From the NCBI GenBank assembly GCA_964580575.1, contig CAZOLJ010000004.1, positions 30,354-94,353 of the forward strand: a stretch of DNA of 64,000 nucleotides. The letters run 5' to 3'. The position numbers and the translations under genes were made by a program. The stretch comes from an uncultured Desulfobacteraceae bacterium (GTDB lineage: Bacteria > Desulfobacterota > DSM-4660 > Desulfatiglandales > HGW-15). Every line of letters starts with the position of its first letter. Position 1 is the stretch's first letter. Positions 1 through 64,000 of this stretch are shown here, one piece after another. The notes under the pieces are model-generated. The model saw nothing but the letters and a program-made list of their open reading frames with translations. It was not told the origin of the DNA and ran no database searches.

Positions 1-599
1 AAAAGAGTTTGAGCTTTTGGGAGCCTGACCGACTTGCGGCATCGTTCCGCGACGAGAATAGACTTCAGTTCCTCCACCGCCTGATCGAGTTGGTCGTTAA
101 AGACGAGGTAGTCGTAGGAGACACAGTTCTTGATCTCCTTCCCTGCCTTCTTGAGCCTTGTGCGGATCGCCTTTTCATCGTCCGCGCCTCTCTCTCTCAG
201 CCGCTTTTCCAGGATCTCCAGCAAAGGGGGAAGCACATAGATCAAAATTGCATCTTTGAAGTGGTCCTTGATGTTTCTTGCGCCCTGAACGTCAATGTCC
301 ATGATCACATCCAGCCCCATCGTGATCTGGCTCCTGAGAGTGGAGACGGAGGTTCCGTAAAGATCCTGATAGACCTCTGCCCACTCCACAAACTCCCCGT
401 TGTCGATCATTTTCTGGAAATTCTCTTTGCTGACAAAATGGTACTCCACGCCATTCTTTTCCTGTCCTCTGGGACGCCGGCTGGTGTGGGAGATGCTGTA
501 ACCCAGGCCCGGAACCTTTTGTCTCACCGCTCGGATGAGGGTGGACTTACCTGACCCGGATGGACCGGAGACAACGAAAATTCGACCGGCTGCGCTCAT
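1..599 (-). CDS. gmk: guanylate kinase (3' end runs off the window start)
   Basis: Absent from the ORF track because there is no in-window stop. My minus-strand translation from the ATG at 599 reads [57 protein letters not shown]..., with P-loop GPSGSGKST. The ATG overlaps the remA stop (ATGA). The + ORF 9..554 is its antisense shadow. Confidence 0.9.
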
Positions 600-868
600 T
601 CCTCTATGTCTTCCTTGAAGATCTTGCCGTCAGGGCTGAACCGCTGGGCAATAGTTTCAGACTGGATGGCGGATAGGATCACGTGATTGCTGTCCGTGAT
701 AATGACCGACCGGGTCTTCCTTCCTTGGGTGGCATCAATGAGCCTCTTTTCTTCGCGCGCTTCATCACGAAGACGTCGGATAGGGGCTGCATTGGGCGAG
801 ATAATGGCGATCACCCGTCGCGAAACAACGGAATTCCCGAAACCGATGTTGATCAGTTTGTCACTCAT
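596..868 (-). CDS. remA: RemA/DUF370 family small regulator
   Basis: 90 aa, [33 protein letters not shown]...[27 protein letters not shown], typical of DUF370. Sits in the classic yicC(yloC)-remA-gmk order. Confidence 0.85.
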
Positions 869-879
869 GCTCGTTCCCC

Positions 880-1761
880 CTACTCTACGTTCTGGACCTG
901 TTCACGCACCTTTTCCAGTTCCGCCTTGATCTCCACGCCCCTGGCGGAGATCCCGGAATCCGATGCCTTTGAGCTCATGGTGGTAATCTCCCGGTTGATT
1001 TCCTGCAAAAGAAAATCCAGCCTCCGCCCCACGGAGTCCGCAGAGGAAAGGTAGGAACTGAACTGCTCCAGATGGCTTCTTGCGCGAACAAGCTCCTCGG
1101 TGATATCGCACCGGTCCGCGAAAATCGCGATCTCCTGCATCAGCCGATTCTCATCAATGGGCATTCCCTGTGCCACGTGCTCCACCCGTTGTCTCAGTCT
1201 CCGCTTGTAGTCTTCAACCACCAGACCGGCCCTGTTCTGGACTTCGTTGAGATGGTCTTCGATCAAGGCGAGTCTCTTCAGGAAATCTTCTTCCAGGGCT
1301 TTCCCTTCCTGCACCCTCATGGAATCACACGCCTCCAGAGCCTGACTCAAGGCCAGCCGGAACGCGTCTCTTGCGGCTGCAAGATCAAGCTCCTCCGGTT
1401 TGAGGAGGAGCACATCCTTCATCTGGCAGAGGTCTTCCGCCCTCACCTTCCCTTCGAGGCCGAACTCCTCGTTCAGCTGGTTGAAGATCCGAAGATAGGA
1501 CCGAACCAGGGGGAGGTTGAGCTGCAGATCATACTCCAGCTCCACGCCTTCCTTCTCCATCTGGAGCGTCACTTCGACTCGACCTCGATTGATCACCGCC
1601 GACACCTGACTGCGCACCTCGTCCTCGATGGCCTGAAGGGTTCGAGGTAAACGGACAAACAGGTCCCGGTGTCTGTTGTTGACCGTCTTGATTTCCGCGA
1701 TAAACCTTCTTCCGTTCAGAACCGCTTCTCCCCGGCCGAAGCCGGTCATGCTCTTAAGCAA
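880..1761 (-). CDS. yicC: YicC/YloC family stress-induced endoribonuclease
   Basis: 293 aa. N-terminus [12 protein letters not shown] and C-terminal [13 protein letters not shown] motif are characteristic of the YicC N/C domains. Confidence 0.9.
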
Positions 1762-1783
1762 GGGAACCTCCTTTATCAGGACT

Positions 1784-1818
1784 GGAGTAGTGGAGTAATG
1801 GAGTGATGGAGTACTGGA
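1784..1818. repeat. tandem degenerate 8-nt word array (GGAGTAGT GGAGTAAT GGAGTGAT GGAGTACT GGA)
   Basis: Read directly. Four and a half units of period 8 in the yicC / DUF4416 intergenic gap. Confidence 0.8.
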
Positions 1819-1866
1819 AAATCCGAAAATAGGATGCGTTGTGGTTTTATCGCCTCCATCTGTTCG

Positions 1867-2406
1867 TTATTCGCTTACCCCGCGAAGCTGATTTTTGTAA
1901 TGGTTTCTAATATTGTTAAAGTAGCCGATGACCACCGGGTCCGCATAGTCTCTGTAGGTCCACGCCAGAGTTTGAAAACTCCCCTGATGAAAGACCAGGG
2001 TCAAGTCCGCATAGACTCCCTTTGAGAGATACATGCGGTGCGTGTAGTTCTTCCCTGTGGCAAGAACCAGCCTTTCTAAGGCAATATATCCGGGGTCAAT
2101 GTTGACCCTCCGCTTTGCCTCTTGAAGGTACCTTTTCTCCAGCTCATTGGTCTGAAGCTTGATGTCAACGATCCCCTCAGGCCGGATGAGGTTCTTGAAA
2201 GAGAGAAAACGCCGGTGAAGCGGCCAGCCCATCTCTTTTTCGTAGTACCTCGTCCTGTCGAAAAAGAGAGGGGGGCTCACCCAATCCGCAGACCCGTACG
2301 CCGCCTGGAGTTCAAGGATGACCTCTTCGAAAATTGTCTCCTCAGGGGAGAAGAGGCTCGCCACGAGCTTGACGTCATCGGCTTCCTTCGGCGAACTCAT
2401 GGGCAC
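1867..2406 (-). CDS. DUF4416 family protein
   Basis: 179 aa. The segments FFDRTRYYEKEMGWPLHRRFLSF, NIDPGYIALERLVLATGKNYTHRMYL and WTYRDYADP match my memory of the DUF4416 family. No assigned function. Confidence 0.65.
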   Translation of the reverse strand: MPMSSPKEADDVKLVASLFSPEETIFEEVILELQAAYGSADWVSPPLFFDRTRYYEKEMGWPLHRRFLSFKNLIRPEGIVDIKLQTNELEKRYLQEAKRRVNIDPGYIALERLVLATGKNYTHRMYLSKGVYADLTLVFHQGSFQTLAWTYRDYADPVVIGYFNNIRNHYKNQLRGVSE

Positions 2407-2474
2407 TCCTGCAGGCTTGGTTCATCGATCTCATGCCCTGGCACCAGAGCATACTCCCTGAGGTGTCGCAGAGT

Positions 2475-2555
2475 GGTACACGGTACAAGGTGCACGGTTC
2501 ACGGAACAAGCCCTAAAAGGATACAGTGGTGTCCCTTGCACCTTGCACCTTGTAC
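2475..2555. repeat. inverted arms of 7-nt words (5x GGWNCAM, spacer, 3x CTTGYAC)
   Basis: Left arm ggtacac ggtacaa ggtgcac ggttcac ggaacaa at 2475-2509. Right arm cttgcac cttgcac cttgtac at 2535-2555. The arms are mutually complementary. Confidence 0.8.
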
Positions 2556-2560
2556 CGCTT

Positions 2561-3649
2561 CTACCCTTTCCCTAGTCTTTCGTAGATCACTCTCTTGAGC
2601 TCTTCGGCTTTCACCGTGGACGTCCCCACCTCTCCCACCACAAGGCCGGCTGCAAAATTCGAGATAAGGGCCGCTGATTTCAGATCCATTCCGGCAGCCA
2701 GGCCCAGGCAGAAGGTGCTGATCACCGTGTCGCCGGCACCTGTCACGTCAAACACTTTCCTTGCCACGGTCGGGATGTGAACGGGTTCTCCTCTCTTCTC
2801 AAAGAGAGTCATCCCGTCCTTGCCCTGGGTGATCAGAACCGATCGGCATTTCAAATAATGGAGGATCCGGTTCCCTGCGGCCACCAGCGTTTCATCGTCA
2901 CCGATCTCGATCCCCGAGAAGGCGCTGGCCTCGTGGTGGTTGGGGGTGATGACATCAATGCCTTTGTAATGCTCGAAATTGTTCTTCTTTGGGTCAACAC
3001 CCAGAACAATGCCGGATTCCGCCACCAGATCTCTCAACCCCTTCATCAGTCGAGGGGAGATCACGCCCTTGGCGTAGTCCGAGACCACGATGGCATGGAG
3101 GTCCTTTTGCATCCTCTTCACGAAATCGAGAAGCCTCTCGACGCTTTCCGCAAGGATCTCTCTTCGGCTTTCTCGGTCAAACCGCACCACCTGCTGGTGT
3201 TGGGCAACAATCCTGGTTTTGATCGTGGTCGGCCTGTCCGGTTCCTGGAAAATTCCTTCGGTGGCCCCCCCCAGGTTCTTGACCATCTTCACCACCTGGC
3301 GGCCCGTGGAATCGTCCCCCACCACTCCGCACAGGATCGCTTCCCCGCCCAGGGAGGAAATGTTGTTTACCACATTTCCCGCGCCCCCCAGCATCTTCGT
3401 CTCCCGCTTCACGTCAACAACCGGAACAGGCGCCTCCGGAGAGATCCTCGAGACATCGCCCCAGATGTATTCATCCATGATGATGTCTCCTATGACAAGG
3501 ACCCTGGTTTTCGGAAACTTCTCAATGCTTCCGGCGAGGGATACGGGATCAAGGTCGAAAGGCATTTCCTTGAGCATCGCGGCCAAATCCTTTTCAGGAA
3601 TCGTTTTGCAGTACCGGGTTACACAGATATTCGGCCGGTAACTTATCAT
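2561..3649 (-). CDS. hldA: D-glycero-beta-D-manno-heptose-7-phosphate kinase (RfaE domain I only, PfkB family)
   Basis: VLVIGDIIMDEYIWGDVSRISPEAPVPVV and the C-terminal PfkB signature DVTGAGDTVIS. No adenylyltransferase half. The true start may be the internal MLKEM (3577). Confidence 0.8.
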   Translation of the reverse strand: MISYRPNICVTRYCKTIPEKDLAAMLKEMPFDLDPVSLAGSIEKFPKTRVLVIGDIIMDEYIWGDVSRISPEAPVPVVDVKRETKMLGGAGNVVNNISSLGGEAILCGVVGDDSTGRQVVKMVKNLGGATEGIFQEPDRPTTIKTRIVAQHQQVVRFDRESRREILAESVERLLDFVKRMQKDLHAIVVSDYAKGVISPRLMKGLRDLVAESGIVLGVDPKKNNFEHYKGIDVITPNHHEASAFSGIEIGDDETLVAAGNRILHYLKCRSVLITQGKDGMTLFEKRGEPVHIPTVARKVFDVTGAGDTVISTFCLGLAAGMDLKSAALISNFAAGLVVGEVGTSTVKAEELKRVIYERLGKG

Positions 3650-3738
3650 TGTGCTCCGGCACCTGTCTATCGCTTTTTCGACGGTCTTTTTGGTTGAATT
3701 CTCGGGCTTTTTTCTGTACAGGTATTCGGCTATGTCTC

Positions 3739-3766
3739 TTGAATCCTGGAAACGTTGTGGTATATT
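3739..3766 (+). promoter_or_regulatory. sigma70-like promoter candidate upstream of DUF374 copy 1
   Basis: TTGAAT (3739-3744), 16-nt spacer, TATATT (3761-3766). About 80 nt upstream of the 3846 start. Confidence 0.3.
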
Positions 3767-3845
3767 GGGTCAGATTATTTCCGGATCAGCAGGCCCCTCT
3801 TCAGGTGAAGCATCGAGGTCATGAAAAGGGTGAGGAGTCCTTGAT

Positions 3846-4523
3846 TTGGCGGTTGTCCAGTCCATACTCAAATACCGTTTGGTTCCTTTGTGTTATTATC
3901 TTTTGCGTCTGTACCTCTCTTTTCTGAGGATCAGGGTTGTCGGTGAAGACGCCGCCCATAAGCATTTTACGAACTACGGCCGCCTGATCGCTGCGGTCTG
4001 GCATCAACGGTTTCTCCCTGCTCTGGCGTATGTCACCAAATTCAGGAACTTCAAACCCATTGTGATGATCAGCCAGAGCAGCGACGGTGAGCTGATTGCT
4101 TCTCTTGCCGAAAAGCTCGGGCTTGTTCCTGTGAGGGGATCCAGCACTCGAGGGGGAAGAGAAGCCTTGATGGCCATTCTGAGAGCCCTTAAGAAGAACC
4201 CTGGCGTCGTCCATATTGTGGATGGGCCCACAGGGCCCAAGGGGGTTGTCAAGCCGGGGCTCATGGCTATGGCTCAGGTCACCGGTGCACCTGTTTTCCC
4301 GGTGATCATATCCGCTGAAAAGGCCTGGGTAATGAAAAGCTGGGATCGATTCCTGGTGCCCAAGCCCTTCAGCACAGTGACCATCCGGTGGGGGGACCCC
4401 TTCCCAGTTCCCAGGGGAACGCGTCCCGAGCAGTTGGAGGTCCTACGAAAAGAAGTGGAAACCCTCCTGCTGAAGGCTCATGCAGAGGCGGACCTGCAAT
4501 CAGGGTGGCCTCAACCCCTCTGA
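3846..4523 (+). CDS. DUF374-type lysophospholipid-acyltransferase-superfamily protein, copy 1
   Basis: 225 aa. Conserved block WHQRFLPALAYV...ISQSSDGELIA...GLVPVRGSSTRGG...VDGPTGPKGVVKPG. The start is TTG in the track, with no in-frame ATG nearby. Confidence 0.8.
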   Translation: MAVVQSILKYRLVPLCYYLLRLYLSFLRIRVVGEDAAHKHFTNYGRLIAAVWHQRFLPALAYVTKFRNFKPIVMISQSSDGELIASLAEKLGLVPVRGSSTRGGREALMAILRALKKNPGVVHIVDGPTGPKGVVKPGLMAMAQVTGAPVFPVIISAEKAWVMKSWDRFLVPKPFSTVTIRWGDPFPVPRGTRPEQLEVLRKEVETLLLKAHAEADLQSGWPQPL

Positions 4524-4592
4524 CATGTACGTTCGGTTTCGGCTGAAGGCCTGCGTTGGCAGTATTCATTCAGTAAGGAAAGGGGATTGGGT

Positions 4593-4856
4593 ATGGCTCA
4601 AATGACACAAGATGAGGTCTTTGTAAAAGTGAGAAAGGTCGTGGCGGAGGTGTTCAAGGTGGAGGAGAGCCGGATCTCTTTGCAGACAAAGTTCATAGAT
4701 GATCTCAAAGCTGAGTCTCTGGATATCATTACCTTGCTCATGGAGTTTGAGGAAGCCTTTGACAAGAGGATCCCGGACGAGGATGCGGAAAAGCTGCTCA
4801 GCGTGCAAGATGCCGTGAAATACATCATGGCCATGGAAGACGACGCCAAGGCTTAG
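4593..4856 (+). CDS. discrete acyl carrier protein
   Basis: ~87 aa. FIDDLKAESLDIITLLMEFEEAF is a canonical ACP helix II with the Ser in (D/E)SLD. ATG at 4593 is preceded by AGGAAAGGGG; the track start 4587 is TTG. Confidence 0.9.
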   Translation: MAQMTQDEVFVKVRKVVAEVFKVEESRISLQTKFIDDLKAESLDIITLLMEFEEAFDKRIPDEDAEKLLSVQDAVKYIMAMEDDAKA

Positions 4857-4860
4857 GCCC

Positions 4861-6225
4861 ATGAAGAAACGAATCGTCATCACCGGATTGGGAGTCCTCA
4901 CGGCGATCGGGCGGAATCCCGATGAGTTCTGGAAAAGCTGTTTGGAAGCGAAGACCAGAGTCGAACGAATCCCTGACCACTGGCTTTATTACGGGGATTT
5001 CCATTCCCAGATCTGGTCCCCTCTTCCTTCGATCGACTATTCCTCCTATGGGATCGGTCGCATCGAGGAAAAACAACTCGACCCATCGAGTCTCATTGCC
5101 ATTGCCTGCAGTTTTCAAGCCCTGGATTCGGCGGGCTTGGAGTACACCAAGGTGGACCAGAAGCGAAACACCTACTCCCTGCCCTCCGTGGACAAGGAAA
5201 GGGCCGGCGTGTTCATGGGGACAGGGATTGCAGGCCTGGGCACCTTTGCCTCCTGCTACAGCTACCATCTCCTCATGCGCCAAAAGGAAGCCCTTGCCAA
5301 GGCAAGCGCCCAGCTCGGAGACCACCCTGCGGGACAGATCCTCAAGCAGGTCCAGGATCGAATGCATTATCCCAGGCGCTTTAATCCGTTTGCAGTGTCG
5401 ATGACCATGCCCAATGCCTGCTCCGCCAGCATAGGCATCAAGTTCAGCCTCCACGGGAGCAACAACGCCTACTGCGCGGCTTGCGCCTCGGGAACAGTGG
5501 CCATCGGTCACGGGTTCAAGGCCGTGAAATCCGGGGAACTGGATGTCGCTCTCGTGGGCGGCGTGGAGCATCTGAGCGACGAGTATGGCGGCATCTTCGC
5601 AGGCTTTGACGCAGTGAGGGCTCTGGCCTACAACAATGAGGAACCGGACAAGGCGAATCGCCCTTTTGACAGGGACCGTACCGGTTTTCTTTTCAGTGAA
5701 GGAGGAGGGGCGGTCTTTGTCATTGAAACTCTGGAGCACGCCCGGAACCGAGGCGCAAAGATCTATGCCGAGATCGTGGGCTACGGCGAGACATGCGACG
5801 GCTTCAACATCATGATGATGGAAAGCAGCGGCAGCCAGATCACGAGAATGCTCCAACTCGCCTTTGCCGATGCAGGCCTGTCTGCAGAAGAAATCGATTA
5901 CATCAACGCCCATGGAACCGGGACGCGTCTGAATGACGAGACGGAGACCGCGGTGATTGAACAGGTTTTCAGGAAGAACGTCCTCATCAATTCCACCAAA
6001 TCTCTCATCGGTCATACCCTGGGAGCTTCCGGAGCCATAGAGGCGCTGGTCACCGCTCTGAGTATTCATCACAAGACCACCCACGTGTGCCGGAATCTCG
6101 ACCATCCCATGAAGGATCTGAATTTCGTCACCCGGGTGGACTTCTACCCTATCCGCACCGGCCTCTCCCAGTCCTTCGGCTTCGGCGGCCACAACGCCGC
6201 CCTCATCCTCCGTGAGTATCGGTGA
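4861..6225 (+). CDS. discrete beta-ketoacyl-ACP synthase (KAS I/II-like, extended N-terminal region)
   Basis: 454 aa. MKKRIVITGLG start. Cys in YCAACASGTVAIG, His in INAHGTGT, His in IGHTLGASG, end FGFGGHNAALIL. 4 nt after the ACP stop. Confidence 0.9.
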   Translation: MKKRIVITGLGVLTAIGRNPDEFWKSCLEAKTRVERIPDHWLYYGDFHSQIWSPLPSIDYSSYGIGRIEEKQLDPSSLIAIACSFQALDSAGLEYTKVDQKRNTYSLPSVDKERAGVFMGTGIAGLGTFASCYSYHLLMRQKEALAKASAQLGDHPAGQILKQVQDRMHYPRRFNPFAVSMTMPNACSASIGIKFSLHGSNNAYCAACASGTVAIGHGFKAVKSGELDVALVGGVEHLSDEYGGIFAGFDAVRALAYNNEEPDKANRPFDRDRTGFLFSEGGGAVFVIETLEHARNRGAKIYAEIVGYGETCDGFNIMMMESSGSQITRMLQLAFADAGLSAEEIDYINAHGTGTRLNDETETAVIEQVFRKNVLINSTKSLIGHTLGASGAIEALVTALSIHHKTTHVCRNLDHPMKDLNFVTRVDFYPIRTGLSQSFGFGGHNAALILREYR

Positions 6226-6355
6226 CCCAGAAGATCGATCGGGGCTCCTTGTCCGGGTGTTTATGATGGGGCCACGGGGTCGGAACGATGATCAGAACCC
6301 GATGAGGGTGGTACGGAGCAGGCCGTGTGGCAGAAAACATGAGGCTCCGTGGTCT

Positions 6356-6384
6356 TTGACACATAGGGTCACTCTCGATATACT
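6356..6384 (+). promoter_or_regulatory. near-consensus sigma70 promoter candidate upstream of DUF374 copy 2 / megasynthase
   Basis: TTGACA (6356-6361), 17-nt spacer, TATACT (6379-6384). About 50 nt upstream of 6436. Confidence 0.45.
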
Positions 6385-6435
6385 CTCGGCCAGTGAGGAC
6401 TGATTCTTATGCACTGACTGCGAGGAATTGTCTCT

Positions 6436-7119
6436 TTGGGTATTTGGCAAGCCCGTTACCTTCTCCTCTATCGGTTGATACCGGTGTGTTACTATTTGCT
6501 TCGCTTGTACCTCTCTCTTCTGAGGATCAGGGTGGCTGGCGAAGAAATCGCACTCGGGTGTCTGGCAGATTATGGACGGGTGATCGTGGCCGTGTGGCAT
6601 CAACGTTTTCTACCGGCTCTGGCCTACGTCACCAAATTCAGGAATTTCGAGCCCATTGTCATGATCAGCCAGAGCAAAGATGGAGAGCTGGCCGCGAGGC
6701 TCGCGCAACGTCTAGGACTTTTACCGGTGAGAGGGTCCAGCACGAGAGGTGGAGAGACGGCTCTGGCAGCCATTTTGAAGGCACTGAAAAAAAATCCGGC
6801 CGTCATTCATATCGTGGATGGTCCCACAGGGCCAAAGGGTGTCGTGAAACCCGGGCTCATCAGTATGGCCCAGATATCGGGTGCGGTCATCCTGCCGGTC
6901 TTTGTATCCGCTGACAGAGCCTGGATTATGGGAAGCTGGGACCGATTCCTGGTCCCCAAACCTTTCAGCAAGGTGACCATCGAATGGGGTCCACCCCTCG
7001 TCGTGCCCCAGGAACTGGATCCGGCCCAAAATGAGGAATTCAGGGAGGAGATCGAGCAGAGACTTTCTGAGGGCTATGCCCAGGCCGATCTGAGTTCAGG
7101 CTGGGACCATCCCCTTTAA
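6436..7119 (+). CDS. DUF374-type lysophospholipid-acyltransferase-superfamily protein, copy 2
   Basis: 227 aa, colinear with copy 1. About two-thirds identical by eye, e.g. WHQRFLPALAYVTKFRNF(K/E)PIVMISQS and HIVDGPTGPKGVVKPGL. TTG start in the track. Confidence 0.8.
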   Translation: MGIWQARYLLLYRLIPVCYYLLRLYLSLLRIRVAGEEIALGCLADYGRVIVAVWHQRFLPALAYVTKFRNFEPIVMISQSKDGELAARLAQRLGLLPVRGSSTRGGETALAAILKALKKNPAVIHIVDGPTGPKGVVKPGLISMAQISGAVILPVFVSADRAWIMGSWDRFLVPKPFSKVTIEWGPPLVVPQELDPAQNEEFREEIEQRLSEGYAQADLSSGWDHPL

Positions 7120-7163
7120 TCTTGAGAAAAACCTCACTACAGAAGAGGGATTCAACTTCCACT

Positions 7164-10100
7164 ATGCCCAGAACGCAATCAAACTCTGTTCTCGCTTTCC
7201 TGTGGAGACCCAATGAGATCACTCCTGCTGTGGTCGACACGGCCCGCCGGACCTCCACTGTGGCCCTATTCGACATCAGTAAGGATCGCACGGGAAACCT
7301 CGCAAAGCCCCTCAAGGATGCAGGGGCAAAAGATGTGAAGATCTCCGCCGAACACTTCATGGAGCCGGCAATCGAGAGATTTCTCCAGGACTCCAATGTG
7401 TCCACCCTTTGGGTGGAGTTTCATCCGGCCTTTGGACCCTGTCCAGCCGAGGCTTTTCTTGAGCGAGTGAAGGAGTTGTCGGCCCGGATCACCTGCATTC
7501 CGATCAGCGGGGATCCGGATTTTCTCAGCCTCGCCCTTCAGTCGAAGTGGCATGCCCAGGCCGTTGCCATCAAGGGCTCCGAAGCGTCAGGCTTTGTTGG
7601 CAATGAAAGCGCAGGCGTCCTCTACTCCACCTTGAGGGAAATGGCGGGCCAGGGGGCTCAAAAGTCTGGTTTGATCCTCTGGGGCGGCGTGGCCACGCCC
7701 GAGGCGGCCGCAGCCTTTTTGTGCACCGGCGCAAGGGGTATCGTGTTCGAGAGCCTCCACTGGCAGACAGACTTGGTGTCCGCAAACCCGAACCTGAAGG
7801 AGCGCCTCTCCAGAGTGCGTCCCGAACACAGCGCCGTCGTGGGGACGACCCTCGGGGTCTCCTGCCGCTTCTTTGATAAGGGCAACTCCGTGGCCGTCAA
7901 GGAATTGAAGCAATACGCAGACACTCTGCTCGACCGCGAGATTGCGGATCAGGACCGCCGCGCCTTTGCCCGTAAGGTCGAGGAGAGAGTCGTGCCGGCG
8001 CTCGAAAGGGAGCTGGGCCGCCAGGAACTTGTTTTTCTGGGACCTGAGGCGGCCTTCGCAGAGGCATTCGCCGGACGGTTCGGCCGCTCTACCCGTCAGG
8101 CCATAGAGGGCTTCGCCAGAGAAGTGTCGAGCCTCTGCCGGCAGGCCCCACCCAAACGGGACGCTCTCGTGGAAAACTCTGCTGCCAAGTCCCTGGGGAC
8201 CCGTTACCCTTTCATTCAGGGAGCCATGACTTGGATCAGCGACATCCCGGAGTTCGCCCTGGCTGTGTCCGAAGCAGGGGGTCTGCCTACCCTGGCCCTC
8301 GGTGTGAAAACCCGCGTGGACATCGAGCAGGACCTGGCTCGGCTCAAGGAAGTCATGGGCGAACACCCTTACGCAGTCAACTTTGTCGCCCTTCCGGAAA
8401 ACCCTCGTCTGGAAGAACAGCTCGCCTGGATCGATCAAACCCGCCCGCCCTTTGCGGTCATTGCAGCCGGGGATTCCTCCTATGCAGCGCGTCTTCAGGA
8501 GAGGGGAATCCAGGCAATCTACGTTGCTTCGAGCGAGGGTCTTCTCCGCATGGCATTCGAGGCCGGCGTGCGTTTTGTCGTCCTGGAAGGGAACGAGTCC
8601 GGCGGGCACGTGGGGGAGCATTCCACCCTGACCCTGGCGCAGATGGCCCTGGAGCTCAGGCGCAGAGAGCCCGAACTCTTCCGCGATCGGCACCTGGTGC
8701 TCGCAGGCGGCATCTTCAACCGGGAGAGCGTTCTCAGGGCTTTCATGCTGGGTGCCGATGCTGTGCAGATGGGCACGGCGTACCTGGCCACCCGGGAGAT
8801 TGTCTCTACACGCGCACTGAGCCCCTTGTATCAGCGCCTGATCCTAAACTCACGGCCCGGCATGACCGCGGTTTCGGGCGAAAGCGTCGGTCTCAGGGTT
8901 CGGTCTCTCAAAACCCCTAAAGTGGAGGCGATCCGCACCCTGGAGAGAGAATGGGCGTCGGGCCGGCACGACGAGAGCTCTTTTCGGATGCGCCTGGAGG
9001 CTCTGGGTGCAAACAGCCTGCTTGTCGCTGCGAGGGGGATCGATCATCCCCGCGGCCGAGTCATGGACGAAGAAAGCTGCCTGCGGGAAGGACAGTTCAT
9101 GAGCGGTTCCATATCCGGCGCACTCCATCGTGTGCTCACTGTCTCCGAGTTTCACCGCGACCTGGTTGAAGGGCCTCTGGAGCTCACTCTCCCGGAATGG
9201 GAGGAGAGGCCCGCGCCGGCGCCTGCTGCCCGGTCGAGGACAAGGGAAGACCGCGAGCGATTGGCTGTCACCGGTATGGCCCTGGTCAATTCCCTGGGCA
9301 ACAGCCCGAGGGAGATCTTGGAAGCCTCGGTTGCCATGAGGAGCGGAATCGCCACAGTGCCTCCTTCCCGGTGGGACCACAGCCTGTACTACGATCCCGA
9401 TCCCCGCGCCAGAGGCAAGACCTACTGCAAGGTTGGCGCTTTCCAGAACCTCAGCGTCTCGCGCAAGGAGTTGGGCATTGCGCCTCAGGATTTCCGCTCC
9501 ATGGCCGATTCCACCCGATTGACCCTCTGGCTCGCCGAAGAGGCCATCAAGCAATCAGGCCTGCTGGAGTCGGGCATTCCCAGGGAGCGCATCGGGGTGC
9601 TCATTTCCCAGAACTCGGGAGAGGGTGCGGCCACGATCACGGATCTGGTCTTTGATGTGAATTACCACGACATCATCCGCTCCTTGAGGGAGATCATCCC
9701 CACGACCCCGGAACTGGAAAAGGCCATCAGGGAAAGAATCCAAGCAGGCCGCCTCACCGTGGACGACACCACCTTGCTCGGCCGTCTCAATTGCGCGGCC
9801 GGGGGCTTTGTGTGCAACCGGTACGGGTTAAGGGGCCCGAGCTACGCGGTCTCCGCTGCGTGCGCCACCAGCCTGGTGGCCCTCTTCAACGCGCTCCAGA
9901 TGATCCGAAACGACATCCTCGACGCAGCCGTTGTGGGAGGCGGAGAGGAGTTCCTCCACCCCTCCCATTACCTCGAATTCTCCGCGCTCAAGGCCCTGGC
10001 CGGGCTCTCGGGCGTTGAAGGGCCTGCCCAGGAGAGCAGCCGGCCCTTTGATGCGCAGCGCGACGGCATGGTCCTCGGCGAAGGAGGAGGCATGATCGTT

Positions 10101-13100
10101 GTGGAGAGGGAGTCGGTCGCGAAAAAGCGCGGTGCCCCTATTCACGCCTACATCACCGGGATAGGAGCGAGCAACAATGATCGGGGCATGGTGGAGTCCC
10201 TGGCCGAGACCCAGTTGATTGCCCTTCGGGGCTCCTTCCGGGATACGGGTTACGGTCCCGAGCAGGTGGACATGGTGGAATGCCATGCCACGAGCACGGT
10301 TCAGGGTGACGTGGAGGAGGTCAAGGCCCTCAAGTCCCTGTTCCCATCTTCTAAGCGGACAGTGCTCACCTCTTTCAAGTCCCAGATCGGCCACACCCTC
10401 GGCGCCTCCGGCGTGAACAGCCTCATCAGAGGGGTGTGCGCCATGCAGGCGGGACTCTTCCCGCCCACCCTCAACTACAGGACGCGGGATCCCCAGGTCG
10501 ATCTTGAGGCAGGGGGCTTTCATGTTCTTCTTCAGCCCGAGGAGTGGCCGCAACCCCCGGACCGGCCCAGGCGTTTGGAGGTTAACGCCTTTGGTTTCGG
10601 CGGCGCCAATTATGTGGTCCAGCTGGAGGAGTGCCGGGAGGCTTCCGGCCGGGTCATGATCTCAGCGCCCCTCACAGAGAGACTCGAACCCCCGAAGCCT
10701 TCTGGTCAGGCCGCTCGGCCGTCCATCCAGGGCGTTTCGTTTTTCCGCGCCCAGGTGGCAGGCCGGTCCTATCGCTTAGGGGTGGTGGCTTCCGGTGAAA
10801 AAGAAGCCCGGTCCAGAGTGGAAGCCCTGCCCCCTGCTGAAAACGGGGGTATCTTCTCGGACAAGTCCCTACGCACCATGGCCCGCCAGGGCATCTTCGC
10901 TGCACCGGCCGACGATCCGCAAAAACCCCTGGCCTTCATTTTCACCGGCCAGGGGTCCCAGTATGCAGGCATGAGCAAAGAGCTTTACGACACCTTCCCG
11001 GAAATCCGGAGGTGGATGGACAAGATTGCGGCTGTGGCTGAATTCGATCTCCTGGACCTCCTTTTCCATGCCTCGGTGGAAGACCTTCAGAAGACACGAT
11101 GGCAGCAGCCCGCCCTCTACACCATGGAGTACGCCATGGTGCAGTACTTGATCGCCATGGGCGCAAAACCACTGGCCATGGCCGGACACAGCCTTGGAGA
11201 ACTCGTGGCCATGAGCACCGCCGGGATCTTCACCTATGACGACGGCTTCCGCATCGTGAACAAGCGGGCCCAGTGCATGGACAAGGCAAGCGGGCTCCGG
11301 GGCGACCCAGGCACCATGATCGCGGCGGACGCGCCCATGGACTACCTGGAACAGAAAGTGGCCGGCTGGGAAAACGTGTACTTCACCAACTACAACTCGC
11401 CCCACCAGGTGGTCTTGGGCGGTGACACCCAGCCCTTGTTGGCTCTTCTGCAAGAGATCAAAAGTGAGGGTTACCGGGCCACCCAGCTCAAGGTGAGCAT
11501 GGCCTTTCACTCGCCCATCATGAAGGTGATCCATGACGAGATGGCTGCCTTTGTGTCGGACATTGCCTTTCACCCGGCCCGGATTCCGGTGATCTCCAAC
11601 ACCACCATGAAGCCTTACCCGAATGATCCGGACCAGATGCGCCGGATCCTCATGGCCCACCTCGAATCCCCGGTGCACTGGATGCAGAACGTGAGGACCC
11701 TCTGGGAGGATTTCAGCATCAGAACCTTTGTGGAGATCGGCCCGGCAGACACACTCTGCAGCCTTGTGGGACAAACCCTGGACAAGCCTCTATGCGTCCC
11801 TACCTGCATGCCCGAGGCAGAAGCCCAAACCTATCGGTCAGGGGTGGCCCAACTCCACGCTCTGGGCCATCTGGAACAGGAGGAGATCCCCCTGACGGAA
11901 AAGACGGACCAGTTGGCCGTCCCATCCCCTGCGCCTGCGATCACGGTCCGTTCCACTTCCGAAGACCGGCTGGCTGCCATTGTGCAGCGTGAGATAAACG
12001 CTTTTGTCCTGAAGTCCTTCGGAGAGTATATCAAACCGCTTGTCGTGGCCGCGATCCGCCGGGAACTGGATCCAAGCTTCACGTTGGAAAGTCTGGACCG
12101 GAGCCTTGGGACTTTGCCTGTGGCCCCGCCCCTGCCCCAGGCCAAACCCTTGGCAAAGGCCGAGGCCCCTGCGGCCCTGCCGAGCCGGGAGGCGGAGGCC
12201 AAGGGGCCGAAAGAAGCGGTGGATTATGTGGAGCAAATGATCCGGATCATCATGAATGCCACCGGGTATGAACGGGACGAGATCGAGCCTGACATGGACA
12301 TCCGGCAGGACCTTGCCATCCGTTCCAGCCGACTGCCCGTGATCATGGACGAGGTCGAGCGACGGTTCAACATCCCCGTCAATGTCGAGGATTTCGTGGG
12401 ATTGCGCACGGTGCGGGAGATCGCGAACTGCATCGAAAAGCTGGCAGGCGGACCCGGCAAAGAAGCCCCGGCCGCACAACCGTTCCAGCAAGCCCCTCCT
12501 GCCGCCGCCCCCAAGAACTCGGCGGCCCCATCCGCCGAGGAGGAGGCACGTCCAATTGAATCGATCAGGCGAATGGTCTTAGAAGAAGTCGCGCTCCCTC
12601 ATGGCGCCGTGCACCCGCTCACGCCGGCGCCGGGACAGGAGGTGGCGGTGCTCAGGATGTCTCCCGGCTCCACCCTGGCTGCTGACGTGTCCCGCCACCT
12701 GGAGGGAAAATGGAAAGTCAAGTCGCTGTTCTTGGACTATTCGGGTCAGGGGGACGGCAGCGCCTTTGATCTGCGCGCTTCCAAGGGCGCACAAAAGGCG
12801 GAGCAGCGGCTCAAAGAAGCTCGTTCCCTGGCAGGGCTTGTCCTGGTGCTGGAAGGCGAGTTGCGCTCCGTTCTGTCTGGTGCAGAAGACATTGCAGCTT
12901 TCCTCTCCGGGTTCTTCCGCTGTCTGAAGGCCGTGATGAATTCAAAGAGCAAACCCTTTTGCCTGGTTCTGCTCCGGGGGGTTCAACCCGAAACCCCCGG
13001 AGCCGTGACGGCGGAAGGCATCCTGGGCATGTTCCTGGCTGCGGCCCATGAGTACCCGTCGGTGCTGTTTCGAAGTGTTTCTCTGGACGCCAACACGGAT

Positions 13101-15077
13101 TTCCCGAGCGCCATGGACCGCGCCCTGGATACCGGGAACCCGATCATCCAGTGGACCTACCACGGCCAGGAGGCCTTCTCCATCAAGGCCTCTCATGCTC
13201 CTCTGTCCTTGACCGGCAGGTCCGGGCTTGAACTGGGGCCAGAGGACGTGGTGGTGATCTCAGGCGGCGCCAAAGGGGTCACCTGGCACATTGCCCGGGC
13301 CCTGGCGGCCTTCAAACCCCGGATCGTGCTGCTGGGGCGGACCGAACTGAACCCTGCAGCGTCCTACAGCGCCCTCCGCAACGCCGAAGCTCCTGCTGAA
13401 GGCGCCTTACGTCGCCTATTCAAAAAGAAAGAGCCTGTCCCAAAGGCCGACCAACCTGAGAGTCAGACCTCGAGCGCCCTTGCAGGTTTGGACATTGCGC
13501 GCAACGTGTCCCGGCTCTCCGCTCTTGGGATCAAGGTCTCCTACCTTTCCTGCGACGTGGCAGATCCCCGCAAGGTGGCACAGACGCTCGACCAGGTGGT
13601 GAAACAGTATGGCAGGATTGACGGGATCATTCACGGGGCCGGTATCATCCGGGACAGCTTCCTGGAGTTCATGACGCCCGAGGATTTCACCAAGGTCATG
13701 GAGGTCAAGCTCCTGGGGGCATGGAACCTTTACCGCGCCTCCAAGGACCGCGGCCTGCGGTTTTTCGCAGCCCTCTCCTCGCTTGTGGCGATCCAGGGCA
13801 ATGTCGGCCAGGTCAACTACTGCAGCGCAAACCGATCGCTTTCCGCCATGCTGCGATCGTGGAGCGTCTCCCACAAGGGCCTGGTGTCAAAAGCCTTCAT
13901 GCTGCCGCCCATCGAGGGCACCGGCATGGCTGATGACCCGGAGGTCAAGGCTCTCATGAAGCTCAAAGGGTTGGAGTCCGCCTTTGTGCACGCAGACGAG
14001 TTCGCCCAGATTTTCTGCCGCGAGCTGTTCCTGGGGCCGGCCCAGCAGCCTTGGGTGATCCTGGCCCGCACCTTTCCGTCCGTCAAGAAGACCATGGTGG
14101 AAGCGAAGGAATCGAGCGAGGACAAGGCGAGCCCATGTGCCGGGGGAGTCCGTTTGGAGCAGAAGGACCTCCCTATGATCGGGACCGTGGAAACCCTGGA
14201 CCTCAAGGCCGGCGAACTGGTGGCCAAACGGACCTTTTCGCGGGCTTACGACCTCTGGATCGAAGATCACAAGCCTTTCAAGCTCCTGAAGCACCCTTTA
14301 GTTTCAGGGATCATGGCCGTCGAGACCTTTCTGGAGGCAGCCCATCTGCTCTATCCGCATCTGAATGTGCTAGGTGTGCGGAGGCTGAACTTCAAGGACA
14401 TTCTGGAGTGTCCTCCGGACACAGGGCGGGAGGCCCGTATCCTCTGTCGGAGAGAGGAGGATCCCAGTCACGATGTCCGCTGTCACGTCGAGCTCTCCAG
14501 TGCAGGCCTCTCTCCTTCGGGTCGCCTTTTGGACACCTGGTCCACGAACTATCTTGGACAGGTCATTCTCGGGCCCCGGATCACCCCTCTTTCCCCCTTA
14601 CCTGAGTTCGCCATAAATGCGAAGGACCTGGATACGCGTCCCATGGACGCCCATGAGATCCAGGAGAGCTATGAAAATCGCACCGGCCTTCGTGGACGCT
14701 ACCGCGTCCTTGAGAAGATCCACGGCACAGGGCCAGGAATCATGAAAGGAGCCATGGTTTACAAGGACCAGGAGGACATGGCCGGTTTGGGCCCTGCCCG
14801 TTACCACTACTCGCCCTATCTGCTGGAAGCCCTGATGCACCTTTTCGCGTTCTACGCTGCCCTCCGGCAGGAGAGTGGATCCTCGGAGGTGCTTCCCGCG
14901 GGTATGGAGGAAATGCGTTTCACCCGGCCGGCCCGGAATGGAGAGCGCTTCACCCTCGAAGCCAGGCTCCGCTCCCGTGACGATCAGGGCTTCACGTGGG
15001 ACGCCCGTGCCTTGGACGAGAGCAACACCCCCATCATGCAGGTCCTTTCCATGCGCATGAATCGGTTCAGTCAGTGA
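7164..15077 (+). CDS. type-I FAS/PKS-like megasynthase: pseudo-ER, ER (NMO/PfaD/FabK-type), KS, AT, ACP, KR, DH
   Basis: Single ORF; first ATG at 7164, track TTG at 7122. Domains (nt): degenerate NMO-like TIM barrel ~7239-8141 (AIKGSEASGFVG). ER ~8184-9191 (YPFIQGAMTWISD, VLEGNESGGHVG, GADAVQMGTAYL). KS ~9258-10631 (SAACATS with Cys codon 9861-9863, ECHATS, GHTLGASG). AT ~10923-11831 (FIFTGQGSQYAGM, GHSLGE with Ser 11190-11192, MAFHSP). ACP ~12213-12446 (DLAIRSSRL). KR ~12564-14051 (ISGGAKGVT, Tyr in VNYCSAN 13818-13820). DH ~14154-15074 (LKHPLVSGIMAVE, His 14292-14294). Confidence 0.95.
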   Translation: MPRTQSNSVLAFLWRPNEITPAVVDTARRTSTVALFDISKDRTGNLAKPLKDAGAKDVKISAEHFMEPAIERFLQDSNVSTLWVEFHPAFGPCPAEAFLERVKELSARITCIPISGDPDFLSLALQSKWHAQAVAIKGSEASGFVGNESAGVLYSTLREMAGQGAQKSGLILWGGVATPEAAAAFLCTGARGIVFESLHWQTDLVSANPNLKERLSRVRPEHSAVVGTTLGVSCRFFDKGNSVAVKELKQYADTLLDREIADQDRRAFARKVEERVVPALERELGRQELVFLGPEAAFAEAFAGRFGRSTRQAIEGFAREVSSLCRQAPPKRDALVENSAAKSLGTRYPFIQGAMTWISDIPEFALAVSEAGGLPTLALGVKTRVDIEQDLARLKEVMGEHPYAVNFVALPENPRLEEQLAWIDQTRPPFAVIAAGDSSYAARLQERGIQAIYVASSEGLLRMAFEAGVRFVVLEGNESGGHVGEHSTLTLAQMALELRRREPELFRDRHLVLAGGIFNRESVLRAFMLGADAVQMGTAYLATREIVSTRALSPLYQRLILNSRPGMTAVSGESVGLRVRSLKTPKVEAIRTLEREWASGRHDESSFRMRLEALGANSLLVAARGIDHPRGRVMDEESCLREGQFMSGSISGALHRVLTVSEFHRDLVEGPLELTLPEWEERPAPAPAARSRTREDRERLAVTGMALVNSLGNSPREILEASVAMRSGIATVPPSRWDHSLYYDPDPRARGKTYCKVGAFQNLSVSRKELGIAPQDFRSMADSTRLTLWLAEEAIKQSGLLESGIPRERIGVLISQNSGEGAATITDLVFDVNYHDIIRSLREIIPTTPELEKAIRERIQAGRLTVDDTTLLGRLNCAAGGFVCNRYGLRGPSYAVSAACATSLVALFNALQMIRNDILDAAVVGGGEEFLHPSHYLEFSALKALAGLSGVEGPAQESSRPFDAQRDGMVLGEGGGMIVVERESVAKKRGAPIHAYITGIGASNNDRGMVESLAETQLIALRGSFRDTGYGPEQVDMVECHATSTVQGDVEEVKALKSLFPSSKRTVLTSFKSQIGHTLGASGVNSLIRGVCAMQAGLFPPTLNYRTRDPQVDLEAGGFHVLLQPEEWPQPPDRPRRLEVNAFGFGGANYVVQLEECREASGRVMISAPLTERLEPPKPSGQAARPSIQGVSFFRAQVAGRSYRLGVVASGEKEARSRVEALPPAENGGIFSDKSLRTMARQGIFAAPADDPQKPLAFIFTGQGSQYAGMSKELYDTFPEIRRWMDKIAAVAEFDLLDLLFHASVEDLQKTRWQQPALYTMEYAMVQYLIAMGAKPLAMAGHSLGELVAMSTAGIFTYDDGFRIVNKRAQCMDKASGLRGDPGTMIAADAPMDYLEQKVAGWENVYFTNYNSPHQVVLGGDTQPLLALLQEIKSEGYRATQLKVSMAFHSPIMKVIHDEMAAFVSDIAFHPARIPVISNTTMKPYPNDPDQMRRILMAHLESPVHWMQNVRTLWEDFSIRTFVEIGPADTLCSLVGQTLDKPLCVPTCMPEAEAQTYRSGVAQLHALGHLEQEEIPLTEKTDQLAVPSPAPAITVRSTSEDRLAAIVQREINAFVLKSFGEYIKPLVVAAIRRELDPSFTLESLDRSLGTLPVAPPLPQAKPLAKAEAPAALPSREAEAKGPKEAVDYVEQMIRIIMNATGYERDEIEPDMDIRQDLAIRSSRLPVIMDEVERRFNIPVNVEDFVGLRTVREIANCIEKLAGGPGKEAPAAQPFQQAPPAAAPKNSAAPSAEEEARPIESIRRMVLEEVALPHGAVHPLTPAPGQEVAVLRMSPGSTLAADVSRHLEGKWKVKSLFLDYSGQGDGSAFDLRASKGAQKAEQRLKEARSLAGLVLVLEGELRSVLSGAEDIAAFLSGFFRCLKAVMNSKSKPFCLVLLRGVQPETPGAVTAEGILGMFLAAAHEYPSVLFRSVSLDANTDFPSAMDRALDTGNPIIQWTYHGQEAFSIKASHAPLSLTGRSGLELGPEDVVVISGGAKGVTWHIARALAAFKPRIVLLGRTELNPAASYSALRNAEAPAEGALRRLFKKKEPVPKADQPESQTSSALAGLDIARNVSRLSALGIKVSYLSCDVADPRKVAQTLDQVVKQYGRIDGIIHGAGIIRDSFLEFMTPEDFTKVMEVKLLGAWNLYRASKDRGLRFFAALSSLVAIQGNVGQVNYCSANRSLSAMLRSWSVSHKGLVSKAFMLPPIEGTGMADDPEVKALMKLKGLESAFVHADEFAQIFCRELFLGPAQQPWVILARTFPSVKKTMVEAKESSEDKASPCAGGVRLEQKDLPMIGTVETLDLKAGELVAKRTFSRAYDLWIEDHKPFKLLKHPLVSGIMAVETFLEAAHLLYPHLNVLGVRRLNFKDILECPPDTGREARILCRREEDPSHDVRCHVELSSAGLSPSGRLLDTWSTNYLGQVILGPRITPLSPLPEFAINAKDLDTRPMDAHEIQESYENRTGLRGRYRVLEKIHGTGPGIMKGAMVYKDQEDMAGLGPARYHYSPYLLEALMHLFAFYAALRQESGSSEVLPAGMEEMRFTRPARNGERFTLEARLRSRDDQGFTWDARALDESNTPIMQVLSMRMNRFSQ

Positions 15078-15136
15078 GATGATGGAAACCCATGAGAGTT
15101 GATACAAACGAAATGAGCCCTTTTGCAATAGAACGC

Positions 15137-15284
15137 GCCCCCTCCCCTCTCCCCTCTCCCCCGGCTTGGGGTCTATGTCAGAATGTCATTTCGAGGCGAA
15201 AGCCGAGAAATCCTGGTTCTTCACAAAATCTGCCCCTCCCCGATTGCGACACAGCCTCTTGGGTGAGAAGGCGGGGTGAGGAGG
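15137..15284. repeat. GC-rich REP-like composite (C-rich arm, small hairpin, G-rich arm)
   Basis: gccccctcccctctcccctctccccc (15137-15162) and gggtgagaaggcggggtgaggagg (15261-15284) flank the hairpin atttcGAggcGAAAgccGAgaaat (15188-15211). This is the sequence type that yields spurious ...SPLPSPP... peptides. Confidence 0.5.
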
Positions 15285-15295
15285 CTATACACACC

Positions 15296-15877
15296 TTGCA
15301 GCCTCTCGGGTTCCGGGGCTCTGTATTGTTTGCATCTGCTCCACCCGTGCATGGATCAGGGCTGCACCTGGCCCTTGGCCTGCTCGGGGCTCTGGCGCAG
15401 CTTGATTCCCGCTGGAGCGGGACCGGAAACGAGATGACCCTTCACAAAAGCGCTCTGGGAGCTCCATTTCTTCTTGTAAGGGACAGGGAAGGACCCTCCG
15501 TGTCCTTCAGCCACGGCAAGGGGCGGCTCTGGGCGGCCATGTCCGGCAAGGGAAATGTCGGCATTGACGTTGCCTACCCGGAGGAATTTGCGGGGACCTA
15601 TCCTCTTCACCGAGCGTTCAGTGCCGAAGAACTGGAGTGTGCTGAAGCCCTTTGTCCTGACGACAAAGCCCGGGGCGCAGCCCTAATGTGGGCCGCAAAG
15701 GAGGCGTCGGTCAAGGCGACCGGGGCCGGCTTCAACTTCTTTGATCCCCTGGAAGTGCGAGTGGGGGCTCCCCTTGTCAGGGAACAGGGGATCCTCTTCG
15801 AGGTGTTGGCGGACCGACCCATTTCCATCTGGGTAAGAACAGAGGGCAGGGGCTGGCTTTCCGTGGCATTGGCTTAG
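15296..15877 (+). CDS. 4'-phosphopantetheinyl transferase (short form)
   Basis: Motifs GAPFLLV, SFSHGKGRLWAAMS, VGIDVAYPEE and WAAKEASVKATGAGF. The track ORF starts at 15092 but its first ~68 codons are the REP-like repeat. TTG 15296 follows GAGGAGG; GTG 15347 is also possible. Confidence 0.75.
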   Translation: MQPLGFRGSVLFASAPPVHGSGLHLALGLLGALAQLDSRWSGTGNEMTLHKSALGAPFLLVRDREGPSVSFSHGKGRLWAAMSGKGNVGIDVAYPEEFAGTYPLHRAFSAEELECAEALCPDDKARGAALMWAAKEASVKATGAGFNFFDPLEVRVGAPLVREQGILFEVLADRPISIWVRTEGRGWLSVALA

Positions 15878-16013
15878 TCCATCGAGTCCTGAATTCGATG
15901 ACGAATTTATTCCCTCAGGACTGAGGCTCCACCCGGCGATCGGGTGGCTTCGGAGAGCTCGCTCGAAGGGGGCACTGCTGGCTTGCTCAGATTATCGGAA
16001 CTTCCAGAAGACT

Positions 16014-16113
16014 TCCTCCCCCTCGACGTGGGAGGTAAGGTGGGGGTGGACAAGGCTGCATGAAATGCCATCGCTTTACCCCCCTCCCCTGTCCCTCCCA
16101 CCAGGGGAGGGAA
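16014..16113. repeat. GC-rich REP-like hairpins
   Basis: cctccc(N9)gggagg at 16015-16035 and tccctccc-acca(g)-gggaggga at 16092-16112. Same C/G-tract style as 15137-15284. Confidence 0.5.
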
Positions 16114-16213
16114 ATTTCTTGTAGAAGCCTTCTTGCACACCGGATCAGTCGAACGTATCCGGGTCCTCCACCAGAGGCGCAGAGGATATTGAACGCTAAC
16201 GACTGGGGATAAG

Positions 16214-17107
16214 ATGATAGACGAGATCCTTTACAGGCTCATCCGTTTGACCATCCGCATGATGTCCCATATTTACTACCCCCTCGCGCAGCATATCGGA
16301 AGGGGATGGGGGACGATCGCTTATCTCATACCCATGAGCAGGAAAAAAGTGGCTCTGGAGAACATCAGGCAAAGCTTTCCTGCCCTCACGAAAAGGGAAG
16401 CAAGAAGGCTCCTCAGAAGGGTGTACCTGCACTGCGGCCAGATGTTCTTCGAAATCCCTCACATCTTTCGCATGACCCACAACACCCTTGACCGCTACGT
16501 GACCTTGGACGGAGAGGAAAATGTGGTCAACGCCTTGAGCAGGAACAAAGGTGTGTTTTTTCTTACCGCCCACTTCGGGAATTGGGAGTTCCTGTGCGCC
16601 GCAGGTTCCCTCATGACCGGGAACCTAGCCGTCATAGCCAGACCCGTTGATTTCAAGCCTTTTGATCGCGTGATCGCCGAGATCCGCACCCTTTTCGGCA
16701 CCGAGGTGATTCTCAAGCAAAAGGCCCTGAGGAGGGTTCGGGGTGCGCTGAGAGAAAACAAGCTCATCGGCATTCTGCTGGATCAGAATGTGGACTGGTA
16801 TGAAGGCATTTACGTTCCCTTCTTCGGCCGGTGGGCCTGCACAAACAAAGGACTGGCAATACTCGCGGTGATGACCGGAACGCCCGTGGTGCCCGCTTTC
16901 CCGGTCAGGCAGAAAGACGGACGGTACCGTATCATCTTTGAAAAGGAAGTGGAACTCCGGCAAACGGGAGACAGGACGAGGGACATCGAGGAGAACACCG
17001 AACTATTCACAAACATCATCGAGAAGTATGTGAGAAAATACCCTGACCACTGGTTCTGGTTTCACAAGAGGTGGAAGACGAAAAACTACTGTCCCCTACC
17101 CCGATAG
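16214..17107 (+). CDS. LpxL/HtrB/MsbB-family (lipid A secondary) acyltransferase
   Basis: 297 aa. FLTAHFGNWEF is the HX4(D/E) acyltransferase motif; ends DHWFWFHKRWK, typical of the family. ATG start. Confidence 0.8.
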   Translation: MIDEILYRLIRLTIRMMSHIYYPLAQHIGRGWGTIAYLIPMSRKKVALENIRQSFPALTKREARRLLRRVYLHCGQMFFEIPHIFRMTHNTLDRYVTLDGEENVVNALSRNKGVFFLTAHFGNWEFLCAAGSLMTGNLAVIARPVDFKPFDRVIAEIRTLFGTEVILKQKALRRVRGALRENKLIGILLDQNVDWYEGIYVPFFGRWACTNKGLAILAVMTGTPVVPAFPVRQKDGRYRIIFEKEVELRQTGDRTRDIEENTELFTNIIEKYVRKYPDHWFWFHKRWKTKNYCPLPR

Positions 17108-17177
17108 CTGCACCTCTGCCCGCGCAACCCCCTATTGCCCCGACCGCCGTCCCCAGTCCGGGCTGTAATTCGCTTTG

Positions 17178-17206
17178 TTGACAAGCCGCCCAATTGCCAT
17201 CAGAAT
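17178..17206 (+). promoter_or_regulatory. sigma70-like promoter candidate for glpK
   Basis: TTGACA (17178-17183), 17 nt, CAGAAT (17201-17206). Confidence 0.35.
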
Positions 17207-17240
17207 GCCCGTGAACGAAAACAAAGGGACAGGTTGAAGC

Positions 17241-18758
17241 ATGGAAAAATTCATCGGTGCAGTGGATCAGGGCACAACGAGTACTCGGTTCATCCTTTTT
17301 AATCACAGCGGCGAGATCGTCGGAGCAGAGCAAAAGGAGCACAGGCAGATCTTCCCAAAATCCGGGTGGGTGGAGCATGACCCAATGGAGATCTGGAGCA
17401 ACACACAGCACGTCATTCGCGCCGCCCTAGCGCGAGCGGGAATCCAAGGTTTGGACCTGGCTGCCATCGGTGTGACGAACCAGCGTGAGACCACGGTGGT
17501 GTGGGACAAGAAAACGGGGCAACCTTACTTCAACGCCATTGTGTGGCAGTGCACGCGCACCCACGAGATTTGCCGGGACTTGATCACCCATTATGGGCAG
17601 GAAGCCTTTGAAGCCAAGACCGGCTTGCCGGTTGCAACCTATTTTTCAGGACCCAAGCTTAGGTGGATTCTGGACAGCGTTCCTGATGCCGCGCGTGCCG
17701 CCCGGAAAGGCGACGCGCTTTTTGGAACGGTGGACACTTGGCTCATCTGGTGGCTCACCGGAGGGCCCCACGGCGGAGTGCATGTCACGGATGTCACCAA
17801 TGCGAGCCGCACCATGCTCATGGACCTGGATGCCCTTGAATGGGAGGAGAGCATTCTCCGGGCTCTGGATATCCCCAGGCCCCTGCTGCCCAGGATCGTT
17901 CCTTCCATCGACAGAAGTGTTTGGGGATATACCTCAAAGGACGGCCCTCTGGGACACCTTGTGCCTGTCTGTGCTGCTCTGGGGGATCAGCAGGCGGCCC
18001 TGGTGGGGCAAACGTGCTTTCAGAAGGGAGAGGCCAAGAACACCTATGGGACAGGGTGTTTTCTCCTCATGAACACCGGTTCCGTGCGCGTCCGATCCAG
18101 GCACGGATTGATCACGACGGTGGGGTACCGAATCGATTTGCAAGCCCCCGTGTATTGTCTGGAAGGCTCTGTGGCCGTGGCAGGGGCACTCGTTCAGTGG
18201 CTGCGCGACAACCTGGGGATCATCGCAAAGGTGCCCGAGGTCGAGGACCTCGCCAGGACTGTAGACGACAACGGAGGGATCTACTTTGTTCCGGCCTTCT
18301 CAGGGCTCTTTGCTCCCTATTGGCGTGCGGATGCAAGAGGCGTGATCGCCGGACTCACGCGCTTTGTGAATAAGGGGCACATGGCGCGTGCCGTGCTGGA
18401 AGCGAGCGCCTTTCAAACCAAAGACATCGTTGAAAGCATGAACCAGGACTCAGGCGTTGCCTTGCGAAGCCTCAAGGTGGATGGGGGCATGGTAACCAAT
18501 GAACTTCTCATGCAGTTCCAGGCGGACCTGTTGAACGTGCCCGTCATTCGCCCCAAGATCACGGAGACGACAGCGCTCGGGGCGGCTTATGCCGCAGGAC
18601 TCGCTGTAGGGTTCTGGCCGGATCTTGAAAGTCTTCGCCGGAACTGGACCATGGATAAAACGTGGCTTCCGGCCATGCCGCAACAAGAGAGGGGGAAAAG
18701 ATACGGCGAATGGAAAAAGGCCGTTGAAAGAACATTCAGCTGGGTTGACGGGAAGTGA
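17241..18758 (+). CDS. glpK: glycerol kinase
   Basis: 505 aa. [46 protein letters not shown]. Confidence 0.95.
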
Positions 18759-18786
18759 GCGCTGTCCTTGCACAGCGGCTCCTTTT
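18758..18786 (+). terminator. possible intrinsic terminator after glpK
   Basis: agcgctgt-ccttgc-acagcg(g)ct: an 8-bp stem with one bulge, followed by ccTTTTg. Confidence 0.4.
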
Positions 18787-18937
18787 GAAATGGGTGTTTC
18801 AGAATTCGCAGCAAAACGCTCTTGGGGGACAAGAATACGGTCTTCTTTTTGAGAAGCGCAATCCACACAGCTTGCCGTTGTGTGTCAACAAACCGGCGTC
18901 CGCCGTTAAAGCGCCTCAAAGCCCAAGCCCACGGTTG

Positions 18938-20101
18938 TTAAGCCAGCACCTTGACCATGAGAGGGATGGCGACGAAGGTGCCGAGGGAGGCGCCCAGGTT
19001 GGTGAAAACCACGACCAGAAGGATCCGGGTGATCTTGTTGCGCCAGAATCCCTTGAAGGAAGCGATGTCGTCCAGGAGGCTCTCGAAATCCTTGACCTTG
19101 GGTTTGGCAATGGCCGCTTCCACCAGTCCCGACACCCATCCGGCCGCAATCAGCGGGTGAAGCGTAGTAAAAGGAGCTGCAGCCGCTGCAGAGAAAATCG
19201 TAAGGGGATGTCCGAGAGCCGCGGCTGCTCCCAGGGCGGCGAGCACTGCGGTTGTCAGGGTCCACCATTTCACCATCTGGGCGGTTGCCATCATTCCTGA
19301 ATAGAAGAATCCGAAGAGGATCAGTCCGACGATGAAACCCGGGATCCCCCATCCGAGGATCTTGCCCAGTTTGCCTTTGGGAGGGAGTTGCTCCAAGGAG
19401 GCCAAATCCACTTCCTTGTCCCAGGAACTTAGAATACCCGGGACATGCCCTGCCCCGACCACGGCCACAATCCGGTTTCCGGGCGCGTGGCGAATCTTGT
19501 GACTGAGATACTGATCTCTTTCATCGATGAGGATTCTCCTCACTTCAGGAAGAACCTCCCCGATTTCGGAGAGGAGCGTATCCAGAACATCTTTCTTTTT
19601 CATCTCCTCGATCTGCTCCTGGGTGATCTCATCCACTTCCCAGACGGAAGACAAAATCTCGGTCAGGAGTTTCGTCTTTTTCCAGAACCCCATGAGGCGC
19701 CAGGTGCGAGACAGGGTGATCCGGATGTCCCTGTCTGCCAGATGGACAAGGGCCCCTGCCGCCTCGGCCGATCGAATGGCCTGGAGGATTTCCTCGCCCG
19801 GCCTGATTCCGAGCTTCTGGCCGATCTTTCTTTGAAAGCTTGCAAGGAGGAGGTTGGAGAGGAGGAGAAACGCTTTCTTGTCCTTGATCACCTTGAGGAG
19901 ATCCGTGTTCTCCCACTTTTTTTTCTGAGTGAGAGAATCGTAGCGGGACTCGCAGAGCTCCACACAGACCGTGTCCGGTTTCGTCTCTTCAATCACCCGG
20001 CTGACCAGGTCGGCGCTCTCCTGGGAAATGTGAGCGGTGCCGACCAGGATGATCTCTTTCCCTTCAAGGCGGAGCGGATGCACATTGGGATGTTCAACCA
20101 T
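18938..20101 (-). CDS. TraB/GumN family protein
   Basis: 387 aa. N-terminal EIILVGTAHISQESADLV and a C-terminal membrane-spanning part. Confidence 0.85.
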   Translation of the reverse strand: MVEHPNVHPLRLEGKEIILVGTAHISQESADLVSRVIEETKPDTVCVELCESRYDSLTQKKKWENTDLLKVIKDKKAFLLLSNLLLASFQRKIGQKLGIRPGEEILQAIRSAEAAGALVHLADRDIRITLSRTWRLMGFWKKTKLLTEILSSVWEVDEITQEQIEEMKKKDVLDTLLSEIGEVLPEVRRILIDERDQYLSHKIRHAPGNRIVAVVGAGHVPGILSSWDKEVDLASLEQLPPKGKLGKILGWGIPGFIVGLILFGFFYSGMMATAQMVKWWTLTTAVLAALGAAAALGHPLTIFSAAAAAPFTTLHPLIAAGWVSGLVEAAIAKPKVKDFESLLDDIASFKGFWRNKITRILLVVVFTNLGASLGTFVAIPLMVKVLA

Positions 20102-20107
20102 AAGGTT

Positions 20108-21934
20108 TTACGTTTCCTTTATTTCACCGGTGAATTTCAGCAATTGCCTTTTGTAGTACTCCACGTTCTCTCTTGCAAGACTTATCGCCTCTTGGATCGT
20201 CTCGGCAGCCTCCCGGGCAAACCCGTTGGCATAGAGAGCCTCGGCCAGGGTATCGAGAAACACGGGCAACCTCTCAAGGGCCACGGCCCTGTGCGCCAGG
20301 GCAAGGGCTTTCTTCTTGTCGCGCAGCTCCGGCTCCTCCGCGGTCACGAGGATCCACGCCAGGTTGTTGAGAGCAATGGGCTGGTTCTCATCGAGGCTCA
20401 GAACCCGCTCGTAGAGCCTGATGGTTTCCCGGATTTCTCCTCTCTTGTGGTAGAACATGGCAAGCCTTTGCAGGAGAACCACATCGCTGGGATTCTTCAC
20501 CAGGTGTTCGTAAAGGGCCTCTTCTTCCCACTCGTTGAACAGCCTTTCCTTGAGGGGGCTGACGTTCAGGAAATACGCGAGGCTGATCATCGCCGCAAGA
20601 TAAAGGGCGAAGCAGACGCCGACAAACCGATTGTGCTTCCTGACCAAGCCGGGGTCCCTGAGAAATTTCCACAGCCATTCCACTCTCTGCCTGATGCTGA
20701 AATGGTGCCAGCTCGGCAAATCGCGTATCTTCCCGCTCAGGATGGCGATCGTCTCCAGGGAGCTTATGGTCTGGCCAGGACCTCCCATCATGAGGGCGGA
20801 ATAGAGGTCTGCCTGGCGCTCGAAGTGGCGCATGAAGAAACCCATGACATAGCGGAAATAGACGATCATGCTGACGAGGATCGGCAGGGCCAGCACAAAG
20901 TACAGGAAGCTGGCATCCGCCGAGGCGCCCGTCCTGAAGATATCCATCAGGAAGGGCCGCGTTGAGAGCCATAGGGCAAAAAAGTCCCAAAGGCCTGTGG
21001 AGACCACCGCGAACCCGATGAAGAACACGAGGTAGAAGAAGAAGTGCCGGTACCGGGCATGGCCCATTTCATGGGCGAGTACGGCTTTCAGCTCCTCCAA
21101 GGACAGGAGGTCCATGAGGGATTCGGTGATGAGGAGGTATCGAAAACGGGGCACCATGCCCATGATGCCTGCGGTCATCATCCTGCCTTCAAAGATGGGC
21201 CACCTCAGAAGTTCCTGGTACTTGAATTTCTTTTCTTCGAGAAAACTCTTCAAGGCATTTACTTTTTCAGAGGGAAGGAACGGCCTGCATCCCCACCAGT
21301 AGCGGATCAGGCCGGGCATGAAGATCATGAGAACGAAAAGGAAAAGGGAAAAGAAGACGGCCTCTCCCTCGGGCCTGTTCAGGAGAGACTGAAGGCTCCT
21401 CCAGGAACTCAGAAAGATCAGGTCATAGATCAGGGTGAGCAGGACCCAGGGGAACAGGACAGGCACGTTGAGCTTCAGGCTGGAGACGATGTAGGACCTG
21501 CGGGTGATCCCTGTATGAAAGGTGCGATCGTAAACAGGAAAGGCGAAATACCAGATGGTCGCCTGGTAGGCGATGAACAGAAGGACCGCCAGAACACCCT
21601 GGAGCACGGAAAAGGACCGGATGAAAGGAACCACCTGAAGCCAGGTCTTGATGTGAAAGAGGTGGACGTCAAGGGCGAACAGAAAGATCGCCAGCACGGA
21701 GAAGCGGAACACCAGAGAATGATACTGCTCCGCAGAGGAAGCCGTCTCTCTTTCCGGTTCAGCGATGGGACGGAGGAGGCGCTGAAATCCCCACCGGCAG
21801 TAGGCCGCAAAGATCCCCCAGGTGGTAACCAGCATGATCAGCGTATACCAAAGGGAATCTTCGGGAACCCCTCTCTGCTGGCTGATGCTCAGGATGAGGA
21901 GAACAAGGATGAAGTAGAGGACGTTGTTGAACAT
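20108..21934 (-). CDS. M48 family membrane metalloprotease with C-terminal TPR repeats
   Basis: 608 aa. Multiple TM segments, HEMGHARYRH zinc motif, TPR-like C-terminus (YHKRGEIRETIRLYERVLSLDENQPIALNNLAW). Confidence 0.85.
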   Translation of the reverse strand: MFNNVLYFILVLLILSISQQRGVPEDSLWYTLIMLVTTWGIFAAYCRWGFQRLLRPIAEPERETASSAEQYHSLVFRFSVLAIFLFALDVHLFHIKTWLQVVPFIRSFSVLQGVLAVLLFIAYQATIWYFAFPVYDRTFHTGITRRSYIVSSLKLNVPVLFPWVLLTLIYDLIFLSSWRSLQSLLNRPEGEAVFFSLFLFVLMIFMPGLIRYWWGCRPFLPSEKVNALKSFLEEKKFKYQELLRWPIFEGRMMTAGIMGMVPRFRYLLITESLMDLLSLEELKAVLAHEMGHARYRHFFFYLVFFIGFAVVSTGLWDFFALWLSTRPFLMDIFRTGASADASFLYFVLALPILVSMIVYFRYVMGFFMRHFERQADLYSALMMGGPGQTISSLETIAILSGKIRDLPSWHHFSIRQRVEWLWKFLRDPGLVRKHNRFVGVCFALYLAAMISLAYFLNVSPLKERLFNEWEEEALYEHLVKNPSDVVLLQRLAMFYHKRGEIRETIRLYERVLSLDENQPIALNNLAWILVTAEEPELRDKKKALALAHRAVALERLPVFLDTLAEALYANGFAREAAETIQEAISLARENVEYYKRQLLKFTGEIKET

Positions 21935-21967
21935 GCCGCTTGTGTCCTGCTGGGGGATCTGCCTCTT

Positions 21968-22126
21968 TCACCAGTAGAGGCACCGGAGAGCACAGAGATG
22001 TCTTCGCCTATCGGGAGATACCGATAGGCGAAAAGAACTCCATGCAAACATTAAAACAATTTCTAGCTGTGCTGTTTATCACTCAAATTATTCTTCTTCT
22101 GTGTGTCCTCTGCGTCTCTGTGGTGA
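21968..22126. repeat. copy A of a two-copy ~160-170-bp structured element (imperfect terminal inverted repeats plus conserved-core hairpin)
   Basis: Left end TCACCAGTAGAGGCAC (21968-21983). Hairpin ttcgcctatc/gataggcgaa around the core CGGGAGATACCGA (22012-22024). Right end TGTGTCCTCTGCGTCTCTGTGGTGA (22102-22126). Compare 43110-43281. Confidence 0.75.
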
Positions 22127-22131
22127 GTCTA

Positions 22132-23631
22132 CTAGGCGGCCGGTTCGGTCTGGGACGGCGCGAATTCCAGTTTCCCTCCTCCAGGCGGCATGAAAGGATC
22201 GGCATGGAGAAGGATGGTCACGCTGTAGCGCTTTTCGATGTCGGCCAGTTCCTTCCTCTTCTTGTTCTGGAGGTATCCGGCCACATCCACCGAAAGGGTT
22301 CCCTCCACCTTGCTCACATTCCCCTTTGAGACGCCCATAAGAATTCGGCGGAGATAAGAGACTGCCGCGGACTCCACGGAAATCACGATGCCCCGGCCGT
22401 CGCACGCACGGCAGATCTGATAGCTCTTGGACTCGATGGAGGGCCTCAACCTCTGGCGGGAGAGTTCCATGAGCCCGAATTTGGAAATATGAGAGGTGTC
22501 CACCTTGGCCCGGTCTTTTTTCAGTTCCTCCCGGAGCACCTTCTCCACCTCTCTCACGTGCTTGGATTCCCTCATGTCAATGAAATCGATGACGATCAAG
22601 CCGCCCAAGTCCCTCAATCTCAACTGTCTTGCGATCTCCCTGGCCGCCTCCAGGTTGGTGTTGAAGATCATGGTCTCCGTGTCGCTTCCGGTCTTTCCCC
22701 GACCGGAGTTCACATCAATGGAGATCAGCGCCTCGGTCGGGCTGAGCACAATGGACCCGCCGTGTTTGAGGTAAACTTTGTTCCCATAGATGCTCTCGAT
22801 CTGATCCTCGATTTCGTACTGATCAAAGAGGGGCCGCGTATCTTCATAGAGTTTCACCTTCTCCTGGTCCCTGGGGGAGATGATCTTCATGTACTCCTGG
22901 ATCTTCGCGTAGGTTTCCCGGTCATCCACCAGGATCTCGTTAATGTCGCTGTTGTACGAGTCCCGGAGCGTTCGGAAACACAGATCCTGTTCCTTGTGAA
23001 TGAGAGAGAGGGACGGCGCCTCCGGCACCCTTTCCCTCACGGTCTTCCACATTCTCACCAGTCGGGTCACATCTTTGGAGAGCTCCCGCTTGCTCTGGCC
23101 CGCAGCCACGGTCCGCACAATGTAGCCGAGATCCTCGGGCAGCTTGAGCTGGACCATGAAGGCCTTGAGCCTCTCCCGCTCCTCTTCGTTCTCGATCTTT
23201 CGAGAAACGCCGTTGATCGTGCGGCCGGGCGTCAGGACAATGAACCGACCGGCAAGCGAGATGTAGGTGGTGAGCTGGGCCCCTTTGTGGCCCGGCATTT
23301 CCTTGATCACCTGAACCAGCAGGTCCTGGCCCTTTTTGAGGGCTTTTTCAATAGGCGGGTAATTCTGGTCCCTCCAGGAGGAAAGATCCATGTGGTAGTA
23401 TTCCGGGTGAATGTCCGTCATGCCCAGGAATCCGTTCCGGTCTGTGCCGAAGTCGACAAAACACGCTTGAAGCTTTGGTTCGACCCGTTCCACCACCGCC
23501 TTGTAGATGTTTCCCACCTTTTGCTCGGCCGTGGACGTTTCGATCTGGAACGCATCGAGCGTTCCGTCCTTGAGAAAGGCGATCCTGTACTCTTCGGGGT
23601 CAACGGCATTGATCAGCATGGTTGTTTTCAT
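22132..23631 (-). CDS. rng: ribonuclease G (Rne/Rng family)
   Basis: 499 aa. S1 domain (VGNIYKAVVERVEPKLQACFVDFG) and catalytic core (SIVLSPTEALISIDVNSG). Confidence 0.9.
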   Translation of the reverse strand: MKTTMLINAVDPEEYRIAFLKDGTLDAFQIETSTAEQKVGNIYKAVVERVEPKLQACFVDFGTDRNGFLGMTDIHPEYYHMDLSSWRDQNYPPIEKALKKGQDLLVQVIKEMPGHKGAQLTTYISLAGRFIVLTPGRTINGVSRKIENEEERERLKAFMVQLKLPEDLGYIVRTVAAGQSKRELSKDVTRLVRMWKTVRERVPEAPSLSLIHKEQDLCFRTLRDSYNSDINEILVDDRETYAKIQEYMKIISPRDQEKVKLYEDTRPLFDQYEIEDQIESIYGNKVYLKHGGSIVLSPTEALISIDVNSGRGKTGSDTETMIFNTNLEAAREIARQLRLRDLGGLIVIDFIDMRESKHVREVEKVLREELKKDRAKVDTSHISKFGLMELSRQRLRPSIESKSYQICRACDGRGIVISVESAAVSYLRRILMGVSKGNVSKVEGTLSVDVAGYLQNKKRKELADIEKRYSVTILLHADPFMPPGGGKLEFAPSQTEPAA

Positions 23632-24986
23632 GAGCTTCCATTTCTTCCATGACGTTTGAAGTGCTGCTGCGCCTGGTACATAAAGGTCCGGATGGCCGCT
23701 TCCCGGCCGGGTTGAAAAGAGCCGTCATAAGGCGTGTCCAGGTAGGGAACTTTCTTCTGATTCATGATGGGTCTGATGATGGACGACGTGACGGTGCTGG
23801 GCATGCAGGTGAAAGGGTACACATTGACCACCCCGTTATAGCCCTGATGCACATACTCGAGGATCCCAGGAATACTGAGACAGGCTTCGGTCCCCACGTC
23901 AAAGGAGTAAATTTTTTCTTTCCCCAGGATCCGGTCTAGGTGATGGATCCGGTGATCCTCCGCCAGGTCCAGAAGAGGCCTCACCCTCTTGTACACCTGA
24001 TCCTGCCGGTAGTGCTGGTACGAGAGGTCCACACCGTAGGAGAGGATCTTCTTGAGGGAGTCCCTGATGCGGCTCACCCGGAGCAGCTTGAGGCTCAGAC
24101 GAAGACCGATCTTTGCCTCTCTCATCCGGTCATAGGTCGTGTAATTGACCCACTCGGCAATGGATGCGTTGACCACCTCTGCCCCGTGTTTTTCCAGCAG
24201 CCGGATCACCTCCTGATTGGCCTGGACGTGGGTTCTCAGGTAGATCTCGCCCACAATTCCCACCAGGGGCTTCCGTGGAATGCCGGGGTCAATGATTTTC
24301 TTCCCTTCCCGGATGATTTCCGCGAGCTTGTCGAGAATTCGCTCAAAATCCTTGCTCGAACCGTACCGCTCAAAAGCATCGGCCATGGTGTGGCTGGCTC
24401 TTTCAATGAATTCGTCCGCCCTTCCCTTCTGCTTCTCATAGGGTCTCACTCGCCAGAGCAGCCGGTCGAGCACATCCGCCACCACCACCGAGAAATAACC
24501 GACCTTTCGAAATTCCCTCGTCTGCTCTTCGTCGAACATTCCGTCCAGGGCATAGGAGTTTTTCGAAGTGAGAGATCCGATTTTGAGGCTCTCCAGTTCG
24601 GGAAAAGAGTCCAGCACAATGCGCTGGTACTTGTTGTACATGCCGAAACGGCAGGGCCCTTCCGCTTGGGGCATGAAGTAAATGTAGCGGTCCGGATCAA
24701 AATCCTCGCCCAACCTTTCCTTCTCTTTTTTGAGAAACAGCAGGATATCGCCTGTGGTCACCTGGCACGGGAAACATTCTTTGCCGGAGGTGAAGGCTTT
24801 TCCAAGATCCAGGCCTTCGTAAGTGTCCATGAGCACGGCGTTGACCCCGAAACTCCTGAAGGCCCCTGCCAGAAGAAGCCCGCCGATCCGGTTCATCTGG
24901 GGAATGAGGAAAGTTTTGTCTTTCAGCCTGAAGGCCCCGACGTTTTCCGACAGGGAACGAAAGGTTTGTTGGGTTTCTGCTTCCAT
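23628..24986 (-). CDS. HAD/BCR-family (2-hydroxyacyl-CoA dehydratase-like) subunit, PlsR-like
   Basis: ~452 aa from ATG 24986 (GAGG 7 nt upstream; the track start 25019 would overlap the upstream gene). Always-paired partner of the upstream double-activase protein. Its stop overlaps the rng start by 4 nt. Confidence 0.65.
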   Translation of the reverse strand: MEAETQQTFRSLSENVGAFRLKDKTFLIPQMNRIGGLLLAGAFRSFGVNAVLMDTYEGLDLGKAFTSGKECFPCQVTTGDILLFLKKEKERLGEDFDPDRYIYFMPQAEGPCRFGMYNKYQRIVLDSFPELESLKIGSLTSKNSYALDGMFDEEQTREFRKVGYFSVVVADVLDRLLWRVRPYEKQKGRADEFIERASHTMADAFERYGSSKDFERILDKLAEIIREGKKIIDPGIPRKPLVGIVGEIYLRTHVQANQEVIRLLEKHGAEVVNASIAEWVNYTTYDRMREAKIGLRLSLKLLRVSRIRDSLKKILSYGVDLSYQHYRQDQVYKRVRPLLDLAEDHRIHHLDRILGKEKIYSFDVGTEACLSIPGILEYVHQGYNGVVNVYPFTCMPSTVTSSIIRPIMNQKKVPYLDTPYDGSFQPGREAAIRTFMYQAQQHFKRHGRNGSS

Positions 24987-24993
24987 GGTCGCC

Positions 24994-27900
24994 TCAGTTG
25001 GATACTTCCAGATACACAAAAGACTCGTTTCCGAGCTTCTGCATGGTGTTTTCGATCACATTCCGAAAGGCTTCGAGTCGCGTCATCACCCCGGCCACGG
25101 CGCTGTGCTCGTCGAGTTCGAGGATCAGATAAGGTTTCTCCTGCATGATGAACTTGTAAAAGTGTTCGATAAAGGAATCGGCGCCGCAGCTGAAATTGGT
25201 CATGTGGAGCCCGAAGAAATTGGGCCGGCTCCTGATGAATTTGCTAACGCGGAGGACTTGCGCGCCAAGACCCCAGTACATGTTCGGGAAGTCGCTGAGA
25301 TCAATCGACGCGGTGTCGATGAACTCCATGGGCGTGGCCGCGACCCCGATCTTCGCCAGGTTCTGCCCCAGTCTCAAATTCAGCCTTTCGTCGTAAAGAA
25401 GGTAAGGCCTGCCCGTGACCACCACCATGGGCTCTAACGGATCATGGCTTTCCAGAACCGCTTTTCCCTTTCGGATCAGGTCCTGCGTAAACCGGTTCTG
25501 CTTGTCCCAGGCCGACTCCAGGGCCTCCCTGATCTGGCGCCGGCTCCGTCCCAGTTTGTCACCGATCTGCTCCGTCAACTCCAGGGCGAGCGTGGGGAGG
25601 TCATACTTGAGATGGAGTACCGGATTCAGGACTCGCCCCATGTTCAGATCAAGAGCCGCCCTCACCATGTATTGATTCGCTTGCACCAGGGGACAGAAAA
25701 ATCCTGTTTCCTGCTCCCTCGGCGTCGGCATGTTCACGATGCTGGGAAGGAAAAGAAACCGCGTCTTTCCCGCGAGCGCTTTCACGTGGCCGTGGGACAC
25801 CTTGATCGGGTAGCAGGTCTCCGCGGTCATGGATTCAATCCCGGAGCTCGAAATCTGGCTGTTGGTGGAAGGCGTCAGAACCAGACGATACCCGAGCCTG
25901 TCGAAAAAGTGAGCCCACATCACGCCGGTCTGCAGCGTGTACAGGGCTCGCTGCATTCCCACCGTCGGCCGGCCCTCTACCTCCATCAGAGGCTTCTCCT
26001 CGAGCTCCTCGAACACTCCCGATAAGGCACGGGCCCACATCTCCTCGCGGACCTTGAAAAGGTTTTCCTGTTTCTTTCCCTTGCCCCGGATCACCTCATA
26101 CCGGCCGCACTCGCCTCCCCAAACGCTCTTGCGGCCGTCAAAGTCGTAGATCTTGAGCTTGCACTGGTTGTGGCAGTTGGCATCCGCCGTGCAGACCTTC
26201 TCCGCATAGTCCATCTGGTCCTCGATGGCGCTGGCCAGACCTCGGAAAGCGCTCTTTTCTCTTTTCTCCAGGCTGATCTTCTCCTGGAGACACACAGCCG
26301 CCCCAAAGGCGCCGAGCACCTCCCTGTGCTTCGGGACGATCAGCCCCCGGCCCAGCACATCTTCAAAGGCAGCCACCACCCCCTTATTGAGCGACGGCCC
26401 GCCCAGAAACATGACTCTTTCGCCGATCTTCCTCTTTCCCACAACCCGGTTGAGATAGTTGTGCACAATGGCGTAACAGAGGCCTCCGATGAGATCTTCT
26501 CTGTCTACGCCCTTCTGGTGGTAGGACACCAGGTCCGACTCCATGAACACCGTGCAGCGCTCGGCCAGCTTTACGGGCCGGTCAGAGGACAGGGCGATTT
26601 CCTGAAACTCGCCCACGATGTTGATTCCGTGCTTGTTGGCCAGTTCGTGGAGAAAGCTCCCTGTGCCTGCGGCACAGACCTTGTTCATGTCAAAGTCCAG
26701 GGGATTGGCGTTGCTGATGGAGATGTACTTGGAATCCTGCCCCCCGATTTCGAAGATCGTGTCAATGGCGCGATCGATCTCGACAGCGCCCCGGGCATGA
26801 GCCGTGATCTCATCGATGATCAGATCCGCGTTCAGAAAGTCGCCCACCACATTTCTCCCTGAGCCGGTCGTGGCAACGCCCAGGATCTCCACGCGGTCTC
26901 CAAGCCCGTCGGAGATTCTTTTCAGAAGCTTCTGCGTGACTTCAATGGGTTTGCCCTGCGTGTGAACATAGCGCTTGTCGATAATCTGCCGATCTTCCGT
27001 GACCAACGCGTACTTCGTTGTCGTAGAACCGATGTCGATTCCCAGATACACAGGCATTCTTTTGCTGAAGGCCAGCCGGGGCAACTCATTGTCTTCAGGG
27101 AAACGAGTCTCCTTGATCTCGAGCTTCGCCGCAATGGGAAGTTTCTCTTGATCCGCCTCTTCTCCGGCCCTCAGCGCCTCCAGGTTCAGACGATTCTCAA
27201 CCCCCATCTCCAGCGCGTGGAGTGCCACCCCCAGGGCTGCCGCCGAGGTATTGTGGGGCGGCACAAGCAACCCGGGGAAATAGGCCCTGAAGGCCCTCAC
27301 CTGCAGTTCATTGAGCGAAAGGCCTCCGATAAAGAGGATCGGGTTTTCCAGGGTCCGGTTGGAAACGATGGTGCTCATGTAGTTTCTGGCATTCCCCACA
27401 TGAAGGCCGTAGATGATGTCCTGGAGCCTTTCCCCCTTGTTCTGGAGATGAATCATGTCCGACTTGGTGAACACCGTGCACCGGCAGGCCACGTTGGCCG
27501 GTTTGCCGCTCTGGAGGCCCAGGGCGATGAAGTCCGCCAAAATACGGTCGATCTGATTCTGGGAGCCGTCTTTTTCAGAAGAGTAGATGGAGGTGGCCAG
27601 TCTTTGCGCCTGCTGATCAATAAAGGAACCGGTGCCGGACGCACAGGGGCCGTTGGTATTGAAGTATTCGATTTCCCATCCCCTTGAATCGTGATGGATT
27701 TGAAACAGAGCCGTGTCCTGGCCTCCCATGCTGATGATCGTTCTCGCATCCGGTTTCAGGAACAGGGAGCCCAGCACCTGGCTGATGGTCTCAAACTCGT
27801 AGAAGCCTCCCAGCCGTTCGCCGATCTTCTGTCCGTGATTTCCCGTAAACGCAAAGGCCTGTATGCGCTCATGCCCCAGCCTTCCCTGAAGGTCCTGAAT

Positions 27901-28047
27901 CAGGGCTAAGACTTCTTCCGCCACCTTGCCCATGTGACGTTTGTAAGGGGCCTCATAAACGATTTTCTTGTCCTGAGTGATGACGATCGCGTTGAGACTG
28001 ACCGAGCCTGCATCGATTCCCACGTAGTAACTGTCGCTTTGCATCAT
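24994..28047 (-). CDS. double BcrAD/BadFG-type activase ATPase fused to a dehydratase-like (DUF2229-type) domain; PlsA/Ger-like
   Basis: 1017 aa. Two ATPase modules: YYVGIDAGSVS...MGGQDTALF...CASGTGSFIDQQ and VYLGIDIGSTTTKYA...IGGQDSKYI...CAAGTGSFLHEL. These are followed by a ~400-aa non-ATPase domain. Confidence 0.7.
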   Translation of the reverse strand: MMQSDSYYVGIDAGSVSLNAIVITQDKKIVYEAPYKRHMGKVAEEVLALIQDLQGRLGHERIQAFAFTGNHGQKIGERLGGFYEFETISQVLGSLFLKPDARTIISMGGQDTALFQIHHDSRGWEIEYFNTNGPCASGTGSFIDQQAQRLATSIYSSEKDGSQNQIDRILADFIALGLQSGKPANVACRCTVFTKSDMIHLQNKGERLQDIIYGLHVGNARNYMSTIVSNRTLENPILFIGGLSLNELQVRAFRAYFPGLLVPPHNTSAAALGVALHALEMGVENRLNLEALRAGEEADQEKLPIAAKLEIKETRFPEDNELPRLAFSKRMPVYLGIDIGSTTTKYALVTEDRQIIDKRYVHTQGKPIEVTQKLLKRISDGLGDRVEILGVATTGSGRNVVGDFLNADLIIDEITAHARGAVEIDRAIDTIFEIGGQDSKYISISNANPLDFDMNKVCAAGTGSFLHELANKHGINIVGEFQEIALSSDRPVKLAERCTVFMESDLVSYHQKGVDREDLIGGLCYAIVHNYLNRVVGKRKIGERVMFLGGPSLNKGVVAAFEDVLGRGLIVPKHREVLGAFGAAVCLQEKISLEKREKSAFRGLASAIEDQMDYAEKVCTADANCHNQCKLKIYDFDGRKSVWGGECGRYEVIRGKGKKQENLFKVREEMWARALSGVFEELEEKPLMEVEGRPTVGMQRALYTLQTGVMWAHFFDRLGYRLVLTPSTNSQISSSGIESMTAETCYPIKVSHGHVKALAGKTRFLFLPSIVNMPTPREQETGFFCPLVQANQYMVRAALDLNMGRVLNPVLHLKYDLPTLALELTEQIGDKLGRSRRQIREALESAWDKQNRFTQDLIRKGKAVLESHDPLEPMVVVTGRPYLLYDERLNLRLGQNLAKIGVAATPMEFIDTASIDLSDFPNMYWGLGAQVLRVSKFIRSRPNFFGLHMTNFSCGADSFIEHFYKFIMQEKPYLILELDEHSAVAGVMTRLEAFRNVIENTMQKLGNESFVYLEVSN

Positions 28048-28118
28048 TTTTCCTATTCCGCCTCTAAGGACCTGTTAGGAAATAACCTGTACGATCTCGC
28101 TGGGATCTGCATTCATGC

Positions 28119-28199
28119 TGAGGTATCGAAGCATGAGCGGGGCGTTCACCCTTCGATACCCCGTCGCCTCTGGCGCCGCCGAAGGCGGGTAAACCTCAG
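28119..28199. repeat. REP-like nested hairpin
   Basis: ggtatcgaag (28122-28131) pairs perfectly with cttcgatacc (28151-28160). Outer pair ctgagg/cctcag. Contains the tcgaagcatgagcgg and cctcagggcgaacgg strings seen as ...SKHER... / ...LRANG... pseudo-peptides. Confidence 0.5.
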
Positions 28200-28247
28200 G
28201 GCGAACGGTTGCACCATGTGTTCGTCGAGGTGATTCCCCAACAAGCC

Positions 28248-29162
28248 CTACCCCGTGTAGTAATCTTTCCCAATATGGGTCTGTAAGCGAAGTTCTCCGT
28301 TGTGCACCAAAGCCTTCACGGTTTTGTCCACCTCAGAGAGAGGGGCATCCAGCGCCCCTGCCACATCTTCGACCGTGACCGGCCTCCGCCTCGCCATTTC
28401 GAGGACCGCAGCCGATAGGGTCCCCTGAAAGTGCTGCTTTTCCTTTATCGGTGCCGTGGCGATGATTTCCGCACATTCACCGAAAACTCTCTTTATATAC
28501 TCAAGTTTTTTTCTGTCAAGGGGGATGGCCTTTGCATTTGCCGGCGGCCTGACCACCGTGTTCAAATGGACTCTGTCCGGAGCGATCTCCAGAACCCCTT
28601 GTCTCAGCGCTTCGATTTCTTCATCCCTGTCATTGAACCCGGCCAGGAGCATGACCTCAATGAAGAGCTGTCCCCTGAAGGTTTTTCTCAGGCTTTTCAA
28701 ACCAGAAAGGAGGCTAGCGACATTCAGCTTGTCGTGGGGTTGATGGATTGCACGATAAGTCTCCTCCCGCACTGTGGAGAGAGTGGGCATGACCATGTCC
28801 GCTTTCAGCAGCCCTTCCCTGACCTCGGGCCGGTACAAAAGCGATCCATTGGTCAGCACGGCCACCTTCGCTGCGGTCCTTTCTTTGACATAGGCGATGA
28901 GCTGACCGAGGCCAACGTGAAGAGTCGGCTCACCCGAGCCTGAGAAGGTCACGTAATCCGGCTGTACCTTGGCCAGGGTTTCATCCAGTTCAGCAATGAC
29001 TGCCTCCACGGGCACATAAGCGGATGGCTCGATCTCCTTGCATGTCGTCTTTCCGATCTGGCAATACAGGCAGTCATAGGAACAGGTCTTGGGAGGGATC
29101 AAATCGACCCCTAAAGAAAGCCCTAATCGCCTGGACGGCACGGGGCCGAAAAGGTACTTCAC
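28248..29162 (-). CDS. radical SAM protein (NifB/MoaA-related small family) with C-terminal wHTH-like tail
   Basis: 304 aa. GPVPSRRLGLSLGVDLIPPKTCSYDCLYCQ gives the CX3CX2C cluster motif. Confidence 0.85.
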   Translation of the reverse strand: MKYLFGPVPSRRLGLSLGVDLIPPKTCSYDCLYCQIGKTTCKEIEPSAYVPVEAVIAELDETLAKVQPDYVTFSGSGEPTLHVGLGQLIAYVKERTAAKVAVLTNGSLLYRPEVREGLLKADMVMPTLSTVREETYRAIHQPHDKLNVASLLSGLKSLRKTFRGQLFIEVMLLAGFNDRDEEIEALRQGVLEIAPDRVHLNTVVRPPANAKAIPLDRKKLEYIKRVFGECAEIIATAPIKEKQHFQGTLSAAVLEMARRRPVTVEDVAGALDAPLSEVDKTVKALVHNGELRLQTHIGKDYYTG

Positions 29163-29209
29163 GAAACACGCTCCTCGATCGTTAGGCTAGTGATTGAATA
29201 TATACACGC

Positions 29210-29390
29210 TACCAGTGGGTTACCAGTAGTCCATTGTCCGTGGTCCATTGTCCGTTGACCGGAGTCCGTGGCGACCGCCGACGGCTGACCGCTGAGTAGG
29301 GTATTTTCTTCCTGTCACTTGTCTCTTGTTCCTTATCACTGGTTTTCCCAACTTGAGGCATTTTAGGCACTTTAGTTCGCTTTAGGCATT
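29210..29390. repeat. mosaic of several different short tandem words
   Basis: 2x TACCAGTRG, 2x TCCATTGTCCGT (period 13), tcacttgtc/tcttgttcc/ttatcact, and 3x TTAGGCAYTT-like (period 10). Lies between the polA stop and the radical SAM start. Confidence 0.7.
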
Positions 29391-29394
29391 TCTT

Positions 29395-32079
29395 CTAATG
29401 CGCTTCCTCCCAGTTCCTCCCTGTCTTCATGTCCACCTTGAGAGGCACATCCAGACGGTGAACGCCTTCCATTTCTTCCTTGACGAGGGCACTGACTTGA
29501 GGAAGTTCCTCTTCCAAAACCTTGAACAGAAGTTCGTCATGGACCTGGACAAGGAGCCGGGACTTGAGTTTTTCTTCGCTCAGCCTTTCATGAATGCGGA
29601 TCATCGCCTTTTTGATCAGATCCGCTGCAGTTCCCTGGATGGGCGTGTTAATGGCCATGCGCTCCGACTCAGCCCGGATCATCCTGTTTTTGTGCTCGAT
29701 ATCCGGCAGATATCGTCTGCGCAGGAAGAGGGTCGTCACATACCCTTTTTCTCTTGCAGAAGCGACAGCCGCCTCTCTGTAGCGAACGACCCCCTGATAC
29801 CGGCTGTAGTACGCAGCGATGTAGTCTTTCGCCGTTGACAGGTCGATGCCCAGCTGCTCGCTCAAGGTCTGAGGTCCCATCCCGTAGATGATGCCGAAAT
29901 TGATGGCCTTGGCGATTCGCCTCATGTCAGGGGTGACGCGGTCTCTTTCAACGCCTAGGACTTCAGAAGCCGTTCTGGCGTGGATGTCCTCCTCCTGCCT
30001 GAAGGCCTCCATGAACGCAGGATCCCCTGAATAGTGGGCAAAGACCCTCAACTCGATCTGACTGTAGTCGGCGGACAAAAACACGTATCCTTCATCTGCA
30101 ACGAACCCCTTGCGAATCTCTCTCCCCTCTTCCCCTCGGCTGGGAATGTTCTGAAGGTTCGGATTGCTGCTGCTCAGGCGGCCTGTGGCGGTCACCGCCT
30201 GATTGAAGGAGGTGTGTATTCTTCCCGTCACAGGGTGGACCAGATCGATCAAGGCATCAAGGTAAGTGGATTTCAGCTTGGACAGGGTTCTGTACCTGAG
30301 AAGGAGGCCGGGCATCTTGTAGGGAAGGGAGGCCAGTCTGGTGAGAACCTTCACATCCGTGGAATACGCTTTCGTCTTGCCGGTTTTCTTCTGCGAAGGA
30401 AGCCCCATTTTCTCAAAAAGCACGACCCCAAGCTGTTGAGGGGAGTTGATGTTGAATTCCATCCCCGCCTCTTCATAGATCTGCCCTTCGATGCTTTGGA
30501 GCTCCTCTCCGTATTTCCGAGACTGGGCCTTGAAAAAAGGGACGTCGATTCGAATCCCTTCCCACTCCATGTCCATCAGAACCGGGACCAGCCGCATTTC
30601 AAGATTGTAAAAGAGGTCGTCGTTCTTGTCGGTGACGAGTTTTTCTTCCATGAGGCTCTTTAGCCTCAAGGCGATCTCCGCTCTCTCGCAGGAATAGCTT
30701 CTGGCCCTCGTCACATCCACTGCGGAAAAAGCCTCCGGTCCCTTGCTCTTTCCGACAACCTCCTCGTAAGACTGAACCTTAGCGCCGAGGTGTTGTTGAG
30801 CCAGGAGGCCCAGCTCGTGTTGTTTGAGCCCCGGATTAAGGACATAAGAGGCGATCATGGTGTCGAAATGAATTCCCTTGAGAAAGATCCCGTGACGACG
30901 CAGCGTCAGAGCATGGGCTTTGATGTTCTGTCCCACTTTCGCAATGGAGTTCTCCTCCATAACCGTCTTCAGAGTTCCCACCGTCTGGGAGAACTCCAGG
31001 TGGCGGGGGACTCCCGGATAAGAGTGACGCAAGGGCACATAGGCCGCCTTGCCTTCCTCCCAGGAAAGGGACAGGCCCACCACTTCCGACCTCAAAGGGT
31101 CCTCAGCAGAGGTTTCCAAGCGCAAAGAAACCAGCTTGTGCCTCCTAATCCGGTCCATCACGGCATGAAGATTTTCTTCAGAAAGGCACAGGCTGAAATC
31201 CTTCTCTCCCGTAGGCTCTTGCGGGGCAAACCGGTCCCACAGATCCCTGAATTCCAGCTCACGAAAAATGTCGCCGAGCTTCTTCCGATCCGGGGGACCG
31301 ACCCTGAGGTCTTCAGGTCTCCGGTCCAGGGGAACGTGCAGATCCAAGGTCACCAGCTTCTTGCTCAGGAGAGCGTCCTCCCGCGCCTGGGCCAGGTTTT
31401 CCTTGAGTTTGGCTTTCTTGATGTGTTGACTGTTTTCGAGAACCTTTTCCAGCGTTCCAAATTGCTTCACAAGATCGATCGCTGTTTTCTCGCCCACGCC
31501 CGGGACTCCCGGGATGTTGTCCGAGCTGTCCCCTGAGAGTCCCATGACATCGATCATCTGCTCGGGTTCGAGCCCGTACTCCGACCTGAAGGTTTCGTAA
31601 TTTGTCACCTTGTCCTTCATGGTATCCCAGAGTGCCACCGAGGGAGAGAGGATCTGCCTGAAATCCTTGTCCCCGGTCACAACAATGATTCTGTAACCCT
31701 GCTCCTCCCCCAGTCTCGCAAGAGTGCCGATGATGTCGTCCGCCTCATAGCCTTCTTTTTCCATCATGGCCAGGCCAAGCCCTTGCACGACAGCCCTGAT
31801 GTATGGGAACTGAGCCACCAGGTCCTCGGGCGCAGGCGGTCTCGTTGCTTTGTACCGGTCGCAGAGCGCATGCCTGAAGGTGGGGCCTTTTGCGTCAAAC
31901 ACCACGGCGATGTGAGAAGGCTTTTTATCCCCCAGGAGTTTGAGGAGCATTCGGGAGAACCCAAAGATCGCATTCGTCGGAAGGCCCTTGGAGTTCGAGA
32001 GGTTCCTCACCGCATGAAAGGCTCGATGGATGTAGGAACTCCCATCCACCAGATAAAGAACTTTTTCTTCTTGGGCCAT
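29395..32079 (-). CDS. polA: DNA polymerase I
   Basis: 894 aa. 5'-nuclease N-terminus (LYLVDGSSYIHRAFHA), 3'-5' exo region and Pol A motifs (DYSQIELRV, QVHDELLF). Confidence 0.97.
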   Translation of the reverse strand: MAQEEKVLYLVDGSSYIHRAFHAVRNLSNSKGLPTNAIFGFSRMLLKLLGDKKPSHIAVVFDAKGPTFRHALCDRYKATRPPAPEDLVAQFPYIRAVVQGLGLAMMEKEGYEADDIIGTLARLGEEQGYRIIVVTGDKDFRQILSPSVALWDTMKDKVTNYETFRSEYGLEPEQMIDVMGLSGDSSDNIPGVPGVGEKTAIDLVKQFGTLEKVLENSQHIKKAKLKENLAQAREDALLSKKLVTLDLHVPLDRRPEDLRVGPPDRKKLGDIFRELEFRDLWDRFAPQEPTGEKDFSLCLSEENLHAVMDRIRRHKLVSLRLETSAEDPLRSEVVGLSLSWEEGKAAYVPLRHSYPGVPRHLEFSQTVGTLKTVMEENSIAKVGQNIKAHALTLRRHGIFLKGIHFDTMIASYVLNPGLKQHELGLLAQQHLGAKVQSYEEVVGKSKGPEAFSAVDVTRARSYSCERAEIALRLKSLMEEKLVTDKNDDLFYNLEMRLVPVLMDMEWEGIRIDVPFFKAQSRKYGEELQSIEGQIYEEAGMEFNINSPQQLGVVLFEKMGLPSQKKTGKTKAYSTDVKVLTRLASLPYKMPGLLLRYRTLSKLKSTYLDALIDLVHPVTGRIHTSFNQAVTATGRLSSSNPNLQNIPSRGEEGREIRKGFVADEGYVFLSADYSQIELRVFAHYSGDPAFMEAFRQEEDIHARTASEVLGVERDRVTPDMRRIAKAINFGIIYGMGPQTLSEQLGIDLSTAKDYIAAYYSRYQGVVRYREAAVASAREKGYVTTLFLRRRYLPDIEHKNRMIRAESERMAINTPIQGTAADLIKKAMIRIHERLSEEKLKSRLLVQVHDELLFKVLEEELPQVSALVKEEMEGVHRLDVPLKVDMKTGRNWEEAH

Positions 32080-32188
32080 GAGTCCTTAAACCTCTTGGGT
32101 CATGAAAGAGAAAAGATAAACAGGCAGGTTTGTTCGGGCAGTAAAGTCATTGCCGGCCGGATCCGAGGGTTCCTTGGCAGGATCTCTC

Positions 32189-32557
32189 TTAAATGACTTG
32201 ACCCTCGCTCAGGAAGTCCGCCAGATCCCGAGCCACTTCACGAAAGGCCAGCTTGGGCAGAGGGGGTGCGGCCCATCTGGGTTTCAATTCAGGAAGGACC
32301 GATCTCTTGCCCTTGGACCCTCTTTTGCCGACAGTCGCCGGGCATGTGCTGGAGGTGAATCCGATCCTTGCCCCCTCTTGATCATAAAGGATGTCATCGA
32401 TAAACCAGCCAAGGTGCCGACCGTTGATGCCGTAGACGTGATCCTCTTCATAGAGGTAAGCCACTGCTTGGCCGTCCCAGAGAAAGATGGCCTCATGATA
32501 GTCCATGGCAATGTAGGCCACCGGTTCCCCTTTTTTATCGTAGAGAGTCTTTTCCAT
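32189..32557 (-). CDS. small hypothetical protein with four internal beta-hairpin-like repeats (possibly a '4-fold beta flower' type)
   Basis: From ATG 32557: MEKTLYDKKGEPVAYI...IFLWDGQAVAYL...VYGINGRHLGWF...LYDQEGARIGFT. The longer track ORF (to 32674) would overlap the rny 3' end. Confidence 0.5.
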   Translation of the reverse strand: MEKTLYDKKGEPVAYIAMDYHEAIFLWDGQAVAYLYEEDHVYGINGRHLGWFIDDILYDQEGARIGFTSSTCPATVGKRGSKGKRSVLPELKPRWAAPPLPKLAFREVARDLADFLSEGQVI

Positions 32558-32663
32558 GTGACGAACGCTCTCATGAAGCTCCTGCCCTGAATCACACGGT
32601 TCAAGAACTTCGGAGCAACGGTAGTTTACCAGGGATTGAGAGGCAAAACAATTGAAAACTCGC

Positions 32664-34226
32664 TCACCTCGCATACTCCACGGCCCGGGTCTCCCGGATC
32701 ACCGTGACCTTGATCTGGCCGGGATAGGTCAACTCCTTTTCGATTTTCTTTGCAATGTCTCGGCACAGAAGGAAGGATTGATCATCCCCTACGATTTTCC
32801 CCTCCACCATGATTCGGATTTCACGGCCGGCCTGGATGGCATAGGATTTGGTCACTCCCGCAAAAGAGGTGGCAATCTTTTCCAGATCATCCAGCCGCTT
32901 CACATAGGATTCCAGCATCTCCTGCCGCGCGCCCGGCCTTGCCCCGGACAGCGTGTCCGCTGCCTGAACCAGGACCGCCAAAACAGACTCCGGCGCCGCT
33001 TCTTCGTGATGGGCCGCAATCGCATGAATCACCTGGGGAGACTCGTTATACTTCTTTGCCAACTCCGCACCGATCAGGGCGTGAGGGCCTTCGACTTCAT
33101 GGTCCACGGCCTTTCCGATATCGTGAAGCAGACCCGCCCGTTTGGCCTGCTTGACATTCAGGCCCAGTTCAGAGGCCATGACCCCGCAGAGGAATCCCAC
33201 CTCCATGGAATGGAGAAACACGTTTTGGGCAAAACTGGTTCGGTACTTGAGTCGGCCCACCAGCTTGATGATTTCCGGGTCCATCCCGTGGACTCCCAGG
33301 TCAAAGGCGGCCTGCTCGCCCGCTTCCTTGATGCCCGCCTCGATCTCCTTGTTCACCTTGTCCACCATTTCCTCGATGCGCGCAGGGTGGATTCTGCCGT
33401 CATCGATCAATCGCTCCAGCGCGATTTTCGCCACTTCGCGGCGCACCGGGTTAAAACCCGAAAGAATCACCGCTTCCGGCGTATCGTCGATGATCACATC
33501 GATCCCCGTGGCTGCCTCAATGGCGCGAATGTTCCGCCCTTCTCTTCCGATAATCCGACCCTTCATTTCCTCGTTGGGCAGGCTCACCACAGACACTGTT
33601 TTCTCCGCCACGTAATCGCCTGCGTACCTTTTGATGGCCAACCCAAGGATTTCCTGCGCCTTTCGCTGGGCGGCCTCCCTGGTTTCATTCTCGATCCTGC
33701 GCATGAGCTTGGCCGCATCCCCTTTTGCCTCCTCTTCCAGAGAGCTGATGAGCAACGCTTTGGCTTCTTCGCTGGAGAGCCCTGCCACTCTTTCGAGCTC
33801 TTTCCTATGGGTGGTGCCCATTTCCTCAAGCTGGGCCTGTTTGGCTTTCATGTCCGCTTCAATGGCTTCGATGTCCTTTTCTTTTCTGGCGAGCTTCTTC
33901 TCCTTTTGTTCGTACTGCTCGATTTTCTTGTCCAGGTTTTCTTCCTTGTGAAAGAGCCGTTTCTCCTGGACGGCCATTTGTTCCTTTTTCTCTTTCGTCT
34001 CCCTGTCAAACTCCAGTTTCGCCTGGTAGAGAGTGTCCTTGGCTCTGATAGCCGCATCCTTCTTCAGAGCTTTGGCTCTCTTATGGGCCTCATTGATGAT
34101 CTTCTTGGAATAGTTCCTGATCGAGTCATACTGTCTTTCCACCACCCTCTTTCGGGTCCAGAATCCGAAAAGCAGACCCAAAAGAATCCCCACCACAAAA
34201 ATCCCTGTGATCTGAATCCACGACAT
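32664..34226 (-). CDS. rny: ribonuclease Y
   Basis: 520 aa. N-terminal TM helix, long coiled coil, KH domain ([15 protein letters not shown]), HD domain ([12 protein letters not shown]). Confidence 0.95.
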
Positions 34227-34328
34227 ATTCGACGATCCTCTTTATATATTGAGATCAGCAACCCCTGCTCCGGGCGGTAAAGGCGGAGCGGTCTGCTGGA
34301 TAAAACCTGCACTCAGGGCAGTCCTTGG

Positions 34329-34560
34329 AGGAACGGCTAAGAGAGGAAAAAGACTCAGGAGGGTAATAAAGCGACTGGGGGAAACAGCGAGAGGTCAAAA
34401 TCCCTTGGCCTCAGGGTCAAGAGATTCCAAACACACAGCCTTATATCGTCAATGCGTCTAGCATCAAGCATGTTGGCATGTTCTGAACGATATGTAAAAA
34501 GGCTCGTTTCCATCGTGCCTTACGAGTCCACCTGTTCTTTTCTGACCGCTTCCATTCCTC
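34329..34560 (-). ncRNA. candidate structured RNA (6S RNA-like or rny leader) in the zapA-rny gap
   Basis: On the minus strand, GAGGAAUGG...AGAAAAGAACAGG (from 34560) can pair with CCUGAGUCUUUUUCC...CCGUUCCUC (to 34329). That gives an irregular stem of roughly 20 bp enclosing ~170 nt, including an 8-bp inner hairpin (AUAUCGUU/UGACGAUAU). No ORF here. The topology is asymmetric, so 6S assignment is weak. Confidence 0.25.
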
Positions 34561-34608
34561 AATCTCAAGCGGGTCATATTTGCCTCGACAAAGCCGGAAA
34601 AAGAGGCC

Positions 34609-34902
34609 TCATCGTTTATCAGAAGGTCCTAGGACCGAGTCAATCGAACGAATCAGGGACTGAGTCCGGAGACGTACCGACGTAAGCAGGTTTTCCTTCT
34701 CCTTAAGAATCTGGAAATAGTCGCCTGCAATATCGAGCACCGCCAGAATGGCTGTTCTTTTTTCAGACAACCCTTCAGTACCCTGTTCAATTTCCTTCAG
34801 CTTGTCATTCACATAATCCGCAATCCTCTGCACCTGCTGCTCGTTTTCTTCGCCTCGAACAAGGTACTCGGCATTGCGGATTCTGACTTTAACGGGCTCC
34901 AT
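34609..34902 (-). CDS. zapA: cell division protein ZapA
   Basis: From ATG 34902 (GGGAG upstream): MEPVKVRIRNAEYLVRGEENEQQVQRIADYVNDKLKEI... Confidence 0.85.
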   Translation of the reverse strand: MEPVKVRIRNAEYLVRGEENEQQVQRIADYVNDKLKEIEQGTEGLSEKRTAILAVLDIAGDYFQILKEKENLLTSVRLRTQSLIRSIDSVLGPSDKR

Positions 34903-34961
34903 GAAACTCCCTGGAAAAACCGCTTGAGGCAGAACAAAAACTCGCGTCAACCCATGTTATT

Positions 34962-35204
34962 TTAATGAGTTATATCAATTTGCTCAAGTTTTTCCAACAA
35001 AGAAAGAACTCTTTGCTTCGCCTTGTCCTTTGAGTCCTTCAGAGTCTCAAGTTCACTGATCAAGTCAGCGATTTTGCCCTCTTGGATGTGGAGTTTTTCA
35101 AGCAGAGATTCCTTTTCCTTTTTAAGCGAGTGAGCAAATTTTATGAGAGAATCCACTTTGGCTTCAAGGACTTGAAATTGATCCATTTCCTCTGTTTTAA
35201 ACAT
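34962..35204 (-). CDS. zapB: ZapB-like coiled-coil cell division protein
   Basis: 80 aa, all coiled coil (LEAKVDSLIKFAHSLKKEKESLLEKL...). Immediately upstream of zapA. Confidence 0.6.
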   Translation of the reverse strand: MFKTEEMDQFQVLEAKVDSLIKFAHSLKKEKESLLEKLHIQEGKIADLISELETLKDSKDKAKQRVLSLLEKLEQIDITH

Positions 35205-35264
35205 GATACCCCTTCAGTTGCTCAGCAGAAATCGCCAAGATCTCCATTCCTAGCTTTGTCACTT

Positions 35265-35292
35265 ATACTAGCCTGCATGGAAGAAAAGTCAA
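35265..35292 (-). promoter_or_regulatory. sigma70-like promoter candidate for zapB-zapA
   Basis: Minus strand: TTGACT (35292-35287), 16 nt, TAGTAT (35270-35265). Confidence 0.3.
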
Positions 35293-35293
35293 T

Positions 35294-35323
35294 AAAAAAG
35301 ACAAGCTTATGCTTGTCTTTTTT
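35294..35323 (-). terminator. intrinsic terminator of the atp operon (bidirectional form)
   Basis: aaaaaagacaagc-ttat-gcttgtctttttt. The stem is perfect, with A and T runs on either side, 29 nt downstream of the atpC stop. Confidence 0.75.
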
Positions 35324-35351
35324 GATGCTTCCTTACAAGTCCACGAAAATG

Positions 35352-35762
35352 TCAAACGGTCTTCTGAACGACTTTCAGCCTCGTCACGGCTCTCCGAAGG
35401 GCACTCTCCGCCCGGGTGAAATCAATGTCTTTGTCCGACCGGTCATGGGAAAGGCGTTCCTTGGCCCTTTCCATGGCCTTCGTGGCTCTTTCCACATCGA
35501 TTTCACTTGCTCTCTCGGCAGCATCCACGAGAATCGAGACATTGTTCTTGAAGACCTCGGCAAAACCCGCAGTAACGGCCAAAGCCTCTTTCTCTGAACC
35601 TGCAGTGTACCGCAATTCACCCGGAACAATTCCTGAAAGAAACGACACATGGCCAGGCAAGACGCCGAATTCCCCTTCGCTGCCGGGCGCAACCACAATG
35701 TCCACGTCTTTTTCGAGCACCACCCTGGCGGGCGTCACGATTTCCAAATGGAGCTTGTCCAT
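35352..35762 (-). CDS. atpC: F1 ATP synthase epsilon subunit
   Basis: 136 aa. LHLEIVTPARVVLEKDVDIVVAPGSEGEFGVLPGH. Confidence 0.95.
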   Translation of the reverse strand: MDKLHLEIVTPARVVLEKDVDIVVAPGSEGEFGVLPGHVSFLSGIVPGELRYTAGSEKEALAVTAGFAEVFKNNVSILVDAAERASEIDVERATKAMERAKERLSHDRSDKDIDFTRAESALRRAVTRLKVVQKTV

Positions 35763-35780
35763 AATCTAATCTATCCCTCG

Positions 35781-37232
<1,452 letters not shown>

Positions 37233-37234
37233 TT

Positions 37235-37334
37235 AGAGCATGGAGTAAAGACAACCACCCCGAGAGATTATTTCTATCTTACTCCCTGCTCTCCACTCTT
37301 TGCTCCCTGCTACTGTTGCCTTGTACCTTGAACC
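37235..37334. repeat. inverted-arm word repeat inside the atp operon (atpG/atpD gap)
   Basis: agagcatggagtaaag (37235-37250) against cttactccctgctct (37278-37292), 14/16 complementary. Followed by ctctttgctcc / ctgctactgttgcc / ttgtaccttg words. Confidence 0.7.
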
Positions 37335-37338
37335 GTTC

Positions 37339-38214
37339 TCATGCGCCTCGCAACGCTTCGGCACCGCCCACGATGTCCATGAGTTCAGCGGTAATGGCAG
37401 CCTGCCTGGCCTTGTTGTAGATCAGCGTCAGGCTGCCGATCAACTCGCTGCAGTTCTTGGTCGCATTGTCCATGGCGGCCATTCGCGCCGCATGCTCGCT
37501 CGTTTCCTGCTGAAGAAAAGCGTTCAAGATCTGCACACTGATGTGCTTGGGAAGCAGGTCCACCAGCAATTGCTCCGAGGATGGTTCATAAAGATAATCC
37601 ACCTTTCCGCCCTCTGCCCCTTCCTGTTTCGGAGGTTCAATGGGGATCAGTTTCACCAGGGTGGGTTCCTGCCTTGCCATGCTCACGAAGCGGGAAAAAA
37701 GCACATAGACTTCGTCGATCTCCCCTGCCATGAACCGCTGGATAAAGCCGGCGGTCATCTTGTTCACAAAGGATATATCTGCAGTTCCATAGATATTGGT
37801 ATGCGCGGCGGTCACAGGAACCGTTTTTCTCCTGAAGTAGTCCCTCCCCTTTTTTCCCACCAGAGTGAGGCGAACGTCCAGGCCTTTGGTTCCCTGCTCC
37901 TTGATCCACTTCTCCGCCTTGTTGATGGAGTTCATGTTGAAGCTCCCGCACAGACCTCTGTCGGCCGTGAAGTGAAGAAGCTCCACCCTGGAGACCTTCT
38001 CCCTCTTACTCAGGAGCGGATGAACGTCCGGATTGATTTGGCCGGCTAGGTTCCCCAGGACTTCCGAAAACTTCCGGGCATAGGGTCCGAAATTCTCCAT
38101 TTTTTCCTGGGTGCTCCTGAGCCTGGCCGCTGCTACCATGTTCATGGCCCGGGTAATCTGCTTAGTCTTTTTGACTCCAGAAATTTTCTGTTTGATATCT
38201 CTCAGTGTGGCCAT
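37339..38214 (-). CDS. atpG: F1 ATP synthase gamma subunit
   Basis: 291 aa. MATLRDIKQKISGVKKTKQITRAMNMVAAARL. Confidence 0.95.
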   Translation of the reverse strand: MATLRDIKQKISGVKKTKQITRAMNMVAAARLRSTQEKMENFGPYARKFSEVLGNLAGQINPDVHPLLSKREKVSRVELLHFTADRGLCGSFNMNSINKAEKWIKEQGTKGLDVRLTLVGKKGRDYFRRKTVPVTAAHTNIYGTADISFVNKMTAGFIQRFMAGEIDEVYVLFSRFVSMARQEPTLVKLIPIEPPKQEGAEGGKVDYLYEPSSEQLLVDLLPKHISVQILNAFLQQETSEHAARMAAMDNATKNCSELIGSLTLIYNKARQAAITAELMDIVGGAEALRGA

Positions 38215-38230
38215 CGACTCCCCTTAAACG

Positions 38231-39751
38231 CTATGCCTGCGAAGCCGGCTGAAACATTCCTTTGAATTGGTCCAGAGCCTTTTTCATTTTCCCTTCCAGA
38301 TCATCGCTGATGATCGCTTTTTCCTTAATCTCCTTCAAAAGCTCCGGGTGTTTGGTCCCCACGAATTCGAGCATCTGCTTTTCGTATTCGCTCACCGAAT
38401 CGACCGGAACTTCGTCAAGGTATCCGAAGGCTCCTGCAAAAAGAATCATCACCTGTTTTTCTGCAGACATGGGCTGGTACTGGGGCTGTTTCAGGATTTC
38501 CACCAGCCTGCGTCCCCGGTTGATCTGCCGCTGCGTTGCCTTGTCCAGGTCGCTTCCGAACTGGGCAAAGGCTTCCAGCTCTCTGTACTGCGCCATGTCC
38601 AGACGCAGGCTGCCTGCGACCTTTCTCATAGCCTTGGTTTGTGCCGATCCTCCCACGCGCGAAACCGAGAGCCCCACGTTGATGGCTGGCCTCATGCCGG
38701 AAAAGAAAAGCCCCGGTTCCAGGTACACCTGTCCATCCGTAATGGAAATCACGTTGGTCGGGATGTAGGCGGACACGTCGCCTGCCTGAGTTTCAATAAT
38801 GGGAAGCGCGGTCAGCGACCCTCCTCCGAGCGTGTCGTTCAATTTGGCGGCCCTTTCAAGAAGCCTGGAGTGGTTGTAGAAGATGTCGCCGGGAAACGCT
38901 TCCCGCCCAGGCGGCCTTCTCAGAAGCAGTGAAACCTGCCGGTAGGCAACCGCTTGCTTGGAGAGGTCGTCGTAGATGATCAGGGCGTGCTTGCCCTTGT
39001 CCCTATAATATTCGCCGATGGCGCAGCCGGAATAAGGAGCGATGTACTGCTGGGTGGCCGGGTCACTCGCACAGGCTGCGACGACCGTCGTGTACTCCAT
39101 GGCCCCGTGCCGCCGCAACACATCCACCACCTGGGCCACGGTCGATTTCTTCTGACCCACCGCCACGTAGATGCAGAAAATCCCTGAGTCCTTCTGATTG
39201 ATGATGGCATCCACGCCGATGGCCGTCTTGCCGATCTGCCGGTCTCCGATGATCAGTTCTCTCTGGCCGCGGCCGATGGGGGTCATGGCGTCGATCGCTT
39301 TGATCCCGGTGTACATCGATTCCTTCACCGGCTGCCGCGCGATGACGCCTGGGGCGACCATCTCGATTCTTCGGAACTCGGCGGCATTGATGGGACCCTT
39401 GCCGTCCAGAGGATTTCCCACGGCATCGATCACGCGACCGAGCACCGGCTGGCCCACAGGAATCTCTGCGATCCGGCCTGTACGCTTGACCGTGTCCCCT
39501 TCCTTGATCTTGGTGTCATCGCCCATGATGGCCACACCGACATTGTCTTCTTCCAGATTGAGGCAGAGGCCGTAGATGCCGCCCGGGAACTCCAGCATTT
39601 CCATGGCCATGGCATTCTGCACCCCATGGACCCGCGCCACCCCGTCCCCGACGGACAGGACGGTCCCGGTCTCGCTCATTTCGACCTTTTTCTCATAATC
39701 CTTAATCTGGCCCCTGATAATCTGACTGATCTCTTCTGCTCTGATTTCCAT
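38231..39751 (-). CDS. atpA: F1 ATP synthase alpha subunit
   Basis: [19 protein letters not shown]..., Walker [12 protein letters not shown] 39751 preferred; GTG 39760 (track) overlaps the atpH stop. Confidence 0.97.
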
Positions 39752-39756
39752 GCCCT

Positions 39757-40302
39757 TCACTCACCCCTTTTCAGTGATTCTTTGATCCCTTGCACCTGGG
39801 CTTTCACGCTCCCATCCACTACCAGATCACCGATTTTGACGATGACGCCTCCCAGAATACCGCTGTCCTGCCGAACCTTCATCTTGACCTTCTTGGAGGT
39901 CATTCGCTCCAGGGCCTTGACCAGCCTGCCCTCCGCCTCCCCGGCCAGCGGTCTGGACACCACCACTTCCGCACGAAGGATGTTGGAAACCTCGTCGGTC
40001 AGCTGCTCATATAAAGCGCTGATCTCCCCAAGAGCACTGATCCGGTTCTTGTCCAGAAGAAGATTCAGGAAGTTCCGGATGGTTTCCGAGGTGGCGCTCC
40101 TGGCCAACACGGTCTTCAGGATTTCCTTTCGATCTTCCAGCGTAAAGGCCGGGTTGGAAATAGCCTGATTCAGTTCCCGGTGGGATTCGCAGAAATCCGC
40201 AAAGGCCCGAAGCTCTTTGCCGTATTCTTGGTAACGGCCTTCTTCCATTCCGAGACTCAGAAGAGCCCTGGCATAGCGTTTAGAAACTTTCGAGCGTATC
40301 AA
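39757..40302 (-). CDS. atpH: F1 ATP synthase delta (OSCP) subunit
   Basis: 181 aa. [12 protein letters not shown]..., position between b and alpha. Confidence 0.9.
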
Positions 40303-40898
40303 TGTGTTTTCCCCAGTTTTTCTATGAATTCATCCACCAGGCGGTCCTGGTCCCTGTCCGTCATCTTCCGGGCAATGATCTCTTCCGCTTTTTGAGCGGC
40401 GAGAGCCACCACATCCTGCTTCAGCTTTTCCTTTGCGCTCTGCATCTCGAACTGGATACTCACTTCAGCCTGTTCGAGGATCTGCTTGGCACGTTCCCTG
40501 GCCTCGGCCAAGATCCGATCCTTTTCGGCAAGACCGTCGGCCCTGTACTGCGCCAGAATCTCTTTTCGTTCCCCTTCAAAGGCTTTCAGTTTGCTTTCCA
40601 GATCCCGAGCTTTGCCTTCGGCCGCCTCTCTTTGCTTCTTCAGGTCTTCCAGTTCTTTCTTGATCCCTTCGATCCTGGAGGCAAAGAACTCCTTGATCGG
40701 AACCTTTCTGAGAACAATGGCGAGAATGATCACCAGAAGAGTGAAATTGATCCACCGGTAAAGCAGATCGAGAAGGTCGCCGCTGCGATCAGCCTCCCCT
40801 CCTGCCGCCAAGGCAAAAGAGGAGAGCAAGACACTGGCTGAGGCAAAACACCCTAGCGAGAACAGGAGCCTTTTCCCTTTCTTGGAATAGCTCTCCAT
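40299..40898 (-). CDS. atpF: Fo ATP synthase subunit b
   Basis: 199 aa. One N-terminal TM helix followed by a long charged helix. Overlaps atpH by 4 nt. Confidence 0.85.
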   Translation of the reverse strand: MESYSKKGKRLLFSLGCFASASVLLSSFALAAGGEADRSGDLLDLLYRWINFTLLVIILAIVLRKVPIKEFFASRIEGIKKELEDLKKQREAAEGKARDLESKLKAFEGERKEILAQYRADGLAEKDRILAEARERAKQILEQAEVSIQFEMQSAKEKLKQDVVALAAQKAEEIIARKMTDRDQDRLVDEFIEKLGKTH

Positions 40899-41323
40899 TA
40901 AATACTCCTCCCCAGGATCTTCTCGGCGAGCTCTTTCGAAAAGAGGCTGAGTTCCTTTTCCAGAGCTCCTCTGGCCTCCAGGAGCTTTTCTCCCATTTCC
41001 TCTCTCGCTTGCCCCATCCGCTCTCCAGAAGCTGTGGCCGCCTCTTTCAAGACCGCCTTTTCCTCTTCCAGACCCTGCTTTTTCAGGGTTTCCTTCTCCT
41101 CATATCCCGTCTTCCTCGCTTTGGCCATGCTCTCCTCGAGATCTCCGGCAAAGCGGCTCGCTTTACCTTCCAGCTCGCTCACGGAATGTTGCAGGCCGCC
41201 CACTTCCGCCTTTCTCTTGCCGAGAATCTGGCGAACCGGTCTGTACAAAAGGATGTTCAGGATAAGGAGTAGGAAGAGAAAATTCGCTAACTGGAGAAAG
41301 AGGGTATAATCCGGCATGATCAT
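40898..41323 (-). CDS. Fo ATP synthase subunit b'
   Basis: From ATG 41323 (GGAAAGGGA upstream): MIMPDYTLFLQLANFLFLLLILNILLYRPV..., the b/b' architecture. The track N-terminal extension to 41446 is unlikely. Confidence 0.8.
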   Translation of the reverse strand: MIMPDYTLFLQLANFLFLLLILNILLYRPVRQILGKRKAEVGGLQHSVSELEGKASRFAGDLEESMAKARKTGYEEKETLKKQGLEEEKAVLKEAATASGERMGQAREEMGEKLLEARGALEKELSLFSKELAEKILGRSI

Positions 41324-41467
41324 AGATCCCTTTCCTCCTTCGCACTTCAACCGGCAAATGCCGCCACGGATTTCTGCCCCGGGAAAAGCACCGTGTGCCC
41401 ATCCCTTGCAAAGTCCTGAGCCAACCCATCGGTTTTGGATTCGCAAATTGAAGGACTTAGCGAAGCC

Positions 41468-41496
41468 TTTTACAAAAACACCAATCCCTTTGTCAA
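41468..41496 (-). promoter_or_regulatory. sigma70-like promoter candidate for the atp operon
   Basis: Minus strand: TTGACA (41496-41491), 17 nt, GTAAAA (41473-41468). Confidence 0.3.
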
Positions 41497-41536
41497 AGGT
41501 TTTGTTTTGTTTCGCCTCTTTTTTTTGCAGCGACCG

Positions 41537-41905
41537 CTACTCTGAAGGCCCGGGTTTTTCGCCGCCGGGTCCTTTGATCTCCTTCATCCGGCAGCAGCCC
41601 TCGAAAACAACCCCTGCGTCCATGACCACGGCCGGAGCCTGTATGTTTCCAAAGACTTTTCCGGGAGGATGGATTTCAATTTTCTCCGCAGCAAAGAGAT
41701 TGCCCCGAACCTCTCCGCAAACGACCAAATGGGAAACTTGAACCTCGGACTCGATGACAGCGTCATCTCCGACAATCAGCGTGCCGTCCGAGAGGATCTC
41801 TCCTTTGAAACGGCCGTCGATCCGGACCGTGCCTGAAAAAGAGAGCTTTCCCTCGAACTCCGTGTTCTTTCCCAGAAAGGCGTTGATTTCGTCCCTTCGT
41901 TTCAT
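41537..41905 (-). CDS. bactofilin (DUF583 polymer-forming cytoskeletal protein)
   Basis: From ATG 41905 (AGAGGAAAAC upstream): beta-helical repeats FEGKLSFSGTVRIDGRFKGEILSDGTLIVGDDAVIESEVQVSHLVVCGEVRGNL. Confidence 0.85.
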   Translation of the reverse strand: MKRRDEINAFLGKNTEFEGKLSFSGTVRIDGRFKGEILSDGTLIVGDDAVIESEVQVSHLVVCGEVRGNLFAAEKIEIHPPGKVFGNIQAPAVVMDAGVVFEGCCRMKEIKGPGGEKPGPSE

Positions 41906-41980
41906 GTTTTCCTCTACGGATATGGAGCGCAAATTCTTAGCACACCTGCACGAGCTAAGCAAGAAAAACGGCGCAAGAGG

Positions 41981-43084
41981 TTACTGGAACATAAAGCGCC
42001 GCATGCTGATGTTCATCAGGAGCCCCATGCCCACCATGGTTGAGAGAATCGACGAACCTCCATAGCTGAAGAAGACCAAAGGAATTCCTACCACCGGCAG
42101 CAATCCCGTGGTCATGCCCACATTGATGACCGTTTGCCAGAAAATAATCGCTACGACCCCCAGGGCGATAATGGTCCCGAACTTGTCTTTCGAACTCAGC
42201 GCAATGTTTATCCCCCACAAAATCAGAAAAACGTAAAGGACCAGCAAGCAGACGCCGCCCACAAACCCCCACTCCTCAGCAAGAACGGAGAAGGCGAAGT
42301 CCGTGTGCTGCTCCGGCAGGAAATGCAACCTCGTCTGGGTTCCGTTCAGAAAACCTTTGCCCCAGGCCATTCCGGACCCGATCGCGATCTTGGACTGGTT
42401 GATATGGTATCCCGCTCCGAGCGGGTCCATGTCCGGGCTGAGAAAGGTGAGGATTCGGCGCTGCTGGTATTCCTTGAGATGCATCCACAGAAAAGGGGCG
42501 GCGCAAAGACCGGACAAGGTGAGCGCCAGAAGGGATCGCCATTTCATCCTGGCAAAAAGCAGAATGGAGAAGGAAAGCGCGACGACCATGAGGGCCGTGC
42601 CCAAATCCGGTTGCTTCACGATCAGCAGGGCCGGTGCCGCGATGAGGAGAAAAGGCTGCCACAACTCCCTGAGGCCGAACTCGTTGATGTGGCTCCGGTC
42701 GTTGAAAAACCTGGCCAGACTGAGGATGAGCGTGATCTTGACAAGTTCCGAGGGTTGAAAGGAAAAGCCGCCGAACCCCAGCCACCTCTGGGATCCGGAT
42801 CGAACGTCGCCGATGAGAGCGACAAGCAGAAGAAGGCACAGAGAAAAGAAGTAGGACGGATAGGCCAGGCGCTCCAGCCCGTGATAATCGAAAGTGGTCA
42901 TGAGCAGCATGACCCCGATCCCCAGGAGAAACCAGTAAGCCTGTTTCATGAAAATCTGGGACCCGCCCAAACCCTTGATCGGGTAGGTGGCGCTGTAGAG
43001 ATTGAGCACGCTCGCCATACCGATGACGACGAGCAGCAGAAGCAGCACCCAGTCGAAATGCTGAAGCAGTCTTCGATCAAACAT
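41981..43084 (-). CDS. rodA: rod shape-determining SEDS protein RodA
   Basis: 367 aa, polytopic FtsW/RodA/SpoVE family. Downstream of mrdA. Confidence 0.9.
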   Translation of the reverse strand: MFDRRLLQHFDWVLLLLLVVIGMASVLNLYSATYPIKGLGGSQIFMKQAYWFLLGIGVMLLMTTFDYHGLERLAYPSYFFSLCLLLLVALIGDVRSGSQRWLGFGGFSFQPSELVKITLILSLARFFNDRSHINEFGLRELWQPFLLIAAPALLIVKQPDLGTALMVVALSFSILLFARMKWRSLLALTLSGLCAAPFLWMHLKEYQQRRILTFLSPDMDPLGAGYHINQSKIAIGSGMAWGKGFLNGTQTRLHFLPEQHTDFAFSVLAEEWGFVGGVCLLVLYVFLILWGINIALSSKDKFGTIIALGVVAIIFWQTVINVGMTTGLLPVVGIPLVFFSYGGSSILSTMVGMGLLMNISMRRFMFQ

Positions 43085-43109
43085 ACTCTTCGTTCCTAAA
43101 GAATGCTTG

Positions 43110-43281
43110 TCACCAGTAGAGGCACAGAGAAAGTATTTTTCATTTGCCGGGAGATACCGACAAATGAAAAGGCTCTGCTCTGAAGAAATCTCACTAAGGT
43201 CTTATGGCTTTCTTTTGTCTTTGAGAGGTTTTTTTATGAAAAGATAACTCCCTCTCTGTGTCCTCTGTGTCTCTGCGGTGA
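43110..43281. repeat. copy B of the two-copy structured element (see 21968-22126), inside the mrdA-rodA gap
   Basis: TCACCAGTAGAGGCAC (43110-43125, identical 16-mer). Hairpin ttttcatttg/caaatgaaaa around the identical core CGGGAGATACCGA (43148-43160). Right end TGTGTCCTCTGTGTCTCTGCGGTGA (43257-43281, 23/25 identical to copy A). Confidence 0.75.
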
Positions 43282-43286
43282 AATAT

Positions 43287-45107
43287 TCATTTACCGTAAA
43301 AGGCCTCGAACATTTCCCGGGCCATGGGCGCCGCCGCGCTTCCGCCGTGCCCGCCGTTTTCCACGAGCACCGCCACGGCAATTTCCGGCTTGTCCGCGGA
43401 CGCAATCGAAACGAACCACGCGTGATCGTTCAAATCCGGAGGCGGTTCCTCCCCTTTCTGGACCGGTTTTTCCTTGCCCAGCGCCACCACCTGGGCCGTC
43501 CCTGTTTTGCCGGCCACAATGGCTCCGGTCTTAACTCTTGATCGGGAACCGGTTCCGCCGGGCTCGTTGACCACACCGATCAGGGCACTGCGGACCAGAG
43601 CGATGTTCTGTTCTTTCGCCTTGAGTCGGCCATTCACTTCCGGAGTGAACTGATAAACCTGTTTGTCATCCTTTCCCACCCACTTCACCGCTTTGGGCTG
43701 ATACAGAACCCCTCCGTTGAAGAAGGCCGAGATCAGCCTGGCCATCTGGAGCGGAGTGACCAGCACAAAGCTCTGCCCAATGGAGGTTGAAATCGTCTCC
43801 CCCGGCTGCCAGGGAACACCAAATCGCTTGAGTTTCCAAGGGCTGCTCGGAATCAACCCTTCTCTTTCGGAACCGAGTTCATAACCGGAAACCGTCCCCA
43901 ATCCGCACATCCGGGCATAGTGGTGGATCTTGTCCACACCCAGCCGTTTCCCCAGCTTGTAGAAGTAGACGTCGCAGGATTCCACGATGGCGCGGTGCAT
44001 GGCCACGCGGCCGTGCCCCTGCTTGCGCCAGCAACGGAACGTGTGTTCGCCGAACGGGAACTTCCCGTCGCAAAAAGCCTCTTCGCGCGGGTCAATGCCT
44101 TCCTCAAGCCCGGCAAGAGCCATCACGATCTTAAACGTGGACCCAGGGGGGTATTGCCCTGCAACCGCCCTGTTTTGAAGAGGATGCTCTTTGCTCGTGA
44201 CGAGCCTCGTCCATTCCGTCCGGCTCAGCCCTTCCAGGAACAGGTTCGGGTCAAAGGCGGGATTACTCGCCATGGCGAGAATCTCCCCGGTCATCGGATG
44301 GAGCGCGACAATGGATCCTCTTTTGTCTTTCAGGCATTTCTCTGCAGTGAGCTGGAGTTTCTTGTCGATGGTCAAACCGAGGTTCTGCCCCGCGACGGGA
44401 GGCCTTCTCGATATCACGCTAAGCCGGCGTCCCGCCGCATCCACCTCCACCTGTTCGCCGCCCCGGATCCCGTTCAGGTTTTTCTGCCAGATCCGTTCCA
44501 CTCCGGCCTGTCCGATCAGATCCCCCTGCTTGTTATCGGGATAGTTGCCGCTCTCCAGCTGCGTTTCGCTGATCTCTCCGAGATACCCGATCAAGTGAGC
44601 AGCCAGCTCCTTGTAAAGATAGTACCTCTGCGGTTTGATCTGGATCATCACCCCGGGCAGGTTGAAAAGATTGCCCTCCACAACGGCCAATTCTTCCCGG
44701 GTGAGGTTCTTCTTGATGAGCACCGGTCTGAAAGCGTATTTCTGGGATTCCTTGCCCAGTTTTTCTTCAAGGCTTCTGGGTTCCAACCCGATCAGCGCAT
44801 GAAGGGTCCGGATGAGTTCCTCACGATCAGAGATTTCTTCAGGGACGACATAGGCATCAAAGGAGGGACGGTTATCGACAAGAAGTTCCCCGTTGCGGTC
44901 GAAAAGCATTCCCCGGAAAGGGGCCACATCCTGGAGCCGGATCCGGTTGTTCTCAGACTGGACCCGGTAAGTCGGTCCCTGGAAGATTTGGAGAAACCAC
45001 AATCTCAACAAGAGCACGACAAACACAGCGACCACGAGGAAGGGCAGACTCCTGAGTCGCTTTCGCAGAACTTCTACCGATGCCTGTTCAAAAGCCTGGT
45101 TCCTCAA
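43287..45107 (-). CDS. mrdA: penicillin-binding protein 2 (elongasome transpeptidase)
   Basis: 606 aa. PBP dimerisation plus transpeptidase domains, SxxK as PPGSTFK, KTGTAQ. Confidence 0.92.
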   Translation of the reverse strand: MRNQAFEQASVEVLRKRLRSLPFLVVAVFVVLLLRLWFLQIFQGPTYRVQSENNRIRLQDVAPFRGMLFDRNGELLVDNRPSFDAYVVPEEISDREELIRTLHALIGLEPRSLEEKLGKESQKYAFRPVLIKKNLTREELAVVEGNLFNLPGVMIQIKPQRYYLYKELAAHLIGYLGEISETQLESGNYPDNKQGDLIGQAGVERIWQKNLNGIRGGEQVEVDAAGRRLSVISRRPPVAGQNLGLTIDKKLQLTAEKCLKDKRGSIVALHPMTGEILAMASNPAFDPNLFLEGLSRTEWTRLVTSKEHPLQNRAVAGQYPPGSTFKIVMALAGLEEGIDPREEAFCDGKFPFGEHTFRCWRKQGHGRVAMHRAIVESCDVYFYKLGKRLGVDKIHHYARMCGLGTVSGYELGSEREGLIPSSPWKLKRFGVPWQPGETISTSIGQSFVLVTPLQMARLISAFFNGGVLYQPKAVKWVGKDDKQVYQFTPEVNGRLKAKEQNIALVRSALIGVVNEPGGTGSRSRVKTGAIVAGKTGTAQVVALGKEKPVQKGEEPPPDLNDHAWFVSIASADKPEIAVAVLVENGGHGGSAAAPMAREMFEAFYGK

Positions 45108-45149
45108 TGGGGCAAAGCCTCTTTCGATGAAGATAAAACCGGACGCATG

Positions 45150-45596
45150 TCACGAAGCTTCTTTGCTTGCTCCTCCGGTCCGGATCTCGACCGTCTTTAG
45201 AATACTGGAAATGAGAGGCGCAATCAAGCCTGTGAAGAAGGCCGACGCTCCGAACCAGAAGAAAAGCGACGCGGACAAAACCACCTCAAAAGCAAAGGCG
45301 TCCAAAAGGCCGACCAGAACTATCTCCTTGATCACGACAACCAGGCCGACCAGGATGAACTGTCCCTGCACCGAGCGCAGATCAAAGAACCTGGCTCCGA
45401 GTTCGAGGCACAGAAAGCTGATGACGTAGAGGAGAGCAAAAAGTCCCAGGAATCCTGCCGAGAGGAGATCGATGAGCATGCCTTGGCCGAAAGCGAAGAT
45501 CGCCGCCCCTGCGCTTCCGGAACGGATCAGAAGAGAGGCGGTGATGGCAATGACCAGATCGATGTCGAAGAAAAGGGGAGCGAGGTCGTTTACCAC
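45150..45596 (-). CDS. mreD: rod shape-determining protein MreD
   Basis: 148 aa hydrophobic protein between mreC and mrdA. Confidence 0.8.
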   Translation of the reverse strand: MVNDLAPLFFDIDLVIAITASLLIRSGSAGAAIFAFGQGMLIDLLSAGFLGLFALLYVISFLCLELGARFFDLRSVQGQFILVGLVVVIKEIVLVGLLDAFAFEVVLSASLFFWFGASAFFTGLIAPLISSILKTVEIRTGGASKEAS

Positions 45597-45652
45597 ACTC
45601 CCTTTGAGAAGGATGTAAACCAGGGAGAGCGCCCAGGCGGCTCCATGGAGGA

Positions 45653-46498
45653 CTACTTGGTTCTTTGAGACGGGCTTGATAGAGGATCCTCCTTGAGCAA
45701 AACCAGCACTTCTTCCAGTTTCGAAAAATCCGCAGAGGGTTTCACTCTCACATCCTTAAAGAACTCCCATGGCGTGTCCGCGATCTCCATCACCTCTCCC
45801 ACGGGCAATCCCTTGGGGAAAATCCGGTCCAATCCGGAGGTCACGATCTTATCGCCTACCGCAACATCCGCGGCCCTGGAAACGTAGTGGAGCCTGCACA
45901 GCTGGGAGGGCAGTCCCTTCAGGATGCCTTTCTCGCGCGTGCGCTGAATAAGGCAGTCCACGGCGCTGTTCTGGTCAATGATCAGAAGGACTTTCGAGTA
46001 ATTCGGGGAAACCGCCACCAACCGCCCGATGACACCCCGGGCATCCACCACGGGCATGTTGAGCCTCAGCCCTGCACTGGTGCCCTTGTCGATGAAGATG
46101 GATTCGAACCACCCTGTAGGATCTCTGCCGATGACTTGCGCCGCCACCATGGGAGAGCGAATGCTCTCCTTGAACTGAAGGAGTTCCCGGAGCCGCGCGT
46201 GGGTGGACACCAACTCGCGATAGAGGTCGTTCTGCATTCGGAGATCGTCCACCTCTTTTTTCAGGCGGGTGTTCTCTTCCCGCAGATCCACCAAGCTGAA
46301 GTATTTCAGCCAGGCCTTTTCCACGGTCTCCGCGGACCGTCTGATGAGCTTCTGCATGGGGGCGGTGATCTCAATGACCACCTGCTCCACGGGCGTCCAC
46401 GATCGTCTCTTGCCCACGTTGAAAGAGATGAGAACAAGAGCGACAAAGATGAAAATAACCCAGACCCAGTACGCTCTGATTCGTTTTAAAGGGTTCAA
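45653..46498 (-). CDS. mreC: rod shape-determining protein MreC
   Basis: 281 aa. N-terminal TM, coiled coil, beta domains (VVDARGVIGRLVAVSPNYSKVLLIID). Confidence 0.9.
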   Translation of the reverse strand: MNPLKRIRAYWVWVIFIFVALVLISFNVGKRRSWTPVEQVVIEITAPMQKLIRRSAETVEKAWLKYFSLVDLREENTRLKKEVDDLRMQNDLYRELVSTHARLRELLQFKESIRSPMVAAQVIGRDPTGWFESIFIDKGTSAGLRLNMPVVDARGVIGRLVAVSPNYSKVLLIIDQNSAVDCLIQRTREKGILKGLPSQLCRLHYVSRAADVAVGDKIVTSGLDRIFPKGLPVGEVMEIADTPWEFFKDVRVKPSADFSKLEEVLVLLKEDPLSSPSQRTK

Positions 46499-46528
46499 GG
46501 ATGCCTTTGAGCTCCGCAGTAAATGGGG

Positions 46529-47563
46529 TTACCTGATCGCGACCTCTTTCAGGAGCGTCATGTCGTCCAGAGCCTTTCCAGAGCCGAGCACGACGGCATC
46601 GAGGGGATTCTGCGTAACCCTGATGGGAAGTTTGGTCTCCTCTTTCAGAAGAACGTCCAGGTTCTTGAGGAGGGAGCCGCCGCCGGTCAAGACAATGCCC
46701 GTGTCCACAATATCTGCAGCCAGTTCCGGAGGCGTCTGCTCCAGGGCAATGCGAACCGTCTCCACAATAGTCTCCACCTGCTCGGACATGGCTTTTCGTA
46801 CCTCGTCCGAATCGATGGAGAGGATCTTCGGAATCCCTGTGACCAGATCTCTTCCTTTTACCTCAATCGTTTCCACCTGGTCTGTGGGATAAGCGTTCCC
46901 GATCGTCGTCTTGATGATTTCGGCTGTGGCCAGGCCGATGAGGAGGTTGTACTTCCTCTTGATGTGCTGCAGGATCGCATCATCCATCTTGTCTCCGGCC
47001 ATGCGGACGGATTTGCAGTACACGATGCCCGCCAGGGAAATCACCGCCACTTCCGTCGTTCCTCCCCCGATGTCCACGATCATGTTGGCTTTGGGCTCGG
47101 TGATGGGCAACCCCGCACCGATGGCCGCGGCCATGGGTTCCTCGATAAGGTAGACTTCTCTGGCTCCGGCCGATTCCGCGGATTCGCGCACCGCCCGCTT
47201 TTCCACTTGGGTAATGCCTGACGGGACGCAGATGATGATCCGTGGCCGCACCAGGGTCCGCCGGTTGTGCACTTTCTCGATGAAGTGCCGCAGCATGGCT
47301 TCGGTGATCTCGAAATCGGCGATCACGCCGTCCTTCATGGGGCGGATGGCGACGATGTTGCCGGGGGTCCGGCCCAGCATCATTTTGGCCTCGCGTCCCA
47401 CGGCGAGCACCTTGCTCGTCCCCTTGCCGTCTTTTCGCACGGCGACCACAGAAGGCTCACTCAGAACGATGCCTTTGCCTTTGACATAGACCAAGGTGTT
47501 GGCCGTCCCTAGGTCGATGGCCAGGTCGTTGGAGAACAGACCCAAGAGGGGATCCAGCAACAT
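46529..47563 (-). CDS. mreB: rod shape-determining actin homologue MreB
   Basis: 344 aa. [42 protein letters not shown]. Confidence 0.97.
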
Positions 47564-47621
47564 GGAAAAGCTCCTTTCAGCCGGTGGAAGACTCTCCCTT
47601 TCCCGGACTGAAGAGTTGGAC

Positions 47622-47650
47622 TTGACAAATGCTTAAATTCTGTTTATTAA
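47622..47650 (+). promoter_or_regulatory. sigma70-like promoter candidate for rpmH-rnpA
   Basis: TTGACA (47622-47627), 17 nt, TATTAA (47645-47650). A second candidate, TTGAAT-16-TACAAT, ends 6 nt before the ATG. Confidence 0.45.
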
Positions 47651-47693
47651 AGTTCTCTTTTGAATTCAATTAAAAAACGGATACAATGACATC

Positions 47694-47828
47694 ATGAAAA
47701 GAACATATCAACCAAGCAATATCCGAAGGGCGCGGACTCATGGATTCAGGGCAAGGATGAGTACGACCGGGGGTATCAAGGTCCTTAAAAGAAGAAGGGC
47801 CAAAGGCCGAAAACGTTTGACCGTGTAA
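47694..47828 (+). CDS. rpmH: 50S ribosomal protein L34
   Basis: Not in the ORF track (too short). My translation: [44 protein letters not shown]. Confidence 0.95.
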
Positions 47829-47865
47829 CAGTGCCGTAACCTTCTGAAACGACCACCATTGTGCG

Positions 47866-48222
47866 ATGCCTGCGTTTGCCTTTTCGAAGAGTGAGAGGGT
47901 ATTGGACCGTAAGGATTTTGTCAATCTAAATCGGTCTGGGAAAAGGCTGCGGACAGCGCATTTCACGGTCTTTGTCGCAAAGAACGGGCTCGGCCGCACA
48001 AGGCTGGGGGTCACGGTCAGCAAGAAAGTCGGCGGTGCGGTCACCAGGAATCGCTTGAAGCGGCTGATCCGGGAATTCTTCAGGCTTCACAAGGGACTTT
48101 TTCCTGCAGGTTGCGACATCGTCGTTTCAGCAAGAGAAAGCGCCGGCGAACTGGATTTTCGGGAAGTGAAAGAGGAACTCCTTGAGATTGTCTCGAATTC
48201 GACGTTACGTTTATACGCTTAG
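47866..48222 (+). CDS. rnpA: ribonuclease P protein component
   Basis: 118 aa. LDRKDFVNLNRSGKRLRTAHFTVFV...VSKKVGGAVTRNRLKRLIRE. Confidence 0.9.
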   Translation: MPAFAFSKSERVLDRKDFVNLNRSGKRLRTAHFTVFVAKNGLGRTRLGVTVSKKVGGAVTRNRLKRLIREFFRLHKGLFPAGCDIVVSARESAGELDFREVKEELLEIVSNSTLRLYA

Positions 48223-48427
48223 ATATATTCCGATAGGAATGATTGTCGTTTATCAGAAACTCATTTCCCCTTTCCTCTTACCGTCCTGCCGTTTCTACCC
48301 GTCGTGCTCGGCTTATGCCCGCCTTGCCTTCAAAGAGTATGGGATTTTAAAGGGAGGCATTCTGTCCTTGATGAGGGTTCTCAAATGCCACCCCTTGCAC
48401 CCGGGAGGCTATGACCCTCTTCATTAG
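48182..48427 (+). CDS. yidD: membrane protein insertion efficiency factor YidD
   Basis: VVYQKLISPFLLPSCRFYPSCSAYA...RVLKCHPLHPGGYDP. The exact start is uncertain; the track start overlaps the rnpA 3' end. Confidence 0.85.
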   Translation: MRLSRIRRYVYTLRYIPIGMIVVYQKLISPFLLPSCRFYPSCSAYARLAFKEYGILKGGILSLMRVLKCHPLHPGGYDPLH

Positions 48428-48481
48428 CCGGGTCGGCCTCCGCCGCCTATGAGAAAAACCCTCTAGGGTCAGGGAGTCGTC

Positions 48482-50128
48482 ATGGATAAGAAAACCATTC
48501 TGGCATTCGTTTTGTCGCTTGCCGTTCTGATCGCCTGGTCTTTCCTCTTCACACCCAAGCCGGCGCAGAAAACAGAACCGCAGACCAAGGAGGAGTTCGT
48601 CAAGTCTCAGCCTGCGCAGCCTTCCTCGCCCCAACCGGCGCCGGCCGTCCAGAAGACGGAAAAGCCTGCGGACACGACGGCTCCCAAGGCTGAAGAAAAA
48701 GAAGTGACCGTGGAGACCCCCCTTTACAAGGCCGTTTTCTCGAGCACCGGGGCTTCCATCAAAAGCTTCCTGCTCAAGAAATACCACGTAACGGCCGACC
48801 CGGCTTCACCCGAAGTGCAGCTCGCCCATGGCCAGGGTCCCTTGGTGTCCATTTTTCTTGAACCTGCCGGCAAGAAAGAAGCGAGCGGGACGGTCTATCA
48901 CGTGAATGAAACCTCGCTGACCCTCGAGGCGGGTACGTCTCCCAAGGATCTCGTCTTTAGTGCCACCACTCCTGAGGGGCTTCTGCTCCAGCAGACTTTT
49001 CGCATTGATCCGGACCACTATGCCATCGAGCACACCTTCACGGTTTCCAACCCTCTTGAAAAACCCTTGGAAGGGATTCTGAAAGCGCAACTCACCAATC
49101 TTCCTCCCAAGGAGTCGACGAGCTATTACTCCTTTATTGGGGGTTCCCTTCTCCTGAACAACAAGTACGAGGAGATCGCCGCCATAGACCTCAAGAATGA
49201 GAAGAGCCTGTCCGGCCAAATCGCGTGGATGTCCTACCAGGAAGACTATTTCATGACCGCCTTTGTGCCTGAGGCCGAGTCTCAAGCCAACTTCACGGCC
49301 CGCAACCCGGGTTCCGGGGTTTTCGAACAGACCTGGAGTACAACGATTCAGCCCGTTCCTTCGGGAAATCCGTTCTCCACACGCTCAACCCTTTACCTGG
49401 GACCGAGGGATCTGGATCTTCTCAAGCCTGTCGGAAATAGATTGGATTTAGCCATCGACTTTGGATGGTTCGACATCATCGCCAAGCCCCTGCTCTACCT
49501 GCTCAAGTTTTTCAACCAGTACGTGGGGAACTTCGGCGTGGCCATCATTCTTCTCACCATCCTCATCAAAATCCTGTTCTGGCCCCTGACGCACAAGAGC
49601 TACAAGTCCATGAAGGAGATGCAGAAAATACAGCCCCTCATGGCCAAGATCAGGGAGAAGTACAAGGACAACCGGGAGATGATGAACAAGGAGATGATGT
49701 CGCTTTACAAGACCTACAAGGTGAACCCCATGGGAGGATGCCTTCCCATGATCATCCAGATCCCCGTGTTCTTTGCCCTGTTCAGGATTCTGGGCAACTC
49801 GATCGAACTCAGGCACGCTCCCTTCATGCTGTGGATCAATGATCTTTCCGCGCCTGACCGGCTGTTCCATTTTCCGTTCACGATCCCTCTCATGACACCG
49901 CCTACGGGGATTCCGGTCCTCACCCTGCTCATGGGAGCCTCCATGTTCATTCAGCAGAAGATGACTCCCACACCGGGGGATCCCACCCAGGCCAAGATCA
50001 TGCTCCTCATGCCCGTGATCTTCACCTTCATGTTCATCAATTTCCCCTCGGGCCTTGTGCTTTACTGGCTGGTCAACAACGTCCTGTCCATCGGCCAGCA
50101 ATACCGCATTATCAAGCGAGCCTCTTAG
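48482..50128 (+). CDS. yidC: membrane protein insertase YidC
   Basis: 548 aa. Periplasmic domain plus the conserved 60-kDa IMP core (KMQKIQPLMAKIREKYKDN...MSLYKTYKVNPMGGCLP). Confidence 0.95.
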   Translation: MDKKTILAFVLSLAVLIAWSFLFTPKPAQKTEPQTKEEFVKSQPAQPSSPQPAPAVQKTEKPADTTAPKAEEKEVTVETPLYKAVFSSTGASIKSFLLKKYHVTADPASPEVQLAHGQGPLVSIFLEPAGKKEASGTVYHVNETSLTLEAGTSPKDLVFSATTPEGLLLQQTFRIDPDHYAIEHTFTVSNPLEKPLEGILKAQLTNLPPKESTSYYSFIGGSLLLNNKYEEIAAIDLKNEKSLSGQIAWMSYQEDYFMTAFVPEAESQANFTARNPGSGVFEQTWSTTIQPVPSGNPFSTRSTLYLGPRDLDLLKPVGNRLDLAIDFGWFDIIAKPLLYLLKFFNQYVGNFGVAIILLTILIKILFWPLTHKSYKSMKEMQKIQPLMAKIREKYKDNREMMNKEMMSLYKTYKVNPMGGCLPMIIQIPVFFALFRILGNSIELRHAPFMLWINDLSAPDRLFHFPFTIPLMTPPTGIPVLTLLMGASMFIQQKMTPTPGDPTQAKIMLLMPVIFTFMFINFPSGLVLYWLVNNVLSIGQQYRIIKRAS

Positions 50129-50144
50129 CAACGGGAGAACCGTC

Positions 50145-50861
50145 ATGGAAACTTACGAATTCGAGGGAAAAACCACTGAAGAAGCCATTCAAAATGCCGC
50201 TCGTGAACTCAACCTTCCTGTGGAAGAACTCAGTATTGATGTGATCGAGCCCGGATCTGCAGGGATTTTCGGTCTCGTCGGAGGCCGAAAGGCCAAGATC
50301 AAAGTCACCCTGAAAACTCAGGCCGAACTCGAGGAAGAAGAGGAAGAGGAGGAACCCGAAGCTGGAGAGCAAAGGGAAGAACTTCGAGAAAACGACGTGA
50401 CTTTCGCCAAAAAAACCCTTGAAGAGATTCTCGCGCTTATCCCGGTGGAAGCGACGGTCGCTGCGAGCCGTGGGGAAGGGAGGATCACCCTGCGGGTCCA
50501 GGGGGATCGTTCAGGCCTCCTCATCGGCCGAAAGGGTAACACGCTGGATGCCCTCCAGTTTCTTGTAAACAAAATCGTCAGCAAAGCTCTGGACAAAAAG
50601 ATCGACGTGGTCATTGATTCAGAGAACTACCGCCGGAGAAGAGAAGACTCCCTGACCCAGCTGGCGTTGAAAATGGGCGACAAGGCCAAGAGGATCAAGA
50701 AGCCGGTCACCACCAACCCGATGAATCCCCATGACCGGAGACTCATCCACCTGGCACTGAAGGACGATGAGCACCTGGAAACGAGGAGCCGGGGCGAGGG
50801 ACTGATGAAGAGGGTCGTGATTATTCCAAAAGGCAAGGGAGCAATCACGGATAAGGAGTAG
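50145..50861 (+). CDS. jag: Jag/KhpB-type RNA-binding protein (Jag_N, KH, R3H)
   Basis: From ATG 50145 (GGGAG upstream): METYEFEGKTTEEAIQNAARELN..., acidic linker, R3H tail (MNPHDRRLIHLAL). The track start 50055 lies inside yidC. Confidence 0.85.
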   Translation: METYEFEGKTTEEAIQNAARELNLPVEELSIDVIEPGSAGIFGLVGGRKAKIKVTLKTQAELEEEEEEEEPEAGEQREELRENDVTFAKKTLEEILALIPVEATVAASRGEGRITLRVQGDRSGLLIGRKGNTLDALQFLVNKIVSKALDKKIDVVIDSENYRRRREDSLTQLALKMGDKAKRIKKPVTTNPMNPHDRRLIHLALKDDEHLETRSRGEGLMKRVVIIPKGKGAITDKE

Positions 50862-50915
50862 AATCTCAGGCGCAGGGTTCTCCCTGCGCCTTGCACCGTG
50901 TACCGGTTTTTCCCT

Positions 50916-52307
50916 ATGTTCCTCAATGCGTCCGACAAAGATACCATTGCTGCCGTAGCCACGCCTGCGGGGCAGGCAGGGATCGGTATCGTCCGCATGA
51001 GCGGCCCTGAAGCCCGAAAAATCGCCGACAAGGTTTTCAAACCCAGGACCCCGGTGGACTCCCTTCAGAGCCACCGGCTTTACCTGGGTCAACTGATCGA
51101 TCCCGCCTCAGGCGCAGCCGTCGATGAGGTCCTCCTTTCCTACATGGCGGCGCCTCACACCTACACGCGTGAGGACGTGGTGGAGATCAACTCTCACAGC
51201 GGCCCCCTTCTCCTGGAACAGATTCTGAGAATTCTTCTCCGGGAAGGCGCTCGTTTGGCCAAACCGGGAGAATTCACCTTCCGTGCCTTCATGAACGGCC
51301 GAATGGACCTCACCCAGGCCGAAGCGATCATCGATCTCATCAACGCCCAATCCGAAAGAGGCCTCCAACTCGCTTCGAACCAGATTCATGGCAGGCTTCG
51401 TGTTGAAATCGAAGCGCTGAGGCAAAAGGCCGCGGACCTCCTGGCTCACATCGAGGTGGCCATTGACTTACCCGAAGAGGACTTCAGTCTCCTGAACCGG
51501 GAGGAGACCGTCCGCCGCGTGGGAAAAGAGCTTCTCGATCCCGTGTCTCGAATCCTTTCCGGTTACGGGGAAAGGAAATCGTGGCTGGAGGGCCTCAAAA
51601 CCGTGATTGTCGGCCGCGTCAACGCCGGGAAGTCGAGCCTCCTGAACCGTCTCCTCAACGAGGAGAAAGCCATGGTCACTCCTATCCCCGGCACCACGAG
51701 GGATGTCATTGAATCCACGATTCACATGGAGGGTCTCCCCCTGCGGGTAATGGACACCGCGGGGTTCAGGAAAGGGAGGGGCAAGCTGGAGAAGATCGGC
51801 ATTCATCGAGCCGAGCAGAAGATGGAAGAAGCCGACCTTGTCCTGCTGGTGATCGATCAGAGCAGGCCTCTCCAAACAGAAGATCTGGACCTCCTCGCCA
51901 GAGTTCAAAAGAAGAAAGCGGTGGTGGTGCTCAACAAGATCGACCTCCCGGCAGGAGTGAAAGAAGAAGCTCTTGAAACCAGGGCCGGCGGGCTCCCCCG
52001 AGTGAGGATCTCGGCTTTGAAAGGAGACGGCATAGAGGATTTGCGGAAAGCGATCCGAGTCGTGATCACCGCCGGGATCGACACTTCGGATCTCGGTGTC
52101 GCCCCGAGCCTCAGGCACAAGGAAGCTCTGGAACGGGCCTCCGGTCACTTCGAAAAGAGCATTTCAAATCTCAGGGACGGCCTGCCTTTTGAAATCGTCG
52201 CTGCCGATGTTCAAGAGGGCCTGGAGGCCCTGGGCGAGATCGTGGGAGAGACCACGAGCGACGAGGTCCTAGACCGGATCTTCAGCCGGTTCTGCATCGG
52301 AAAATAA
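50916..52307 (+). CDS. mnmE: tRNA modification GTPase MnmE
   Basis: DTIAAVATPAGQAGIGIVRMSG near the N-terminus, G domain GRVNAGKSSLLN, C-terminal FCIGK. ATG 50916 preferred over GTG 50898. Confidence 0.95.
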   Translation: MFLNASDKDTIAAVATPAGQAGIGIVRMSGPEARKIADKVFKPRTPVDSLQSHRLYLGQLIDPASGAAVDEVLLSYMAAPHTYTREDVVEINSHSGPLLLEQILRILLREGARLAKPGEFTFRAFMNGRMDLTQAEAIIDLINAQSERGLQLASNQIHGRLRVEIEALRQKAADLLAHIEVAIDLPEEDFSLLNREETVRRVGKELLDPVSRILSGYGERKSWLEGLKTVIVGRVNAGKSSLLNRLLNEEKAMVTPIPGTTRDVIESTIHMEGLPLRVMDTAGFRKGRGKLEKIGIHRAEQKMEEADLVLLVIDQSRPLQTEDLDLLARVQKKKAVVVLNKIDLPAGVKEEALETRAGGLPRVRISALKGDGIEDLRKAIRVVITAGIDTSDLGVAPSLRHKEALERASGHFEKSISNLRDGLPFEIVAADVQEGLEALGEIVGETTSDEVLDRIFSRFCIGK

Positions 52308-52322
52308 AGGAATCAGAAGGGG

Positions 52323-52417
52323 CAAAGGGACAGAGGCACAAAGGCGCAAAGCAGAAAAACATTTCTCTTCCTCTTTGTCCCTTTGTGCCTTTGTATCTTT
52401 GTGCCTTTCTTTGTGCC
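52323..52417. repeat. inverted arms of 8-nt words (4x CAAAGNNN, 18-nt spacer, ~5x CTTTGTNN)
   Basis: Left arm caaaggga cagaggca caaaggcg caaagcag (52323-52354). Right arm ctttgtcc ctttgtgc ctttgtat ctttgtgc ctttcttt gtgcc (52373-52417). Arms roughly 85% complementary by eye; 16 nt after the mnmE stop. Confidence 0.8.
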
Positions 52418-52542
52418 TGGATCGTGGTCAAGGTTGACTTTAGGTCGCCGTTCCAATATAGGATTCTTGTCCCTGAAGCCCCTTTGCGCCGCCTCTTTCT
52501 TCTCTGACGGAAATCCCCGCGAAGAGGGCTGGAGAGCCGGAT

Positions 52543-54801
52543 ATGAAAAAAGCTCTTAAGCGGTTTTTCTCACTGAATCCCGGCTCTCTGACCGTCCTTC
52601 TTACCCTCCTCATCCTTGCGCTCTTTGTTGTGCAAGTGGACCTCTTCGAAATCGTGGAGCTGAAAACCTACGATTTCCGGTTCCTTTCAAGAGGGGCCAA
52701 ATCACCTCGACCCGACGTGGTTATGGCTGTGCTGGATGAGAAGAGCCTCAAGTCGGAAGGCCGCTGGCCGTGGCCGAGATCCAAAACGGCGAAACTCATC
52801 GAGGTTCTTTCGCGCGATGGAGCCAAGGTAATCGGCTTTGATATTATTTTCGCCGAACCCGACGAGAACTCCAGCATTCAGTTCATTCGTCAAATAGAAC
52901 AGAAGATGAAGCACTACCGCGTGGAAAACGAGGGGGTCAAGGCGTTCATCGAAGAAAGCAAGGCCAGCGCGGACAATGATCTTGCTTTGGCTGAGGCAAT
53001 CAAGGCGTCCAAGGCCAAAGTGGTCCTAGGTTATTTCTTCCACATGAGCCAGGGGGAATTGGACTTCGAGCTGGACGACAAGGACAAAGAGGACCAGATG
53101 CGCAGGATCACCGGTTCGCGCTACCCCGTCGTCTTTCTCGCCAGGCAGGACCGGGCGGCCGACTCTTTTGTTCGGGCTTACGCTCCCCAGGCAAACCTGG
53201 CCCTTCTTGCCGGGGCAACCGATGCCGCAGGCTATTTCAACATGATCCCGGACAAAGACGGGGTGGTTCGCTCCATGCCCCTCGCAATCCAGTGCGGCAA
53301 AGACATTTACTCTCCTCTCTCCATCCAATGTATCTGGAATTACCTTGGGAGGCCTCCTCTGGTGGTCCAGGTGGCCAGCTATGGGGTCGAGGGCATTCGA
53401 ATGGGAAACCTGGTGATCCCCACCGACGAAAACGGACACATGCTGATCAACTATCTTGGTCCCGAAAAAATGTTTCCCGACTATTCCATCACCGACATCC
53501 TTCAGGGCAACGTTCCAAAGGGCACCTTCAAGGACAAAATCGTCCTGGTGGGCGCTACGGCCATTGGTCTTTATGACATGAGGAATACGCCCTTCGCAGC
53601 GGTCTACCCCGGGCTCGAAATCCACGCCACGGTCATCGACAACATCCTTGAAAAAGCCTTCATTCACAAACCGAAGTGGACCAGGATCTTCGACGCGATG
53701 ACCATTGTCCTCTTTGCGCTTATCCTAGGCCTCCTGATCCCTCGCCTGAGCGCCATCAAAGGGGTTGTCCTGACCTCGGGGGTGTTTGTGCTTTACATTT
53801 TCGTCACCCAATGGCTTTTCAGTCATGCGCTTCTCTGGGTCAACATGGTTTACCCTTTGCTCGGTCTGGTCCTGATTTATACGTCGCTCACGATTTACCG
53901 CTATCTGACGGAAGAGCGGGAGCGCAAGAAGATCAGAGGCGCTTTCAGCCACTATGTCTCCTCAGCCGTGGTGAACGAAGTGCTCAAGAACCCCGAGAAG
54001 CTGAAACTGGGCGGGGACATGAAAGAGCTGACCGTCCTTTTCTCTGACATCCGTGGCTTCACGACCATCTCCGAGGGTCTGGGCCCTGAGCAGGTGCATC
54101 GTTTGATCAATGAGTATCTCACCGCCATGACAAACATCGTCTTCAAGCATTGCGGCACCCTGGACAAGTACATGGGAGATGCGATCATGGCCATTTACGG
54201 AGCGCCTGTCGACCATCCGGATCACGCCCAACAGGCCTGCGACACGGCCCTGGAGATGATGCAGGTTCTGAACGAGCTCAACGCCGGTTGGGCCAGAGAA
54301 GGAAAACCGGTGCTCGACATAGGGATCGGCATCAACACGGGGATGATGATGGTCGGGAACATGGGCTCTGAGCAGAGGTTCGAGTACACGGTCCTCGGGG
54401 ATGCGGTCAACCTCGGCTCCCGGCTGGAAGGGGCCAACAAGAGCTACCTGACTCACATCCTCATCAGCGAGTTCACCTATGACAAGGTGAAGGGCGAGTT
54501 CCTGTGCATGGAAATGGACAGCGTCCGAGTCAAGGGCAAGACCAGATCCGTGAAGATCTACCAGCTCATGGGAAGGAAAGACACGTCCCTTTCACAGGCG
54601 GAAACGATCCGTCACTTCCACCAGGGCTTGCAATTCTACAAAGAACAGAAATGGGACAACGCTCTGGAAGCCTTCAAAACCGTGAGCGCCATGGACAAGG
54701 GAGTTTATGCCGCACAGATTTACATGGAACGAATCGCCAGCCTCAAATCCAACCCTCCCCCTCCCGACTGGGACGGAGCCTTCACCATGAAGGAGAAGTA
54801 G
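52543..54801 (+). CDS. CHASE2 sensor-domain class III adenylate/guanylate cyclase with C-terminal TPR-like tail
   Basis: 752 aa. CHASE2 (EKSLKSEGRWPWPRS), three to four TM helices, cyclase core (LTVLFSDIRGFTTISE, GDAIMAIYGAP, IGINTGMMMVGNMGS). Confidence 0.9.
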   Translation: MKKALKRFFSLNPGSLTVLLTLLILALFVVQVDLFEIVELKTYDFRFLSRGAKSPRPDVVMAVLDEKSLKSEGRWPWPRSKTAKLIEVLSRDGAKVIGFDIIFAEPDENSSIQFIRQIEQKMKHYRVENEGVKAFIEESKASADNDLALAEAIKASKAKVVLGYFFHMSQGELDFELDDKDKEDQMRRITGSRYPVVFLARQDRAADSFVRAYAPQANLALLAGATDAAGYFNMIPDKDGVVRSMPLAIQCGKDIYSPLSIQCIWNYLGRPPLVVQVASYGVEGIRMGNLVIPTDENGHMLINYLGPEKMFPDYSITDILQGNVPKGTFKDKIVLVGATAIGLYDMRNTPFAAVYPGLEIHATVIDNILEKAFIHKPKWTRIFDAMTIVLFALILGLLIPRLSAIKGVVLTSGVFVLYIFVTQWLFSHALLWVNMVYPLLGLVLIYTSLTIYRYLTEERERKKIRGAFSHYVSSAVVNEVLKNPEKLKLGGDMKELTVLFSDIRGFTTISEGLGPEQVHRLINEYLTAMTNIVFKHCGTLDKYMGDAIMAIYGAPVDHPDHAQQACDTALEMMQVLNELNAGWAREGKPVLDIGIGINTGMMMVGNMGSEQRFEYTVLGDAVNLGSRLEGANKSYLTHILISEFTYDKVKGEFLCMEMDSVRVKGKTRSVKIYQLMGRKDTSLSQAETIRHFHQGLQFYKEQKWDNALEAFKTVSAMDKGVYAAQIYMERIASLKSNPPPPDWDGAFTMKEK

Positions 54802-54905
54802 GGCTAGAGCAGCCCTTTCGCTTTATAGTAGATACCCACGGGCTTACGCCCGCGGTCCTCAGCTTTTCATTTGATAGATGAATTCTCGATGATCACCTCA
54901 CGGAC

Positions 54906-55085
54906 CTATCTCCGCGTTTTCCACCAGTCCTCCGCTCTGAATTTGGAATAGGGTGTGAGCACGACCGTGGTGCGGAAATCCTTGTCCGGAATCGCCTTCC
55001 TGAAGATCAGCCAGACGCGTCTTGAATGGGTCGGCGAGGTGACTAGGATGAGGGAACGGTATTTCTTTTCGTGGAGGAGGCGCTC
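54906..55085 (-). pseudogene. C-terminal remnant of a DUF218 (YdcF/SanA-like) gene
   Basis: Frame with no start codon, bounded upstream by TGA (55086-55088). It reads ERLLHEKKYRSLILVTSPTHSRRVWLIFRKAIPDKDFRTTVVLTPYSKFRAEDWWKTRR*. The LVTSxxHxxR block is the DUF218 hallmark. A 45-codon ORF (55180-55043, strong GGAGGAGGA RBS) overlaps it in another frame. Confidence 0.4.
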
Positions 55086-55212
55086 TCAGGTTCGATGGGC
55101 TTCGCATCGGGCGCTTGGCTTCTGTCTGCGGGTTGGCTCCCCTCCGGGCTTTTCGGTTTCGGCCAGAAGCTGAGACTCATGGGTTTCCTCCTCCTAAGCA
55201 AACCACGGCCTA

Positions 55213-55662
55213 TCAGAATGTTTTCTCAGTATCTAAAAGAATAGTCACCGGGCCGTCGTTGACCAGATGAACCTCCATCATCTCCTGAAACACCCCAGTG
55301 GCCACCTTGAGCCCCTTTTCCCGGATCAGCCTTGCGAAGTGCTCATAAAGCATTCTGGCTTTTTCAGGAGGCGCAGCCCCTGTGAACGAAGGCCTTCGCC
55401 CCTTGATGCAGTCCCCCCAGAGCGTGAACTGGGATACCACCAGGACCTCCCCACCCGTCTCCAGGATCGAGCGGTTCATGAGTCCCTGCTCATCGGAAAA
55501 GATCCTCAGGTGAGCGATCTTTCCGGCCAGATAGTCGCAGTCTTTTTCGGAATCCCTGTGTCCCACCCCCAGGAAAACAAGGAGACCGGCCCCGATTTCT
55601 CCGACCGTCCTTCCTGCCACCTCCACCTTGGCCTCTTTGACCCGCTGTACAACCGCTCTCAT
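55213..55662 (-). CDS. dtd: D-aminoacyl-tRNA deacylase
   Basis: From ATG 55662: [15 protein letters not shown]...[18 protein letters not shown]... Confidence 0.95.
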
Positions 55663-55729
55663 GACGCTCCTCTCAGTTTCCAAACTTTGGGCTTTGTCAT
55701 CCCGGAGTCCTTAGTATACCCTTACAGCA

Positions 55730-55828
55730 AGGAGCACAGAGCAGAGAGAAAAACACATCCCGGAAACCCTATCTCCTCCAGTGCTCTCTTTTCTTTGCTC
55801 TACGTTCTACGCTCTTTGCTCTGTGCTG
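55730..55828. repeat. inverted-arm word repeat (GAGCACAGAGCAGAGAG ... CTCTTTGCTCTGTGCT)
   Basis: Left arm 55730-55748. Right side 55784-55828 has the words ctctcttttc / tttgctctac / gttctacgct / ctttgctctgtgctg. Lies in the divergent dtd / radical SAM gap. Confidence 0.7.
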
Positions 55829-55856
55829 AGTGGAAACCGTGGTGACATCCGCAAAA

Positions 55857-57203
55857 ATGGCTCCCTCCCTGATCCTCATCAATCCATGGATCTACGACTT
55901 TGCCGCCTACGATCTCTGGTCAAAGCCTCTCGGTCTTCTCTATCTGGCAGGGTATCTCCGGGCTTGCGGATTCGACATCCAGCTGATCGACTGCTTGGAT
56001 CTTCATCTTCCAACACTGAAAGACAGTGTGCTGCCGGCCCGGCGTGCTTATGGCACGGGCAAGTTCCCAAGAGAAAAAGCTGTCCGCTCACCGGCCCTCG
56101 ACCATGTTCCGAGATCTTATAGCCGATACGGGATTCCAAAACAACTCGTTGTGAACGCCATGAAGGAGGTCAAGCAGCCCGCAGCCATTCTCGTGACTTC
56201 GCTGATGACCTATTGGTATCCCGGTGTGACCGAGGCCATCGCCGTGGCTCGGGAGGTTCATCCCCGGACTCCGATCCTCCTCGGCGGCATTTACGCATGT
56301 CTTTGTGAAGAGCACGCTATCGCGACTTCCGGCGCGGACCGGGTCGCCACGGGGATCTCCCTTCACACCATGGCGGAACTTCTCGATGACCTTCGTGACT
56401 TCGGCCTTGAAGGGGAGAAGGTCCCGTCGTCAAAAGAGCTTCCCCTTCCCGCTTTCGACTTGCTCCACGGCCTGGACTATGCCCCGATTGTCACCTCCAC
56501 CGGGTGTCCTTATCGTTGTGAATACTGTGCGAGCCGTTTCTTGAACCCTCAGTTCATCACACAGGATCCCCACCAGGTTCTTGATGGGATTCTGCACTGG
56601 CACCGGAAGCGCGGAGTGCGGGACTTTGCCTTTTATGACGACGCCCTGCTCGTAGGTTTTGCAAAGCACCTGGGCCCTATCCTGGAGGCTCTGGTGAAAC
56701 AGGACCTCGACCTTAGGTTTCACACGCCCAACGCCCTTCATGTGAGGGAACTGTCCACTGAAGCGGCGGATCTCCTCTGGCGCGCGGGTTTCAAGACCAT
56801 ACGGCTCGGATTTGAAACATCGGACATGACCATGCATCAATGCCTCGATCGGAAACTTTCGGAAGGGGATTTTGAAAGGACGGTGCGATCTCTGCTCAAG
56901 GCAGGTTTTTCGAAAGAGCAGATCGGTGCTTATCTCCTGGCAGGGCTACCAGGGCAGTCCGTGAGGTCCGTAAAGGATACCGCAGAGTTTGTGAGCAAGG
57001 CAGGAGCCATGCCTTACCTGGCCGAATACTCCCCTATCCCCCACACTCCTCTGTGGAACAAAGCCGTTGCCTGTTCCCAGCATGACCTTGTCTCAGAGCC
57101 TCTCTTCCACAATAACACGCTTCTTCCCTGCTGGAACGAGGAGCAGAGAAAAGAGTTCAGGCAGGTGAAAGCAAGGGTGCTGGAGATCAGAAGAAGTGCC
57201 TAA
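55857..57203 (+). CDS. B12-binding-domain (class B) radical SAM protein
   Basis: N-terminal Rossmann-like LILINPWIYDFAAYDLWSKPLGLLYLAGYL, radical SAM cluster motif GCPYRCEYCAS. ATG 55857 chosen; GTG 55830 (track) is possible. Confidence 0.85.
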   Translation: MAPSLILINPWIYDFAAYDLWSKPLGLLYLAGYLRACGFDIQLIDCLDLHLPTLKDSVLPARRAYGTGKFPREKAVRSPALDHVPRSYSRYGIPKQLVVNAMKEVKQPAAILVTSLMTYWYPGVTEAIAVAREVHPRTPILLGGIYACLCEEHAIATSGADRVATGISLHTMAELLDDLRDFGLEGEKVPSSKELPLPAFDLLHGLDYAPIVTSTGCPYRCEYCASRFLNPQFITQDPHQVLDGILHWHRKRGVRDFAFYDDALLVGFAKHLGPILEALVKQDLDLRFHTPNALHVRELSTEAADLLWRAGFKTIRLGFETSDMTMHQCLDRKLSEGDFERTVRSLLKAGFSKEQIGAYLLAGLPGQSVRSVKDTAEFVSKAGAMPYLAEYSPIPHTPLWNKAVACSQHDLVSEPLFHNNTLLPCWNEEQRKEFRQVKARVLEIRRSA

Positions 57204-57204
57204 C

Positions 57205-57378
57205 CGAGAGGTGAAAGGTACGAGGATAAAGGTGCAAGGAAAGAAAGGGAGACGACCAGCAATCCGCGACCAGGTTCCGACAACGCACGACTGACAATGG
57301 ACAACGGACGACAAGCAATCTGCCACATCCAACTTGCAACTGGCGTTCTGCAACGGACAACGGACGACGGACAACGGT
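57205..57378. repeat. purine-rich and CAACGGA-type word arrays in a convergent gap
   Basis: aggtgaaaggtacgaggataaaggtgcaaggaaag; gacaatggacaacggacgacaag; and 4x 7-nt caacgga caacgga cgacgga caacggt (57351-57378), abutting the larB stop. Confidence 0.7.
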
Positions 57379-58127
57379 CATTTTCTGTTCATCAAGCTTG
57401 CCGCATAGGCTGCGCCGAAGCCGTTGTCAATGTTGACCACCGTCACGCCTGAAGCACATGAATTCAACATGCCCAGAAGCGCGGCAATGCCCTTGAAACT
57501 CGCCCCGTAGCCCACGCTCGAAGGGACAGCGATCACCGGCTTGTCCACGAGCCCGCCGACCACACTGGGCAGGGCTCCCTCCATGCCGGCCACCACGATG
57601 ATCACCGATGCCTTCTGGAGCTTTTCCCTGTGTGCCAGCAACCTGTGCAGGCCCGAGACGCCCAGATCATAAAGGGTGTCCACTTCGTTTCCCATGAAAC
57701 GGCCGGTGACGGCCGCTTCTTCCGCTACAGGAATATCCGATGTTCCGGCACTGATGACAAGGATGGTTCCCTTTCCCATGGCCTCCAGGGCATAGGGGAT
57801 CAGCGTGAGGGTTCGTGATCTTGGGTAGTATTCGGCTTTTCGATATTTCTTCTTGATCATTCCCGCCTTTTCCGGAGACAGGCGGGTGATGAGAATGTTC
57901 TCTTCCTGGGCGATCATCCTGTCCATGATCGCAAGAATGTCCTCAACCTCCTTCCCTTCTCCGAAGATCACCTCCGAAGCCCCCCTGCGGATGCTCCGAT
58001 GGTGATCGATGCAAGCCACGTCAATGTCCTGAAAGGGAAGATCGCGGAGCCGGCTGACCGCTTCATCAACCGATACTTTCCCCGTTTTCACCTTTCTCAA
58101 CAGGTCTTTGATCCTCTTCTGGTCCAA
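57378..58127 (-). CDS. larB: LarB (nickel-pincer cofactor biosynthesis; NaAD carboxylase/hydrolase, PurE-like)
   Basis: 249 aa. N-terminal VSVDEAVSRL..., DHHRSIRRGASEVIFGEGK, PurE-like core VISAGTSDIPVAEEAA...VVAGMEGALPSVVGG. Confidence 0.85.
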   Translation of the reverse strand: MDQKRIKDLLRKVKTGKVSVDEAVSRLRDLPFQDIDVACIDHHRSIRRGASEVIFGEGKEVEDILAIMDRMIAQEENILITRLSPEKAGMIKKKYRKAEYYPRSRTLTLIPYALEAMGKGTILVISAGTSDIPVAEEAAVTGRFMGNEVDTLYDLGVSGLHRLLAHREKLQKASVIIVVAGMEGALPSVVGGLVDKPVIAVPSSVGYGASFKGIAALLGMLNSCASGVTVVNIDNGFGAAYAASLMNRK

Positions 58128-58172
58128 GTTCCTATCCTTTTGTTGCCTTCTGTTGTTCGTGTAACACGCCTG

Positions 58173-58529
58173 CTAAAGGAGTTTGGACTCCTTTAGGAAG
58201 GACATGGATTGCTGGCCGATGTTCGTCACGTTGCTCAGGGCCCTAGCCACATGAATAAGGGCTTCCTCCCCTATTCCGGAATCAAACATCACCCTCGCCT
58301 TGTTCAGAAACCGTTCAACCTCGTTCCACTCCTCGTGCCCTGTGACGACCTTGGCCAGGCCGACTTCGTGACCCAGCATGCTCAAATCCACATAAATGAT
58401 TCTCGATGCTCCGCGCTTCTCCTCCACCGGCAGGTTCTTGAGAAGCTCCAGGCTGCTGGCGATCATGATCAGTCCTGACTTGATCTTCTCGCTCTGGGAA
58501 AAAGCCATGATGGCTTCGTGGGATTTCAT
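58173..58529 (-). CDS. hypothetical protein (helical, no family recognised)
   Basis: 118-aa ORF co-directional with and between the CBS gene and larB. No motif I can name. Confidence 0.5.
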   Translation of the reverse strand: MKSHEAIMAFSQSEKIKSGLIMIASSLELLKNLPVEEKRGASRIIYVDLSMLGHEVGLAKVVTGHEEWNEVERFLNKARVMFDSGIGEEALIHVARALSNVTNIGQQSMSFLKESKLL

Positions 58530-58603
58530 CCTAACTTTCCGACCTCCGGTTTTGAAGTTTCCTACGTGAGGAACTCAAAGTCCATCTTCAGGTGGAAAAG
58601 CCC

Positions 58604-59164
58604 TTACAGCTGGCAAGCTTTCATCATCTCGCACACTTCCTGAAAGACGTCCGTCAGGCGCAGGATGCCGACAATTTCTTTTCCCTCCTTCGTAACCAGC
58701 AAAGACTGGTGATGGCCTACGACGAGTTGATGAAGTGCCTGGTCCAGGCTGGCTTCCTGGGGAACGTATTCCCCTTCCGTGGGCGTGTACATGACGTCTC
58801 TCACCTTGATGTGAGGGGATCTCCTGCAAATGTCCTCCAGCGGTTTCTGCCACAGATCATATTTGTCTACCATAGACCTGATGAATTCCGTACTGAAACC
58901 CGTGTGCGAGATGCCTTTGAAGTCCCCCATTTTCTTGTAGCCCCCTTCAAGGCCCTTGATCACATCAAGCTGACTGAGCTTCCCGACCACTTGTTTGCCC
59001 TTGTCGAGGACAAGAATTGCACGGTGCTTGTAAGCGGCTTGTCGGAATTTCTTCTGCGCCTCCTCGAGCGCCAACACGGCTGCATAGAGGCTGGCGTCTT
59101 CGCTCACTGTAGCATATTCCTCAAGGGGCACCATCAGATCTTTGACTTTCCTGGTCTTCATCAC
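58604..59164 (-). CDS. CBS domain pair protein
   Basis: 186 aa. Two CBS-like units (VKDLMVP...AILVLDKGKQVVGKLSQLDVIK; VRDVMYTP...SLLVTKEGKEIVGILRLTDVF). Confidence 0.8.
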   Translation of the reverse strand: MMKTRKVKDLMVPLEEYATVSEDASLYAAVLALEEAQKKFRQAAYKHRAILVLDKGKQVVGKLSQLDVIKGLEGGYKKMGDFKGISHTGFSTEFIRSMVDKYDLWQKPLEDICRRSPHIKVRDVMYTPTEGEYVPQEASLDQALHQLVVGHHQSLLVTKEGKEIVGILRLTDVFQEVCEMMKACQL

Positions 59165-59363
59165 TCAGTCCTCCTGTATTTTTCTCGGCCTTTGAAGCCT
59201 TTCTCCATAAACCCGGGAAGACACCGCTCTCCGGCCGGCTGCCTTTCGGCATCGGCAAAGGCCCATGGATCCCCGGCTGTGATGGAATGCCTCATGAAGG
59301 AAGGAAAATGTCCCATTAAGGAACTATAGAAAATAGCATGCCGAGTGTCAAGCACCAGGACGG

Positions 59364-60344
59364 TTACTCGGGCTTAAAAGATCTCCCGAGTCCCGCAGGG
59401 GCTGATCCGCTCAAGATTCGCACCATGCCGCGGAGCCATGGGGATCCCCTGCTCGACGTTTTTGCAGAGCTCCTTTGTGCCAGGTACATGACGATCAAGG
59501 CGAAGATCATGAGTGGAAAAGGAGCGACCTGGAACACCTGGGCAGGCACCGAAGGCCACCCCCCCTGAAAATGAATTCCCATGATCTGCAGAAAAGAGAA
59601 GAGGTACGCTCCCAGGGCGGTTTTGACCGGGTGCCAGCCTCCAAAGATGACGATGGCCAGGGCGATCCACCCGGTTCCTTCGGCGCCTTGAGGCCGGCCC
59701 CAGCCGGTCTTGGTGCACAGAGAGAAAGTAGCCCCTGCAAGGCCTACCAGGAGCCCGCCCGCCACCGCGTACCAGAACTGGATCGATCGAGTGTTTGTGC
59801 CTCTGGCATAGGCCGCTTCCGGGTTCTCCCCGATGGCCCTAAGGCGAAGACCCATGGGTGTTTTGTACAAGTACCACCAGACAAAAGGAATCAGGAGCAG
59901 GCTCAGGTACGCGGGAAAGCTTTGATCAAATAAAATGGGACCCAGAACAGGGATATCCTGAAGCCATGGGATAGGGAGAAGGCCGGTTTGAGGGCCGTAG
60001 AGCCTGGCGTATGGATTCCCCAGAAAATAGGCAAGGTCCCTGGCCGTCAGGGTGAGAACAAACCCTACAGCCACCTGGGACAGGCCCAGGGATACGCTGA
60101 AAAACCCGACAACCGCAGCTATCAGGGCCCCCACGAGAGCACCCCCTGCAAATCCGAGAAAAAGGTTGTTGCTCTGATAGGCGATGGCAAAGGCGACCAT
60201 GGCGCTCAAAAGGATAGAGCCGTCGAGGCTCAAATTGATCACCCCTCCTTTTTCCGAGATCGTCTCTCCCAAAACAGCCAGCACAATCGGCGCAGCGCCG
60301 GCCACAATGGAAGCGAGGAGAATGGTGAAATCAAAGTCGGTCAC
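59364..60344 (-). CDS. ABC transporter permease (BMP/nucleoside-simple sugar type)
   Basis: 326 aa polytopic. AAPIVLAVLGETISEKGGVINLSLDG, typical of this permease family. Confidence 0.85.
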   Translation of the reverse strand: MTDFDFTILLASIVAGAAPIVLAVLGETISEKGGVINLSLDGSILLSAMVAFAIAYQSNNLFLGFAGGALVGALIAAVVGFFSVSLGLSQVAVGFVLTLTARDLAYFLGNPYARLYGPQTGLLPIPWLQDIPVLGPILFDQSFPAYLSLLLIPFVWWYLYKTPMGLRLRAIGENPEAAYARGTNTRSIQFWYAVAGGLLVGLAGATFSLCTKTGWGRPQGAEGTGWIALAIVIFGGWHPVKTALGAYLFSFLQIMGIHFQGGWPSVPAQVFQVAPFPLMIFALIVMYLAQRSSAKTSSRGSPWLRGMVRILSGSAPAGLGRSFKPE

Positions 60345-60394
60345 TGGAAAGTCTCACAGGCATCCTATTTGTTCGCAACATATACCCTCCTACG

Positions 60395-61504
60395 CTACAA
60401 GGGTGCATACCATCTAGAAGGAGCCCTTCGTTCGAGGACCGCCTCGGCTTCGCCGGGCTCCTCCCCCTTGGTTTTGCGCCTCAGCCCATACACCAGAAGG
60501 GTGGTGAGCACCAGGGTCCCCTGGATGATCCCGCTCAACGAAGAATCCAGTTTCAACACGATGGGAAGTTGGATGCTTCCCACGTTCAGGCACGCAAAAA
60601 AGAAAGCGATCCAGGGCGATCCCCAGGCTCGGTAATTGGCAAGCATCACCACCAGAAGCGCAAGATAGCCGTAGTTGCTCGATATGACGGGGATGAGGCG
60701 GTGATAGACTCCGGTAACCTGGAATGCTCCGGCCAACCCTGCGCACCCTCCAGCCATTCCCATGGCAATGATAAAATAGGTATTCGGGTTCAGGCCATGA
60801 ATATACGCCGCCCTTGCATTGCTCCCAATCCCTTTGAGGGCAAGCCCCAATCTTGTACGGTTGAGCACCCAGGTCGCCACCACAAGGGCGAGCACCGTGA
60901 CGGCTAAGCCGACAGGTGAAAGCTTTCCGGACAGGAGCGTCGGAAGCCACAAGGATTCAGGGAATAGTTCCGTCCCGCTCATCGACCCAACCCCGGGCCG
61001 TTTCCACGGTCCGAAAATGAGCCAGAGGGTGATTCCCTGTGCTACAAAATTGAGTCCCAGCCCGCCAAAGATTTCGTTGACGCCGCCCTTGGTCTTGAGG
61101 AAACCGGCCAGGATCGCCCAGGCGCTTCCTCCCAGCATTCCTGCTGTGAATGCCAGGACAATCATCAGAAAGGGGGAGCCGCCCTCCACTCCGAACCTGA
61201 GCACGGCGGTGGAAGCTATGGCGCCGGCCACGACCTGACCTTCCACACCGATGTTCCACAACCCGATTCGAAAGCTGTAAATCAACCCGCAGGCGCACAA
61301 GGTGAGAGGGATCCAAACCATCAATACATGTGACAGCTTGCTCCACGATCCAAAAGCACCTAGAAAAAGATGATAAAAGGCCGGCCAGGGAGCAGCGCCT
61401 GCAACGAGGAGCACCAGGCTGGTCAAACAAAAGACACCCCCTGCGATGAAGAGGACTCTCAGGAGAAGCTCTTTGGGCGGGGTGCTTTCAGGAAAGAGGC
61501 TCAT
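60395..61504 (-). CDS. ABC transporter permease (BMP/nucleoside-simple sugar type)
   Basis: From ATG 61504, 2 nt after the ATPase stop. Polytopic, GLWNIGVEGQ motif. Confidence 0.85.
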   Translation of the reverse strand: MSLFPESTPPKELLLRVLFIAGGVFCLTSLVLLVAGAAPWPAFYHLFLGAFGSWSKLSHVLMVWIPLTLCACGLIYSFRIGLWNIGVEGQVVAGAIASTAVLRFGVEGGSPFLMIVLAFTAGMLGGSAWAILAGFLKTKGGVNEIFGGLGLNFVAQGITLWLIFGPWKRPGVGSMSGTELFPESLWLPTLLSGKLSPVGLAVTVLALVVATWVLNRTRLGLALKGIGSNARAAYIHGLNPNTYFIIAMGMAGGCAGLAGAFQVTGVYHRLIPVISSNYGYLALLVVMLANYRAWGSPWIAFFFACLNVGSIQLPIVLKLDSSLSGIIQGTLVLTTLLVYGLRRKTKGEEPGEAEAVLERRAPSRWYAPL

Positions 61505-61506
61505 GG

Positions 61507-62970
61507 CTATCCCTTGCCTGCGATGGCCTTCGCAAGCTCCTCCACTGTCGTATCGCAAGGCCTCACGTCCTTCACCACCTCCCCGTTGAAAAACACCAGG
61601 ATCCGATCGGCCATTTGAAAGATCTCGTCCAACTCAGCGGACGAAAAGACAATGCTCGTCCCCTGAACCGCATAGGCCGTGAGCTTTTCCCACACCCACC
61701 GGACCGAATCCATATCAAGCCCACGCGTGGGGTGCTCCAGAAGCAGCAGCCGCGGATTGTCCGGAAGCAGAGCCAGGAGCAGGCGCTGCTGATTTCCTCC
61801 TGAAAGCGATTCTGCTGCGGAAAAAGGATTGCCCCTGATCCTGAATCGCTCGATCCCTTGTTGGGCCCTGTCCCAGGCTTTCGGCCAGTGGATCACAATC
61901 CCTTTCAGCTGCTGGAGAGCGAAATGTTCCGTGATGGTCAGGCCGGGCATCAGGCCTTCCTCCAGCCGGCCCGCCGGCAGGAACGTGACCCGCCTCGCTT
62001 TGTAGGCGTGGTGATCCTTGTCCGTCATGTCCGCTCCGGCCACCCGGATCTTTCCCGTCTGAGGTTTCTCCAGCCCTGCCGCCAGACGCAAAAACAGACC
62101 CTGCCCGCTCCCCTCCAATCCTGCCAGCCCGACCACTTCGCCCTGCCGTACAGATACCCGGCACGGGCTCAGCCCGGCTCTTCCCCCCAAGCCAGAGACC
62201 TCCTCCATGGCCAGCGTCAGGACTCCCTCCTCTGTCCGTTTCTCGAAGCAGGGAGGCGGAGCGAGTTCGTTCCCAAACATCCACTTCAGGAGTTTTCTAG
62301 CCTCAAAGGGTAAGCCCATGTCCCCTTCCACCTTGCCGCGCCTCAAAACCGTGATTCGGTCACAAAGGGCTTCCACATCTTCGAGTTTGTGAGAAACGAG
62401 GAGGATGGTTTTTCCCTCACTGGCAAGCTTCCGGAGGACACTGAACAGGGCTTGCTTTTGAAGGCTCGAGATCCCCGTGGTAGGCTCATCCAGAATCAAC
62501 ACTTCCACGCCCAGGGCAAGAAGCCTGACCAGTTCGAGTTGCTGCCGCTCTCCCACCGTGAGACGTACTACGGCTGTACCGGGGTCAAGATGAAAGCCGA
62601 AAGGGTCGGCCATTTCCTTGAGACGGACACGATAGGCCTTCTCTCTTGAAACGAGTCCACAATCGAGCCCCATCATGAAATTTTCCATGACCGTGAGCGG
62701 CGGGAAATCAAGCGGATCCTGGTAGAGCATGCCGATGCCCAGGCGAGTCGCTTGTGAGGGGTGGTCGTACTCTGCGGGCTGACCATTGACGAGAATCGTG
62801 CCGGAGGTCTTGGCCGTGTATCCCGCAAGAACCTTCATGAGGGTGCTTTTGCCTGCACCGTTTTCACCCAGAATTCCGTGGATGGACCCTTCGGTGATCT
62901 CCAGGTCGATCCCGTCGTTGGCATTCACCTTCCCATATCGCTTGCGAATGTTCCTGAGCGTAATCCTCAT
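61507..62970 (-). CDS. ABC transporter ATP-binding protein, tandem NBDs
   Basis: 487 aa. Walker A GENGAGKST, signature/Walker B LILDEPT, second signature LSGGNQQR ... LLLEHPTRGLD. Confidence 0.92.
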   Translation of the reverse strand: MRITLRNIRKRYGKVNANDGIDLEITEGSIHGILGENGAGKSTLMKVLAGYTAKTSGTILVNGQPAEYDHPSQATRLGIGMLYQDPLDFPPLTVMENFMMGLDCGLVSREKAYRVRLKEMADPFGFHLDPGTAVVRLTVGERQQLELVRLLALGVEVLILDEPTTGISSLQKQALFSVLRKLASEGKTILLVSHKLEDVEALCDRITVLRRGKVEGDMGLPFEARKLLKWMFGNELAPPPCFEKRTEEGVLTLAMEEVSGLGGRAGLSPCRVSVRQGEVVGLAGLEGSGQGLFLRLAAGLEKPQTGKIRVAGADMTDKDHHAYKARRVTFLPAGRLEEGLMPGLTITEHFALQQLKGIVIHWPKAWDRAQQGIERFRIRGNPFSAAESLSGGNQQRLLLALLPDNPRLLLLEHPTRGLDMDSVRWVWEKLTAYAVQGTSIVFSSAELDEIFQMADRILVFFNGEVVKDVRPCDTTVEELAKAIAGKG

Positions 62971-63051
62971 GAGATTCTTCTTGCGGAGCAGGCATTGGCG
63001 CCCGCTCCGCCCTTCACCGTTTACCGATCACTGTTCACTGACGGGTGGCAC

Positions 63052-63120
63052 GGACAAGCCCGCCCCGGCGGGCTTGTCCGTGATGTATGAAAAACCCTGG
63101 ATGCCCGCCTCCGCGGGCAT
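63052..63120. repeat. two GC-rich hairpins (one REP-like) between the binding-protein and ATPase genes
   Basis: ggacaagcccgc-cccg-gcgggcttgtcc (perfect 12 bp, 63052-63079) and atgcccgc-ctcc-gcgggcat (8 bp, 63101-63120). The second is the ...PASAGMT... pseudo-peptide type. Confidence 0.6.
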
Positions 63121-63170
63121 GACGAAAAGACGGTACATTTTTGGGCTCTTTGGGTTCCCCTCTTTACTGC

Positions 63171-64000
63171 TTACTTTTTCGCTTTACTCTCTCCGGCCAT
63201 GCCCTTGAGGAGCTGTTCCATGTACCAGATCTGTTTGTCCGTCGCCACTTCTCCCGCTTTCAGGAAAGGCTTTCCGTCCTGGTAATCCAGAGGACCCTTG
63301 AAGAGCTGGATCTTTCCGCTTCCAAGGTCTTTGACAAAGGTATCCAAAGAAGCCTGCGCAGTCTTTGAAAGGGCGCCTCCTGGGAGGAATCCTACGGCGC
63401 TGGTGTCCGGATTGTTGATATCCTTCCAGTCCGGCCCGTTCCAGAGCCACGCCTGTTTGAATTTGCCCTCCATGGCATCCTTGATGAAATGAACGTAGGT
63501 CGGCCCCCAGTTGAAGTAGGGGACACCCAGGCAGGCGTCCATGGCGCCCTCGCACGCTCCCTTGTAGTCATACGGGATGGCCCACACCTGCTTTTTCTGC
63601 TGCCTCTTCTGCCGCGCCACCACCAGAGCTTCCGTGGTGTCAATCCCGGAGATCACCACATCGTATCCCGTGTTGAAAAAGTTCTGCGCCACCTGGGTGG
63701 GATCGGCCGTGACGCCCGGGATGTTGAACCAGAACCCGATCCAGGTCACCTGGAACGAAAGGGTCTTGGGGTCTTTCTTGAACACGTTTTCCCAGGCGTA
63801 ACGGGCTCCGAGATAAGCGGAAACAGCGAGCCTTCGCGTTTCTTCATTGATCAGAGGGCCAAGGTAGCCGATCTTTCCGGTCTGGGTGGTGAGAGCCGCT
63901 GCAAAACCGGCAATCATCTTTCCATATTCCATGCGGCCCATGACATTGGCCAGGTTTTTCGACGCCTTGCCTGTGAGGACATCGTCCCCGGACACATGGA
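63171..64000 (-). CDS. BMP family (PnrA/Med-like) ABC substrate-binding lipoprotein, N-terminus beyond the window end
   Basis: The reading frame is open to the window end. IGYLGPLINEETRRL, VVISGIDTTEA and WAIPYDY are typical of BMP-family binding proteins. Confidence 0.85.
   Translation of the reverse strand, partial: HVSGDDVLTGKASKNLANVMGRMEYGKMIAGFAAALTTQTGKIGYLGPLINEETRRLAVSAYLGARYAWENVFKKDPKTLSFQVTWIGFWFNIPGVTADPTQVAQNFFNTGYDVVISGIDTTEALVVARQKRQQKKQVWAIPYDYKGACEGAMDACLGVPYFNWGPTYVHFIKDAMEGKFKQAWLWNGPDWKDINNPDTSAVGFLPGGALSKTAQASLDTFVKDLGSGKIQLFKGPLDYQDGKPFLKAGEVATDKQIWYMEQLLKGMAGESKAKK

Follow-up and report, generated by a model that had tools for sequence, protein, structure and literature searches.

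Two adjoining modules pairing predicted LpxJ-family acyltransferases with their own acyl-chain machinery beside LPS genes in a Desulfobacteraceae bacterium

In Rhizobium and Legionella, the AcpXL-FabZXL-FabF2XL-FabF1XL-LpxXL system places a very-long-chain fatty acid onto lipid A. In the mycobacterial Mas/Pks2-PapA systems, the product of an iterative, reducing, thioesterase-less type I synthase is shifted by a discrete acyltransferase from the ACP to a lipid or sugar hydroxyl. The type I fatty acid synthase ArsA, which has the domain order ER-KS-MAT-ACP-KR and is accompanied by a separate PPTase (Table S1 of PMC3098273), passes its ACP-bound chains directly to ArsB and ArsC (PMC6274091, PMC4824345). 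DUF374 is a large family with few characterised members. It corresponds to the LpxJ family of lipid A 3′-secondary (late) acyltransferases; the characterised members, from Helicobacter, Campylobacter, Wolinella and Rickettsia, add the 3′-secondary acyl chain of lipid A and use ordinary C12-C18 acyl-ACP from FAS II, with no mention of a dedicated carrier or synthase (PMC6148475).

The stretch of DNA analysed here, hereafter the window, comprises 64,000 nt from an uncultured Desulfobacteraceae bacterium (GCA_964580575.1, contig CAZOLJ010000004.1, positions 30,354-94,353 of the forward strand). Seven ORFs, all co-directional on the + strand between 3846 and 17107 and each backed by Pfam and NCBIfam (Table 1), probably form two adjoining, separately transcribed modules accompanied by a lipid A lpxL gene. 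Module 1 (3846-6225) consists of DUF374a, a free-standing ACP and a FabF-like KS, and module 2 (6436-15877) of DUF374b, a thioesterase-less megasynthase and an Sfp-type PPTase; the intergenic gaps across the seven genes measure, in order, 63-69, 4, 210, 44, 14 and 336 nt. Both modules appear to be swappable units that combine a putative lipid A acyltransferase of the LpxJ family with its own acyl-chain-making machinery and adjoin LPS genes. As predicted from sequence, the module with the giant fatty-acid-synthase-like enzyme suggests an undescribed route by which special fatty acids might be placed on the outer membrane.

The original prediction of seven co-directional genes with gaps of at most ~340 bp agrees with the ORFs and the domain annotation. 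Profile searches recovered its private ACP (4593-4856), which scores above the TIGR00517 cut-off, and its discrete KS (4861-6225), with the catalytic triad intact; a megasynthase with the KS, AT, ACP, KR, DH and ER activities of a fully reducing cycle, described as a PfaD::PfaA-like fusion without PfaC-type parts; a PPTase of the island's own; a single LpxL/HtrB-family enzyme among the acyltransferases; and hldA and glpK as upstream and downstream neighbours. The predicted lack of a recognisable release domain also held, since domain search revealed no TE, R or C domain in any of the seven proteins. The first DUF374 gene, assumed to run from 3739, is present but starts at TTG 3846, with GGAG ~9 nt upstream; 3739 belongs to another frame, which runs into a stop. 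Within the 64-kb window, no further KS, DUF374 or LpxL was found beyond the island.

Table 1 Features of the locus in window coordinates. Megasynthase residue numbers are counted from TTG 7122; subtracting 14 gives the numbering from ATG 7164
Feature	Position	Strand	Evidence
HldA-type D-glycero-beta-D-manno-heptose-7-phosphate kinase (LPS core heptose)	2561..3649	-	TIGR02198, 385 bits (cut-off 345)
DUF374a, LpxJ-family (LPLAT superfamily) acyltransferase	3846..4523	+	PF04028, 78 bits
Free-standing AcpP-like ACP	4593..4856	+	PF00550; TIGR00517, 79.5 bits (cut-off 70.45); Ser44 in ESLD, counted from TTG 4587
Discrete FabF-like elongating KS	4861..6225	+	Profile match; Cys208/His351/His385
Promoter-like site, TTGACA-17-TATACT, in the 210-nt gap ahead of DUF374b	6356..6384	+	Consensus match, 11/12
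DUF374b, b-type LpxJ-family acyltransferase	6436..7119	+	PF04028
Megasynthase	7164..15077	+	
Megasynthase N-terminal domain, degenerate duplicate of FabK/PfaD-type TIM-barrel ER	7164..8171	+	BLASTP, hhalign
Megasynthase ER, NMO/FabK/PfaD type	8193..9071	+	PF03060, E 2e-27; TIGR03151 FabK, E 7e-42; EGNESGGHVG
Megasynthase KS	9255..10631	+	Cys914, His1055, His1091
Megasynthase AT, malonyl-type motifs	10929..11807	+	PF00698, E 2e-47; TIGR00128 FabD, E 4e-58; GHSLG Ser1357, Arg1382, MAFHS
Megasynthase single ACP domain	12219..12446	+	PF00550; Ser1735 in DLAIRSS
Megasynthase KR, structural and catalytic subdomains	12549..14021	+	PF08659, E 1e-32; Lys2196, Ser2219, Tyr2233, Asn2237
Megasynthase PKS-type DH	14184..15077	+	PF14765, PF21089; His2383...Pro2392, Glu2569xxxHis2573
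Sfp-type 4′-phosphopantetheinyl transferase, start uncertain	15092..15877	+	PF01648; VGIDV, WAAKEASVK
Nested-hairpin element just 3′ of the PPTase stop codon	15879..15926	.	
Terminator-like hairpin, 8-bp stem with 6 GC pairs, in the PPTase-lpxL gap	16092..16112	+	Consensus match
LpxL-family lipid A secondary acyltransferase	16214..17107	+	PF03279, 172 bits; HX4E, His120...Glu125
glpK	17241..18758	+	Own promoter-like site, 17178-17206

The megasynthase, whose ATG start agrees with the consensus N terminus of its family, is organised as degenerate ER, ER, KS, malonyl-AT, ACP, KR and DH, and the catalytic motifs of the NMO/FabK-type ER, KS, AT, ACP, KR and PS-DH domains are all intact. The degenerate ER, which has SGF in place of the GGH motif, gave no Pfam match when searched alone; it matches the protein's own ER domain (BLASTP E 9e-6; hhalign probability 93%, E 3e-7, 164 columns), and many of its columns are invariant across the megasynthase family, as is Ser1735 of the ACP domain. 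The C terminus coincides with the end of the DH. The PPTase, which immediately follows the megasynthase at 53 of 80 genome loci, has a divergent or inserted N-terminal stretch of ~60 aa, the insertion being visible relative to L106. A copy of the nested-hairpin element that follows it is located in the ACP-KS spacer of relatives devoid of the megasynthase.

The two DUF374 proteins are 69% identical and fall in two separate clades of the DUF374 tree, each defined by the downstream gene: a-type genes are always followed by an ACP gene and b-type genes by a megasynthase gene. DUF374a contains the WH, SxDGE, VDGPxGP and SWD motifs; in DUF374b, W54, H55, D82, D128, W168 and D169 are invariant among 29 homologues; and the six essential residues of R. 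typhi LpxJ have invariant counterparts, at matching spacing, in both copies. The AF2 model of DUF374b (pLDDT 85) predicts an LPLAT/LpxM-like fold, with LpxM, PatA and PlsC as top Foldseek matches and the lipid A acyltransferase LpxM as the best. Assignment of both proteins to the LpxJ family is based on Pfam membership and residue spacing and, for DUF374b, also on the predicted fold. As for the other components of module 1, the free ACP has its best PDB match in the T. thermophilus ACP, and the discrete KS, with 361 bits against the fabF equivalog cut-off of 494, fails both fabF cut-offs, carries a ~35-aa insertion (residues ~137-171) and shares 26% identity with the KS domain of the megasynthase. 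LpxL resembles an ordinary lipid A LpxL, and its adjacency to the modules may be incidental.

Among species-representative genomes, the megasynthase-PPTase pair is encoded at 284 loci, almost all of which carry a delta-proteobacterial or Desulfobacterota label, and its partner genes vary by clade. In other clades, the genes next to the pair encode different candidates for release or tailoring, namely a GNAT-like acyltransferase, a thioester reductase (NAD_binding_4) and an aminotransferase of the AONS type. Only in the window's clade (63-88% identity) is DUF374b found directly upstream of the megasynthase, and there it is at all 11 informative loci, with a constant spacing of ~44 nt and in otherwise unrelated genomic contexts; no other release enzyme is conserved in this clade. 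At none of the 11 loci is a free ACP encoded nearby and, therefore, the only carrier in or near the unit is the megasynthase's own ACP domain. The DUF374a-ACP-KS set also occurs without a megasynthase. At the locus itself, close relatives display clean indels of DUF374a, of the megasynthase together with the PPTase, or of the whole DUF374b-to-lpxL block; each of the ~14 variants informative on both sides retains at least one DUF374 gene beside ACP-KS, and no variant lacking both was found among these relatives. The region had been viewed as a single self-contained seven-gene factory, a notion that the comparative data contradict: the megasynthase-PPTase pair occurs widely alongside other partner genes, and the clean indels divide the region into separable units. 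The promoter-like site ahead of DUF374b and the terminator-like hairpin behind the PPTase would fit separate units, although such matches are no commoner in the region than in shuffled sequence.

We propose, with a probability of roughly one half, that in each of the two modules an LpxJ-family acyltransferase is served by its own supply of carrier-bound acyl chains, which would be released by transfer to lipid A. Module 2 would operate as a conserved three-gene operon in which the PPTase turns the single ACP domain of the megasynthase into the holo form, the malonyl-specific AT loads extender units, and the KS, KR, DH and FabK/PfaD-type ER perform iterative, fully reducing cycles, so that the expected chain would be saturated and probably long. 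The chain would stay on the ACP domain because there is no thioesterase, until the membrane-anchored DUF374b, the proposed release enzyme, freed it in what we infer to be a direct hand-off, by O-acyl transfer onto a membrane lipid, the likeliest acceptor being lipid A, at the hydroxyl group of one of its primary 3-hydroxyacyl chains (secondary, or 'late', acylation). Module 1 would be a type II-style equivalent, with the KS lengthening a chain on the dedicated ACP with the help of borrowed housekeeping reductive enzymes and DUF374a transferring it, and LpxL may add the other secondary chain.

The same chemistry could serve a different acceptor, whether a lysophospholipid, a glycerolipid, an aminolipid or another lipid of the membrane, and yield a 'secondary lipid' in either the inner or the outer membrane, a scenario that we consider rather unlikely. 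DUF374 belongs to the LPLAT superfamily, and PlsC, PatA and GPAT match the DUF374b model structurally about as well as LpxM does. The DUF374b-megasynthase-PPTase unit recurs in unrelated contexts, including non-LPS ones (L081-L084), and outside the window's immediate relatives it does not adjoin LPS genes, so that the link to lipid A rests mainly on family membership; furthermore, the reductase, AONS and GNAT partners in the wider synthase family point to non-lipid-A products. However, all DUF374 proteins characterised so far act on lipid A (PMC6148475), and the local context is LPS-related: the hldA-type gene, divergent from module 1, is conserved in position among relatives, and L093, which has lost the megasynthase and PPTase, still has DUF374b and lpxL side by side. 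The closest non-local relatives of LpxL (64-75% identity) reside in waaA...lpxK-lpxL-heptosyltransferase (GT9, waaC-type) clusters. The adjacent glpK lends no support to a link with glycerolipids, being located directly after the KS in several megasynthase-less relatives and not conserved as a functional link. With DUF374 identified as the LpxJ family and LpxL relatives in LPS clusters, transfer to lipid A appears a stronger proposition than the original prediction could know.

It is quite improbable that the adjacency is largely coincidental, with DUF374a, DUF374b and LpxL representing ordinary FAS II-fed lipid A late acyltransferases, ACP-KS a divergent acpP-fabF pair, and the megasynthase product being unrelated and released by an enzyme encoded elsewhere. 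The modules do vary independently among relatives, the ACP passes generic AcpP cut-offs, the LpxL relatives are of housekeeping type, and promoter- and terminator-like signals separate the units. Nevertheless, coincidence accords poorly with the evenly spaced DUF374b-megasynthase linkage at 11 of 11 loci, with a b clade defined by that very linkage in which DUF374b is the only conserved candidate for release, with a discrete KS that bears an insertion and falls short of the fabF cut-offs, and with the retention of a DUF374 gene in every observed variant. Finally, a role of the megasynthase as the organism's primary (type I) fatty acid synthase, which Shulse and Allen speculated on for a different Desulfobacterota enzyme, the Type S synthase of Desulfobacterium autotrophicum HRM2 (PMC3098273), is extremely unlikely: although all activities of a fully reducing cycle are present, close relatives lack the megasynthase within flanks ~87-90% identical to the window at the nucleotide level, some genomes hold two paralogues in different contexts (L010/L024, L023/L078, L049/L073), the enzyme cannot provide the free 3-hydroxyacyl-ACP needed by LpxA and LpxD, and the HRM2 architecture differs (ER-KS-CLF-AT-KS-ACP3-KR).

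We found no characterised orthologue of the gene set, consistent with the earlier statement that no product is known for it; as analogues, ArsA/ArsD and AcpXL/LpxXL come nearest. By domain order, the megasynthase resembles ArsA/ArsD of the Azotobacter vinelandii Type P 'secondary lipid' cluster in the N-terminal PfaD-like ER fused to KS-MAT-ACP-KR, the single ACP and the adjacent PPTase gene, and that system provides a precedent for thioesterase-less hand-off of a long saturated chain from ACP to the next enzyme. The receivers there, however, are type III PKSs producing alkylresorcinols and alkylpyrones, whereas the gene beside this megasynthase encodes an acyltransferase of the LpxJ family, and the megasynthase additionally contains a second, degenerate ER-like domain and ends in a PKS-type DH. 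Module 1 and lpxL come closest to AcpXL/LpxXL, sharing a dedicated ACP and KS beside a lipid A late acyltransferase for a special secondary chain, but they include a single KS and no FabZ-type gene, and the ACP-linked transferase is of the LpxJ rather than the LpxL family; in module 2, a type I megasynthase takes the place of the type II parts. The PfaD-type ER, the PfaA-like KS-MAT-ACP-KR-DH order and the dedicated Sfp-type PPTase recall Pfa (PUFA) synthases and the HglE-type synthases of heterocyst glycolipids, and the megasynthase is expected to fall under the antiSMASH hglE-KS/PUFA-like rule. Nonetheless, it scores 443 with TIGR02813 PfaA (cut-off 1010), lacks the PfaC/HglC KS-CLF and the FabA-type DH, has one ACP instead of tandem ACPs, and would release its product neither via PfaB nor via a reductase. 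With Mas/Pks2-PapA it shares the combination of a thioesterase-less reducing synthase and a discrete acyltransferase, although PapA belongs to the condensation-domain-like rather than the LPLAT superfamily, and acceptors, organisms and synthase domain order differ. The DUF374 proteins themselves are like LpxJ in Pfam family, Trp-His/Asp/Asp/Trp-Asp residues, length (~225 aa), N-terminal helix and predicted LPLAT/LpxM/PatA-like fold; what sets them apart, their activity and acceptor being predictions, is their division into two paralogous clades, each firmly tied to a carrier system of its own.

The seven co-directional genes of the original prediction were recovered by ORF listing, and Pfam and NCBIfam matches agree with their domain assignments. 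Of the gene starts, the first had been placed at 3739 in a frame that soon runs into a stop; the gene, here called DUF374a, begins at TTG 3846 behind a GGAG. ATG 7164 is retained as the right megasynthase start because it reproduces the family consensus N-terminus (MP.....P.LAF). Also upheld were the neighbours, an HldA-type heptose kinase upstream and GlpK downstream, and the lack of a release domain, with thioesterase, reductase and condensation domains absent from all seven proteins by Pfam. The rest of the window is ordinary chromosome (PolA, RNase Y, ATP synthase, RNase E/G); the 64 kb hold no further KS, DUF374 or LpxL, and no ORF matches KS or megasynthase queries beyond the discrete KS and the megasynthase. 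The G+C content of the megasynthase gene is 0.60-0.63, versus 0.53-0.57 in the flanks. A putative promoter and a putative terminator fit the boundaries of two modules, DUF374a-ACP-discrete KS (module 1) and DUF374b-megasynthase-PPTase (module 2), the latter followed by lpxL. There were no Rfam matches across the window at gathering thresholds, and a search for long repeats on either side of the modules, direct or inverted, brought up only the DUF374a/b paralogy plus short matches at chance level. Elsewhere in the window, and unrelated to this finding, a protein of 1017 aa that contains two BcrAD/BadFG-type acyl-CoA dehydratase activase modules fits an anaerobic lifestyle.

Features of the locus, in window positions
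Feature	Position	Strand	Basis
DUF374a, LpxJ family	3846-4523	+	PF04028
Free-standing ACP, AcpP-like	4593-4856	+	Pfam/NCBIfam
Discrete KS, FabF-like	4861-6225	+	Pfam/NCBIfam
Promoter-like site ahead of DUF374b	6356-6384		near-consensus; consensus match only
DUF374b, LpxJ family	6436-7119	+	PF04028
Megasynthase	7164-15077	+	Pfam/NCBIfam
PPTase, Sfp-type	15092-15877	+	motifs VGIDV, WAAKEASVK
Nested-hairpin element	15879-15926		
Terminator-like hairpin after the PPTase gene	16092-16112		consensus match only
LpxL-family acyltransferase	16214-17107	+	PF03279
Two-module activase protein	24994-28047	-	

The megasynthase carries a complete set of catalytic motifs (residues counted from TTG 7122; subtract 14 to count from ATG 7164). 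These comprise an intact ER motif (EGNESGGHVG), the KS residues Cys914, His1055 and His1091, a malonyl-type AT (GHSLG, Arg1382, MAFHS), a single ACP domain with Ser1735, a KR (Lys2196, Ser2219, Tyr2233, Asn2237), and a DH (His2383...Pro2392 and Glu2569xxxHis) directly behind which the protein ends. The ER is a PfaD-type FMN enoyl reductase (PF03060 and TIGR03151 matches, GGH motif) fused N-terminally to the synthase, and the PfaA family model TIGR02813 scores the megasynthase at 442.8 bits versus a cut-off of 1010.1. The first ~336 residues (window 7164-8171), which searched alone yield no Pfam match, are a degenerate duplicate of the protein's own ER domain: they match the FabK/PfaD-type ER domain by BLASTP (E 9e-6) and hhalign (93% probability, E 3e-7, 164 columns), with the GGH motif changed to SGF. 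Because this domain is strongly conserved across the megasynthase family it is probably functional, and, having no obvious catalytic role, could serve in structure or docking.

The discrete KS has a full Cys208-His351-His385 triad and is therefore not a chain-length factor (CLF). It falls below both fabF cut-offs (361 vs 494 bits and 358 vs 387), and has a ~35-aa insertion relative to FabF structures. The idea that it was copied from the megasynthase KS was rejected: the two share 26% identity, and FabF structures are its closest matches. The free ACP is AcpP-like, with its serine in ESLD, and the motifs of the PPTase assign it to the Sfp type. Compared with that of the related locus L106, the window PPTase ORF has ~130 extra nt near its 5' end (15099-15278), which reflects either an N-terminal insertion in the protein (261 vs ~221 aa) or a true start further downstream.

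With each species represented by one genome, a scan counted full-length relatives of the megasynthase at 284 loci, nearly all in metagenome-assembled genomes (MAGs) with delta-proteobacterial or Desulfobacterota names (Desulfobacterales, Syntrophobacterales, Desulfomonilaceae, Desulfobaccales, Desulfuromonadales/Geobacter, Desulfobulbales, Syntrophales) and one labelled Nitrospiraceae. Full-length homologues in the protein database are 48-88% identical, and it is on the NCBI names of homologues (Thermodesulfobacteriota) that the taxonomic placement is based. Among 80 loci fetched, the PPTase is the sole universally linked gene, lying directly downstream in 53, and the remaining neighbours vary by clade: a NAD_binding_4 thioester reductase with a B12-radical SAM enzyme and MatE; a reductase, an AONS-type aminotransferase and a GNAT-like acyltransferase upstream with ABC and radical SAM genes downstream; or only a GNAT-like gene. 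A DUF374 gene directly upstream is confined to the clade 63-88% identical to the window, where it is present in all 11 loci with upstream sequence, at a constant gap of ~44 nt. Since the contexts of these loci are otherwise unrelated, with free ACP, KS and lpxL absent nearby, DUF374b, megasynthase and PPTase form a three-gene unit.

Two of the other contexts recur. Divergent thioester reductase genes lie upstream of megasynthase-PPTase-B12-radical SAM (DUF4070)-MatE in Desulfomonile-like and related MAGs (L013, L017, L018, L045, L047, L051, L057, L058, L062, L063, L071, L080), a gene order that suggests reductive release followed by tailoring and export of the product. In seven further relatives (L026, L030 and L075, which are Desulfuromonadales/Geobacter MAGs, and L008, L021, L025 and L060), a NAD_binding_4 reductase, an AONS/Spt-like aminotransferase and a ~380-aa GNAT-like protein flank megasynthase-PPTase, with an ABC transporter and a B12-radical SAM (DUF4070) gene close by. 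The trio is similar to Spt/bCerS/CerR, the ceramide genes of bacteria (PMC11087976), so in these relatives the synthase might, by analogy, feed a sphingolipid-like pathway.

A metagenome scan with the discrete KS as query yielded 42 loci from close relatives, most at 81-93% KS identity, which occupy the same hldA/DUF4416/yicC...glpK locus and present clean structural variants of it. Three independent clean indels (L089, L093 and L110 compared with the window) each take out entire genes or modules. Variants without the megasynthase have flanks ~87-90% identical to the window in nucleotide sequence, almost the level of megasynthase-bearing variants, and the junction of the largest indel falls inside the last two KS codons, with a 5-nt overlap. 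Loss of both DUF374 genes was seen in none of roughly 14 loci informative on both sides. At L115 (1240-4020) and L122, a 926-aa fusion of an ADP-forming acetyl-CoA synthetase-like and a GNAT protein lies between KS and glpK, one more of the alternatives that fill the variable slot. The nested-hairpin element (~48-53 nt; GAGTCCTGA...TCAGGACT, inner ATTCG-ATGA-CGAAT), single-copy in the window and directly 3' of the PPTase stop codon, has an 87% identical copy in opposite orientation at L089 9944-9996, and the same element is found in L088, L091 and L092; in these megasynthase-less variants it occupies an enlarged ACP-KS spacer. A REP-like element is one possible identity, a footprint of the rearrangements another. 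Collectively, the three-gene unit, the clade-specific partners and the clean indels indicate exchangeable modules. The gene content of the original prediction stands, and its interpretation survives in part: the locus is composite, not one self-contained island.

Variants of the locus among close relatives
Arrangement	Relatives' loci or contigs	Window segment missing
Window-like	L087, L111, L112	
Without DUF374a	L110, P0002 contig	3803-4572
DUF374a-ACP-KS, then glpK directly	L088, L089, L091, L092, L094	6219-17202
ACP-KS-DUF374b-lpxL-glpK	L093	7122-16208 (megasynthase and PPTase)
Other genes behind KS	L103, L115 and others	

Both DUF374 proteins score above the PF04028 gathering cut-off of 26.8 (DUF374a 78.3 bits, DUF374b 78.0 bits). 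DUF374 and LpxJ are one family, whose members in Helicobacter, Campylobacter, Wolinella and Rickettsia attach the 3'-secondary acyl chain of lipid A; the R. typhi enzyme is without the HX4D motif and needs W60, H61, D86, D132, W172 and D173 for activity (PMC6148475). By motif and spacing, W54, H55, D82, D128, W168 and D169 of DUF374b, invariant across 29 homologues, are the counterparts of these residues, with a +2 offset, and DUF374a has the same motifs. A PDB sequence search found no solved structure for DUF374 or the PPTase. The AlphaFold2 model of DUF374b (pLDDT 85) matches LpxM of Acinetobacter best in Foldseek (5knk, 5kn7), then PatA, PlsC and GPAT (top matches E ~1e-6, TM ~0.5), and the predicted fold is that of a membrane-associated LPLAT-type acyltransferase. 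The two paralogues are 69% identical; in the DUF374 tree, members of the 'a' clade are always followed by the ACP and members of the 'b' clade always by the megasynthase, and the distant three-gene units fall inside 'b'. Since the two fall in distinct clades with different downstream partners, a recent tandem duplication of DUF374b was rejected as the origin of DUF374a. The copy of L093 forms a long branch within 'b', implying that megasynthase and PPTase were deleted there. As for the LpxL-family protein, it has a PF03279 score of 172 bits and an H120-x4-E125 dyad, and lies under the NCBIfam equivalog cut-off (181 vs 248). Beyond the immediate group, its nearest relatives, P0257 (75% identity), P0273 (65%) and P0271 (64%), sit in canonical, housekeeping lipid A and LPS core clusters (waaA...lpxK-lpxL-GT9-HAD-GT9, GT9 being heptosyltransferase); the window's protein is therefore a true lipid A LpxL, as an orthologue or a recent paralogue.

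Taken together, the gene set points to LpxJ-family acyltransferases coupled to private chain synthesis in exchangeable modules, one of the synthases being type I and thioesterase-less. Module 2 would build a chain from malonyl units on the ACP domain of the synthase itself, predicted to be saturated; KR, DH and ER are complete, and a FabA-type DH and a CLF are absent. As the megasynthase has no thioesterase, the product is probably released by acyl transfer through DUF374b, encoded 44 nt upstream. Direct hand-off from the ACP domain is suggested by the strict DUF374b-megasynthase linkage where a free ACP is absent, by the candidate release or tailoring enzymes that adjoin the synthase in other clades, and by the precedent of ArsA, whose ACP-bound C22-C26 chains go directly to the next enzyme according to the secondary sources PMC6274091 and PMC4824345. 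Module 1, with its free ACP and KS, would work in type II fashion, following AcpXL/LpxXL logic.

Lipid A, to which we give an even chance, would be the most likely acceptor, since every characterised DUF374 enzyme acts on it (PMC6148475), hldA and lpxL flank the locus, and the DUF374b-lpxL adjacency persists in L093. Delivery to a lysophospholipid or another membrane lipid would agree equally with release by DUF374b; set against these three observations, we consider it unlikely. Coincidental adjacency of ordinary late acyltransferases to an unrelated synthase would sit with the housekeeping relatives of LpxL, and is quite improbable beside a DUF374b-megasynthase spacing that stays constant in unrelated contexts. 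That the megasynthase is the primary fatty acid synthase is barely credible, as the presence/absence variants, with megasynthase-less close relatives, and the genomes with two paralogues contradict it. The boldest reading, held tentatively at a probability of about 0.35, is that lipid A is decorated by way of a type I megasynthase: a thioesterase-less PfaD::PfaA-like synthase would pass an unusual, probably very long, saturated chain from its own ACP to an LpxJ-family enzyme as the type I counterpart of AcpXL/LpxXL, on a cassette whose gain and loss would make lipid A acylation polymorphic in natural Desulfobacterota populations.

If correct, this route would be a third supply of special acyl chains to lipid A, beside FAS II acyl-ACP and the type II AcpXL branch, and would widen the role of LpxJ/DUF374 from generic acyl-ACP user to megasynthase release enzyme. 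It would also provide the first functional handle on a large uncharacterised PfaD::PfaA-like synthase family of anaerobic Desulfobacterota, which genome-mining tools presumably label just 'hglE-KS/PUFA-like'. Variants that cleanly have or lack modules at a single chromosomal locus are natural controls for lipidomics and hint at lipid A acylation as a variable trait of sediment and wetland populations. The practical consequences would concern biomarker interpretation and outer-membrane biology, and basic principles would stay unchanged.

Literature searches found nothing that ties LpxJ/DUF374 to PKS or FAS or describes the present gene set. Like ArsA/ArsD, for which the reference architecture is ER-KS-MAT-ACP-KR (Table S1 of PMC3098273), the megasynthase has this order in a single polypeptide, with a PPTase adjacent and no thioesterase, but it adds the N-terminal degenerate ER and the C-terminal DH; the partner type III PKS has no family match among the seven proteins (Pfam, NCBIfam), so this is not an ars cluster. 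'Type S' of Shulse and Allen, from D. autotrophicum HRM2, was ruled out by its different architecture, ER-KS-CLF-AT-KS-ACP3-KR (Table S1 of PMC3098273). With Pfa synthases the megasynthase shares the PfaD-type reductase, here fused into the synthase. Unlike them, it has one ACP instead of tandem ACPs and misses the PfaA family score (443 vs 1010), and, as judged by the KS and megasynthase queries, the 64-kb window lacks both a PfaC-type KS-CLF with FabA-like DH and PfaB; it is therefore not a Pfa synthase. The AcpXL/LpxXL system follows type II logic, a dedicated ACP and KS serving lipid A acylation. Its likeness here is a dedicated ACP and FabF-type KS between DUF374a and DUF374b with lpxL downstream, and the order ACP-KS-DUF374b-LpxL in L093. 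That system also has LpxXL, an LpxL paralogue specialised for the long chain; the LpxL of this locus has its nearest relatives in housekeeping clusters. The stretch from 3.7 to 17.2 kb has no counterparts of FabZXL (a FabZ-type dehydratase) or of a second KS (FabF1XL/2XL), and the transferase linked here belongs to the LpxJ rather than the LpxL family, for which reasons the locus is not an acpXL cluster. The closest characterised relative is LpxJ for the transferases and, by architecture, ArsA/ArsD for the synthase; AcpXL/LpxXL, or mycobacterial Mas-PapA5, comes nearest in overall logic.

Follow-up and report, generated by a model that had tools for sequence, protein, structure and literature searches.

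Gene content of the locus and integrity of the long ORF

The window analyzed here is a 64,000-nt stretch of DNA from an uncultured Desulfobacteraceae bacterium. On its + strand it carries a gene for a very large multidomain protein, located in a housekeeping region of the core chromosome, together with the following genes and features.

3846..4523, + strand: second DUF374/LpxJ-family gene (69% amino acid identity to the copy at 6436..7119)
4587..4856, + strand: discrete acyl carrier protein (ACP), 89 aa (NCBIfam acyl carrier protein, 85.7 bits, cutoff 71)
4861..6225, + strand: discrete FabF-like ketosynthase, 454 aa (Pfam, 1.4e-37 and 2.8e-31)
6356..6384, + strand: sigma-70-like promoter match, TTGACA-17-TATACT, 11/12 (consensus match only, such matches being no more numerous in this region than the shuffled expectation)
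6436..7119, + strand: DUF374/LpxJ-family acyltransferase (Pfam DUF374, 4e-22, 78 bits against a cutoff of 26.8)
7164..15077, + strand: megasynthase gene, 2,637 aa, ER'-ER-KS-AT-ACP-KR-DH (ORF, order of Pfam and NCBIfam matches, homolog alignment)
15092..15877, + strand: Sfp/HetI-type 4'-phosphopantetheinyl transferase (PPTase) (Pfam ACPS, 7e-11; weak NCBIfam HetI match)
16092..16122, + strand: terminator-like hairpin, 8 bp (6 GC) with a T-rich tail (consensus match only)
16214..17107, + strand: LpxL/HtrB-family lipid A secondary acyltransferase homolog (Pfam Lip_A_acyltrans, 2.1e-50)

The megasynthase ORF is uninterrupted and free of stops on the + strand from either a TTG at 7122 or an ATG at 7164 to the stop codon at 15077. 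The ATG agrees with the N termini of homologs ("M......P.LAFVWR"), and all residue numbers given below are counted from it. The GC3 of the gene (0.746) lies inside the range of the host. The original prediction had itself raised the possibility that a frameshift or an assembly error had artificially joined separate ER and PfaA-like genes, and some copies in long-read metagenome-assembled genomes (MAGs) are indeed split by frameshifts. However, a search for homologs with the same N-terminal ER fusion recovered more than 110 full-length proteins from four independent data sources (JGI, ENA, NCBI, and Logan assemblies), which align with 48 to 88% identity along the entire megasynthase and conserve all of its regions, including ER'. 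The homologs, 2,550 to 2,800 aa long, span the query completely (100%) and show an identical set of Pfam domains, and the sequence of the ER-KS junction is conserved among them. Every split copy comes from a contig whose name is of nanopore style, and the breaks look like errors in the sequencing of those copies rather than of the gene in the window. Since the full-length homologs come from independent assemblies, we consider an artifactual fusion to be ruled out for practical purposes.

Domain architecture and catalytic residues

The domains of the megasynthase are as follows.

7164..8183, + strand: ER', aa 1 to 340, degenerate FabK-like (beta/alpha)8 unit, predicted to be catalytically dead (profile, hhalign, AF2)
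8184..9203, + strand: ER, aa 341 to 680, FabK-type FMN enoyl-ACP reductase domain (Pfam NMO, TIGR03151, Foldseek)
9246..10643, + strand: KS, aa 695 to 1160, Cys900-His1041-His1077 (Pfam ketoacyl-synt)
10911..11813, + strand: AT, aa 1250 to 1550, malonyl-type, GHS1343LGE, R1368, MAFHS (Pfam, TIGR00128)
12216..12458, + strand: single carrier domain, aa 1685 to 1765, motif D-L-A-I-R-S1721-S-R-L-P (Pfam PP-binding)
12561..14063, + strand: KR and structural subdomain, aa ~1800 to 2300 (Pfam KR)
14121..15074, + strand: DH, PKS-type double hotdog, aa 2320 to 2637, His2369 and Glu2555, plus H/Q2559 (Pfam PS-DH)

The original prediction had derived this order from short motifs, all of which are present in the translation, and it was borne out by Pfam and NCBIfam matches, profile searches against the PDB, and two AlphaFold models. 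The NCBIfam matches (FabK, FabF, FabD, and PfaA type) fall in the same order as those from Pfam, and profile searches with the two ends of the protein confirmed ER'/ER TIM barrels in the N-terminal ~700 aa and the DH fold in the C-terminal ~300 aa. The order differs from that of canonical reducing type I FAS/PKS modules (animal FAS, MAS-like PKS), namely, KS-AT-DH-ER-KR-ACP with an MDR-type ER between DH and KR. Across the whole protein, the top NCBIfam match is NF045894 "type I polyketide synthase" (525 bits against a cutoff of 1,740), followed by TIGR02813 PfaA (442.9 bits, below its cutoff of 1,010.1).

Catalytic residues were counted over 111 aligned sequences. The KS is matched by Pfam ketoacyl-synt (aa 698 to 985, 1.4e-44) and its C-terminal part (aa 994 to 1105, 4e-25), its triad of C900, H1041, and H1077 is invariant (111/111), and its NCBIfam and PDB matches, the latter to KS-AT didomains of modular PKSs, are PfaA/PKS-like. 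The AT (Pfam Acyl_transf_1, aa 1258 to 1548, 2.1e-47; TIGR00128 FabD, 4.2e-58) has motifs that are invariant in all of the sequences, including S1343 and R1368, in agreement with the malonyl specificity that had been proposed for it. The carrier domain (Pfam PP-binding, aa 1692 to 1757, 8e-6) bears an unusual motif around S1721 that is nevertheless invariant across the alignment. We take S1721 to be the phosphopantetheine attachment site, on the basis of a gapless by-eye alignment to E. coli AcpP (20 residues). No second carrier domain was found in the megasynthase even with filters off, as the original prediction of a single ACP implied. In the catalytic part of the KR (aa 2030 to 2235; Pfam KR, 9.7e-33), K2182, S2206, and Y2219 are present in every sequence and N2223 is present in 109 of the 111.

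The C-terminal region is a PKS-type hotdog DH, as originally proposed, by Pfam (PKS_DH_N/PS-DH, aa 2346 to 2636; PS-DH, 3e-11), by its AF2 model (pLDDT 88, pTM 0.88), and by Foldseek, whose top matches are all PKS DH domains (E ~1e-14). The assignment of the catalytic motif to HPLVSGIMAVE did not hold: the His of that motif (H2377) is kept in only 80 of the 111 sequences, whereas H2369, in the motif DHKPF, and E2555 are invariant (111/111). In a profile match to the CurJ DH (3kg8, E = 4.9e-6), H2369 falls on the catalytic His and E2555 falls on the Asp. The protein stops at the last hotdog strand; a thioesterase (TE), reductase, or condensation-type release domain was sought C terminal to the DH and none was found, consistent with the release domain having been reported as missing. 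The Pfam scan likewise recovered no cyclase, methyltransferase, or other tailoring domain in the megasynthase. The complete reducing set that had been recognized on this one chain thus stands, with the catalytic residues of KR, DH, and ER conserved.

A degenerate reductase unit fused to an intact one

The ER is matched by Pfam NMO (aa 344 to 592, 1.9e-27) and by TIGR03151 FabK (6.9e-42), where its score of 143.8 bits is below the cutoff of 453.1, and it is therefore not a FabK equivalog. It conserves QGAMTW, EGNE(A/S)GGHVG, AGGI, and QMGT, with H482 present in all 111 sequences, and the AlphaFold model of the ER'-ER region (pLDDT 84.7, pTM 0.90) has its best matches to FabK. The original description of the N terminus as a PfaD fused in front of the synthase did not survive structural comparison: the ER carries the FabK Trp in motif I (QGAMTW), and Foldseek gave TM scores (normalized to the target) of 0.86 to 0.89 (rmsd 2.2 to 2.7 Å) against the FabK structures 2z6i, 7l00, and 9pl0 versus 0.45 to 0.55 against PfaD.

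Residues 1 to 340 had no match in the Pfam scan. A family profile of this region nonetheless matches FabK structures (9pl0, E = 3e-6; 5gvj, 1.4e-4), hhalign unifies it with the ER (93.6% probability, E = 2e-7), and its AF2 model alternates beta and alpha elements at a pLDDT of ~90. The presence of two TIM-barrel ER units, as initially recognized, is therefore upheld, but the first of them is unlikely to be active. Of the motifs described for FabK/PfaD-type ERs (PMC13311796), motif III has the form K-G-x-E-A-x-G-F/L in ER', with the catalytic His replaced by Phe or Leu in 111 of 111 sequences, and neither motif I (GAM) nor the FMN-phosphate motif QMGT was found on reading the ER' sequence. ER' is thus predicted to be a conserved pseudo-enzyme, a dead duplicate of the ER. 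FabK (enoyl-ACP reductase II of FAS II) and the ERs of PUFA synthases and trans-AT PKSs (PfaD, DfnA, and the thraustochytrid ERb and ERc) are dimeric FMN-dependent TIM-barrel ERs, ERb/ERc being a heterodimer, and the ER of the window has the same fold and shares with FabK the motif I Trp and the motif III form xE(A/S)GGH. Unlike in FabK, PfaD, or ERb-ERc, the two units are fused in tandem in the window, and the first lacks two of the FMN-binding motifs as well as the catalytic His. From the high pTM of the ER'-ER model we infer that the two units would form an intramolecular pseudodimer in place of the FabK dimer.

These observations bear on whether the protein might be part of a Pfa-type synthase, i.e., a fusion of PfaD and PfaA whose products would be polyunsaturated chains or precursors of hydrocarbons. 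It shares with PfaA both sequence similarity, PfaA being the second-best NCBIfam match, and the KS-AT-ACP-KR-DH order; both systems use a TIM-barrel rather than an MDR-type ER; and pfa-like clusters of Type I, with a link to olefins, are present in related Deltaproteobacteria. However, the PfaA score is far under its cutoff, there is one ACP rather than a tandem array, the ER is FabK-like and not PfaD-like, and neither a KS-CLF nor a FabA-type DH2 (PfaC/PfaB) was found in the cluster or among window ORFs of ≥300 aa. Moreover, as every round appears reducible and there is no isomerase, the protein would have no route to cis double bonds. We accordingly consider a Pfa-type function very unlikely.

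Conserved gene neighborhood and phyletic distribution

The original prediction had made no remark on the flanking acyltransferase and PPTase genes, which in our view explain the missing release domain. The PPTase gene begins 15 nt past the synthase stop codon, and its product has the motifs VSFSH, GIDV, and WAAKEASVK. On the other side, the DUF374 gene stops 45 nt before the synthase ATG. DUF374 corresponds to the LpxJ family of acyl-ACP-dependent late acyltransferases of lipid A. The activity of LpxJ, 3' secondary acylation of lipid A, was established by complementing an lpxM mutant of E. coli and analyzing its lipid A by mass spectrometry, and mutagenesis of the Rickettsia typhi enzyme identified W60, H61, D86, D132, W172, and D173 as critical (PMC6148475). 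By eye, both DUF374 copies in the window have counterparts of these residues: W-H in VWHQ, D in DGE, D in VDGPTGP, and W-D in SWDRF. The copy adjoining the synthase has the extended motifs AVWHQ and SKDGE. The two copies form DNA repeats, spaced 2,596 nt apart, with 73 to 77% identity, and a sister locus 88% identical to that of the window has a single DUF374 copy; the gene at 3846..4523 is, judging from its sequence, a recent tandem-type duplicate. The promoter match at 6356..6384 stands 5' of the DUF374-synthase-PPTase genes, and the terminator-like hairpin lies between the PPTase gene and the LpxL-like gene.

Between the two DUF374 copies lie the discrete ACP and the discrete KS, the latter scoring 361 bits with TIGR03150 fabF, under the cutoff of 494, and having, as read in the translation, a Cys in AACASG and the His/His pair in NAHGTGT and GHTLGASG. 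This ACP-KS pairing is kept in the sister locus, where the whole ACP-KS-DUF374-synthase-PPTase-LpxL series is syntenic. The LpxL-like gene, which matches NCBIfam lipid A lauroyl acyltransferase models (3e-53) below their cutoffs, occupies the same place in the sister locus and is absent from that place in more distant relatives. Lipid A genes present in the window include rfaE and this LpxL-like gene.

A scan of 185,579 GTDB species-representative genomes with an ER' pattern recovered at least 263 stretches of the family, in genomes labeled as Thermodesulfobacteriota and Nitrospirota. All of these loci were retrieved by the ER' pattern and therefore carry ER' by construction. Neighbors were counted by crude ORF calling and BLAST clustering. 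Directly downstream of the synthase, 40 of 47 related loci have a PPTase gene from one and the same cluster, and each of the 12 loci in the clade of the window has a DUF374 gene directly upstream, with otherwise unrelated flanks, so that the DUF374-synthase-PPTase triad recurs amid unrelated surroundings. In other clades, the position equivalent to that of DUF374 is taken by a GNAT-superfamily acyltransferase. A GNAT gene is present in 45 of the 77 loci having upstream sequence, often with ABC transporter, AsmA-like, and PLD genes, and some relatives adjoin genes for B12-radical SAM proteins, reductases, and a FAAL-ACP-aminotransferase set. Given these different partners, members of the family probably do not all make the same end product.

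A primary, housekeeping fatty acid synthase that replaces or largely replaces the dissociated FAS II is one function that such a protein could have. Shulse and Allen (2011) suggested this role for the Type S protein of Desulfobacterium autotrophicum and the Type M protein of Renibacterium, and there is literature precedent in the lack of fabA/fabZ in D. autotrophicum and R. salmoninarum. A full reducing cycle with intact catalytic residues on one chain, the host-like GC3 and housekeeping chromosomal setting, and the finding of no other fab genes among the scanned ORFs of the 64-kb window would all fit. Against this, the family is patchy, as the labeled phyla contain many more species than the 263 stretches, and its members always go with dedicated acyltransferases and a dedicated PPTase, frequently also with genes for lipid export, a setting typical of specialized lipids. 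Further, a discrete AcpP-like ACP and a FabF-like KS adjoin the synthase, and lipid A genes are present. The lipid A genes of the Raetz pathway need (R)-3-hydroxyacyl-ACP from a dissociated system. A housekeeping role is hence unlikely.

A second function to be weighed is that of an iterative polyketide synthase whose product would be small and diffusible, a natural product and not a membrane lipid. The best NCBIfam match is a generic polyketide synthase model, the PDB sequence matches are to modular PKSs, and the B12-radical SAM, reductase, and FAAL-ACP-aminotransferase genes beside some relatives could serve in product tailoring. Yet the NF045894 score is far under its cutoff, and since all of the reducing domains (KR, DH, and ER) look competent, a plain alkyl chain would be the expected product. 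In addition, the protein lacks a TE, a cyclase, a methyltransferase, and other tailoring domains, the neighboring genes encode lipid acyltransferases, PLD, and proteins for lipid transport (AsmA-like, ABC), and the locus is in the core chromosome. We regard this function as quite unlikely.

Relationship to ArsA and other known systems

The architecture, which had been presented as unusual and noncanonical, has a published precedent. Shulse and Allen (2011) cataloged ER-KS-MAT-ACP(1-3)-KR proteins with an adjacent PPTase as secondary-lipid synthases of Types M to P and S, listing Azotobacter ArsA as ER-KS-MAT-ACP-KR (Type P) and ArsD as the PPTase that goes with it. Set against these published strings, the protein of the window shows two features of Types M to T, namely, a TIM-barrel ER N terminal to KS-MAT-ACP(n)-KR on one polypeptide and an adjacent PPTase whose VSFSH fits the P1b' motif hShxH rather than the PUFA-type FNxSH. 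The ER' profile, moreover, reaches proteins of Type M to P and Type S architecture.

ArsA of Azotobacter vinelandii (YP_002800097) is the closest functional guide among these. Papers citing Miyanaga et al. (2008) describe it as a fatty acid synthase without a TE, whose long saturated C22 to C26 chains, destined for a specialized envelope lipid, are kept on the ACP and passed directly to ArsB/C. The synthase of the window likewise lacks a TE and shares with ArsA the N-terminal ER on KS-MAT-ACP-KR, the single ACP, and a separate PPTase gene of the P1b' class. The partners of ArsA are type III PKSs, whereas those in the window are LpxJ/DUF374 and LpxL-type acyltransferases; no chalcone synthase-type match, as expected of arsB or arsC, was found among the scanned window ORFs. 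At the level of domain strings, the one published for ArsA shows neither a dead ER' nor a C-terminal DH. The hosts also differ, Azotobacter versus genomes labeled as anaerobic Thermodesulfobacteriota and Nitrospirota.

The Type M/N/O systems (Frankia, Chitinophaga, Dinoroseobacter, and Parvularcula) combine ER-KS-MAT-ACP1-3-KR with a KS-AT-PPTase protein. By the ER' profile and local domain HMMs, their proteins share the N-terminal ER'-ER-KS-AT-ACP-KR with the synthase of the window. However, the Type M/N/O-like proteins P0218, P0226, P0236, and P0253 end after the KR without a C-terminal DH, which the synthase of the window has in cis. Further, Type M/N/O systems depend on a second multidomain subunit (a KS-like/AT protein comes after P0236, for example), whereas the family of the window has only a small stand-alone PPTase.

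In gene content alone, the surroundings of the synthase also resemble the AcpXL-FabZXL-FabF1XL/F2XL-LpxXL cluster of Rhizobiales, which places a fatty acid with a very long chain on lipid A. There, a special chain is made and attached by a dedicated ACP, ketosynthase(s), and dehydratase function together with a late acyltransferase of lipid A; around the synthase of the window are genes for an ACP, a FabF-like KS, and LpxJ-like and LpxL-like proteins. A separate FabZ and a second FabF were not found in the cluster of the window. Elongation would be carried out by a type I megasynthase with an ACP in cis, unlike in the AcpXL system, and the acyltransferase adjoining the synthase is of the LpxJ family rather than the LpxXL family.

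Proposed function and mechanism

Taken with the domain content and gene neighborhood, these comparisons lead us to favor, at a probability of roughly 70%, an ArsA-like iterative, fully reducing type I fatty acid (secondary lipid) synthase whose chain is removed by partner acyltransferases. The kind of synthase has been known since the work on Azotobacter ArsA; the branch in anaerobic bacteria is unstudied. We infer both the product and the acceptor, the chain length, saturation, and iteration being suggested by the domain content and by analogy with ArsA.

In the mechanism that we propose, the Sfp-type PPTase would convert the carrier domain, with its IRSS motif, to the holo form. The AT would load malonyl units, and the KS, KR, DH, and ER would act iteratively to give a saturated acyl chain held on the cis-ACP, probably a long one if ArsA is a guide. 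ER' would perform no chemistry and would pair with the ER of the same chain, replacing the second subunit of a FabK/PfaD-type homodimer. A trans-acting acyltransferase would then remove the chain from the ACP, which would explain why there is no release domain. In the clade of the window, this would be the LpxJ-family (DUF374) protein encoded immediately upstream, and in the window and its closest relative the downstream LpxL-family enzyme may also act; GNAT-superfamily acyltransferases could fill the equivalent role in other clades. The acceptor is likely to be lipid A or a different glycolipid of the envelope. What points to lipid A is the adjacency of the genes and the names of their families, and the DUF374 protein could possibly acylate something else. 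Against the lipid A link, the LpxL-like gene adjoins the cluster solely in the window and its closest relative, where in the window the terminator-like hairpin sets it off from the PPTase gene. As the least certain step, the discrete upstream ACP and FabF-like KS may provide a primer or lengthen the chain.

We tentatively suggest, as a more specific and rather less probable proposal, that in sulfate reducer-type anaerobes a single-chain type I synthase, with a pseudo-ER/ER pair replacing the FabK dimer, serves an LpxJ-type late acyltransferase directly from its own ACP. If this is true, these bacteria would use a megasynthase to make a special acyl chain, which may be very long, for lipid A or some other glycolipid of the outer membrane, and the rhizobial AcpXL/LpxXL system would thereby have a type I counterpart.

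Architecture and integrity of the synthase

The synthase is encoded on the + strand by an ORF that stops at 15077 and starts at either 7122 (TTG) or 7164 (ATG). The ATG fits, as the N termini of homologues read M......P.LAFVWR, and all synthase residue numbers are counted from it. Pfam profiles detected the following domains in the 2,637-aa product:

aa 344 to 592, NMO (FabK/nitronate monooxygenase fold)
aa 698 to 1105, KS
aa 1258 to 1548, AT
aa 1692 to 1757, PP-binding
aa 2030 to 2235, KR
aa 2346 to 2636, PKS_DH_N/PS-DH

NCBIfam matches of the FabK, FabF, FabD, and PfaA types fell in the same order, all under their equivalog cutoffs. This agreement, together with the recovery in the translation of every motif quoted in the original prediction, indicates that the order which it proposed, ER'-ER-KS-AT-ACP-KR-DH (ER' and ER being the first and second FabK-like units, aa 1 to 340 and 341 to 680), is real.

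Such a chain could in principle arise from an assembly artifact fusing separate genes. However, a search of 5.8 billion proteins recovered >120 relatives, of which 110, drawn from JGI, ENA, NCBI, and Logan assemblies, are full-length (2,550 to 2,800 aa, 100% query coverage, 48 to 88% identity) and share its Pfam set. When 111 sequences were aligned with MAFFT, conservation extended over the whole protein, the first 340 residues and the ER-KS junction included. A frameshift or artificial fusion is thereby excluded. A few homologous copies are split; all of them lie on contigs named in a long-read style, and the breaks appear to be assembly errors specific to those copies. The present annotation, "SDR family NAD(P)-dependent oxidoreductase," conceals this synthase family.

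A tandem of a predicted pseudoenzyme and a FabK-like reductase

The ER' unit gave no Pfam match and, as a single sequence, matched FabK structures weakly (E = 0.004); a 13-sequence profile recovered them more clearly (9pl0, E = 3e-6; 5gvj, E = 1.4e-4; 2z6i, E = 6.5e-4). Profile-profile comparison of ER' with ER (93.6% probability; E = 2e-7; 165 columns) aligned KGsEAsGFVs of the former onto EGnEaGGHVG of the latter, which argues that ER' and ER arose by duplication within the chain. For FabK, PfaD, and related ERs, the catalytic role is proposed to lie with the His of motif III (xEAGGH) (PMC13311796). This His is kept in ER (H482) in 111/111 sequences, and the corresponding position in ER' is Phe or Leu in all 111. 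Read against the motif descriptions in the same source, ER' is also without motif I (G-A-M) and without Q-M-G-T, the stretch that binds phosphate, whereas ER has both. Given these losses, ER' is predicted to be a conserved pseudoenzyme.

An AlphaFold model of aa 1 to 690 (mean pLDDT, 84.7; pTM, 0.90) comprises two runs of alternating strands and helices, and a pTM of this size for a two-domain protein suggests that the mutual arrangement of ER' and ER is confidently fixed in the model. In a Foldseek search of the PDB, FabK ranked first (2z6i, 7l00, 9pl0, and 3bo9; target-normalized TM, 0.86 to 0.89; rmsd, 2.2 to 2.7 Å; 26 to 28% identity), in contrast to PfaD, for which TM was only 0.45 to 0.55. 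Moreover, motif I of ER (QGAMTW) carries the Trp that sets FabK apart. The reductase is therefore FabK-like, and the description of it as a PfaD fused in front of the synthase does not hold. TIM-barrel ERs function as homodimers, and the thraustochytrid ERb/ERc is a heterodimer; in light of this dimeric habit, the simplest role for ER' would be that of an in-chain partner of ER. If so, the protein would be a natural catalytic/pseudocatalytic ER pair in one chain, which would help explain why TIM-barrel enoyl reductases need to be dimers.

Conservation of the remaining catalytic domains

In the 111 sequences, Cys900, His1041, and His1077 of the KS are invariant, as are G-H-S1343-L-G-E, R1368, and MAFHS of the AT. 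The best family match of the latter is FabD (4e-58), in line with the malonyl specificity first proposed for it. The KR has invariant K2182, S2206, and Y2219, with N2223 present in 109/111 sequences. Even with HMMER filters off, the chain contains only one carrier domain (window 12216 to 12458), whose motif D-L-A-I-R-S-S-R-L-P (aa 1716 to 1725) is invariant in 111 homologues. Aligned by eye and gap-free to Escherichia coli AcpP, this motif places the phosphopantetheine site at Ser1721, preceded by Arg. Nearly all carrier proteins have an Asp before the phosphopantetheinylated Ser; the Arg-for-Asp motif may be a reason why a dedicated phosphopantetheinyl transferase (PPTase) gene travels with the synthase (see below).

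A single-sequence PDB search with the C-terminal 338 aa recovered no match. In contrast, a 22-sequence family profile retrieved the CurJ dehydratase (3kg8; E = 4.9e-6) across both hotdog halves, with H2369 aligned to the catalytic His and E2555 to the catalytic Asp of DxxxQ. The AlphaFold model of aa 2320 to 2637 (pLDDT, 88.2; pTM, 0.88) had as its top structural matches PKS-type double-hotdog dehydratases only (PsoA, CurF/J/K, and MAS-like; E of ~1e-14; TM, 0.72 to 0.82). The PKS-type hotdog fold originally assigned to this region thus stands, but the catalytic His does not lie in HPLVSGIMAVE, as had been supposed: that residue, H2377, is His in only 80/111 sequences, whereas H2369, in W-x-x-D-H-(K/R)-P-F...P, is invariant. 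The variable H2377 had raised the suspicion of a dead DH, which was ruled out by the invariance of H2369 and E2555 (followed by H/Q2559) and their alignment to CurJ.

Neither the N-terminal 700 aa nor the C-terminal 300 aa was assigned a fold other than FabK-like and PKS-type DH, respectively, and nothing follows the DH, so that the chain ends without a release domain, as had been read from the sequence. Judging from the catalytic residues in place in the KS, AT, KR, DH, and ER, the activities for a whole saturating cycle on one chain all appear to be competent.

Relationship to ArsA and other secondary lipid synthases

Neither the exact string of domains nor a PfaD fusion in Deltaproteobacteria turned up in literature searches; the decisive precedent is supplementary Table S1 of Shulse and Allen (2011). 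There, Azotobacter vinelandii ArsA (Type P) and a Parvularcula protein are both ER-KS-MAT-ACP-KR, with ArsD as the PPTase of the former. Types M to O (Frankia, Renibacterium, Chitinophaga, Dinoroseobacter, and Gloeobacter) are ER-KS-MAT-ACP2-3-KR plus KS-AT-PPTase, and Type S (Desulfobacterium autotrophicum) is ER-KS-CLF-AT-KS-ACP3-KR plus a PPTase (Shulse and Allen 2011). ArsA reportedly produces the C22 to C26 (in another account, C23 to C25) fatty acids of cyst phenolic lipids, with the chains staying on its ACP until they are passed straight to ArsB/C, which are type III PKSs. ArsA is therefore a characterized precedent for four features of the window's synthase: an ER fused at the N terminus, one ACP, an adjoining PPTase, and the lack of a release domain. 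Two results link the synthase family of the window with these proteins, the PPTase and the reach of the ER' profile. The window's PPTase has VSFSH, i.e., the P1b' motif (hShxH) that divides the PPTases of Types M to T from those of true PUFA synthases (Shulse and Allen 2011).

Searched exhaustively with HMMER, the ER' profile returned 427 matches, 79 of them at E ≤ 1e-30. At E values of 1e-12 to 1e-18, it reached proteins of 2,500 to 4,000 aa that domain HMMs resolve as ER'-ER-KS-AT-ACP(n)-KR(-DH) or ER'-ER-KS-CLF-AT-KS-ACPn-KR-DH; one of these has a KS-like/AT protein after it, the arrangement of Types M to O. The dead ER' thus seems to characterize the superfamily as a whole, and we found no description of it in the literature. 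Those of the recovered proteins that resemble Types M to O stop after the KR, whereas the window's family carries a DH in cis, with no need of a second large subunit.

Hence, while the original observation is confirmed, its interpretation was only partly right and overstated the novelty: the general layout of the architecture that it called unusual was catalogued in 2008 to 2011, for ArsA and for Types M to P and S, and so this is not a new kind of machine. By comparison with the published domain string of ArsA, the synthase is probably an uncharacterized branch of the ArsA-type secondary lipid synthases. What distinguishes it is that the chain is fully self-contained, that a pseudo-ER and an ER stand in tandem, and that it is coupled to acyltransferases of the LpxJ type. 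A PUFA or olefin synthase is contradicted by a PfaA score below threshold, the FabK-type ER, the presence of only one ACP, and the absence of PfaC-type genes from the cluster and from the window's ORFs of ≥300 aa.

Gene neighborhood in the window

Pfam and NCBIfam scans revealed the following genes around the synthase:

2561 to 3649, -, rfaE domain I (heptose-7-phosphate kinase, LPS core)
3846 to 4523, +, DUF374 (first copy)
4587 to 4856, +, discrete ACP
4861 to 6225, +, discrete FabF-like KS
6436 to 7119, +, DUF374 (second copy)
7164 to 15077, +, synthase
15092 to 15877, +, Sfp/HetI-type PPTase
16214 to 17107, +, LpxL/HtrB-family acyltransferase
17241 to 18758, +, glycerol kinase

DUF374 corresponds to the LpxJ family, which comprises late (3' secondary) acyltransferases of lipid A. 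Mutating W60, H61, D86, D132, W172, or D173 abolishes the activity of Rickettsia typhi LpxJ (PMC6148475), and counterparts of these critical residues are visible in both copies (VWHQ, DGE, VDGPTGP, and SWDRF). The copies share 69% protein identity and, as diverged repeats 2,596 nt apart, 73 to 77% DNA identity, with the ACP and FabF-like KS between them. The sister locus, an 88%-identical relative, has one copy, which points to a recent, lineage-specific duplication in the window. A sigma-70-like promoter match (6356 to 6384) and a hairpin terminator match (16092 to 16112), both consensus matches only, flank DUF374-synthase-PPTase. Directly upstream of the lipid genes is a YicC-DUF4416-rfaE (domain I) block (1867 to 2406, 880 to 1761, and 2561 to 3649; all -) that is syntenic in the closest relative; as an LPS-core gene, rfaE strengthens the envelope theme of the locus. 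A small-molecule PKS is unlikely in view of these lipid-related neighbors, the full reduction, and the lack of tailoring or release domains.

Ordinary chromosomal genes make up the rest of the window (ATP synthase, PolA, RNase G, MreBC, PBP2, RodA, YidC, and MnmE), with no further fab genes in the 64 kb, and tRNA and Rfam scans of it were empty. Horizontal transfer, raised by a GC bump (0.62 versus ~0.55), was rejected on the basis of the synthase GC3 of 0.746, which is within the housekeeping/host range and hence gives no sign of recent transfer. Elsewhere, we noted a local GC dip to 0.486 (34001 to 36000); a 1,017-aa protein with two BcrAD/BadFG ATPase units and DUF2229 (CoA-enzyme activase type; 24994 to 28047, -), next to which is a radical SAM gene (28248 to 29162, -); a CHASE2-adenylate/guanylate cyclase gene (52543 to 54801, +); a B12-binding radical SAM gene (55830 to 57203, +) ~40 kb from the synthase with no obvious link; and long ORFs without a Pfam match at 32652 to 34280 (+, 542 aa), 23628 to 25019 (-, 463 aa), and 19445 to 20965 (+, 506 aa).

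Distribution and partner genes of the family

Two ER' peptide patterns, scanned against a single genome for each GTDB species, yielded 263 confirmed stretches. By genome label, the best 80 of these belong to Desulfobacterales, Syntrophobacterales, Desulfomonilaceae, Desulfobaccales, Syntrophorhabdales, Desulfatiglandaceae, and Geobacteraceae, and also to Nitrospirota (Thermodesulfovibrionales and Dissulfurispiraceae). The best match among species representatives has only 68% identity, so that the source organism is absent from this set. One homologue (P0256; 3,046 aa; NCBI MBD3192858.1) with the ER'-ER-KS-AT-ACP-KR-DH order is labeled as from a Candidatus Heimdallarchaeota MAG; the label could stem from contamination or faulty binning, or an Asgard archaeon could possess a fatty acid megasynthase of bacterial type.

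Neighbors were counted by crude ORF calling and clustering at loci fished by the ER' patterns. Where a complete synthase gene is accompanied by at least 900 nt of downstream sequence, the window-type PPTase is directly downstream in 40 of 47 loci; a PPTase HMM search of the other 7 found none. The window's clade is represented by 12 loci, each with a DUF374 gene directly upstream of the synthase. The sister locus reads YicC-DUF4416-PfkB and then ACP-KS-DUF374-synthase-PPTase-Lip_A_acyltrans, i.e., the window minus the extra DUF374. The recurrence of the DUF374-synthase-PPTase triad amid wholly different flanks is good evidence that the three work together.

A 373-aa GNAT-superfamily acyltransferase, outside any Pfam or NCBIfam family of its own, is the neighbor instead in 45 of the 77 loci with upstream sequence, often accompanied by an ABC transporter, an AsmA-like protein, a PLD-type enzyme, and a FemAB-like protein. 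In most non-DUF374 clades, including Nitrospirota, all of these are conserved neighbors, as is a 281-aa protein with zero matches. Taken together with the synthase, they have the appearance of a complete lipid module for "make, attach, export" (relatives' loci L042, L049, L050, L058, L064, L067, L084, and others [L071:2123-3241]). Syntrophobacteraceae and Desulfomonile relatives have B12-binding radical SAM genes and an NAD_binding_4-type reductase beside the synthase (L002:574-9724; L003:8692-9783, 19254-20816), and the Syntrophobacteraceae loci have an additional 1,100-aa AMP-binding/PP-binding/aminotransferase protein, which suggests further acyl-chain modification (methylation, reduction, and amino-lipid formation) in these clades. 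The B12-radical SAM link was seen in these loci but not in the window's clade and hence is not part of the window's locus.

A role as housekeeping FAS is conceivable and has previously been proposed for synthases of Types M and S, but it is hard to reconcile with so patchy a distribution, with acyltransferases dedicated to the synthase, and with the type II-like parts next to it.

Proposed function and implications

Starting from what is established, namely which domains, catalytic residues, and folds the chain has and how the genes are linked, we propose that the cognate PPTase would activate the odd IRSS carrier domain, upon which the synthase, with ER' and ER paired inside one chain, would iterate on malonyl units and keep the saturated chain on its own ACP. 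An LpxJ-family protein would take the chain off by transfer to an acceptor, plausibly lipid A, in view of the rfaE and LpxL-like genes nearby and of what LpxJ-family enzymes are known to do. The rhizobial acpXL-fabZXL-fabF-lpxXL cluster makes a very-long-chain acid and attaches it to lipid A; the window is alike in gene content, but elongation here would be by a type I enzyme.

If this is true, the synthase would be a compact seven-domain enzyme for a whole saturating cycle, usable for engineered fatty acid production, and would offer a genetic handle on unexplained lipid biomarkers of anoxic sediments. Widespread, unstudied anaerobes (by genome label, Desulfobacterales, Syntrophobacterales, Desulfomonilaceae, Desulfobaccales, and Thermodesulfovibrionales) would make part of their envelope lipid by a dedicated, self-sufficient megasynthase rather than by FAS II.

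Follow-up and report, generated by a model that had tools for sequence, protein, structure and literature searches.

The 64,000-nt window analysed here, part of a 4.73-Mb assembly of 197 contigs (genome G000), holds two related elements that contain no genes, copy A and copy B (Table 1). Copy A occupies the gap that separates rng (RNase E/G family) from an M48/TPR protease gene, and copy B the one between mrdA (PBP2) and rodA, with all four genes on the minus strand. Both copies open with one identical 16-mer, TCACCAGTAGAGGCAC, at positions 21968 and 43110, and their 25-mer right ends (22102-22126 in A and 43257-43281 in B) mismatch at 2 of 25 positions. An identical 13-mer core, CGGGAGATACCGA, starts at 22012 in A and at 43148 in B. 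The stems enclosing it, TTCGCCTATCGG/CCGATAGGCGAA in A and TTTTCATTTGCCGG/CCGACAAATGAAAA in B, consist of different letters and are still complementary, and the centres of the two copies bear no relation to each other. A first, sequence-only reading of the window had reported the identical left ends, the right ends matching at 23/25 positions, the shared core, the unrelated centres and the co-directional minus-strand neighbors, and each of these observations is confirmed. Shuffled controls gave 0.35 matches to the left end, even with three mismatches tolerated, and 0.00 to the right end; the likeness of A and B is thus not due to chance. When the minus strand is folded as RNA, the ends of each copy form a terminal stem with an inner hairpin (z = -5.4 for A and -4.9 for B). 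On the plus strand, the centre and right arm of copy A (22040-22126) contain a hydrophobic reading frame, MQTLKQFLAVLFITQIILLLCVLCVSVV..., opposite to the flanking genes and probably a side effect of the CTCTGTG repeats.

Table 1. Features of copies A and B, in window coordinates.
Feature	Position	Strand	Remarks
Copy A, gene-less, 159 nt	21968..22126		rng stop codon at 22132-22134 (minus); M48/TPR protease start at 21934
Copy A, R1 model match	21968-22037		66.7 bits
Copy A left arm, TCACC and three phased units AGTAGAGG / CACCGGAGAG / CACAGAGA	21968..21998	+	Aligned with 19 other units of the genome
Copy A hairpin, 12-14-bp stem, GAGATA loop at 22015-22020, CGCCTAT stem type	22002..22035		
Copy A variable centre, without second hairpin (present in the G002 orthologue)	22036..22098		
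Copy A right arm, reverse complement TCACCACAGAGACGCAGAGGACACACAG	22099..22126	-	Weak R1 match at 22056-22126, minus strand
Copy B, gene-less, 172 nt, within the mrdA-rodA gene pair	43110..43281		R1 match at 43110-43173, 61.8 bits
Copy B left arm, down to two units	43110..43131	+	Alignment with other units
Copy B hairpin, 14-bp stem, GAGATA loop at 43151-43156, CATTTGC stem type	43137..43170		
Copy B variable centre, without second hairpin	43171..43251		
Copy B right arm, reverse complement TCACCGCAGAGACACAGAGGACACAGAGAG	43252..43281	-	R1 match at 43209-43281, minus strand, 35.3 bits

The description of the element as "two-copy", also part of that reading, does not hold at the scale of the genome. 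The 13-mer core occurs 13 times in G000, and about 17 elements sharing a common architecture were found there, using blastn-short together with R1, a covariance model of one element end (arm and hairpin). The plan of the element comprises TCACC and three phased CACAGAGG-like 8-9-mers forming an arm of ~28 nt, a hairpin, a variable centre, the inverted hairpin and arm, and finally GGTGA. The hairpin at each end has 14-15 bp and a GAGATA or GAGGTA loop, and the arm consensus of the family reads TCACC-ACAGAGG-CACAGAGGA-CACAGAG, with all three phased units recognizable in copy A. Only A and B have the left end in its AGTAGAGG variant, where the consensus of the family reads TCACCACAGAGGCACAGAGGACACAGAG. 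The two hairpins of a single element are usually of unlike stem types, CGTCTAT and TGTTTGT, and the CATTTGC type of copy B recurs at C15:51722 in G000 and at locus L073 of a relative, G066. Copies A and B have one hairpin each, the second having been lost. This, and the presence of both hairpins at copy A's site in the congener G002, identifies them as degenerate members of the family.

Building a covariance model from the copies had been proposed in the sequence-only reading, and the resulting R1 model finds units well beyond G000. Within the taxonomic family to which G000 belongs, 46 of 61 genomes and 24 of 30 genera have matches, at most 80 in any one genome; the search returned none in one genus of ten genomes, and nothing in the window other than A and B. 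The exact hairpin 20-mer is found in 42 public MAG stretches, mostly labelled Deltaproteobacteria, Desulfatiglandales or Desulfobacteraceae. Spread across phyla was considered for contigs labelled NC10 and Anaerolineales and rejected, as their flanks are 70-75% identical to G000 contigs and the Anaerolineales one is syntenic; these contigs are probably misbinned relatives and provide no evidence of transfer. A comparison of the whole window with Rfam gave nothing at the gathering threshold and chance-level matches only at E ≤ 1.

Other dispersed structures are present in the same genome. Foldback elements whose arms consist of other phased 8-9-mer units (GGTNCAAGG, GTGACNAGT, GGGACAAAG) are located at C42:1125-1290, C20:59790-59886 and C33:23256-23388, the list of such regions also including a cassette at C24:33785-34441. 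At the C42 site, relatives hold an R1-type element in place of the other-armed foldback of G000. C48:20817-20926 (L132) and at least 15 other contigs carry an unrelated dispersed repeat, ~110 nt long, whose inverted ends read TTTTTGCAGGTTGCTCAAAAAC ... GTTTTTCAGCAACCTGTTAAAA and whose copies are 76-83% identical.

The hairpin covaries throughout the family, as the sequence-only reading had proposed from the two copies. Among 20 units of G000, 92.7% of cells are paired and 11 of the 15 pairs have changed on both sides; none of 500 shuffles reached this level, and slid controls gave 46-55%. In a set of 84 distinct units, drawn from at least 12 MAGs, pairing rises to 94.8% (slid controls 47-56%), and 11 of the 15 pairs have again changed on both sides. 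No correction for relatedness enters these counts, and many of the double changes come from two stem haplotypes, CGTCTA and TGTTTG. Between the orthologous hairpins of G000 and G002 at copy A's site, two pair differences are compensated. The arms display no covariation with each other within the family, those of the same element being 0.701 alike and those of different elements 0.707.

Such a helix could belong to an RNA module selected by the host, one of the options raised in the sequence-only reading. The arms would form a long stem in the transcript, an RNase III-type substrate comparable to the intervening sequences of 23S rRNA, and the hairpin would show its GAGATA loop to a protein, thereby tuning mRNA processing, stability or translational coupling. 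The setting of A and B is compatible with this idea, since both lie between co-directional genes, B even within mrdA-rodA, and must be co-transcribed, and the RNA folds predicted for the minus strand are strong. Moreover, the only mispair in the copy B stem, C·A on the plus strand (43147/43160), is G·U on the transcribed strand. Yet across the 84-unit set G·U accounts for only 2 of ~1,175 cells. A selected RNA helix normally tolerates G·U, whereas a palindrome that pairs on both DNA strands does not. The near-pure Watson-Crick pairing is thus read here as favouring a constraint acting on the hairpin as DNA rather than RNA. Transition mispairs are likewise without bias relative to the transcribed strand, at 2 against 2, a comparison of four cells only. 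The element is also quasi-symmetric and found in convergent gaps, and interiors are unrelated among copies, all of which fits poorly with a module built for the transcript. Overall, we consider a host-selected RNA module quite improbable. A terminator, suggested in the same reading, is unlikely and was discarded: on both strands a T-run stands before the hairpin and an A-run after it, and copy B is located inside the mrdA-rodA pair.

Comparison of orthologous intergenic regions, also suggested in the earlier reading, revealed gain and loss of elements between G000 and its congeners G001 and G002. The mrdA-rodA gap that holds copy B is empty in G001, where it measures 18 nt. In G002 (C19:96200-96500, corresponding to window 43040-43340) only a remnant is left, after a deletion across an 11-nt near-repeat, represented by TTCATTTGCCG in the stem of the hairpin and by TTCATTTACCG at the 3' end of mrdA. 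Most of the element is gone, and the mrdA C-terminus (FYGK stop) has been recreated from element sequence. Among 14 further elements compared, those at C2:7244, C47:20641 and C63:3384 are missing from G002. The element at C96:5180 is missing from both congeners, which dates its insertion to the G000 lineage. Two sites with elements of 183 nt and 202 nt in G000 have decayed to arm-only minis of 43-75 nt in the congeners. Copy B and four further filled/empty pairs revealed neither a target-site duplication nor a shared target motif, and the C96 insert exceeds the TCACC...GGTGA unit by 61 nt. The site of copy A is filled in all three congeners, with its termini kept and an unrelated interior in G001. 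Host selection could explain filled sites with conserved termini, and the survival of termini and stems at orthologous sites in three species despite loss of the interior is a point for the RNA module; empty and decayed sites weaken that option, the corresponding gaps in congeners being empty with no sign of replacement.

The gene-less elements have longer relatives. R1 end pairs in well-assembled relatives mostly span 135-300 nt, and versions of 570-870 nt with the identical end type carry an ORF of ~123 aa, GxxExxY / PDDEXK_3, between the two hairpins. Such ORFs with R1 ends are present at G061:C8:353907-354535, on G060:C244, in G066 (L073) and on the JGI contig L134, while G001:C4:678433-679004 contains a frameshifted GxxExxY pseudogene between R1 ends. 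R1-clade ORFs include CAVUFY010000008.1:354072-354440 and one on the JGI contig Ga0315541_1000040. The R1-cassette ORF matches the profiles TIGR04256 (4.7e-47) and PF13366 (PDDEXK_3; 9.3e-45); these were the only matches in Pfam and NCBIfam, with no GIY-YIG nuclease domain, and the protein has the expected acidic and lysine residues (...RIDILVDESVILELK...). The gene in full-length relatives, together with the multi-copy family extending across the taxonomic family and the second hairpin lost from A and B, goes beyond what the sequence-only reading contained.

The association is general for this type of gene: in seven genomes, about 21 of 25 GxxExxY genes lie between inverted arms of phased 8-9-mers. 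The arm unit varies by cassette (e.g. CACAGATTA, CGCAGAC, CACAAAGA, CACTAAGG), and R1-armed genes of two genera encode proteins that are 89.7% identical, compared with 44-58% identity to the products of other-armed genes. Other arm types likewise match their own clusters of GxxExxY proteins. As protein similarity follows the arm unit, the gene and its arms appear to travel as one unit, although co-inheritance of linked DNA alone could explain the correlation between protein clade and arm motif, without any recognition. In G000 itself, the two GxxExxY genes have either ACGCAGATT-type arms (C24) or no arms (C68), so that its R1 elements are without a cognate gene. The C24 cassette (C24:33785-34441) is intact, with ATCCACAGATTACGCAGATTA arms. 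In the congeners, the cognate R1 gene survives only as a pseudogene in G001 and as a truncated copy in G002.

The context of the R1 cassette varies by lineage: it occupies the lexA-imuB gap in genus g41 and the imuB-dnaE2 gap in JGI contigs, whereas the one in G001 lies upstream of rlmN. The lexA-imuB-dnaE2 mutagenesis operon on JGI metagenome contigs (L134-L141) holds two small-gene cassettes in consecutive gaps. The first has long (GCGCAAGG)n arms around a PF05635 '23S_rRNA_IVP' gene, and the second is the R1 GxxExxY cassette, whose GGTGA end is positioned 7 nt ahead of the dnaE2 ATG in L134. For the RNA module, this arrangement is favorable in two respects: GGTGA could serve as a Shine-Dalgarno sequence in front of the dnaE2 start codon, and the neighboring gap of the same operon contains the '23S_rRNA_IVP' gene with similar phased arms. 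A contig assigned to an archaeon (L133, CAJHZY010000003.1; label Candidatus Argoarchaeum ethanivorans) has a pair of gene-less R1 elements and, between them, a GxxExxY gene that shares 77% identity with the R1 clade, reflecting either cross-domain transfer or misbinned DNA of a syntrophic partner.

The R1-cassette protein has no relative in the PDB by sequence. Its AlphaFold model (pLDDT 74.7) yields only weak, generic matches to PD-(D/E)XK nucleases with Foldseek, the best one being the catalytic domain of the homing endonuclease I-Bth0305I (E = 0.016), a match that does not indicate the substrate. The protein family is large, as a PF13366 / GxxExxY search gives at least 8,000 matches, all 8,000 at E ≤ 1e-10. 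PF13366 is listed as a family of unknown function (PMC3424549).

Among known systems, the closest published logic is that of Ssn/NTS, small site-specific GIY-YIG nucleases acting on ssDNA; the hairpin repeats on either side of the gene are cut by the nuclease and have many further copies without a gene (PMC11893778). In both cases a nuclease-fold gene is framed by hairpin repeats that are also dispersed without the gene, and protein clades match repeat variants; in R1, the gene is indeed flanked on both sides by the hairpin repeat, and gene-less copies are scattered through the genomes. The R1 system differs in having a PD-(D/E)XK fold (PF13366) instead of GIY-YIG, in a composite repeat made of a three-unit phased arm and a separate hairpin, and in numbering tens rather than hundreds of copies per genome.

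A second comparison is with the intervening sequences of 23S rRNA, which are inserted in helix 25 or 45 of that molecule and excised by RNase III. Like R1, they are small selfish inserts whose inverted repeats form a stem in the transcript and which optionally carry a small ORF, of the S23p/PF05635 type (e.g. in Coxiella, PMC4990558). It is a PF05635 cassette with phased arms that adjoins the R1 cassette in the lexA-imuB-dnaE2 operon. However, R1 elements occupy intergenic gaps of mRNA rather than rRNA helices, and their cargo is a nuclease-fold protein.

The family also resembles REP/REPIN sequences mobilized by RAYT (Y1/HUH) transposases, in that inverted palindromic doublets with a variable spacer occupy intergenic sites, often just past stop codons, and are long-lived and decaying (PMC3116915, PMC3733652). 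A RAYT-driven origin could draw on this REPIN-like build, two inverted hairpin units with a less conserved spacer, and on the presence of Y1_Tnp homologues in these genomes. It is nevertheless largely refuted for the loci tested, and extremely improbable: no R1 unit lies within ~1.5 kb of eight Y1_Tnp loci in five genomes, and the G000 contigs with Y1_Tnp matches (C133, C44, C144, C151 and C14) contain no element. R1 units measure ~65 nt instead of 20-40 nt, no Y1/HUH gene is associated with them, and the cargo has a different fold. A GTAG/CGTC tag at the palindrome end defines REP superfamilies (PMC3733652), but this tag is not conserved in R1, where only about 8 of 20 units have a stem starting with CGTC, and CGCC, TGTT and CATT also occur as stem starts.

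Of the options in the sequence-only reading, a MITE-like mobile unit came closest, and in this sense its interpretation is partly supported. The elements recall bacterial MITEs of the Correia, ERIC or IS5-derived type in their size, their terminal inverted repeats, their position between genes and their co-transcription with these genes, and the dispersal of the element and its differing presence at given sites agree with that option; the absence of a target-site duplication and of a transposase-bearing parent IS does not. In a classical form of this explanation, the elements would be internally deleted derivatives of an IS with a DDE transposase, moved in trans, and the GxxExxY gene would be a mere passenger. 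Besides the terminal inverted repeats, the small size, the intergenic position and the presence/absence differences between species, a further argument for it comes from a subfamily with an outer shell, found in G066, G060, G061 and two further MAG contigs. G066 has 12 shell copies, and seven elements from unrelated loci there, compared along their entire length, share 87-98% identity. The shell is conserved over ~40 nt to either side (on the right at least) and is arranged as CTWAG-TACAGG-TTTTCACAATTACGGTCAC...(R1)...ATACGTGAGGGTATTTACGAAAGCTTGTA-CTWAG. It was seen at L026, L028, L058, L063 and L067, and also at L040, L044, L033 and L027, and in 12/12 copies an R1 unit adjoins the left shell or is no more than ~70 nt away from it. 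Both ends of the shell are present in five G066 copies, and these have identical 5-nt direct repeats, CTTAG/CTTAG or CTAAG/CTAAG. Direct repeats of this CTWAG kind are typical of target duplication in IS5/PIF-Harbinger-type transposition. The near-identical G066 copies had looked like proof of recent R1 mobility, a reading dropped on account of their common shell and its CTWAG direct repeats. No other young burst was seen, and this one may thus be an ordinary transposase-driven MITE carrying R1 as its passenger.

For the family as a whole, classical MITEs are decidedly unlikely. Copies A and B and most G000 copies are devoid of shell and target duplication, the TSD-like CTWAG being confined to the outer-shell subfamily, and no transposase parent was found. 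In G001, G002 and G061, R1 end pairs are never more than ~900 nt apart and none encloses a transposase; GxxExxY is the only gene ever found between R1 ends. The arms are moreover made of phased short repeats, and this three-unit design recurs with other unit sequences around GxxExxY genes generally.

We favour another origin for A and B. Very likely they go back to GxxExxY cassettes, as decayed members, without a gene, of a foldback repeat that occurs across the taxonomic family, and they are probably mobile or selfish DNA rather than a regulator built by the host. In such a scheme, selfish elements would enter intergenic gaps, often a few bases beyond a stop codon, and could be tolerated within operons because they would leave the transcript intact and not end it. 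The near-pure Watson-Crick pairing suggests that the hairpins are maintained as DNA structures, which may be recognized by loop sequence and stem shape. The most speculative step, drawn by analogy with Ssn/NTS or RAYT/REP, is that a cognate GxxExxY nuclease would act in trans on the hairpins or arms; we regard spread driven by this nuclease as tentative and rather doubtful. Copies A and B would now be immobile relics, given that G000 is without the cognate gene. Taken as a whole, an account combining decayed and selfish cassette relics, hairpins kept as DNA and nuclease-dependent spread appears plausible on balance. Movement of an element was never seen directly.

A more far-reaching version, which we hold to be unlikely, is that GxxExxY is a structure-specific DNA nuclease that recognizes its own GAGATA hairpin and phased arms and copies or moves both the cassette and its gene-less derivatives. 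This would define a nuclease-driven, transposase-free class of mobile elements, of which A and B would be fossils, with the arms acting as transcript stems that make insertion into operons harmless. We did not find foldback repeats of GxxExxY cassettes described in print.

For annotation, the lesson is that structured intergenic elements such as these are repeat relics, and not riboswitches or sRNAs. The covariation of the hairpin is real, yet by itself it is no proof of RNA function, and near-pure Watson-Crick pairing should be taken as a warning. If GxxExxY proteins do act on their own arms and hairpins, a type of intergenic repeat that is widespread among uncultured anaerobes would find its explanation. 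A second nuclease fold would then join the Ssn-type systems that combine a nuclease with its repeats, and such sequence- or structure-specific nucleases might become useful as tools.
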